Notes: generated by a model from the sequence alone, not told the origin. A stretch of 32,000 nt of DNA from Candidatus Saccharimonadota bacterium (GCA_039920285.1 JBDSDX010000001.1:150001-182000), one strand, 5' to 3'; shown: positions 1 to 32,000, counted from the stretch's first letter. Made by a program: numbers and translations.

Positions 1-723
1 CGCCATAGCGAGACCGGCACCATTGGCGATTGTCGCCACATTCCCCTCTGGGTTGATAGTGACAAAGTTTGCCTCAGCTGGCGTTTCTTCAAATTTCCAG
101 CTATGGCGAAAGGCGGCTGCATCATCGACCGTCATTTTACAGTCACCAGCAATGAGCTTCTCGTCGTTTGTGAGGACAAGGGGATTGATCTCAATAAGTG
201 TTGCGTCATTTTTTACGAAACAACTATAGAGATTCTCCACTAAATCTTGGAGAACAAAGGTGTGGGTTGGTAATTCGAAATAATCTGCCAGTTCTTGACC
301 AATCACTTCGGCATTGAAACCGACGTAGTCGATGGGCCAAGTTTTGAAGTCGGTATTGTCCTCAACTTCAACGCCGCCGTTTCGGTGAGCAACTAAGACA
401 ATGCTCGAAAGCGCGCGGTCGATGAGGATACTGAGATAAAATTCCCTTTTGATCGACAGCTTTTCTTCAACGAGAATTGTTTTTGGTACGAAGTTTTTAA
501 TAGAGAGGTTGAAGATTTTTTCGATAGCTTCATTACTGGCCTCTTTTGAATCGACAACAACAATGCCGCCCGCCTTGCCACGTCCGCCGATTGGCACTTG
601 GGATTTTAATACGTAGGGAAGTGAATGAGAGGGTGACTCCCCTTTTTTGATTACCTCAGAATCGGGGATGGGGATTGATGCCTCGGCCAAAAGTTTCTTG
701 GCCTCGTATTCTAGAAGTTTCAT
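1..723 (-). CDS. sucC: Succinate--CoA ligase (ADP-forming) beta subunit, N-terminal 241 codons; gene continues past the left edge
   Basis: My own translation of the minus strand from ATG at 723-721 gives MKLLEYEAKKLLAEASIPIP...LKSQVPIGGRGKAGGIVVV...REFYLSILIDR...LIEINPLVLT...ATIANGAGLAMA. This is colinear with the SucC ATP-grasp domain and the start of its CoA-ligase domain. The frame is open to base 1, which explains its absence from the ORF track. Confidence 0.85.
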   Translation of the reverse strand, partial: MKLLEYEAKKLLAEASIPIPDSEVIKKGESPSHSLPYVLKSQVPIGGRGKAGGIVVVDSKEASNEAIEKIFNLSIKNFVPKTILVEEKLSIKREFYLSILIDRALSSIVLVAHRNGGVEVEDNTDFKTWPIDYVGFNAEVIGQELADYFELPTHTFVLQDLVENLYSCFVKNDATLIEINPLVLTNDEKLIAGDCKMTVDDAAAFRHSWKFEETPAEANFVTINPEGNVATIANGAGLAMA

Positions 724-725
724 GG

Positions 726-1730
726 CTAAGCCTTGCCTGTGAAGAATTTGCGAAACTTTCGCATACCTGTCTGGTCGGGGGCAAGGTCATGTAAAATAAT
801 AGAATTTATATAACTTGTCGGTACTTTTCGTTTGCTTTGAATGCCAATTCTTAGCCATAGACTTCGAATCCAAAAATAACCTATTGATGCCAACCATCCT
901 TTTAATGCCGAAAAGCCGGTACCATTTTTCACAGCGTTCCCGAAAAACAAAATGTAGAGAACGAGTAAACGAAAGCCGATGGGAAGAAAGAGTCCTGCCG
1001 GGACATTTTTAATAAACAGGAGAGGGATGTTTTTAAATGTTTGATAGACGGTAAAGCCGGGTATTTTTTTACTTGTTGCACCTTGTTGATGATAGGCAAT
1101 AGCTCTATTGGTGAAGTAAACCTTGTGATCGGCAAGTTGAGCACGAAAACTAATGTCTGCATCCTCGAAATAAGCAAAGAAGCTCTCATCAAACAATCCG
1201 ATTTCTTTAAAAAGAGAGGTTTTATAAAGACTGGCGCCTCCTGTGGCTCCAAATACAAAATCAGACGGTTCTACTGACATGGCTGATCGGCCACGGCTTC
1301 TTGCAAACGAGGTTCCCCAGACAGAATAGTATTCGCCTGTGCTGTCGATCTTGTCACCCTTTGAATTCAAAAGAAGACCGGTGACGATTGATGCCTTACG
1401 AGTCTCTTTTGTAAGTTCACTCAACCACTCTTTGTCAGCTATGGCATCATTATTAATCAAGGCAACATTATCGAAACGGTTATTAATTGCGTAGGCGATT
1501 CCAGTATTAACACCGCCAGCGAAACCTTTGTTCTTTTTATTGTAAATGACAACTAAGTCTTCGTGTTTATTTGCGATTTCTTGGAGTTTGTCCTGTGACC
1601 CATCTATAGATCCATTATCAATAACAAGGATTTTGAAGTTCTGATATGTTTGGTTGAAGAGTGAATCAAGGCACTTTTCTGTGTCATTAATGCCATTCCA
1701 GTTCAGTACAACGATAAGGACGCTAGTCAT
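726..1730 (-). CDS. Family 2 glycosyltransferase (rhamnosyltransferase-like GT-A)
   Basis: 334-aa ORF. The N-terminus VLIVVLNWNGINDTEKCLDSLFNQTYQNFKILVIDNGSIDGS plus the NNDA and FAYFEDADISFR motifs are typical of GT2. The stop TAG lies 2 nt before the sucC ATG. Confidence 0.85.
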   Translation of the reverse strand: MTSVLIVVLNWNGINDTEKCLDSLFNQTYQNFKILVIDNGSIDGSQDKLQEIANKHEDLVVIYNKKNKGFAGGVNTGIAYAINNRFDNVALINNDAIADKEWLSELTKETRKASIVTGLLLNSKGDKIDSTGEYYSVWGTSFARSRGRSAMSVEPSDFVFGATGGASLYKTSLFKEIGLFDESFFAYFEDADISFRAQLADHKVYFTNRAIAYHQQGATSKKIPGFTVYQTFKNIPLLFIKNVPAGLFLPIGFRLLVLYILFFGNAVKNGTGFSALKGWLASIGYFWIRSLWLRIGIQSKRKVPTSYINSIILHDLAPDQTGMRKFRKFFTGKA

Positions 1731-1746
1731 AATATTGCTTCTATCT

Positions 1747-1752
1747 TATAAT
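1747..1752 (+). promoter_or_regulatory. Candidate -10 box (TATAAT) 13 nt upstream of the permease ATG
   Basis: TATAAT at 1747-1752 sits in the 35-bp divergent gap 1731-1765. There is no Shine-Dalgarno sequence between it and the ATG at 1766. Confidence 0.4.
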
Positions 1753-1765
1753 TAATCCTGAACTT

Positions 1766-2581
1766 ATGAAACTTTCAAATATTTTTCGAAAAAAGAACAG
1801 AGTCCTTTTAGGCGAACTTGTTCGAACAGAATTCAAGCTTAGATATCAAGACTCGGCACTTGGATTCCTGTGGTCTTTATTGAAACCATTACTTATGTTC
1901 GCGATTCTTTATTTTGTGTTCGGACATTTATTGAAAATCGGATCAAGTATTGAACATTATGCCGTCTATCTATTACTCGGAGTCGTTCTTTGGAACTTCT
2001 TCGTTGAGGCGACAGGTCAGGGTCTGTCGGCGATCGTTGCACGAGGTGATCTTATTCGAAAGATTAACTTTCCTAAATATATCATCGTTATTTCCGGTAC
2101 AATATCCGCACTCATCAACCTTGGTCTGAGTCTTATTATCATCGGCGTGTTCATGGTCCTCAATCATGTTCCATTATTGGCAACCGCACCTCTCTTCATT
2201 CTCCCCGTTATCGGACTGTATGTTTTGGCTCTCGCTATCGCTTTCTTCCTCGCTGCTGCGAATGTAAAATATCGAGATGTCGGACACATATGGGAGATCG
2301 TTATTCAGGCCGCATTTTATGCTACACCAATTCTCTATCCGATTTCAGTGGTTATAGAACAGAGCCATACTATTGGAAATATATTAATGCTAAGTCCGGT
2401 CGCTCAAGCAATCCAAGATACTCGGTACCTGTTAGTCACTCATCAGACAATCACGACAACAAGTTTATTTAACGGAGAATGGTACATGATAGCCATCCCA
2501 TATGCTATCACTGCTATCATTATTTTCTTCGCCGTCATTTATTTTAAGAAGAGTTCTAGATTCTTTGCGGAGAATGTGTAA
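1766..2581 (+). CDS. ABC-2 type polysaccharide/teichoic-acid export permease (Wzm/TagG/RgpC-like)
   Basis: 271 aa with about 6 hydrophobic segments. The N-terminal EFKLRYQDSALGFLWSLLKPLL motif is characteristic of ABC-2 glycan exporters. Its stop overlaps the ATG of the ATPase (TAATG). Confidence 0.85.
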   Translation: MKLSNIFRKKNRVLLGELVRTEFKLRYQDSALGFLWSLLKPLLMFAILYFVFGHLLKIGSSIEHYAVYLLLGVVLWNFFVEATGQGLSAIVARGDLIRKINFPKYIIVISGTISALINLGLSLIIIGVFMVLNHVPLLATAPLFILPVIGLYVLALAIAFFLAAANVKYRDVGHIWEIVIQAAFYATPILYPISVVIEQSHTIGNILMLSPVAQAIQDTRYLLVTHQTITTTSLFNGEWYMIAIPYAITAIIIFFAVIYFKKSSRFFAENV

Positions 2582-3756
2582 TGAGTAACGTTGTTCTAAA
2601 GGTTGAAAAACTTAACAAAACATTCAAGCTTCCTCATGAAGCGCATAGCGGGATTAAGCAACGTCTTGTGAATGTTCTGAAGCATAAAAGAGGATACGAG
2701 TTGCAGCATGTCCTAAAAAATATATCATTTGAAATTGAAGAAGGTGATTTCTTTGGTATTGTGGGACGAAACGGAAGTGGTAAGAGTACGCTTCTAAAAC
2801 TTATGGCAGGGATATATACGCCTGATACAGGAAAAGTCGATATCAATGGTAGTCTGGTTCCATTTATTGAACTCGGCGTTGGATTTAATCCGGAACTTAC
2901 TGGCCGTGAGAATATATTCCTTAACGGGGCTCTCTTGGGCTTTAGTCGTAAAGAGATGAAACAAAAATATGACAGCATTGTGGAATTCTCTGAACTCGAA
3001 CGATTTATGGATCAGAAGTTGAAGAATTACTCATCCGGTATGCAAGTGCGTTTGGCCTTTTCTATCGCCATTCGTGCAAAAGGAGATATTCTTTTGCTAG
3101 ACGAAGTACTCGCGGTTGGCGACGCCGCTTTTCAGCAGAAGTGTTTTGATTACTTTGAGCAATTAAAAAAGAACAAGAAAACAGTCATTCTCGTTACGCA
3201 TGATATGTCGGCGGTGAAACGGTTTTGTAACAGAGCTATATTGATCGAGGACGGTGAAATTAAGGATAGTGGAACGCCGGAGAGTGTCGCAGATCAGTAC
3301 CTACTTGATAACGTTGATACTGGGCACGATTCAACAGTCAATCAGGATGCAAATAAAAAACTTGAGTCATCGGTAAAGGACATTAATTTCAAAACTCGTA
3401 ATAAAAAGAAAATGAACAGAGACGATACATTGGAATTTGAGATTGGCTATACGATAAACGACAGCTTCAATCCTATTATTGGCTATACAATTTCAAAGAA
3501 TGGTATACCTGTCATCGAAATGAATTCAAGGGGATCTGTTTTATCTAACGCTACCGCTGTGAAGCACACTGTTGCCCACGCCTTACCACTTGAAGCACTC
3601 AATCCTGGAGCGTATAAATTAGACGTCGCTATTTTTAACGAAGACATGAGCCTGCAGGGATACATTCTTTCAGCAACACAATTCGTTGTCGAAGGAAATG
3701 ATCGAACAAGAGGTGGTTTTGTCTATGCTAACGGTGTGTGGACACCAGGTAATTAG
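2581..3756 (+). CDS. Polysaccharide ABC exporter ATP-binding protein (Wzt/TagH/RgpD-like) with an approx. 140-aa C-terminal extension
   Basis: Walker A GRNGSGKST, signature YSSGMQVRLAF, Walker B LLLDEVLAVGD and H-loop VTHDM are all present. Residues from about 250 to 391 lie beyond the NBD and are beta-rich, like a Wzt C-terminal carbohydrate-binding module. Confidence 0.9.
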   Translation: MSNVVLKVEKLNKTFKLPHEAHSGIKQRLVNVLKHKRGYELQHVLKNISFEIEEGDFFGIVGRNGSGKSTLLKLMAGIYTPDTGKVDINGSLVPFIELGVGFNPELTGRENIFLNGALLGFSRKEMKQKYDSIVEFSELERFMDQKLKNYSSGMQVRLAFSIAIRAKGDILLLDEVLAVGDAAFQQKCFDYFEQLKKNKKTVILVTHDMSAVKRFCNRAILIEDGEIKDSGTPESVADQYLLDNVDTGHDSTVNQDANKKLESSVKDINFKTRNKKKMNRDDTLEFEIGYTINDSFNPIIGYTISKNGIPVIEMNSRGSVLSNATAVKHTVAHALPLEALNPGAYKLDVAIFNEDMSLQGYILSATQFVVEGNDRTRGGFVYANGVWTPGN

Positions 3757-3774
3757 CTCAGCACAGTGGCTTAA

Positions 3775-4581
3775 ATGGTATACTTATACTCAATGAATAA
3801 CATTGGGATAAGAGCCGTTAATTTCTTGAAAAGTAAAGATAAGAAAAGAAAACTATATCGGTGTTCAATATGCTTACAAAAAGTTGATTACCTATCTATT
3901 GAAGGTGGATTAGGAAAAACATTAACAGAAGCAGGGTTTCCATATTCACTGAGCGATTTTGAAACACTTAGTCATAAGACATATACCTGCTCAAACTGTG
4001 GTTCTTCGGATCGTGATAGATTGTATAAGCTCTATCTTGAAAATATACTCAAAGGCACAAACTCAAATAAGATCAAGCTTCTTGATTTCGCACCGTCAAA
4101 GTTGCTTGAAGACTATCTAAGATCGAGAAAAGACATCAGATACACATCAGCCGACTTATTTATCGACGGGGTCGATGACAAGGTTGATATAATGGACATG
4201 GATATATATAAAGACAATACGTTCGATTTTTTTATCTGTTCGCATATCCTTGAACATGTTAAAAGCGACGCGAAAGCACTCCAGGAACTACATAGAGTGT
4301 TGAAGAATGATGGTAAGGGGATACTAATGACCCCCATTATCAATAAAGACGGTATTCATGATGAGGATCCATCGGTTAAAAATACTAAAGAACGATGGCG
4401 TCGATTTGCTCAGGATGACCACATTCGTTTATATGAAAAAAAAGTATTCATAGAGAGAGTACATAAAGCCGGATTCAAGATTAAGCCATATGGGTATTGG
4501 AATCTTGGACCAATGAATTTTATTAGGAATGGCATAGACTTCAAATCTAGGTTATATATAGTAACAAAGGACCAGAAATAA
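3775..4581 (+). CDS. Class I SAM-dependent methyltransferase with N-terminal CxxC...CxxC zinc-ribbon
   Basis: 268 aa. Contains CSICLQKV...CSNCGSSDRDR, then LLDFAPS and FDFFICSHILEHVKSDAKALQELHRVLKNDGKGILMTP (Methyltransf_11-like). The start could instead be the ATG at 3793 (MNNIG). Confidence 0.8.
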   Translation: MVYLYSMNNIGIRAVNFLKSKDKKRKLYRCSICLQKVDYLSIEGGLGKTLTEAGFPYSLSDFETLSHKTYTCSNCGSSDRDRLYKLYLENILKGTNSNKIKLLDFAPSKLLEDYLRSRKDIRYTSADLFIDGVDDKVDIMDMDIYKDNTFDFFICSHILEHVKSDAKALQELHRVLKNDGKGILMTPIINKDGIHDEDPSVKNTKERWRRFAQDDHIRLYEKKVFIERVHKAGFKIKPYGYWNLGPMNFIRNGIDFKSRLYIVTKDQK

Positions 4582-5210
4582 TGACAGATAAAATAGGTAT
4601 TCTTGGAGCAGGTGGTCAAGCTGATGAAGTTACCTCATTTTTGCGTGATACCGAAATAGCATTTTACGCAATTTCAGAAGCATATGTAGATACATCTAAT
4701 GAGAAGCAAATTGATATTGCAAAACCGAATGAAGAACAAAAGCTTACCCCTGTGATAGTTGCTATCGGGGCTCCTGAAGTTCGTCGGAGTATGGCCGCTC
4801 AATGGTCTGGAGCTGCGTTCACATCTGTACAGTCCGATGCATCATACATCGACAAGACAGCTGTTATCGATGCGGGATGTATTATTGCTCCTGGAGCGAT
4901 AATCACCACTAATGTTCATATCGGTGCCCACAGCATTGTGAATGTAGGTGCCACAATTAGTCATGATTCTAAAATCGGTGATTTTGTTACTATTGGGCCT
5001 GGTGCTCATCTTGGTGGCCATGTTGTATTGGGTGATGGAGTCTTTGTGGGAATCGGTGCAAGTATTAGTAATGACATAAAAATTGCAAAAGGTTCTGTTA
5101 TTGGCGCTGGAGCTGTTGTTATCAAAGACGTACTTGTCGAAAATAGTGTCGTTGTAGGAATTCCTGCAAAGGTCATCAAGCAGAATGAAGGATGGCTTCG
5201 TGAAATATAG
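4581..5210 (+). CDS. Sugar N-acetyltransferase, NeuD/PglD/VioB family (left-handed beta-helix)
   Basis: 209 aa. N-terminal GILGAGGQADEV Rossmann-like subdomain, followed by hexapeptide repeats IGAHSIVNVGATISHDSKIGDFVTIGPGAHLGGHVVLGDGVFVGIGASI. Confidence 0.85.
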   Translation: MTDKIGILGAGGQADEVTSFLRDTEIAFYAISEAYVDTSNEKQIDIAKPNEEQKLTPVIVAIGAPEVRRSMAAQWSGAAFTSVQSDASYIDKTAVIDAGCIIAPGAIITTNVHIGAHSIVNVGATISHDSKIGDFVTIGPGAHLGGHVVLGDGVFVGIGASISNDIKIAKGSVIGAGAVVIKDVLVENSVVVGIPAKVIKQNEGWLREI

Positions 5211-6315
5211 AATACCCTTTATTCGACCAGAATTCCCTTCATCAGAAGAGATGATTGAGGATTATCGTGCGATACTTGATTCGAACTGGTACACAAATTT
5301 CGGTCCCTATGAACTAGACTTATCACAAAAGGTAGCTGAATATGTGGGCCAAGATATCTATGCGACAACTGTTGCGAACTGTACACTTGGGCTCGATTTA
5401 GCAATTATTGCACTTTTTGATAAGAGTAACGGCAATAAGGTATTGGTCCCGTCATTCACGTTTGCAGCGGGCCCTGAAATGTTAATACGAAATGATTTTG
5501 AACCAGTATTGCTTGATGTTGAAGCTGATACTTGGCATATGAGCATTAAACAGGCTGAAGAAATTCTTTCTAATGATAAAGAGATTGCAGGCATACTGCT
5601 CTGTAATAGTTTCGGTGTTGGGAATCCAAAAATTGAGCAGTGGGAATTACTTGCGAAAAAATATAACAAGAAGCTTATCATTGATAGTGCTGCAGGATTT
5701 GGGTCACGTTATACAAGTGATGAAATAATTGGTGGAAGGGGTGATTGTGAAGTATTTTCTTTGCACGCAACGAAGCCTTTTGCTGTCGGTGAAGGCGGAC
5801 TTGTCACTAGTAGAGACCAGACGCTAATTAAGAAAATTCGTGTATTGCAGAACTTTGGATTTGAAGGTGATAGAACGGTACACACTATCGGAACAAATGC
5901 GAAAATGCAGGAATTTAATTGTGCAATCGGGATTCGTCAGCTGAGTAAATTACAGACAAGAATAAGTGGTAGACAGCAAAAACTCGCGACCTACAAAGCA
6001 CATCTCAAAGATTTTGAGTTTCAGCCGAATGACACTCTTTCTACTGTTCCTTTTGTGTCGGTACTTGTTCCCGAAGGATATGATGCTGATTTCTCTCAAC
6101 AATCACTCCTCGATGCATCAATTGAAGCTCGGCGTTACTATACACCCGCACTTCATCTCCACAGCGCTATTAAGGAGCGATCTTCAATCCCAGGACCACT
6201 AACAGTGACCGAGTCTATGAGTGATAGAATTATTTCTCTTCCACTTTTAAACGATATGACTGATGAAGATATTATTGGTGTTTGTGAAACGTTAATAAAA
6301 ACTAGGAAGGCATAA
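5185..6315 (+). CDS. DegT/DnrJ/EryC1/StrS-family PLP-dependent sugar aminotransferase
   Basis: 376 aa. IPFIRPEF...NFGPYELDL and the FSLHATKPFAVGEGG (PLP lysine) motifs. An alternative GTG start at 5200 has AAGGA 7 nt upstream. The gene overlaps the acetyltransferase 3' end. Confidence 0.85.
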   Translation: MKDGFVKYRIPFIRPEFPSSEEMIEDYRAILDSNWYTNFGPYELDLSQKVAEYVGQDIYATTVANCTLGLDLAIIALFDKSNGNKVLVPSFTFAAGPEMLIRNDFEPVLLDVEADTWHMSIKQAEEILSNDKEIAGILLCNSFGVGNPKIEQWELLAKKYNKKLIIDSAAGFGSRYTSDEIIGGRGDCEVFSLHATKPFAVGEGGLVTSRDQTLIKKIRVLQNFGFEGDRTVHTIGTNAKMQEFNCAIGIRQLSKLQTRISGRQQKLATYKAHLKDFEFQPNDTLSTVPFVSVLVPEGYDADFSQQSLLDASIEARRYYTPALHLHSAIKERSSIPGPLTVTESMSDRIISLPLLNDMTDEDIIGVCETLIKTRKA

Positions 6316-6316
6316 C

Positions 6317-7222
6317 GTGAGAAAGAAGATTGTAAAACTACTACTTGGATTTAATGCCGACGATCTCCACGATATTGCCAGTAAAATTAATAATCATGTC
6401 GATATAAATCAGGGAACACTAAGTGGGCTTACTGAGAAAATAAATCGAATCAATGATCTTGGAGACGCTGCTTTTAATATCTTAAAAGCACAACGTGATA
6501 ATGGTGACTTCTTACGCAATAAGTTGTGGTCTGTCCGGGATACGAGCGAGTATAAGGCTGTTTTTAAGAAAAAGGAACCACTTGTAACAGTTCGAATTGC
6601 GACATATGAAAATGCCGATAAGTTGATAAATGTGGCAATTAAGTCAGTCCTCAATCAAACACATAAGAATATAGAAATTATAGTTGTCGGCGATCATGTG
6701 ACAGATAATACAGAAGCGCGTATAAAAGAGCTTAATGATCCAAGGATTACATTTATCAATCTCCCCTATAGGAGTATTTATCCTGATGACGGCTATAACA
6801 GGTGGCTTGTTGCTGGTTCACCTGGAATGAATATTGGCGCCCATCTTGCTAAAGGCGATTGGATTGCACCACTCGATGATGATGACGCGTTCGCGCCAGA
6901 TCATATTGAGAAATTATTAAAACTTGCCAACGACCAGAAGGCAGAATTCGTCTACGGCGCCATTTTACGAAAAAATACCGCCACTGACGAGGAAGAGGTT
7001 CTTTATTCGGATATGCCTAAGTTTGGAGAGTTCTCATTTCAGTCGGTTATGTATATGAAGCAGTTATCGTTTTTTGAATATGACCAACAAAGTTGGGTTG
7101 TTGGTGAGCCGGGCGACTGGAACCTTTGTCGTCGAATGCTACAAGCTGGAGTAAGAGTTGCAAGTACAGAGGATGTTGTGACGACAATCTACATGACGCC
7201 ACGCCCATTGAAGAATCGTTAA
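6317..7222 (+). CDS. Family 2 glycosyltransferase with approx. 90-aa helical N-terminal extension
   Basis: GTG start preceded by AGGAAGG with a 6-nt spacer. VTVRIATYEN...IEIIVVGDHVTDNT and APLDDDDAF (DxD) motifs. Confidence 0.8.
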   Translation: MRKKIVKLLLGFNADDLHDIASKINNHVDINQGTLSGLTEKINRINDLGDAAFNILKAQRDNGDFLRNKLWSVRDTSEYKAVFKKKEPLVTVRIATYENADKLINVAIKSVLNQTHKNIEIIVVGDHVTDNTEARIKELNDPRITFINLPYRSIYPDDGYNRWLVAGSPGMNIGAHLAKGDWIAPLDDDDAFAPDHIEKLLKLANDQKAEFVYGAILRKNTATDEEEVLYSDMPKFGEFSFQSVMYMKQLSFFEYDQQSWVVGEPGDWNLCRRMLQAGVRVASTEDVVTTIYMTPRPLKNR

Positions 7223-7225
7223 GTC

Positions 7226-9463
7226 CTAATCAAGTATTTTTTTAAGATCCTTCGTTGCTGCGTCGGCCGAAAAGTAATCGACCAGGACGGTTTTAGCATT
7301 AGTTTGGACTTCATTCCAGAGTTTTTTATTGGTGTATAGTTCGGCGACGCCGTGAGCGAAGAGTTCTGGCACGTCCGCTTCTATACAAGACTCGCCATTT
7401 ACGAGGTACATACCTTCTGCACCAATCGATGTGGTGACAACGGGTAAGCCATGTTCAATCGCTTGGCCTATTTTTCCTTTTACGCCTGCGCCGTAGCGAA
7501 GAGGCGCAAGAAACACGCGACTTGTTCGAAGCAATTTGACAAGTTGATCATCTTCAACAAATCCATGTACCTTTACGCCAGTACCTTGAATCTCACGGGA
7601 TAATTCATCCGAAAGATTTGCGCCAACGAGATGAAGTGTGACGGACGGCAATTGTTTTCTGATAAGTGGGAAAATCTCTTTGCTGAGCCATCTTGCCGCA
7701 TCTCTATTTGGAATATGCGCATAGTTACCCACAAAAATGATATCATGTCGTTTTTCGTAGGTACTTTTGTATGATTCTAGATCGAGCGAATGGATGTTCG
7801 ATATGACGGCTAAGTTTGCGTCGACACCACTTGTTCGAAGCATTTCAATCTCTTTTTCACTAACGAGAAGTGTTGTGTCGGCTCTTTGCATAAGACCCTT
7901 TTCAAGCTTTTCGTACCATTTTGATTGTTCGATGAGCGCCTCTGCGTTACTTGACTCAAACTCAGCTTGCCGGGCAAGGCGAACATAATGGAGATCAACA
8001 GTGTCATAAATAACCTTAGCGTTAGTGTAGAGAGTTTTGCAGATGTTAATGTACTTGGCGCATATTTCAGGACGAGACATGATCACTAGATTGTAAGAGT
8101 GACCATAGAGCTTTGAGAATTGCATGAAATCTATATTTCCGTATACGACTTCCACACCCATTTGTTGGAGGTTGTGCGCATAGGGGATTGTTCTTGTCAG
8201 GTTGTTTGGCCAAAAGGTTACTTTGTAGCCAAGTTTCTGTAGACTTTTAATCATAGCGACCATGCGAACAGAACCGGAGTCTTTGTCGGGTGTTGGAAGG
8301 GCTTCTTCGATAATGAGGGCGAGCTTGTCACCTGAACGATCTCGACCTAAATAGTAATCATTGGCAGTAACGTGATCTTTTTTGAGTATTGATCCCCATC
8401 GTTTCAGGAACTTGTCTTTGTTGATTGCTTGGTACTTTTTAAATCCTGTACTCGTACTCGTACCTGCGGTGCCACCTTCAATATGGTAGATTACTGAATC
8501 TGGTTGATAGACGACACGAAGGCCTTCTTTACGGACTTTGAAGCTTAGGTCAGTGTCCTCGTAGTAGGCAGGTTGATACAATGTATCAAAGCCACCAAAC
8601 TTCTTCATAAGACTATGTCTAATGATGATACTCGCCCCTGAGCAGTAGTCGACATCGCGAACATAATTATACTGATATGAATCTGCTTGATCGAATTTAC
8701 CATAATTAAGGCCGTCGGCATCTTTAAAGATAAGACCACCAGCCTCTTGTAGAACGCCGTTCGGATAAATAATCTTAGAACCCACAATACCAATAGACGC
8801 GTCGTTCTCTATCGTGTTGTAGAGCGTAGTAAGCCAGTCTGGAGTGACTTCGGCATCATTGTTAAGGAAGATAACATATTCACCCTTAGCTGCCTCAAAT
8901 CCTGCGTTACAGCCTCCTACGAATCCTAGGTTTTCTTCATTGTGAACATAGACGAGATTTTTGATACGTTTTAATAGGGGGGTCGAATCACTTGATCCAT
9001 TATCGACAAGGATAACCTCGAACGAAGGATTCTTTAATACGTCCAAACGTTCAGCGAGAGAGGTGATACAAGATAAGCTGTAGCCAACCTTATTCCAGGC
9101 AGGAATAACAATACTAATTTTTGGAGAAACCTGTTTTTTAAGAATAATTTTTGCCACCTTTGCTCGAATGACATCATCAGAGGGCTCAATGTGCGTTGAT
9201 GCAGTCGATGGAGTAACTGCAGCACTTCTTGATTGAAGTCGATGTTTTATCTTGCGGGCATATTTTCGTACGGTCACGAGTGTGCGCTTGAGTTTTGGGT
9301 GATCTTTGATTTTTGCATCAACTTTTCGGGCAGTTGCGATAAGGAAAGTATCGGTTACCTGTAGTTTATCTTGTGACCCAGGATCGCCAACTGATAATAG
9401 TCCCAAGCGTTCCTTTGCTTCAAAGAAGTCGCCGTTACTGATTTTTTGGTCGTTAATGCTCAT
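7226..9463 (-). CDS. Bifunctional glycosyltransferase: N-terminal GT2 (GT-A) fused to C-terminal GT1/GT4-type (GT-B) domain
   Basis: 745 aa. GT2 motifs: ISIVIPAWNK...EVILVDNGSSDST...FLNNDAEV...YYEDTDLSFK. GT-B C-terminus: LHLVGAN...LAPLRYGAGVKGKIGQAIEHGLPVVTTSIGAEGM. Confidence 0.85.
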   Translation of the reverse strand: MSINDQKISNGDFFEAKERLGLLSVGDPGSQDKLQVTDTFLIATARKVDAKIKDHPKLKRTLVTVRKYARKIKHRLQSRSAAVTPSTASTHIEPSDDVIRAKVAKIILKKQVSPKISIVIPAWNKVGYSLSCITSLAERLDVLKNPSFEVILVDNGSSDSTPLLKRIKNLVYVHNEENLGFVGGCNAGFEAAKGEYVIFLNNDAEVTPDWLTTLYNTIENDASIGIVGSKIIYPNGVLQEAGGLIFKDADGLNYGKFDQADSYQYNYVRDVDYCSGASIIIRHSLMKKFGGFDTLYQPAYYEDTDLSFKVRKEGLRVVYQPDSVIYHIEGGTAGTSTSTGFKKYQAINKDKFLKRWGSILKKDHVTANDYYLGRDRSGDKLALIIEEALPTPDKDSGSVRMVAMIKSLQKLGYKVTFWPNNLTRTIPYAHNLQQMGVEVVYGNIDFMQFSKLYGHSYNLVIMSRPEICAKYINICKTLYTNAKVIYDTVDLHYVRLARQAEFESSNAEALIEQSKWYEKLEKGLMQRADTTLLVSEKEIEMLRTSGVDANLAVISNIHSLDLESYKSTYEKRHDIIFVGNYAHIPNRDAARWLSKEIFPLIRKQLPSVTLHLVGANLSDELSREIQGTGVKVHGFVEDDQLVKLLRTSRVFLAPLRYGAGVKGKIGQAIEHGLPVVTTSIGAEGMYLVNGESCIEADVPELFAHGVAELYTNKKLWNEVQTNAKTVLVDYFSADAATKDLKKILD

Positions 9464-11904
9464 TATAGTAATCCCTCTTTCTTGAGTGCGCGTATGTGGT
9501 GTTTCGGTAAGTTACCTTTTGTCCAGGTACTGACATCATTGCTTGCTCGAATTCTATAATACAGCATATCGTCTGTTGGATTGTTCAGGTCTTGATACCA
9601 TGGCTCATGGTGCATGGCGTATTTCCCCGCTACTCTAATACTCGGTGACAAGAACCATTCTGTCCCACCTCTATAGATCGCAAGCGTTGTATCGAGATCC
9701 GCTGCAAACACATCTTTTTTAAGTAAGAGAGAGCTGTCCCAAAATCTTGACTCCCAATCTATCACGGCTTGTTTCATTTGATAGTGTTCGGGTATATCGT
9801 CAATTTTTAGAGCAACACCAACTTTGTCGTAGTCGGGAAATTTTTGAAGCAATGAATAGAGATGTTTAATTGTATCCTTTGGTGTTTGTTCGGTAGGTAT
9901 GATGTCGGGGTCTGAGAGTATATAAGGAAGGCCTTTTGTTAAAAATCTCACCGCGAAACTCTCCCACGGTGCTTTATGTAGGCCGTTACGCCCAAGAGGA
10001 ATGACCTGGTATGGAGTATGTGCGAAAAGATGCAATAATTCAGGGTTTGTAGAGTCGTTATCGACGAATGCTATCTTTTTTTGTTCGGCACTCTCTAGCC
10101 ATTTCACCAATGTTACTAAAGGATCAAATCTATCTCGTGTATTTATAATGACAGGGAAGTTTTTGATGGGGGCTTTGGTTGAGGGAAGAATCGAATGTGC
10201 CGTTGACGGTAACTCGTCACTTGTGGTCAGCTGATGTCTACTTATTGTCTTTCTAAGCTTGCTTATTATTCGAGACAAATGAAGGACGCGAAGGGTCTTT
10301 TTTACGTGCCACCTCGCACTATTGTTGAGTACTGTGTAGTGCGATTCAGGTGTCTTTATATTGAGTGAGAGATTTTTAGTGGAGACGGTTATACGGGCAA
10401 CGGGCTTGCAGTCCATGACACACCAATTAATGAAACCTCCAATTACGGATGTATTGAGTGAGTTGATAGTTTTATGTATGTCGAGATAGTTCACCAGGTC
10501 ATTTTTCCTAATAAGAACAAGATGAACATTTTTGCCATTCACGAATGCGAGATCACTCTTGAAGATTGTTTTTGCTTTATCAACGACAATCGCTGCATCA
10601 TTTGCGACGATTGATCTGTAGGCGCGTACAAGATCGCTGCTCATTTTTTCGCTATCAGCATTGTGGATTTCTTCAACAGTGCGAAATAATAAAAATTCTG
10701 TATTTGTGCACATAAAACCAAAATCGTATGGTGATAGTTTGAAATTTTGTTTGTCGATAACAACCTGAATAGTTGTGAATATACTTTTTGGAATCTTTTC
10801 GATTGGTATACGACTTACTATTACTATTTCTGATGGAACACTTTTTAACGCAAGTATTTTCTTGATTGATTTTAGCGTCTCTTCACTGTTCGAATTCGTT
10901 GCATCAATGACTATCGAGTAAGCAAGAGGCTGTTCATTAAAGAGAACACTACTGTAGCTGAAGTTGGGACTAATGGAGAAAGTCTTGCGTCGTGAACGGA
11001 TTGTACCCAAGAAATAAATAAGATTCCACACAGTCGACCGTACTCTAGCTTTGTGAATAGCTTCAGTCTTCGAACGATCTTTTAGATAAACCCATAATGA
11101 TCTTCGAAAGTTTCTAAAGTATGTCTTCTTGAAGTCCTTCAGTAAGCTTTTGTCAAAGTTCTTATAAGCAAAAATAAATTGGTTTTTTAGCATCAGATAG
11201 TAATACATGAAACGTTTGTTGCGAGTTGATGCTCCGTCTTTATGCCAAATGATGAATGCTGGGTTATAGACAACGCGGAGTCCAGCCCTGAGGTAACGAG
11301 CAAATAAATCAGTTTCTTCGTAATATGCAAAGAATCTTTCGTCAAAATAACCGTATGCATCTATGGCGGTTTTTTTAATCATGACACCAGACCCGGATAC
11401 GGTCGGCGCATCGATTATTGAGCCTGGATCTACCTTGTAGGAAAGTACGTCGGCAGTGACTGGATCGATTCGCTGGAATGAATAGAAGTTGTGGGTTTTT
11501 TGACCATCTTCATCAATCGAATACGAACGGCTGCCGACAACGGCGATTTTTTCGTCACTTTCGAACGTCTTAAGGCATACGTCGAGGGCATCGGGGTGAA
11601 TGAGAGCATCATTATTGAGTAGGAGAATGTAGTCACCGTGACAGTAAGGCAGTGCTGATATTTCACCACCAGCAAAGCCCATATTCACAGGATTCTTTAC
11701 GAGTTGGATATTTTTAGACACCCGTTTTTCAAGTGCTTTGAGTGACCCAGATGAGCCGTTATCAACTATAACGACTTCATATTCTTTATACTTTAGCGAC
11801 CTCACAGAATCGAGACAGTTCAGTGTGTCTTCGAGACCGTTCCAGTTGAGAATAACAATGGAAACAAGTGGCCTTTTTTTTCTCGCAGTTATTATTTTAG
11901 CCAT
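9463..11904 (-). CDS. Large multidomain glycosyltransferase: N-terminal GT2 plus two further GT-A-like or uncharacterised modules
   Basis: 813 aa. N-terminal GT2: LVSIVILNWNGLEDTLNCLDSV...VVIVDNGSS...LLNNDA...YYEETDLFAR. Central module: YSIVIDATNSNSEETLKSI...IVIVSR. C-terminal module: FPVIINTRDRFDPLVTLVKWLE...IAFVDNDSTNPELL...ILSDPDIIP...HHEPWY. Confidence 0.75.
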   Translation of the reverse strand: MAKIITARKKRPLVSIVILNWNGLEDTLNCLDSVRSLKYKEYEVVIVDNGSSGSLKALEKRVSKNIQLVKNPVNMGFAGGEISALPYCHGDYILLLNNDALIHPDALDVCLKTFESDEKIAVVGSRSYSIDEDGQKTHNFYSFQRIDPVTADVLSYKVDPGSIIDAPTVSGSGVMIKKTAIDAYGYFDERFFAYYEETDLFARYLRAGLRVVYNPAFIIWHKDGASTRNKRFMYYYLMLKNQFIFAYKNFDKSLLKDFKKTYFRNFRRSLWVYLKDRSKTEAIHKARVRSTVWNLIYFLGTIRSRRKTFSISPNFSYSSVLFNEQPLAYSIVIDATNSNSEETLKSIKKILALKSVPSEIVIVSRIPIEKIPKSIFTTIQVVIDKQNFKLSPYDFGFMCTNTEFLLFRTVEEIHNADSEKMSSDLVRAYRSIVANDAAIVVDKAKTIFKSDLAFVNGKNVHLVLIRKNDLVNYLDIHKTINSLNTSVIGGFINWCVMDCKPVARITVSTKNLSLNIKTPESHYTVLNNSARWHVKKTLRVLHLSRIISKLRKTISRHQLTTSDELPSTAHSILPSTKAPIKNFPVIINTRDRFDPLVTLVKWLESAEQKKIAFVDNDSTNPELLHLFAHTPYQVIPLGRNGLHKAPWESFAVRFLTKGLPYILSDPDIIPTEQTPKDTIKHLYSLLQKFPDYDKVGVALKIDDIPEHYQMKQAVIDWESRFWDSSLLLKKDVFAADLDTTLAIYRGGTEWFLSPSIRVAGKYAMHHEPWYQDLNNPTDDMLYYRIRASNDVSTWTKGNLPKHHIRALKKEGLL

Positions 11905-11918
11905 AGATTACTACTGTA

Positions 11919-11927
11919 ATTATAACA
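11919..11927 (-). promoter_or_regulatory. Extended -10 promoter TGTTATAAT, 14 nt upstream of the ATG of the 813-aa glycosyltransferase
   Basis: The minus strand of the 36-bp gap reads ...ccctaTGTTATAATtacagtagtaatctATG, with no Shine-Dalgarno sequence in between. Confidence 0.55.
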
Positions 11928-11940
11928 TAGGGCCGAGCAA

Positions 11941-14367
11941 TTAATACATGACTGAGCCGGTTGAAAAGTTCTCCGCAGTATAAGGAGACACTGAGATTAC
12001 CTGGTCGAGCGTACCGCCAAGGCTATTAAATACAGTTGGTGACAATGCGTGTTTTTGACCACCAGTAATGTAGTATATCGTTGGCGTATTATCGATACGC
12101 ATGAATTGAGTTGCATTGCGTGTAGGGTTGATAGTTGCAAGGGTAGTGATTGAAACAGAAGTCGGTGCATTTAAAGATGACGTATAGGCAGTGTGGAGGC
12201 TATTTGGGATCCAGAACCTAAGTCCATTGCTGACGAGCCACCATGCGTCGTCTGGGGTTACAATAACGTACGAAGTATTACTCCCTGAAGTATATGCAGT
12301 TGGTGTGTTGGCAGTTACTACTCTTACGCTCGCCCAGTTAAACTTAAAAGCGTCAAACATAAAACCTGTTGGTATTGCGTGTGGTTTATTGTCATAGCCA
12401 AAAACATAAACTGTCGGTTGTCCATCGACTCTAAAGAGCAAACCTGGTAGTAAAATCGATCTATATTTGTTTGTAAGTAAGTTTGCGACAGTATTATTCG
12501 AGAGCGATAGTATATTTGCGGAGTTGTAACCAAGTGCGACAAAGTCATTGCCAGTTTGTATGTGGACGATCTCGCCGTTAGTTACTTTGTAGACCATGGG
12601 TCCGCCATCGATCGAGAGAAGGAGATCTCCGGATGTTGTCACGGTAGAAAATCTACTCAGGTAAACATCTTCAACCAATGTAAAGTCTGAAGGGGTTTTG
12701 TTCATCGCGAGCATTTGGGCATTCGTAAGGTGGATTTTTTTCGTAGTGTCCGTTATGAATAGATCACCAACGCCGTTCTTGACTAGTAATGTAATAGGCA
12801 CCGCTGCATCACTTGTTAATTGATTTATTACGGTTGACGAATTAAGGAATGGACTTTGTGCGACACTCTTTGCAGTGTTCGCTTCGATGGTTCGTACCGC
12901 GGCACCACTTTGTGTAATGACCGATGTTACGTTTGTGTCAGTCGTCTTAACAATCGTACCGGCAGCAAGTATTGGGGCACCCTCTGTGAGACTATTAAAC
13001 AAGTAGTTGGTGAGTGGGCTTATGGTCTTGGTGCTATAGCCGCCAGACTGATAAATACTTGGGCCACCTATATAACGTTTGCGTCCTCCTTCGATAGAGT
13101 AGAGGTCAAAACCTGTTTGACTCCGCACGACAGTCGTCAGTGCAGTTCCTGTGGGGATGAGACTCTCCAGCTCGGACGAAAGGTTTCCTTCAGCTGGCGA
13201 TCCGTAGGCGACCCATGTTGCATTGTCGTAGTAATGTTTCTGACCACCGTTTATCAAATAGATCGAAGAGCCACTATTAAATCGTACGGTATTCGGTAGG
13301 TTACCCATGAATGTCATGTCATTGAAGACATTTTTACTTGTATTGTAATAAGTTTTAATGGTGCTCCCGTAGCCGAGTCCAGTCAGTTGATCACCGTTCG
13401 TAATGTAATAGTAAGTATCGCCGGCGCCCCGTACATACATCTTGCCATCCTCGTAGGTGCGGATGATTGTGCCCTTTGTTGAACCAAACCAGTCACTATA
13501 GACTCTCCAAAAATTCCTATTTCCGTACGCACTACATCCGTCACCGGTTCCGTATAGATTCGCAAGTGCGGCTTGGTTTGGTTGGTAGGGGGTGTAGGTA
13601 TATAAAGCTGCTGTCGCCTTATTTTGAATATACACACCGCTTGAACCACAATTAGTTTGGCTTACATTCCAGAGGATTGTGTTAACTTGATAGGGCTTCT
13701 TGTATGTCCACCATGACTGATCCATGTTGTCCAAATAACCGCGTATCAATGAAGCCGCCTCGCTTATTTGAATTGAAAAACCCGAGTAGTTTGGATCACA
13801 GTTTGCACTACCGCCGGGTCCACTATCCGGGCAATGTGCTCCCATTGCGTAGTTGTATTGTTTTTTGAATGGCCACGGATCTGAGTTTAGCGGTCCAGCT
13901 GATTCTGTACCCAATTTAACAAGTAAAACCGCCGGACTGATGTTATATTTTTGACTTGCATCAGAGATCATTTGAGCTGCACTTTTTGCACCACTAGGTA
14001 TGGCAACTCCACCGTAATTACTGGCTGGTACATCAGGTCCGGGAGTTAACTTTGGCACTTCGTAATAATCTTTAAGGCAGGTGAATGGTGCCGGGTTTCC
14101 GTGAGTGGCACCATACTGCGCTCTTGTTCCACCGCCGAGCTCTGATGTCGAGGTACCGTTAGTGTCACAACTTGGCATCTGGGAATTTAAAAAGTCTTGA
14201 ATTTGACTGACAGTTAGTCGGCTTGTGTCGGTAAAGATAGTATCATCAATGATGTTTCCAGCATCCCAGTCTGAACCACTTACCGCGCCAGCATCTCTCT
14301 GAAGAATACCAGAAGGTATTATGAGTGTGAGTGCTACAAGAGCGATGAGGACAGTGCGTTTTATCAC
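11941..14367 (-). CDS. Secreted or cell-surface protein: signal peptide, approx. 300-aa Cys-containing N-terminal domain (possible wall/glycan hydrolase-like), then tandem degenerate repeats
   Basis: 808 aa with a GTG start. N-terminal hydrophobic signal MIKRTVLIALVALTLIIPSG. The N-domain contains WDAGNIIDDTIF...IQDFLN...GGGTRAQYG...FTCLKDYY...SAAQMISDASQKYNISPAVLLVKLGTESAG, which I recognise loosely from secreted Gram-positive proteins. The exact function is not established. Confidence 0.8.
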   Translation of the reverse strand: MIKRTVLIALVALTLIIPSGILQRDAGAVSGSDWDAGNIIDDTIFTDTSRLTVSQIQDFLNSQMPSCDTNGTSTSELGGGTRAQYGATHGNPAPFTCLKDYYEVPKLTPGPDVPASNYGGVAIPSGAKSAAQMISDASQKYNISPAVLLVKLGTESAGPLNSDPWPFKKQYNYAMGAHCPDSGPGGSANCDPNYSGFSIQISEAASLIRGYLDNMDQSWWTYKKPYQVNTILWNVSQTNCGSSGVYIQNKATAALYTYTPYQPNQAALANLYGTGDGCSAYGNRNFWRVYSDWFGSTKGTIIRTYEDGKMYVRGAGDTYYYITNGDQLTGLGYGSTIKTYYNTSKNVFNDMTFMGNLPNTVRFNSGSSIYLINGGQKHYYDNATWVAYGSPAEGNLSSELESLIPTGTALTTVVRSQTGFDLYSIEGGRKRYIGGPSIYQSGGYSTKTISPLTNYLFNSLTEGAPILAAGTIVKTTDTNVTSVITQSGAAVRTIEANTAKSVAQSPFLNSSTVINQLTSDAAVPITLLVKNGVGDLFITDTTKKIHLTNAQMLAMNKTPSDFTLVEDVYLSRFSTVTTSGDLLLSIDGGPMVYKVTNGEIVHIQTGNDFVALGYNSANILSLSNNTVANLLTNKYRSILLPGLLFRVDGQPTVYVFGYDNKPHAIPTGFMFDAFKFNWASVRVVTANTPTAYTSGSNTSYVIVTPDDAWWLVSNGLRFWIPNSLHTAYTSSLNAPTSVSITTLATINPTRNATQFMRIDNTPTIYYITGGQKHALSPTVFNSLGGTLDQVISVSPYTAENFSTGSVMY
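11944..13470 (-). repeat. About nine degenerate approx. 55-aa tandem protein repeats in the C-terminal two-thirds of the 808-aa protein
   Basis: A recurring pattern of a hydrophobic-Y-x-I/V-x-x-G-x-K/R-H/R-x-I core followed by a G-Y/G segment. Examples: SIYLINGGQKHYYDNATWVAYG, LYSIEGGRKRYIGGPSIYQSGG, VYKVTNGEIVHIQTGNDFVALG, VYVFGYDNKPHAIPTGFMFDAF, WWLVSNGLRFWIPNSLHTAY, IYYITGGQKHALSPTVFNSLGG. The repeat is visible at protein level only; there is no DNA-level identity. Confidence 0.6.
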
Positions 14368-14369
14368 GA

Positions 14370-14909
14370 CTAGTTAACCTTGTATGAAATGTTTGTTGTT
14401 CCTGTGTAGGATGTTTGTCCACTTAGGACGGACAGATTTATATTCCAATCTCCTGCACCGAGTTGCGTTGCTTCAGGCATCGTAATAGTAAAGCCTGCAC
14501 ATGATGAATACTCATCTTGATATAGAACATCTGCAGATTTAGACAACTTATTACTACCCTGTGTCACCGTAAGCGTACAAGTACCTCCGGTTATTGACAT
14601 AAGTTTCGTGAACACCGTGACAGATCCATTGGATTCTTTTTGCGCAGAAATAGTTACAGAGCTAGACGGAGTACTCGTCGATCCGTTATTAGTTGAACTG
14701 CCATCAGAATTCGTATTCTCTATAAAGTCTTTCTTCCCTTCATTGTTTGTTTCCTGCGCCTTTTTGGTTGCTTCGGGATTAGATTGACTGGCGTCGGGTT
14801 GTTTGTAAAGAGCAAAAACCGTCAGACCTGCAGCTATAATAAGCAGGGTAGCGACCGTAGAAATGATAATGGCTTTCTTGCGATTCTTTTTTGTTTTACG
14901 TAGCTTCAT
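14370..14909 (-). CDS. Small membrane-anchored surface protein (N-terminal TM anchor, S/T/N-rich linker, beta-rich C-terminal domain with two Cys)
   Basis: Preferred start is ATG 14909 (MKLRKTKKNRKKAIIISTVATLLIIAAGLTVFALY...). The ORF-track TTG start at 14960 adds a non-protein-like leader and coincides with a TTGCAT -35-like hexamer. The stop lies 2 nt before the GTG of the 808-aa gene. Confidence 0.65.
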   Translation of the reverse strand: MKLRKTKKNRKKAIIISTVATLLIIAAGLTVFALYKQPDASQSNPEATKKAQETNNEGKKDFIENTNSDGSSTNNGSTSTPSSSVTISAQKESNGSVTVFTKLMSITGGTCTLTVTQGSNKLSKSADVLYQDEYSSCAGFTITMPEATQLGAGDWNINLSVLSGQTSYTGTTNISYKVN

Positions 14910-15033
14910 AGCATATTTTCCTATAACCATATTTAACCATAAATAGTATGGGTAATGCAACCTCCTAACGCTTTAAGCAGGACAAAATAGAAGGTCCTGA
15001 TAGCCTGTTGAGAATTTGCTTGGTATGCTTTTA

Positions 15034-15894
15034 TTATTTCAATAAATCGTACAAGTACTTGCCATACCCAGATTTTGCCAAAGGTTCAGCGAGCTTTCGA
15101 AGTTGGTCGTCATTAATAAATCCTTGACGCCAAGCTATCTCCTCAACGGAGCCGATGTTTAGACCTGTTCGGTTTTGGACAACACGAATATAGTCAGCGG
15201 CATCAACCATTGAATCAATAGTCCCTGTATCAAGCCAGACTGACCCACGATCCATAATACGAACCTGTAGTTTCTTCTGTTTGAGATACGCATCCATAAC
15301 TTCGGTGATTTCAATCTCACCGCGTGCACTTGGTTTGATTGACTTAGCAATTTCGGGTACATCGTTGTCGAAGAAATAAAGTCCGACAAGCGCGTAGTCA
15401 GATTTTGGATTTGTTGGCTTTTCTTCAACTGAAAGAACGGTCATATTATCGTCAAAATCAACAACACCGTAACGCTCGGGGTCAGCGACTTGGTACGCAA
15501 AAACAATACCACCATCGGGATCTGTGCATTTCTTTAGTTCATTGCCAAAGTCTGAGCCGTGAAATAAGTTATCGCCAAGAATGAGCGCAACCTTATCGTT
15601 ACCAATAAATTCTTCACCGATAATAAATGCATCAGCTAGTCCGCGAGGCTCTTCTTGAACTGCATAGGTAAAGCTACAGCCGTACCGAGATCCGTCACCA
15701 AGTAGTCGTACGAACCCCTCGTTATCATGCGGTGTGGTAATGATAAGGATGTCGTTTATACCAGCACCAAGAAGCGTCGATATCGGATAATAAATCATCG
15801 GTTTATCATAGATAGGCATTAACTGCTTACTAATTCCCATGGTTATAGGATACAAACGCGTACCCGAGCCACCCGCTAAAATTATTCCCTTCAT
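15034..15894 (-). CDS. rmlA: Glucose-1-phosphate thymidylyltransferase
   Basis: 286 aa. [18 protein letters not shown]...[15 protein letters not shown]...LGDNLF is the canonical RmlA/RfbA pattern. The start overlaps the yfhO-like stop (ATGA). Confidence 0.95.
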
Positions 15895-18254
15895 AACTCT
15901 TTTTTTCCTCTGTCTTTACGACGTAAGTTCAGTGTGTATAGTAGCAAAATTATTGTTATTAATACAGTCACACCAGATAGGATAAAACCTATTGTGGCGA
16001 TGGCTGGTCGATAGTTTAGTGTAATCACATGATGGCCGCTAGGTATATCTAATGCCGAGAAGTCATAATACGCTGACTGTAAAGTGAGTGTGCTACCATC
16101 GTCAATCTGTACCGACCAGTCTTTGTTAAATGTCTGTGCAATGAAAACCAATCCTCCTGTCGACGACTGAGTCGTGATCGTTAGCGAGTTTGCAGTACGG
16201 GTATACGTTAATGATGAAGATGTATCTGCGATAGAGTGATTACCTTCAATGAGTACTTCGTGATAGCCAACTGAACCAGATTTAATTGTCTCCAGTTGAG
16301 CATCTGTTGATTCGTTATTTATTGAACTTGCGAAGTATACGGATGGTGTTGGGACATCTGCTTTGTATACGTTTGGAGATACCTCACGATAACCATCTTT
16401 GGGAGCTTTATTTATGGTGTATTCGACACCTAGGTTTTTGAAAAGCGTCGGTTTATCAACAGTATTTATGATGAGTGCATTATCGCGGTATACGTGCGGG
16501 GTAGAATTTGGATAGTTAATAGCCTGGGTTCTGGGAAGTAACGAAGTCGAGTAGAGAGAGTCGTATCCACTTAAAAGCGACACACCGTAGAGTCCTGATT
16601 CTTGTGGACCTATGTAATCAACAATTGTCGGATCCTTATTAGACTGGGAGGAAATGTACGCCAATTGAGCATTTCCAGCATGCAGTATTGAGTCTGATAC
16701 GATCGGTTGAGAAACTCTATAGAGAGCCCAACCTTGTACAAGCGAGACGGCGACGATTGTAAGTACGAAGAACAGGCGGGCAAATTTTACACGACGTAGG
16801 AGTACATAGAAGATAAGTGTCGCACAAATAATGAAATAGTACGCGTGGTAATAATTTTTACTGAGGTTGTCGACGATACTCAAATTTATCTGGGCGAGAG
16901 ATAGTGCAATGGTTGCAAGAAGTGGAATAACAAGTACGAATGCGGGATATTTGTTTTTTGATTGTAACTTCCCTTTTCTAAAAATAAACTTTATGACAAA
17001 GTCTAATCCAAAAGCCGCAAGAACTGCCATAGCAAGGAGGCCTATAGGTAAGAAATAGTCTGACGCAAGCGACTTAAGAGTTGGGGATAGAATATTAAGT
17101 ATAGTTTGTGGAAAGTCGTTCCACTTCCAAAAAGCGCCGAGTATAAACAGGAATATAAAGAGATGTATTACCGTCGGCTTGCGAGCTTTTATTAAAGTGG
17201 TAACTGCAATGATCATCGCTATGATGAAGAAGATACCGGGAATTTGACCGACATGAAGATCGCGTCTTGTCGTTGTTCCTATGGTTGTAGGACCTGAAGC
17301 GAGAGGGTATGCTTGTGGTATTTTGGCGATTTCACTTAATCGATCACTCCAGTTTGCTGGTGGTTCGGCTGTTATGGTGGCCGATCTGTGGCTAGCTGGC
17401 GTTTGTGTTATAAGGGGGCCTAGTTGGGCAAAGCCTATCATAAGAGCGAGTATAGCGGCGCCGGAAATAAACAAGATGTTTTTTCCTCTTAACTTATTAA
17501 AGAGTATGTCGAATAGTACTGCCACTGCCAGTACGATGTATGGGAGAAGAGCAATTTGGATATGACCCATGAAAATGACTAATCCCAAAGTAAGGCTTAA
17601 GAGGACGAGATTATGGTCGAGAGTTTTTCTCGACTCTCGCCATCGGTAATACAGATATAAGACAAACGGGATTGAAGCCATCGGAATCGCAATGACTCCG
17701 TAGAGAGACCAGAATATAGAAAATGGCGCAAGGCTGTAAGCAACCGCTCCAAGGAAACCTGCACCGGCGGATGTTTTTAGCTGACGAAGTAAAAGATAAG
17801 TACAGCTTGCCATAAGGAATATACCGATAATCACGATGATGTTTTGATATGTATAAATACTTACAAAGAAGAGCAAGACATTAAACGGTGATAGAACTGT
17901 GTTTATTGGATTTGCGAGGAATACATCACCCCCAAAAGATTTTGTATTCCATAGAGGTATTTCAGCGTGTTTAACGAGAGAGTCTTTAATATACTGTCTG
18001 AACGGAAGCATTTGCTGATTGACGTCTGAGGGGATTTTAGCAATGACACTGCCAGTAGTGTTTGAAGTATCCCAGCCACTTAAAATGTTGAGAGGAGCGA
18101 TAATACTATGCGTTACCGAGACATAGATCATGAAAGGGAGGGTAATGATGAGGCCTACAAGAGCTGCTTGCGTTAGTTTGTTCTTTGCGACAAAATTAGT
18201 AAACTTCTTTATGAAGTTGTTTAGAATAGGTAATGTGTTTTTACCAGGCTTCAT
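15891..18254 (-). CDS. YfhO-like polytopic membrane glycosyltransferase (GT-C fold family)
   Basis: 787 aa with many TM segments. N-terminal [36 protein letters not shown]. The C-terminal extracytoplasmic region followed by a last TM resembles YfhO ([18 protein letters not shown]...[15 protein letters not shown]). Confidence 0.7.
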
Positions 18255-19293
18255 CGGTCTCAGTAAGAGGATATCGTTTTTGATTAATCTTAGATTTCAG
18301 CACCAAGGCTTTCGACTCGATGAAATGCCATGATAAGGCTGCTGTGGCAAGTGTTAACACTAAACTAAGAACGAACATTTTATATGGATTTGGTGTATGA
18401 GTTACAGACTCGATCATTTGTTGAATTGGAAATGCATAGATGTATGTACCGTACGAGAGATCGCCTATACGTTCACTTAAGCTACTAAATAAACTATGCC
18501 TACCAATACTGAAGATTGCGTACGCGAGGAATAGAGATGCGAAGAGTGGCGCAAACTTAGGGAAGAGTAATGTTGCGCCAATAAATACAACAAGTGAGAC
18601 AACTCCTAATTTTGTATTAAGTTTGATCTTTTTTTCATATTTATGCATCATTACACCAGAGAAGTAGACTAGCGCGAATATGAGGAACTGACTAAAGGTA
18701 AGATAGAATAGCGATTGATTAAGTATAGGGTTTCCATTTATGAGGACGACTAGTACTGCGATAAATAAGAATACCCAGAAGTAGAGTGGTTTAATCCTCT
18801 TGTAGAGCTTCAAAACCCCAATAATAGCAACGGCGATGTACATAGTAAACTCATAGCAGAGTGTCCATATCGATCCATTTACTGCACCTGGATAAACGTT
18901 GTCGGTGAAGACCCCTGGCAGTGTAAACGTATTATTGTAGAGGAAGATATTATTAAGATAGCCCCATGTTTCTTGACTGAGTAAGAATTGTTTCAATGGG
19001 ACGGTCGTGAAAAATAGCCCGGTAACGGCAATTGTCACCAGTATGGCGACTATAAGACCAGGAAAAATACGTAGTGCACGTTTTGCAAAGAAAACATTAA
19101 ATCGAGGGTATTGCTCCCATGATTTTGAAATGAGATACCCACTAAGAATAAAGAAAATCCATACTCCAACAGCGCCGAGGCTTACGAGTTTTGCCGCTGG
19201 TTCTGGCTGACCTGTGAGCGCGAATGAGTGACTAAAGATAACAAGAATAGCGGCGAATAGCCTAATGGCATCAAATGAGTTTTTCCTAGTCAT
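18241..19293 (-). CDS. Acyltransferase family 3 membrane protein (putative glycan O-acetyltransferase)
   Basis: FDAIRLFAAILVIFSHSF motif and about 10 TM segments. I prefer ATG 19293 (MTRKNSFDAIR...) because a TATAAT box sits 7 nt upstream. The ORF-track start at 19416 would overlap aclB by about 85 nt. Confidence 0.8.
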   Translation of the reverse strand: MTRKNSFDAIRLFAAILVIFSHSFALTGQPEPAAKLVSLGAVGVWIFFILSGYLISKSWEQYPRFNVFFAKRALRIFPGLIVAILVTIAVTGLFFTTVPLKQFLLSQETWGYLNNIFLYNNTFTLPGVFTDNVYPGAVNGSIWTLCYEFTMYIAVAIIGVLKLYKRIKPLYFWVFLFIAVLVVLINGNPILNQSLFYLTFSQFLIFALVYFSGVMMHKYEKKIKLNTKLGVVSLVVFIGATLLFPKFAPLFASLFLAYAIFSIGRHSLFSSLSERIGDLSYGTYIYAFPIQQMIESVTHTPNPYKMFVLSLVLTLATAALSWHFIESKALVLKSKINQKRYPLTETDEAW

Positions 19294-19300
19294 TGAACTC

Positions 19301-19306
19301 ATTATA
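19301..19306 (-). promoter_or_regulatory. -10 box TATAAT, 7 nt upstream of the acyltransferase ATG (leaderless geometry)
   Basis: The minus strand reads tgtaTATAATgagttcaATG. Confidence 0.5.
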
Positions 19307-19314
19307 TACATAGA

Positions 19315-19323
19315 TGCTAAAAT
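19315..19323 (+). promoter_or_regulatory. Extended -10 TGCTAAAAT, 7 nt upstream of the aclB ATG (leaderless geometry)
   Basis: The plus strand reads gaTGCTAAAATaagggacATG, with the ATG at 19331. Confidence 0.5.
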
Positions 19324-19330
19324 AAGGGAC

Positions 19331-20500
19331 ATGCCAAGGAGAAAAATTTCTGAGTTCCGTTCCAAAACTATGGTTAACGACGTATTGGGTATGACGTATG
19401 TTGGGTGGAGTGTCAATAGTAGTACAAATCTTGACGTGATTACTGGTTATGATACATATGTTGTTAAAGTTGACCAGGCCGTAAAGGGAAGGTTTAAAAA
19501 AGGCCTCGTAGTCCTTGATGTATCAAAATCAAAACTCAATGATGCAGTAAAGACACTGAGAGATCAGGGTTACGAATTACTGCTTGTTGAACCTTTTTTC
19601 GAACATGAAGATCTTCAGGAGCGTTACATTGCGATAACTCAAAGTAGAGATGGTATTGCAGTGAGTATTAGTGCGAACGGTGGTGTTGATGTCGAAAAGA
19701 ATAAGGATAGTATTCACGCCTACACTATTAGTGATGAACTCGATTGGAACCTATTATCTAAAGAGTCGCAATTCTCTGTTGAACAATTAAAAAATCTTGT
19801 TGAGCTTTTTACGGCCGAGTACCTTACGTTTCTTGAGATCAATCCTTATGTTGTCACTACTAGCGCAGTGCAAATCCTAGACGTAGCTATGGAAGTTGAT
19901 GATGCTGGACTACATTTTGTGAACCTATGGACCGAGAAGGATATTCGTAACCCTCGATCGATGAATAGTTATACACAAGAGGACGTGGTTAAATCGCTTG
20001 ATCGCGAATCCTCCTCTTCGTTTAACTTGAGCGTCCTCAATCCAAACGGTTCGATTTTCCTCCTTCTTTCAGGCGGTGGTGCCAGTGTGGTTATTGCAGA
20101 TGAGATTTACAACTTGGGACTGGGTGACCAACTCGCTAATTACGGCGAGTATAGTGGCAACCCGAATACTCACGAAACATATCTATATGCTCAGCAACTA
20201 CTTTCATTAATTGCCGGTTCATCGGCGCCAAGGAAAGTGTTATTTATTGGTGGCGCTGCGGCGAATTTCACAGATATAGCTAACACTTTTGCTGGGATTA
20301 TTCTTGCGATCGATGAGCAAGCCGAATCACTTTGTAATGAAGGTGTAAAAGTGTACGTTAGACGCGGCGGGCCTCGCCAAAAGATTGGGTTAGCAAGAAT
20401 TGAAAAGACATTGAAGGAGCATGATTTATTTGGTGGTGTATATGATCCTACGACGTCAATTAGCGATGCCGTGAAGATTGCTTTAACGGAGCTTGAATGA
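19331..20500 (+). CDS. aclB: ATP-citrate lyase, beta (small) subunit: ATP-grasp plus citrate-binding domain
   Basis: 389 aa from ATG 19331 (MPRRKISEFRSK...). Blocks colinear with the human ACLY N-terminal half as I recall it: VVKVDQAVKGRFKKGLV, LLVEPFFEH, GGVDVEKN, YLTFLEINPYVVT, LSVLNPNGSIFLLLSGGGASVV, LANYGEYSGNPN, FIGGAAANFTDIANTF, VYVRRGGP. The stop overlaps the aclA ATG (ATGA). Confidence 0.9.
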   Translation: MPRRKISEFRSKTMVNDVLGMTYVGWSVNSSTNLDVITGYDTYVVKVDQAVKGRFKKGLVVLDVSKSKLNDAVKTLRDQGYELLLVEPFFEHEDLQERYIAITQSRDGIAVSISANGGVDVEKNKDSIHAYTISDELDWNLLSKESQFSVEQLKNLVELFTAEYLTFLEINPYVVTTSAVQILDVAMEVDDAGLHFVNLWTEKDIRNPRSMNSYTQEDVVKSLDRESSSSFNLSVLNPNGSIFLLLSGGGASVVIADEIYNLGLGDQLANYGEYSGNPNTHETYLYAQQLLSLIAGSSAPRKVLFIGGAAANFTDIANTFAGIILAIDEQAESLCNEGVKVYVRRGGPRQKIGLARIEKTLKEHDLFGGVYDPTTSISDAVKIALTELE

Positions 20501-22269
20501 TGATATCTATTGAGTCACTACGAAACAAGACAGCTCGAATTATTAGCCTAGGATCACATGCCGGAATTATTCAGTCAATCTTAGATTATGATTATCTTGT
20601 CGGAAAACAAACCCCAAGCGTCATTGCAATTGTCGCGAACGGACGCAAACAAGAGCGCTATTTTTGGGGCCAGAATGAGGTTATTATTCCGGTGGTTCCA
20701 AACCTAGAGCTACTAACTGATGCGCAGTTGAATGAATGTACGGCTATCATCAATGTTCAGTCGGCGCGGCGAGTACTATCTTCTACAAAGCGGGCATTAG
20801 ACCTATTGCCTAATATTTCTGTACTGACGATATTCGCAGAACAGACGCCGGAACAGCATGCACTTGAACTTATAAAAATAGCAGCTACGAGAGATATTCT
20901 TATGGTCGGACCTTCATCGGTGGGGTTGCTAATTCCCGGCGTGTTGAAACTAGGTGCAATTGGGGGGACGCAACATGAACAGCTTTCATCAGCGGGCATT
21001 TTTGATGCCGGCGATACTGCTGTCGTGTCAACATCGGGGGGTATCGTGAACGAACTGATTCTAACTGTCACAGGATCAGGGTTAGGTATTTCTTTTGCTA
21101 TAGCTCTTGGCGGTGACAGATTCCCAATAACGAGTCCGATTGATGCGATGCGACTTGCTGAGAGTGATCCTCTGACGAAACGAATAGTGTTCTTCGGCGA
21201 ACTTGGTGGAACTGACGAATATGAGATAGCGAAAAGCATCAAATCAGGCGAGATCACAAAGCAAGTCGTTGTCTACATTGCCGGTACAGTTGCTGAGCTG
21301 TTCGATAATCCACCGCAGTTTGGCCATGCAAAAGCTATCGCACAGATTCAAGACGAATCGGCTTCTGCTAAGAAAAATGTCTTATCATTAGCTGGAGCTA
21401 CTATCTGTAATACGTTTGCAGATATATCAAAAATACTTAGAGATGAGAAAGAGAAGCCACATCATATGACACAAAATTCAATTGGTCCACGTAAACACGC
21501 TATGATTGTCAGTCATATATCGGGCGACAAGGACAATGAACTCCAACTCATTGGAGGTGAACTACTCGACACCGTTAACCGTAATAGCATTGCATCGTTG
21601 ACGTTATCTCTGTTATTGGGGAAGCAAGTTGAGTCAGATAAGGCGGTCCAATTTGTTGATTTCGTACTGCGACTATTAGTTGACCACGGTCCGTATGTAT
21701 CGGGTGCATTAAATACGATTGTCGCAGCGCGTGCTGGCAAGGATCTTGTATCAAGTGTCGTCGCTGGATTATTGACGATTGGTCCACGCTTTGGAGGAGC
21801 AATTAATAGCGCAGGTGAGAGCTGGCTCCGGGGTGTAACAGAGGGAGTAACTGCTGAAGACTTTGTTGAGTCGTTTAAGGATGCGGGAGGGGTTATATCT
21901 GGTATTGGACACAAAAAATATCGAACCGATCTTCCTGACCCACGTGTCGATGCTTTGAAGAAATACGGAGGAAACTCTAACGGTGATCGTTACTTAAAGT
22001 TCGCGCTTGAGGTAGAGGCGGTGACAACCGCAAAGAAGTCAAACCTTATTCTTAACGTTGATGGCGTTATTGCAGCGATTATGTTAGATATTCTTGAGTC
22101 TGAATTGGGATATACTAAGCAGCAATTAGTTGAGTTGGTTGAAATAGAATTCTTCAATGCACTATTTGTCTTAAGTCGATCAGTTGGCTTTACGGCGCAT
22201 TATCTTGATCAGAAACGACATGATGAAGGCCTGCTACGATTATCTGAAGATGACGTACGATATTTTTAG
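20497..22269 (+). CDS. aclA: ATP-citrate lyase, alpha (large) subunit: CoA-binding/CoA-ligase domains plus citryl-CoA lyase (citrate-synthase-like) domain
   Basis: 590 aa. Contains SILDYDYLVGKQTPSV, MVGPSSVGLLIPG, VSTSGGIVNEL, ALGGDRFP, GELGGTDEY, the phosphohistidine loop QFGHAKA, then VDHGPYVSGALNTIVAARAGKDLVSSVVAGLLTIGPRFGGA, GIGHKKY, PDPRV, LILNVDG, FVLSRSVGFTAHYLDQKR. All are colinear with ACLY/AclA. Confidence 0.9.
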   Translation: MMISIESLRNKTARIISLGSHAGIIQSILDYDYLVGKQTPSVIAIVANGRKQERYFWGQNEVIIPVVPNLELLTDAQLNECTAIINVQSARRVLSSTKRALDLLPNISVLTIFAEQTPEQHALELIKIAATRDILMVGPSSVGLLIPGVLKLGAIGGTQHEQLSSAGIFDAGDTAVVSTSGGIVNELILTVTGSGLGISFAIALGGDRFPITSPIDAMRLAESDPLTKRIVFFGELGGTDEYEIAKSIKSGEITKQVVVYIAGTVAELFDNPPQFGHAKAIAQIQDESASAKKNVLSLAGATICNTFADISKILRDEKEKPHHMTQNSIGPRKHAMIVSHISGDKDNELQLIGGELLDTVNRNSIASLTLSLLLGKQVESDKAVQFVDFVLRLLVDHGPYVSGALNTIVAARAGKDLVSSVVAGLLTIGPRFGGAINSAGESWLRGVTEGVTAEDFVESFKDAGGVISGIGHKKYRTDLPDPRVDALKKYGGNSNGDRYLKFALEVEAVTTAKKSNLILNVDGVIAAIMLDILESELGYTKQQLVELVEIEFFNALFVLSRSVGFTAHYLDQKRHDEGLLRLSEDDVRYF

Positions 22270-23687
22270 TTAGTTGTTGAAAGGTATGATGTTAGTGCCT
22301 CATCCCAGTTTCTAGGGTGGTAACCTGTTGATTGAATTTTCTTTAGATCAAGAGTGCTTCGTTGGGGACGAGGTGAAACCGGTACGCCGTCTTTTTGTTT
22401 CTTTTCAACAAATGCTTCAGTCGTTTGTGTACTCACACGTTTTGGATCGTTGCCTGTTAGCTCAAACACTTTTTGTGCGAGCTCATACCAACTAACAACA
22501 GGTCCGTCATTTGTAAGATTATAAATGCCATACATTGCCTTGATGTCGAGAAGATGTCTAATTCCTTTTACAATATCTTCTGTAAAGCTTGGACGACCAA
22601 ATTGATCATCGACAACGTCAGGGTTAATGCCATCTTCAGCAAGTTTTTTCATCGTCCTCACGAAATTATTTCCATCGCCGATAACCCATGATGTTCGAAT
22701 AATGTAGTGTTTCGGTGAAGATGCGACGGCAATATCACCCGCCGCTTTTGATTGGCCGTATACCCCAAGCGGGGAATACTCCTCTGTTTCAGTATGAGTG
22801 TCTTGTGTACCGTCGAAAACATAATCGCTTGAAATATGAATGAGTGTCAGATCATTTTCAGTTGCGAGTTTTGAGAGATTTTTTAGAGCAGATGCGTTTA
22901 TGTTCCAGGCATCTTTACGACCCTCATTTGTTTCTGCACTATCCACTTTCGTATACGCACCCGCGTTAATAATAGTGCTATATTGTCGCCAGTTTCGGTC
23001 ACCCCATGTACTTTGGTCTGAGATATCAAAGCTAGATCGATCAACGAATTCGGCTCCTGAAAACTCAGACTGTAACGCCCTACCGAGTTGACCATTAGCT
23101 CCAGTGATAAGGATCTTACGGGGTTCTATTCGCGTGATATCGGCGAGGAATGGATGGTTCTTATCCTTTTCTGAAAGTTCAGCCTCGTCTAATGGGATAG
23201 GCCAATCAATAGCAATGGTTGTATCTGCAAGATTAAGAAAAGCATAATTCTCACCACCAAGTACCCAGTGATCATTAACGAGGTATGAGTAGACTGTCTC
23301 GTCTTCGAGTGCTTGAAAGGCATTTCCAACACCACGTGGTACGAAGATAGATTTACTCGGGTCAATCTCTAGCGTGAACGTCTGACCATAGCTATCTCCT
23401 TTACGAAGATCGGTCCATGCACCAAAGATTTTTCCTGCCGCCACGGACACATATTTATCCCATGGCTCTGCGTGAATTCCTCGTGTCGTTCCACGCATTG
23501 CGTTGAAGGATATATTGTTCTGAAGAGGTTTAAAATCGGTAAGTCCTAGTGCAACCATTTTTTCGCGTTGCCAGTTTTCTTTAAACCAGCCACGATTGTC
23601 ACCTAAGACAGAGAGATCAAGCCAAACGAGGCCGGGTATATTCGTTTGGTGGAGTTGTAATTCTTTACCATACTCGATATCCGACAT
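22266..23687 (-). CDS. rmlCD: Fused dTDP-4-dehydrorhamnose 3,5-epimerase / dTDP-4-dehydrorhamnose reductase
   Basis: True start is ATG 23687 (MSDIEYGKELQ...), 1 nt after the rmlB stop. The N-terminal cupin carries NRGWFKENWQREKM (RmlC). The C-terminal SDR carries KILITGANGQLGRAL and YGQSKAAGD (RmlD). The upstream 71 codons of the ORF-track call lie inside rmlB. Confidence 0.9.
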   Translation of the reverse strand: MSDIEYGKELQLHQTNIPGLVWLDLSVLGDNRGWFKENWQREKMVALGLTDFKPLQNNISFNAMRGTTRGIHAEPWDKYVSVAAGKIFGAWTDLRKGDSYGQTFTLEIDPSKSIFVPRGVGNAFQALEDETVYSYLVNDHWVLGGENYAFLNLADTTIAIDWPIPLDEAELSEKDKNHPFLADITRIEPRKILITGANGQLGRALQSEFSGAEFVDRSSFDISDQSTWGDRNWRQYSTIINAGAYTKVDSAETNEGRKDAWNINASALKNLSKLATENDLTLIHISSDYVFDGTQDTHTETEEYSPLGVYGQSKAAGDIAVASSPKHYIIRTSWVIGDGNNFVRTMKKLAEDGINPDVVDDQFGRPSFTEDIVKGIRHLLDIKAMYGIYNLTNDGPVVSWYELAQKVFELTGNDPKRVSTQTTEAFVEKKQKDGVPVSPRPQRSTLDLKKIQSTGYHPRNWDEALTSYLSTTN

Positions 23688-23688
23688 G

Positions 23689-24690
<1,002 letters not shown>

Positions 24691-24695
24691 TTATT

Positions 24696-24704
24696 ATTAT
24701 AACA
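24696..24704 (-). promoter_or_regulatory. Extended -10 TGTTATAAT, 8 nt upstream of the rmlB ATG (leaderless geometry)
   Basis: The minus strand reads aagaatTGTTATAATaataacatATG. Confidence 0.55.
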
Positions 24705-24725
24705 ATTCTTGAGTATTTAGACTCG

Positions 24726-24734
24726 TGTTAAGAT
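24726..24734 (+). promoter_or_regulatory. Extended -10-like TGTTAAGAT, 7 nt upstream of the cytidylyltransferase ATG (leaderless geometry)
   Basis: The plus strand reads cgTGTTAAGATagatagtATG, with the ATG at 24742. Confidence 0.45.
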
Positions 24735-24741
24735 AGATAGT

Positions 24742-25194
24742 ATGAAAAGAATTATTGTCAGCGGATTTTTTAACCCACTACACGGTGGACACCTCGACTT
24801 AATTGAGGCTGCAAAAGAGATGGGTGATTATCTGATTGTCATCGTCAACAACGATATTCATCAGATGACAAAAAAAGGAAAAATTATTCTTGATGAGAAT
24901 AACCGAGCACGTCTCCTAAAATCATTGAAATATGTCGATGAAGTAATTATTGGTGTTGATCCAGAGCATCCACATTGGCCAAGCACGAAAACACTCGAAC
25001 TTATTGCTGATAAATATCCTAACGACGAGCTCATATTCTGCAACGGTGGAGATCGTCCAGACCCGAGTGCACTTCCTGGACCAGAAGCTGAGTTATGTAG
25101 AGTAAGAGGGATTGAAATGGTGTTTGGTGTAGGCGGTACAGAAAAATCTGATTCATCAACACGAATCAATCAAGCTCTTGGACACGAAGACTAA
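24742..25194 (+). CDS. Small cytidylyl/adenylyltransferase of the HxGH nucleotidyltransferase family (TagD / RfaE-domain-II-like)
   Basis: 150 aa. IIVSGFFNPLHGGHLDLIEAAKEMGDYLIVIVNND (HxGH motif) and C-terminal SDSSTRI (ISSTxIR-like). The substrate cannot be assigned from sequence. Confidence 0.7.
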   Translation: MKRIIVSGFFNPLHGGHLDLIEAAKEMGDYLIVIVNNDIHQMTKKGKIILDENNRARLLKSLKYVDEVIIGVDPEHPHWPSTKTLELIADKYPNDELIFCNGGDRPDPSALPGPEAELCRVRGIEMVFGVGGTEKSDSSTRINQALGHED

Positions 25195-25195
25195 G

Positions 25196-26548
25196 TTACG
25201 ATTCGATAAGATTAGTCACTGAACTGACTAATGTATTGAGCGTATCTTGATCTTTTGCCTCAGCGTTTAATCGGATGACTGGCTCGGTGTTACTGGCGCG
25301 AACATTAAACCAACTGCCGTTTTCAAATTCGACGGTCAATCCATCAAGCTCATCTTGCTTTCCATCGCTAAACGTCTCTTTTAATTTTGCGAGGACTGCC
25401 TGTGTGTCTGGGACGACAAAGTTTGTTTCATCAATAATTGGATAGCGAGTGTAGAGTTCTCGGAGCTCAGAAAGTTTCTTCCCAGTGAGGCCAGCGGCAT
25501 AAAGTCCGATGACGGCCGCAATGATTCCAGAGTCGGCGTAGTAGTTGTCGCGGAAGTAGAAGTGTCCCGAAACCTCACCACCGAATGGTGCATTTGTTTC
25601 ACGCATGATTTGTTTGATGAATGAGTGGCCGACGCGTGTACGAATCGCTTCGCCACCATGCTCTGTAATGACTTCGGGTACTGTGTGACTTGAGCGCAGG
25701 TCATAGAGAATCTTTGATCCTGGGTGAAGTGTAAGGAAGTAATCACCGAGCAGTGCGTTCATGATATTGCCCGTCAGGACGACACCAGTTTCATCAACAA
25801 GAAAGGCACGGTCACCGTCACCGTCGAACGCGATACCGCCCGCAAGGTTCTTTTCCTTGATGAGTGCGATAAGGTCGGCGAGTGTTTCAAACTTGAGTGG
25901 ATTTGCTTCGTGATTTGGGAAGGTGCCATCAAGTTCAAAGTAGAGTTCTTCAACATCCCACGGTACGTATGGTTCGAGTTCAGGGAATATCTTTCCAGCC
26001 ATTCCGTTTCCAGCGTCAACAGCAATGTGGAGGGGAGCTAATTTAGTAGCATCAATAAATGAAAGCACGTGTTCAATCCAGGCTTCAGAAACATCTTTCG
26101 TTTCAACTATTCCTTTTGTTTCTGCTGCAGAAAAATCGTTAGCGATTGCCAGGTCACGAACATCGAAGAGTCCAGATTCTTGACCGACAGGTTTTGCATC
26201 TTCACGACAAAACTTGATGCCGTTGTATTCACCAGGGTTATGACTTGCGGTAATCATGACACCACCGGCGAGCTTTAAGCTACCGGTTGCGAAGTAGATC
26301 ATATCACTCGTTACTTGGTCGATGTCGATAACATTGCGGCCTTGCTCGGTGAGACCAGCAATCAATGCATCAGCGAGTTCGGCAGAATCGGGACGCATGT
26401 CACGACCAACTACAACAGCACCATCTTCAGGCAACCATTGGGCAAAAGCTTGGCCGATAGTTTTTACTGATTCAACAGTCAGTTCTGTGCTGACTTTGCC
26501 GCGGACGTCATATGCTTTAAAAATGTTCTGTAGGTTTTCTGTATTCAT
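25196..26548 (-). CDS. Phosphomannomutase/phosphoglucomutase (alpha-D-phosphohexomutase family)
   Basis: 450 aa. Active-site loop GVMITASHNPGEYNGIK, metal loop FDGDGDR, and GEVSGH sugar-binding loop. A strong SD (AGGAGGA) lies 5 nt upstream of the ATG. Confidence 0.9.
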   Translation of the reverse strand: MNTENLQNIFKAYDVRGKVSTELTVESVKTIGQAFAQWLPEDGAVVVGRDMRPDSAELADALIAGLTEQGRNVIDIDQVTSDMIYFATGSLKLAGGVMITASHNPGEYNGIKFCREDAKPVGQESGLFDVRDLAIANDFSAAETKGIVETKDVSEAWIEHVLSFIDATKLAPLHIAVDAGNGMAGKIFPELEPYVPWDVEELYFELDGTFPNHEANPLKFETLADLIALIKEKNLAGGIAFDGDGDRAFLVDETGVVLTGNIMNALLGDYFLTLHPGSKILYDLRSSHTVPEVITEHGGEAIRTRVGHSFIKQIMRETNAPFGGEVSGHFYFRDNYYADSGIIAAVIGLYAAGLTGKKLSELRELYTRYPIIDETNFVVPDTQAVLAKLKETFSDGKQDELDGLTVEFENGSWFNVRASNTEPVIRLNAEAKDQDTLNTLVSSVTNLIES

Positions 26549-26565
26549 GAGGTCCTCCTAATCAA

Positions 26566-27693
26566 TTATATGTGCCGTTGCATCCGAACAGCGTCTTCAA
26601 CAATTTTCTTCATCCGTGTATCAAACAGACTTTTATCAAATCGTTTTGATTTACGGTGTAGCGTGGCAGGTAAGAACTTCATCGTACTCGCCCGTTCCAT
26701 CGCTGCCAGTAATCCATCGATAGATTGCTTCTTGAAGAGCACCCCAGTTTCGCCGTCTTGAACGATATCGAGTGCGCCACCTTTGGCGTACGCAATGACT
26801 GGTGTGCCAGCAGCAAGTGCTTCGACGGCAACAATGCCAAAGTCCTCTTCATTTGGAAATAGAACGGCTGATGATCCTTGGACGGCTTTTTCTAGGGATT
26901 TGTCACTAATGCGTCCGGGGAAGTGGATGGTTGGTCCTGCTAATTTTTTCAGTCGAGCGGTATCTGGACCACTCCCGACAATAGTCAGCTCTGCACCAAT
27001 TTTGTTACACGCTTCAATAGCGAGATCGAATCGCTTGTACGGCACGTGACGGCCCCAGGCAATGTAGCCACTGCGTGGACCAGTTGGTGGTGGGGTAAAG
27101 CGCTCAACGTCGACTGGCGGGTGCACGACGTTGCTTGAGCGGCCATAGTACTTCTTGATTCGTTCTTGTGTAATGGTGGAATTGGCAATGAGAACATCAA
27201 TGTCTTTAATTGAGGCTACATCTTTCTTCCGCATTTGCTTTACGAAGAATGGGATGACGGGTCGGATAAGTGGGGTGAGTAGGCCAAAGCGGAATTCTTT
27301 TTTAAATTCTTCGTAATGACTCCAGTAATACCGAATAGGTGTATGAATATAGGCGATATGAATTTGACCAGGACGGGTTTTGCGAACTGCCTTCGCTTCG
27401 GCGCTACTACTACTGATAATGATGTCGAACTCCGAGAGATCGAGCGTGCGAAAGGCATGGGCACGAAGGACTGGCCACAGGATGTGTTTATAGCGAAGGA
27501 ATTTTGGAAGTTTCTTTTGGAGATATGTTGTGCGAACATCAATCGAATGAAACGCAGGCAAGGCGGCTTTGTTGTAGACAGAAGTATAGATAGGAGCTTT
27601 TGGGAAAAGTTTGTGTAGTTCTAGGACAACCGGTTCAGCACCACCCATATTGGTGAGCCAGTCGTGAACGATGGCGATTTTTGGTGCTGGCAC
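26566..27693 (-). CDS. GT4-family (GT-B) glycosyltransferase
   Basis: 375 aa with a GTG start overlapping the upstream stop (TAGTG). KIAIVHDWLTNMGGAE N-terminus and EDFGIVAVEALAAGTPVIA (EX7E region). Confidence 0.85.
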   Translation of the reverse strand: MPAPKIAIVHDWLTNMGGAEPVVLELHKLFPKAPIYTSVYNKAALPAFHSIDVRTTYLQKKLPKFLRYKHILWPVLRAHAFRTLDLSEFDIIISSSSAEAKAVRKTRPGQIHIAYIHTPIRYYWSHYEEFKKEFRFGLLTPLIRPVIPFFVKQMRKKDVASIKDIDVLIANSTITQERIKKYYGRSSNVVHPPVDVERFTPPPTGPRSGYIAWGRHVPYKRFDLAIEACNKIGAELTIVGSGPDTARLKKLAGPTIHFPGRISDKSLEKAVQGSSAVLFPNEEDFGIVAVEALAAGTPVIAYAKGGALDIVQDGETGVLFKKQSIDGLLAAMERASTMKFLPATLHRKSKRFDKSLFDTRMKKIVEDAVRMQRHI

Positions 27694-29141
27694 TATTTGG
27701 CTCCGCGACCTTTGAAGACAACGAGGACCGTCTTGAAGAGGATTTTAATATCCAACCAGAAGGTCCAGTTTTGGGCATAGAAGAGTTCAAGTTCAATACG
27801 TTCTTCGAAGTTTAGTTCACTACGGCCTGATACTTGCCATAGGCCAGTCACGCCAGATTTTACGCTATGGAGGAGTGATGCCTTGCCACGAACGAAGCGA
27901 ACTTCTTGGGGCAAGATCGGGCGAGGGCCGACAAGGCTGAGGTGGCCGATGAGGACGTTGAAGACTTGGGGTAATTCGTCGATTGATGTTTTACGGAGGA
28001 ATCGTCCGAAAGCATTCACGCGCGGATCATTTTCAACTTTTTGATTTTTTTCATATTCCTTTGCGAGGTCTTCACGGCCCATCGCGCGGAACTCAGCAGC
28101 GTCATCAACGTTACGAGAGTCGAAGCCTTTCAGGTGAGTCATTGAACGGAATTTCAGCAGTCCCACCGGAAGTGAGAAACGAGACAAGCGATCATTCACG
28201 TAGAATATCGTGCCTGGGTTTAAGAGCTTTTGTAAGACCATAATCACGATGAAAAGAGGCAAGAGAATGATTGAGAAAATGAGTGCAACGATGAAGTCAA
28301 AGATTCGTTTCAAGATGGCACCCCAGCCAACGAGCGGCGTTTGGTAGACGGTAATCATCGGATAGCCGAGGAAGACATCGACGGTATTTTTGCCTGAATA
28401 GAACTCGGCTTCACCAGGAATAAAGCTGTAGTCGATATGATGTGATTGGGCAGCACTCAAAACTTTTTGATTACGTTCAGAATTTTCATAGAGGTCTGTT
28501 TGGATGATACCGGTGATTTCGTTTAGCTCGATGTCCTTGAGAGCGGCTTCAACCATTGAATAGTGATGTGCGCTAAATTCTTCGGGCAATATCTTTTTTG
28601 GTCCTGCAATCGCAACGATATCATACCCAGTACTACTGGTATCGGCAATATTGCGAGCGATATCACGTGTGGCACTTGATGAGCCGATGAGTAACACTCG
28701 TTTGATGCCGCGCCCGTAACGATAACGGTAGGTGCGAATAGCTCGTAGGATTTCACGTTCGATGACAATTAAGATGAATGAACCAGCCAGTGCGTAGGCA
28801 GCGACGAGCCTGGCAGGGAAGATGGTTTTGTCGCTAACGTATTGCCAACCGATAACGAGGAGAATGCCAAGAAATGAACCAATAGCGATCTTTGCCCATT
28901 CAACGAGGCGACGATTGTAGGTGTCGGGACGGTATAGGCCGACAATTGCGAAGATTAAAATCCAAAAAGGAACAATAAGTAAAAACACGAGGAGGTAATC
29001 GTAGGCATAGATATTTTGTAAGAGTGGACGGGGGTCGTATTGGACACGGGCGACGTAGGCGAGAACGAATGTCGCAATCAGAACCAATGCGTCAATCAGG
29101 ATGAGGACTAAGCTATAGAGCTTGCTGTTTCGGTGTTGCAT
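27693..29141 (-). CDS. Polyprenyl-phosphate sugar-1-phosphate transferase (WbaP/WcaJ-type initiating phosphoglycosyltransferase)
   Basis: 482 aa. N-terminal TM bundle, a central Rossmann-like region, and a C-terminal bacterial sugar-transferase domain (LVGPRPILPQEV...KSGVTGLWQVSGRSELNFEERIELELFYAQNWTFWLDIKILFKTV). Confidence 0.9.
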   Translation of the reverse strand: MQHRNSKLYSLVLILIDALVLIATFVLAYVARVQYDPRPLLQNIYAYDYLLVFLLIVPFWILIFAIVGLYRPDTYNRRLVEWAKIAIGSFLGILLVIGWQYVSDKTIFPARLVAAYALAGSFILIVIEREILRAIRTYRYRYGRGIKRVLLIGSSSATRDIARNIADTSSTGYDIVAIAGPKKILPEEFSAHHYSMVEAALKDIELNEITGIIQTDLYENSERNQKVLSAAQSHHIDYSFIPGEAEFYSGKNTVDVFLGYPMITVYQTPLVGWGAILKRIFDFIVALIFSIILLPLFIVIMVLQKLLNPGTIFYVNDRLSRFSLPVGLLKFRSMTHLKGFDSRNVDDAAEFRAMGREDLAKEYEKNQKVENDPRVNAFGRFLRKTSIDELPQVFNVLIGHLSLVGPRPILPQEVRFVRGKASLLHSVKSGVTGLWQVSGRSELNFEERIELELFYAQNWTFWLDIKILFKTVLVVFKGRGAK

Positions 29142-29147
29142 AAGTGG

Positions 29148-29160
29148 TGCTATTATAGCA
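29148..29160. promoter_or_regulatory. 13-nt palindrome TGCTAT-T-ATAGCA containing overlapping divergent extended -10 boxes
   Basis: The plus strand reads TGCTATTAT, with AAGAGG 5 nt before ATG 29188. The minus strand reads TGCTATAAT, 10 nt before ATG 29141. Confidence 0.5.
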
Positions 29161-29187
29161 CTCTTTGCGGTACACTAAGAGGTACCA

Positions 29188-30519
29188 ATGGCTACAAAGA
29201 TACAAAAACTGGGGGTTTTGGACAAGGTCTTTGTCGGTATCCTTTTGGCCGTCTTCGGCGGAATTGTCTTACATGCGCCACTGAGTGTTGGATTTTCAAC
29301 CTTATTTCCGAGTGCTGAAGTGCTTATTAAGTCGTGGAAAGAGATATTGCTGATCATTGCGGCGATTATTGCAGTAGTGATACTGACGCAGAAGAAACGA
29401 TGGAGTCTTATTAAGAGTCCTGTGGTTGTGTTGATTGCGATCTATGCGTTGTTGCACATTCTGCTGATTCCTGTATTTGCGGTTACATCTGATGTCGTAC
29501 TGGCTGGCCTCGCCATCGACCTACGGTATCTCTTATTCTTCGTCTTGGTGTACATTGCTATTAGTATGTATCCGCAGCTGCGACGTGTCTTCGTCGGGAC
29601 GTTCTTGGCCGGAGCGTTGGTGGTTGTCACGTTTGCGATACTTCAAGTCACTGTCTTGCCGCATGACGTATTGAAATACATTGGGTATGGCCATGGGACA
29701 ATTGCACCGTACCTCACCGTTGATGAGAATCCAGAATTCATTCGTATTAGTAGTACCCTGCGTGGTCCGAATCCGCTCGGTGCCTATGCATTGATTGTGT
29801 TAAGTTTGCTGCTCGCCTTTGGACTACGCGGTCATCACCGTCAATTCAAACGACCAATGTTTATTGTTGGACTCTTGGGAATTGGTGGAGTGGTGGCACT
29901 GTGGGCAAGCTACTCACGAAGCGCAGTCGTCGCGACCATTATCGCAATCGTATTACTCCTCTTTATAACGGCTGGTCGCCGTATATCGAAGTGGGCTTGG
30001 ATTAGTATGGTGATCGCCGTGCTCGCGATTGGCGGTACGATCATTGCCTCTCGAAACACTTATTTCGTCTCAAATGTGTTGCTCCATGAAAATGCGACAA
30101 CTGGTGCAGCGATTAATTCGAATGAAGGTCACGTCAACTCTTTGTCTGATGGGTTGGATCGTATGGTCCACCAACCGCTGGGCGGGGGAATTGGCAGCAC
30201 GGGATCGGCGTCGTTATTTGGAAATCAGCCATTGATAATTGAAAACCAGTATCTTTTTATTGCTCATGAAGCTGGCTGGGTTGGGTTAGTGCTCTTCCTT
30301 GTCATCACCTGGAAGATTATGAGAATACTGTGGGTGCGACGAGCAGATTGGCTCGCCCTAGGGGTATTTGCTAGTGGTGTCGGACTATTGATTATTGGAT
30401 TACTCTTACCTGTTTTGGCTGATGATACAGTGTCATTAATATGGTGGGGATTAGCAGCAATAGTGATTGGAGGAGTCAATGAGCGAACGATCAACAAAAC
30501 GACAAAAAGAACTGCTTGA
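29188..30519 (+). CDS. O-antigen ligase / Wzy_C-family polytopic membrane protein
   Basis: 443 aa with about 11-12 TM segments. SYSRSAVVATIIAIVLL motif and a periplasmic loop followed by ENQYLFIAHEAGWVGLVLFL, typical of the WaaL/O-antigen polymerase family. Confidence 0.75.
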   Translation: MATKIQKLGVLDKVFVGILLAVFGGIVLHAPLSVGFSTLFPSAEVLIKSWKEILLIIAAIIAVVILTQKKRWSLIKSPVVVLIAIYALLHILLIPVFAVTSDVVLAGLAIDLRYLLFFVLVYIAISMYPQLRRVFVGTFLAGALVVVTFAILQVTVLPHDVLKYIGYGHGTIAPYLTVDENPEFIRISSTLRGPNPLGAYALIVLSLLLAFGLRGHHRQFKRPMFIVGLLGIGGVVALWASYSRSAVVATIIAIVLLLFITAGRRISKWAWISMVIAVLAIGGTIIASRNTYFVSNVLLHENATTGAAINSNEGHVNSLSDGLDRMVHQPLGGGIGSTGSASLFGNQPLIIENQYLFIAHEAGWVGLVLFLVITWKIMRILWVRRADWLALGVFASGVGLLIIGLLLPVLADDTVSLIWWGLAAIVIGGVNERTINKTTKRTA

Positions 30520-30907
30520 TTTCGTTGATGCATTTATTCAGCAGTATGGCTACGGTCCTAGCTACCGAGAAATTATGAATGCGCTGAATTATAAGTCAGT
30601 TTCGACGGTCGCTATTCATATTGATAACCTCATCACTAAAGGATACTTACGAAAACGAGATAATTCAGCTCGTTCACTCGGAGTGGTCACTACGCAGTTT
30701 ACTGGTGGTGATGCGAAGTCGAAAGGTCCAACTGCCTCGCAAGAGAAATGGTTGGTGAGTGCAATTAACGAACGTTTTGATCGGTATGCCAGCACCCCAA
30801 ACCAGATGACACTCGATGAGCTGTACGTCCTTATTGGGACGCTAAAAATTCTTGGACTCGACGATGCGCATGAGTCAACCAAAGCACGTCTCGGCAAACT
30901 TCGATAA
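30479..30907 (+). CDS. LexA N-terminal (winged-helix) DNA-binding domain protein lacking the S24 peptidase domain
   Basis: ATG 30479 is preceded by GGAGGAG. MSERSTKRQKELLDFVDAFIQQYGYGPSYREIMNALNYKSVSTVAIHIDNLITKGYLRKRDNSARSL aligns with the LexA DNA-binding domain. The remaining approx. 70 aa is helical with no Ser/Lys peptidase motifs. The 5' end overlaps the ligase-like gene by 41 nt. Confidence 0.7.
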   Translation: MSERSTKRQKELLDFVDAFIQQYGYGPSYREIMNALNYKSVSTVAIHIDNLITKGYLRKRDNSARSLGVVTTQFTGGDAKSKGPTASQEKWLVSAINERFDRYASTPNQMTLDELYVLIGTLKILGLDDAHESTKARLGKLR

Positions 30908-30937
30908 GAGTGTTGATAATATAACATCAATCCGTCC

Positions 30938-30966
30938 TTGAAGCATAAGGATAATACCTCTATACT
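30938..30966 (+). promoter_or_regulatory. Sigma70-type promoter: TTGAAG - 17 nt - TATACT
   Basis: -35 at 30938-30943 and -10 at 30961-30966, 32 nt upstream of ATG 30999. Confidence 0.5.
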
Positions 30967-30998
30967 AAAGAAAAGTTCACTAAAAAATAAACACAACT

Positions 30999-31286
30999 AT
31001 GCAAGACGTCATCCCATATCACCAGCTTCATCGCCGCGGTAAACCCGCCGACCGTTTGCATATTCGTCCTCTGGGAAAGGTTGTGTATACAGAGAAAATT
31101 ATCGTCACACCCACCCAGATTATTGAGGTTGATACTATTACTTTCGAACCCACACCGATGGTTCGACCGATTGAATCATTAACCCCTGATGAAAAAGTTC
31201 TTGTTTTAGAACGCGCCCTCAATCGTGCACGTAATGAGGCAAGACTCGAACGTCGCCGTAGCCAAAAATGGCGCATCTTCGCCTAA
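30999..31286 (+). CDS. Hypothetical 95-aa protein with a basic C-terminus; no recognisable family
   Basis: The ORF has its own promoter. The opposite-strand ORF (31028-31276) is R/S-rich and looks like a shadow. No SD is visible. Confidence 0.45.
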   Translation: MQDVIPYHQLHRRGKPADRLHIRPLGKVVYTEKIIVTPTQIIEVDTITFEPTPMVRPIESLTPDEKVLVLERALNRARNEARLERRRSQKWRIFA

Positions 31287-31303
31287 TTTACACCTCGAGG
31301 ATG

Positions 31304-31333
31304 TTGACTATTTGACAGAGGTAAAGGTATAAT
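31304..31333 (+). promoter_or_regulatory. Strong sigma70-type promoter for tRNA-Asn: TTGACT - 18 nt - TATAAT
   Basis: -35 at 31304-31309 and -10 at 31328-31333. The tRNA 5' end lies 11 nt downstream of the -10. Confidence 0.7.
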
Positions 31334-31344
31334 ACGCTTTGTAT

Positions 31345-31419
31345 TCCGACGTAGCTCAATGGTGGAGCAAGAAGCTGTTAACTTCGAGGCTGCTGGTTCG
31401 AGTCCAGCCGTCGGAGCCA
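31345..31419 (+). tRNA. tRNA-Asn (anticodon GTT), CCA encoded
   Basis: Hand-folded cloverleaf. Acceptor TCCGACG/CGTCGGA, D arm GCTC-AATGGTG-GAGC, anticodon arm AGAAG-CTGTTAA-CTTCG (A27/G43 mismatch), variable AGGCT, T arm GCTGG-TTCGAGT-CCAGC, discriminator G, CCA. Confidence 0.9.
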
Positions 31420-32000
31420 AGTTGATTTCAACAAGTTCAAGTCAAGAGTTTGACGATTTTGTGAAGATATAGCAGAAGACCCAACAGGGGTCTTTTTGCT
31501 TTTATGATACAAAGAGTCGTTATTCTCAAGCGGTTCTAACGCAAGAAATTGACGTTCTAGTATAGAGTAATTTTCTTTGATTGGGATAAGCCAGCTTACG
31601 GGGGTGAAGGTTAATTCTTTATGCAATAAGTCGAGTTTCTGACCGAACATTGTTATCAATTCTCTTCGTTCCGATATCTGACCGCCATTGAACTTGTCTT
31701 GTGCCTTGCGAATGAAGTTGAGCAACGTGATTGTCTCTTTCGCTCCCTTACTCGGGTTAGATTTCAAACTCTCTAGTTTAGATTTACCAGATTCCAACTC
31801 CCCTAAAAGTAATGTCTTCTGTTCTAGATATTCATAGTCATCGATTAGACCCCTTGTCCGCATGCCCAATAGCTCCTTGAGCTCGCTATTGATACGCTCA
31901 AGGCTCGATGAATGAGAATCTATATCTTTACTGCTTTGAGTCGTTTCTGTCTCATCAAGCTCTTTTAATGCGTCTTCCGCCCATTCCAAGAACTTTGGAT
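31378..32000 (-). CDS. Large serine recombinase, C-terminal part; gene continues past the right edge and its 3' end overlaps the tRNA-Asn 3' half
   Basis: The frame is open to base 32000. A coiled-coil segment (ELKELLGMRTRGLIDDYEYLEQKTLLLGELESGKSKLESL) is followed by AQDKFNGGQISERRELITMFGQKLDLLHKELTFTPVSWL. This is the pattern I associate with the C-terminal region of Recombinase-domain serine integrases. The first in-frame stop is at 31378, inside the tRNA. Confidence 0.65.
   Translation of the reverse strand, partial: PKFLEWAEDALKELDETETTQSSKDIDSHSSSLERINSELKELLGMRTRGLIDDYEYLEQKTLLLGELESGKSKLESLKSNPSKGAKETITLLNFIRKAQDKFNGGQISERRELITMFGQKLDLLHKELTFTPVSWLIPIKENYSILERQFLALEPLENNDSLYHKSKKTPVGSSAISSQNRQTLDLNLLKSTWLRRLDSNQQPRS
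31474..31503 (+). terminator. Rho-independent terminator downstream of tRNA-Asn
   Basis: Stem AGAAGACCC/GGGTCTTTT (9 bp including one G-U), loop AACAG, followed by TGCTTTT. Confidence 0.55.

Follow-up and report, generated by a model that had tools for sequence, protein, structure and literature searches.

A two-subunit ATP-citrate lyase of Saccharibacteria with a probable role in supplying acetyl-CoA for envelope synthesis

Sequence comparison confirms that aclB and aclA, two adjacent genes in a 32 kb stretch of DNA (the window, by which we mean the whole stretch analysed), encode a complete two-subunit ATP-citrate lyase (ACL), in which the citrate-binding, phosphohistidine and citryl-CoA-lyase residues are all intact. 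Judged by its homologues, the source genome belongs to Saccharibacteria (TM7, CPR). Because Saccharibacteria are reported without PDH, PFOR, Pta and a TCA cycle, we propose that this heteromeric ACL is probably used anabolically, in a eukaryote-like manner, and that it provides citrate-derived acetyl-CoA for envelope synthesis outside any reductive TCA (rTCA) cycle. A broader and more tentative proposal, which we consider a serious possibility somewhat short of probable, is that in aclBA-positive Saccharibacteria and the wider CPR, ACL could be the only acetyl-CoA source and could be transcriptionally wired to envelope acyltransferases (AT3, GNAT and hexapeptide) and to the GlmS route to UDP-GlcNAc/MurNAc.

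Both genes lie on the + strand. aclB (19331..20500, 389 aa) encodes the beta subunit, with a shortened ATP-grasp domain and a citrate-binding domain, and aclA (20497..22269, 590 aa) encodes the alpha subunit, in which a CoA-binding and CoA-ligase part with the phosphohistidine is fused to a citryl-CoA lyase module. As the original prediction had stated, the two-subunit enzyme is complete, both co-directional reading frames together carrying the full domain set with intact active-site residues, and the genes are coupled by an ATGA stop/start overlap (20497..20500, + strand), which is read directly in the sequence as ATG at 20497-20499 and TGA at 20498-20500. Overlaps or gaps of no more than 3 nt recur at this junction in the orthologous loci. 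The aclB reading frame opens at 19265, and alignment of 14 orthologues identifies the ATG at 19331 (MPRRK...) as the start; the position given earlier, 19315, lies 16 nt 5' of that ATG in another frame, a small slip. The GC content of aclBA (0.432) is nearly that of the whole window (0.429), so the genes look native.

In the proposed reaction, AclB would bind ATP, through its ATP-grasp domain, and citrate, and AclA would be phosphorylated on the catalytic His277 in QFGHAKA (codon 21325..21327, + strand, aligned to human H760), with citryl phosphate and then citryl-CoA being formed. Citryl-CoA would then be split into acetyl-CoA and oxaloacetate by the citrate-synthase-like module at the C-terminus of AclA (His397, His472, Asp522 and three arginines; codon of the catalytic Asp522, in NVDG, at 22060..22062, + strand, aligned to human D1026). 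We infer that the reaction runs in this direction in vivo and that externally derived citrate, together with ATP and CoA, would yield the acetyl-CoA with which sugars are N- and O-acetylated. It would probably be consumed by AT3 O-acyltransferases and by hexapeptide and GNAT N-acetyltransferases, and GlmU may be a further consumer, on the route that leads through GlmS, GlmM and GlmU to UDP-GlcNAc and UDP-MurNAc. The oxaloacetate would presumably be turned into malate by the malate dehydrogenase that the group is reported to have, or into pyruvate by decarboxylation. Neither the window nor any of the related loci retrieved showed a citrate transporter, so the idea that the citrate is scavenged stays an assumption.

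The envelope-glycan locus around aclBA is as it had been described, with the AT3, rmlC-rmlD, rmlB and N-acetyltransferase genes all present. The gene for an acyltransferase-3 (AT3) membrane acyltransferase (18241..19293, - strand; Pfam Acyl_transf_3, 93 bits), a presumed acetyl-CoA consumer, is divergent from aclB, with 37 bp between them, and thus does not share a transcript with aclBA; the AT3 genes that divergently adjoin aclB in loci L022 and L060 match it at 62-63% identity. Acetyl-CoA is presumably also consumed by a NeuD/PglB/VioB-family hexapeptide sugar N-acetyltransferase (4581..5210, + strand; TIGR03570, 160.9 bits with a cut-off of 160.8; Pfam Hexapep and PglD_N), for which a DegT-type sugar aminotransferase (5185..6315, + strand; Pfam DegT_DnrJ_EryC1, 263 bits) would supply the amino sugar to be acetylated. 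An rmlA-like glucose-1-phosphate nucleotidyltransferase gene (15034..15894, - strand; Pfam NTP_transferase, 240 bits) shows 69-72% identity to the gene adjoining rmlBCD in L011 and L013. Convergent with aclA, and sharing 4 bp with it at the stop codons, is a fused rmlC-rmlD (22266..23687, - strand; Pfam dTDP_sugar_isom and RmlD_sub_bind; a 473-aa gene call on the identical contig L017), followed by rmlB (dTDP-glucose 4,6-dehydratase type; 23689..24687, - strand; Pfam GDP_Man_Dehyd and Epimerase) and a phosphohexomutase gene (PMM/PGM or GlmM-like; 25196..26548, - strand) with all four Pfam PGM_PMM domains, whose NCBIfam scores for PMM/PGM (499 bits) and archaeal-type GlmM (372 bits) are both under the cut-off. 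The genes for a GT4 glycosyltransferase and a polyprenyl glycosylphosphotransferase (26566..29141, - strand) form, with the next two genes, the conserved core beside aclBA in Saccharimonadales and lie less than 10 kb from aclBA in L003, L004, L010, L011, L013, L015, L018 and L019; the Wzy_C (O-antigen ligase/polymerase-like) and LexA-type repressor genes (29188..30907, + strand) are conserved beside aclBA in the same eight loci. No glmS gene is found beside aclBA in the window, and with the AT3 gene divergent, the operon argument rests on the relatives.

In the relatives, aclBA recurs in a position-specific manner beside acyltransferases and hexosamine/MurNAc genes. Among 55 dereplicated CPR-clade loci, counted raw with kinship ignored, an acetyl-CoA-type acyltransferase lies directly upstream (-1) of aclB in about 18 of the 40 loci in which that position is visible (AT3 or GNAT in 15, or 16 once the window is counted, to which a further GNAT and a hexapeptide gene are added), and an acyltransferase occupies none of the 124 visible positions +1 to +3 downstream of aclBA. 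Genes for glmS, murB or a phosphohexomutase (PGM) take 22 of the 124 downstream positions and 1 of the 106 upstream ones. At least five unrelated groups are represented among the acyltransferases at -1 (AT3 clusters C2, C14 and C29, GNAT, and hexapeptide), which indicates repeated independent juxtaposition and not a single inherited arrangement. These non-orthologous AT3, GNAT and hexapeptide genes upstream, which recur across many CPR lineages, and the glmS, murB and phosphohexomutase genes downstream give independent comparative support, at the level of gene order, to a supply of acetyl-CoA to acetyltransferases.

The common order in Saccharimonadales is manC, AT3, aclB, aclA and glmS, then GT4, the initiating transferase, wzy and lexA, with AT3-aclB stop/start overlaps of 1 nt and aclA-glmS gaps of 0-25 nt; part of this conserved order could be inherited synteny. 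In the more distant locus L020 (AclA 42% identical), genes for a sugar 3-dehydrogenase/aminotransferase, a hexapeptide N-acetyltransferase, aclB, aclA and an epimerase follow each other on one strand in a glycan cluster. In L005, aclBA is immediately preceded by tdh-like and kbl-like genes, another pair that yields acetyl-CoA, and is followed by murB. An archaeal-type PEP carboxylase gene lies three genes upstream of aclBA in L038 and L048; it would suit the reverse direction of ACL equally well. No acyltransferase or hexosamine gene adjoins aclBA in L003, L021 and L024. GlmU was not found beside aclBA, and the manC-like neighbour is of the guanylyltransferase type.

The same gene orders could also be explained if ACL served general citrate catabolism or housekeeping, with oxaloacetate passing to pyruvate and lactate, acetyl-CoA used for any acetylation, and the glycan neighbours retained as inherited synteny in very compact genomes. 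We regard this as unlikely. It agrees with the conservation of gene order within Saccharimonadales, with the unrelated neighbours at some loci (NUDIX, tRNA methyltransferase, EF-G and GreA) and with the MDH and D-LDH reported for the group (PMC12592800). However, the five unrelated acyltransferase groups exactly at -1, with zero at +1 to +3, argue against it, as do the AT3-aclB stop/start overlaps and the very short aclA-glmS gaps. In addition, Saccharimonadia yielded no pta gene (PMC9166423), so that acetyl-CoA cannot feed acetate kinase for ATP and its use must be anabolic.

An ACL that is reversed in vivo would make citrate, CoA and ATP from acetyl-CoA, oxaloacetate, ADP and Pi, either saving thioester energy as ATP or acting as the sole citrate synthase. 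By established thermodynamics the ACL reaction is near equilibrium, which would permit this, and both the acetyl-CoA-producing tdh/kbl pair directly before aclBA in L005 and the oxaloacetate-making PEP carboxylase three genes upstream in L038 and L048 are consistent with it. We nevertheless think it quite improbable: Saccharibacteria are reported without an acetyl-CoA route and without a TCA cycle to use citrate, the dominant neighbours spend acetyl-CoA rather than make it, and stoichiometric oxaloacetate and citrate export would be needed.

The anabolic use of citrate-derived acetyl-CoA that we favour would take place in tiny, host-dependent bacteria; Saccharibacteria are believed to make their own peptidoglycan as well as surface glycans that carry acetyl groups, both of which need acetyl-CoA. 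The earlier guess that the genome is CPR-like is borne out by more than 100 homologues at 66-72% identity, whose contigs are labelled Candidatus Saccharibacteria or Saccharimonadales in every case where a name is given; the AclA matches run over the full length, as expected under purifying selection. Published analyses found Saccharibacteria to be without PDH and PFOR, and stated that 'acetyl-CoA metabolism appears to be lacking' (PMC6031116); in one well-analysed genome a fumarate reductase subunit is the only TCA gene reported (PMC6031116). Saccharibacteria possess malate dehydrogenase and D-lactate dehydrogenase but not the whole TCA cycle (PMC12592800), and the set of 2-oxoglutarate:ferredoxin oxidoreductase, fumarate reductase and pyruvate synthase is reported absent (PMC12592800, PMC6031116). 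A 2025 survey recorded aclAB in 3 of 11 Saccharimonadia MAGs, filed under "Arnon-Buchanan cycle" (PMC12577380). Since aclAB is thus not universal in the group, other Saccharibacteria would cover their acetyl needs otherwise, for example by GlcNAc salvage. The occurrence of ACL here had been put forward as unexpected, but it is less so than thought, because aclAB in Saccharimonadia is already on record in database annotation and that one survey paper (PMC12577380); its functional wiring appears to be undescribed.

It is highly improbable that aclBA is a sign of autotrophy, with CO2 fixed through the reductive TCA (Arnon-Buchanan) cycle. ACL is a textbook rTCA marker, which speaks for such a role. 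The listing of Saccharimonadia aclA/aclB under the Arnon-Buchanan heading (PMC12577380) points the same way. However, OGOR, fumarate reductase, PFOR, aconitase and IDH were found neither in the 32 kb window nor in about 60 related loci, and a scan of all gene-like ORFs of at least 120 aa in the window agrees with the earlier statement that no other rTCA gene is in view. Published Saccharibacteria genome analyses likewise show no TCA cycle, PFOR or PDH, and the contigs are no longer than about 1.2 Mb. The enzyme itself falls in a well-supported CPR clade, apart from the Chlorobi and Nitrospinae enzymes (200/200 bootstrap for the split) and from the eukaryote/methanogen group; in the NJ tree the methanogen enzyme (Methanomicrobia locus L009, 36% identical) groups with the eukaryote-type clade and not with the CPR clade. 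The phylogeny that had been called for, against Chlorobi, archaeal and eukaryotic enzymes, therefore gives the CPR enzymes a clade of their own among ACLs.

The identity of the enzyme was supported at the level of profiles, residues and structures. The original prediction expected ATP-grasp_2 and Citrate_bind in AclB; Citrate_bind was found (179 bits), but ATP-grasp_2 matched below threshold and Citrate_synth_N, the ACL ATP-grasp model, was found instead, with a score (83.9 bits, cut-off 83) that is marginal because the ATP-grasp domain is shortened. In AclA, the expected Ligase_CoA (45 bits) and Citrate_synt (79 bits, residues 356-581) were found, but Pfam CoA_binding gave no match at E <= 0.01; the region is alignable all the same, with AclA residues 12-316 matching human ACLY 496-799. 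AclB carries the citrate/ATP motifs VVKVDQAVKGRFKKG, LEINPY, SGGGASV, ANYGEYSG (encoded at 20135-20158), ANFT and VRRGGP, and its ATP-grasp motifs (VVKVDQ..K.R.KKG, LVEPF, LEINP and LDVAMEVDD) align to human ACLY and are kept in 14 orthologues. The citrate ligands (human G309, N346, T348 and R379) are conserved in EYSG, ANFT and VRRGGP and, like the catalytic residues, do not vary among the homologues. In AclA, His277, His397, His472, Arg483, Asp522, Arg561 and Arg581 correspond to human H760, H900, H975, R986, D1026, R1065 and R1085, and all seven are invariant in 130 homologues (120 from Saccharibacteria and 10 others of the CPR clade). All the motifs quoted beforehand are present, namely ANYGEYSG, QFGHAKA with His277, and GIGHKKY...PDPRV with His472 and Arg483.

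Against PDB entries, AclA scores 362 bits with human ACLY, 351 with Methanothrix ACLY-B and 246 with the two-subunit 6hxj, compared with 85 for SCS-alpha, 70 for CCS and 58 for CCL; AclB scores 193 bits with Methanothrix ACLY-A (6hxi_A), 180 with human ACLY and 131 with 6hxj, compared with 50 for CCS. The scores to ACLs are thus far above those to SCS, CCS and CCL, as predicted for a true ACL. It is hardly credible that the pair is instead SCS, a CCS/CCL pair or an ACL-like enzyme with another substrate: the best named NCBIfam matches are SCS subunits and citryl-CoA lyase because NCBIfam has no ACL model, and they score far under their cut-offs (44 vs 375, 117 vs 336 and 74 vs 212 bits). The shortened ATP-grasp domain, barely above its Pfam cut-off, is the other point in favour of this alternative. 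Against it speak the ACL-specific Citrate_bind match, the ACL-like fusion of the lyase module to the alpha subunit, the conserved citrate ligands, and PDB scores that are 4-6 times higher for ACL than for SCS, CCS or CCL.

The enzyme itself is ordinary and its genes are already publicly annotated; the value lies in the physiological reading and not in a new kind of molecule. Genome studies saw no apparent acetyl-CoA route in Saccharibacteria, and an intact ACL beside envelope enzymes that consume acetyl-CoA offers, for those lineages that possess it, an answer that is concrete and can be tested. Citrate is a metabolite that epibionts may draw from their hosts, and if ACL is their only acetyl-CoA source, epibiont wall and glycan synthesis would depend on citrate from the host or the surroundings. 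Scoring aclA/aclB as an rTCA carbon-fixation marker is very likely wrong in CPR genomes; if our reading is true, aclAB matches in CPR, and probably in DPANN too, have been wrongly counted as carbon-fixation potential.

Among known systems, CCS/CCL (PDB 6hxq, 6hxp) performs the same two chemical steps with homologous domains, but its lyase is a separate protein without the ACL-type fusion, and it scores only 50-70 bits. The AclB/AclA of green sulfur bacteria (PDB 6hxj; Chlorobiaceae cluster P0183) shares the two subunits, the aclB-then-aclA order and the chemistry. However, it is far more distant (246 bits for AclA and 131 for AclB), lies across the 200/200 bootstrap split and serves a complete autotrophic rTCA cycle, which is reported absent from Saccharibacteria. 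The closest solved two-subunit enzyme is ACLY-A/ACLY-B of Methanothrix (Methanosaeta; PDB 6hxi, 6znw), which aligns end-to-end (193 bits for AclB, 351 for AclA) and likewise occurs in a non-rTCA organism; it is archaeal and falls outside the CPR clade, among the eukaryote-type enzymes, and we know of no glycan-gene context for it. Human ACLY (PDB 6hxh, 6poe) has the same reaction, domain order, and catalytic and citrate-binding residues (362 bits for AclA). In contrast to the two separate subunits here, eukaryotic ACLY is one chain of about 1100 aa in a separate phylogenetic clade, and the Saccharibacteria ATP-grasp domain is shorter, missing four insertions of the archaeal homologue L009. The sinks would also differ, being lipid synthesis and histone acetylation in eukaryotes and, as we propose, envelope-sugar acetylation here. 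In both cases ACL would supply acetyl-CoA anabolically and outside carbon fixation, and the Saccharibacteria enzyme, if so used, would play in bacteria the part that ACLY plays in the eukaryotic cytosol.

The ORF scan recovered two co-directional ORFs where the original prediction had placed aclB and aclA, and the ATGA overlap said to couple them can be read directly from the sequence at the junction of the two genes. The start of aclB, put at 19315 in that prediction, is corrected by alignment with 14 orthologues to the ATG at 19331 (MPRRK...); the gene ends at 20500, its ORF opens upstream of the true start, at 19265, and aclA follows in the same direction (20497-22269). AclA is also on record as a 589-aa form (P0001) on a 5.3 kb contig, in agreement with the gene calls, and the window's AclA lacks an exact database match because gene callers begin the protein at its second ATG. 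Promoter and terminator matches near aclBA were fewer than in shuffled sequence, and that scan is uninformative on transcription units.

In Pfam, AclB matches the ATP-citrate lyase (ACL)-specific Citrate_bind domain at 179 bits and the ACL ATP-grasp domain at 83.9 bits against a cut-off of 83, and AclA carries Ligase_CoA and Citrate_synt; of the originally expected domain set, which also listed ATP-grasp_2 for AclB and CoA_binding for AclA, Citrate_bind, Ligase_CoA, and Citrate_synt stand. NCBIfam has no ACL model, and its matches to succinyl-CoA synthetase (SCS) subunits and citryl-CoA lyase fall three- to eight-fold under their cut-offs. When AclA and AclB were scored against all PDB chains, human ACLY gave 362 and 180 bits, the Methanothrix two-subunit ACLY 351 and 193 bits, and the two-subunit entry 6hxj 246 and 131 bits, respectively, whereas citryl-CoA synthetase reached 70 and 50 bits, and SCS-alpha and citryl-CoA lyase, matched by AclA, 85 and 58 bits. 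Entry 6hxj is named in the PDB match table only as ATP-citrate lyase subunits, and we take it to be the Chlorobium limicola enzyme.

The PDB alignments place the phosphohistidine of human ACLY (H760) at AclA His277, and the citryl-CoA lyase residues H900, H975, R986, D1026, R1065, and R1085 at His397, His472, Arg483, Asp522, Arg561, and Arg581. These seven residues do not vary among 120 close homologues or among 10 clade members at greater distance. The citrate ligands of AclB (human numbering) are G309 in EYSG, N346 and T348 in ANFT, and R379 in VRRGGP, and the alignment shows that these motifs are kept in orthologous loci. The matches to solved ACL structures are decisive for the predicted enzyme identity, and judging from sequence, aclBA is a genuine, intact ATP-citrate lyase of a CPR bacterium, as originally proposed; identity as SCS or as citryl-CoA synthetase/citryl-CoA lyase is rejected, since the Pfam domains, the PDB scores, and the key residues all favor ACL. 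The reaction chemistry of the product follows from its membership in the ACL family. One AclB among the fetched loci (L006:8838-10004) has GNFGENSG in place of the ANYGEYSG of all others and LLNSGGSS in place of LLSGGGAS, a possible sign of a degenerate or modified citrate site.

Annotation of the window ORFs of at least 120 aa that were judged gene-like shows that the window outside aclBA is a polysaccharide locus, in keeping with the claimed envelope-glycan setting, and none of the annotated ORFs in the 32 kb is another gene of the reductive TCA (rTCA) cycle, again as claimed. The locus encodes GT2 and GT4 glycosyltransferases, a Wzm/Wzt-type ABC exporter, a methyltransferase, a NeuD/PglB/VioB-family N-acetyltransferase adjoining a DegT aminotransferase, RmlA, RmlB, and a fused RmlCD, a YfhO-like membrane protein, an acyltransferase-3 membrane protein (AT3; 18241-19293, minus strand), a small cytidylyl/adenylyltransferase, a phosphohexomutase, an initiating polyprenyl glycosylphosphotransferase, a Wzy_C protein, and a LexA-type repressor. 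The fused rmlC-rmlD gene (473 aa; 22266-23687, minus strand) is convergent with aclA, and the two stop codons overlap by 4 bp, leaving no intergenic space; the fusion recurs in loci L011 and L051, while L013 has separate genes. Two minus-strand ORFs lie midway through the glycan locus, one of 808 aa without a Pfam match (11941-14367), which has a relative (41% identity) only in L004, and one of 196 aa with weak matches at most (14370-14960). A 203-aa TTG-start ORF without a Pfam match (31378-31989, minus strand) overlaps tRNA-Asn(GTT) (31345-31419, plus strand) on the opposite strand, and is probably not a gene or has its true start further downstream.

Loci for comparison were drawn from species genomes, contigs carrying database homologues, and a metagenome scan; a single-protein scan of the species genomes yielded only 10 loci, and the larger numbers come from the alignment-based metagenome scan. 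The usual order in Saccharimonadales is manC, AT3, aclB, aclA, and glmS, followed by a GT4/initiating-transferase pair, wzy, and lexA. The AT3 stop and the aclB start overlap by 1 nt in L015, L019, and L025, the gaps between aclA and glmS are 0-25 nt, and the identity of glmS is secure (736-747 bits). The window is a rearranged version in which rmlCD, rmlB, the small nucleotidyltransferase, and the phosphohexomutase take the glmS slot; its AT3 differs from the usual one and is divergent from aclB, and AT3 genes of this type (62-63% identity) also lie divergently beside aclB in L022 and the distant L060. GlmU was not found near aclBA in the loci examined, and the manC-like gene upstream of AT3-aclBA was rejected as the missing GlmU (250 bits for mannose-1-phosphate guanylyltransferase versus 38 for archaeal GlmU). 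A Polysacc_deac_1 polysaccharide deacetylase is encoded one or two genes past aclA-glmS at L015:15561-16709 and L025:5625-6776, and acetylation and deacetylation functions are clustered in some Saccharimonadales loci.

After dereplication at 90% AclA identity, 55 CPR-clade loci remained. In raw counts that ignore kinship, AT3 or GNAT genes occupy the position directly upstream of aclB in 15 of the 40 cases where it is visible; counting the window AT3 brings this to 16, and another GNAT gene and a hexapeptide gene add one each. Such genes stand two or three genes upstream in 3 cases, and at none of the 124 visible positions among the first three genes downstream of aclA. GlmS, MurB, or phosphohexomutase genes show the opposite distribution, with 22/124 downstream versus 1/106 upstream positions, also as raw counts ignoring kinship. 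The upstream acyltransferases belong to at least five unrelated groups, which argues for repeated and independent juxtaposition with aclBA, over a single inherited arrangement. In L020 (42% identity), aclBA lies within a glycan cluster, preceded by genes for a sugar 3-dehydrogenase/aminotransferase fusion and a hexapeptide N-acetyltransferase and followed by an epimerase gene, all on one strand. In L005, two genes on the aclB strand (6604-8822) directly precede aclB, and murB comes after aclBA. One of the two resembles L-threonine 3-dehydrogenase (353 bits) and the other glycine C-acetyltransferase (452 bits, cut-off 460); this tdh/kbl-like pair leads from threonine to acetyl-CoA and is a second acetyl-CoA-generating pair next to ACL. 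Other neighbors include D-Ala-D-Ala ligase and Mur ligase. Counter-examples are L003 and L024, with lexA upstream, L021, with NUDIX and methyltransferase genes, and several loci with EF-G or GreA.

The genes placed against aclBA encode acetyl-CoA consumers, or pathway enzymes whose next step consumes acetyl-CoA. Saccharibacteria are reported to be without pyruvate dehydrogenase and PFOR, and their acetyl-CoA metabolism 'appears to be lacking' (PMC6031116); they lack a complete TCA cycle, with malate and D-lactate dehydrogenases present (PMC12592800). In Saccharimonadia, acetate kinase is present and pta was not found (PMC9166423); without Pta, acetyl-CoA is not convertible to ATP via acetate kinase, which leaves only anabolic uses for it. 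Because of these acetyl-CoA gaps, the consumer neighbors, and the lack of Pta, the best reading of direction and purpose in vivo is that citrate, ATP, and CoA would yield acetyl-CoA to supply the N- and O-acetyl groups of envelope sugars, and the oxaloacetate would be reduced or decarboxylated. This role is plausible, and the comparative loci support and strengthen the acetyl-CoA-supply interpretation of the original prediction. No citrate carrier was seen in the window or the fetched loci. The tdh/kbl pair of L005, and a PEP carboxylase encoded close to aclBA in L038 and L048, would also fit operation in the reverse, ATP-yielding direction. This PEP carboxylase is an archaeal-type enzyme (PEPcase_2, 442 bits; L038:379-1899, with a homologue in L048) encoded three genes upstream of aclBA and followed by dCTP deaminase and a 569-aa protein without a Pfam match; it could bear on oxaloacetate handling.

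The best 120 database homologues of AclA are 66-82% identical to it, and the named records among them are Candidatus Saccharibacteria, Saccharimonadales, or Patescibacteria assemblies with contigs of up to 1.16 Mb; the original call of a CPR-like genome is correct. The representative library held only 144 clusters at E <= 1e-30, and an NJ tree was built from 66 near-full-length sequences with 200 bootstraps, source names being added. The Saccharimonadales sequences are monophyletic (200/200), and a wider clade (200/200) adds a Dojkabacteria sequence and the group of L005-L007. The GC content of aclBA (0.432) equals that of the window (0.429), and together with the monophyly this speaks against recent horizontal acquisition; aclBA therefore looks native to Saccharimonadales. 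The internal nodes that would give the branching order and deeper origin of the CPR clade have low support. L005-L007 (OZ246394.1, CAZGHS010000011.1, and CAZCYO010000003.1) are MAGs titled 'uncultured Gammaproteobacteria', one a 1.61 Mb chromosome. Their aclBA is 48-53% identical to the window's and falls inside the well-supported CPR clade, their neighbors look CPR- or Gram-positive-like (class I LysRS, VanW/G5, PEGA+SH3, GreA, and MurB), and the label is probably wrong.

NCBI and JGI records already label aclBA genes as ATP-citrate synthase or lyase. A 2025 survey found aclAB enriched in Saccharimonadia, in 3 of 11 MAGs and thus not universal, and filed it under the 'Arnon-Buchanan cycle' (PMC12577380), and a 2022 preprint noted that homologues of citrate-cleavage enzymes in CPR and DPANN carry wrong annotations as SCS or CS. 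The open-access papers and preprints searched contained passing mentions only, and nothing on ACL function or gene neighborhood in Saccharibacteria or CPR. A 2025 study of eukaryotic central metabolism placed eukaryotic ACL beside DPANN and Thermoplasmatota and did not discuss CPR. In our tree, the CPR clade is separate from the eukaryote/Methanomicrobia group, and a Chlorobiaceae and Nitrospinae pair is set off by its own 200/200 split. Single-chain, fused ACLY-like proteins from metagenomic contigs (P0141-P0166, ~900-1080 aa) form a large clade distinct from the eukaryote cluster with the fungal sequence P0131. The AclA homologue of a DPANN archaeon (P0137, Candidatus Norongarragalinales) branches near the outer CPR groups; in both domains, it seems, episymbionts with small genomes retain ACL although they have no TCA cycle. 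The sole structural peculiarity of the window enzyme is its shortened AclB ATP-grasp domain, which lacks four insertions found in the archaeal homologue.
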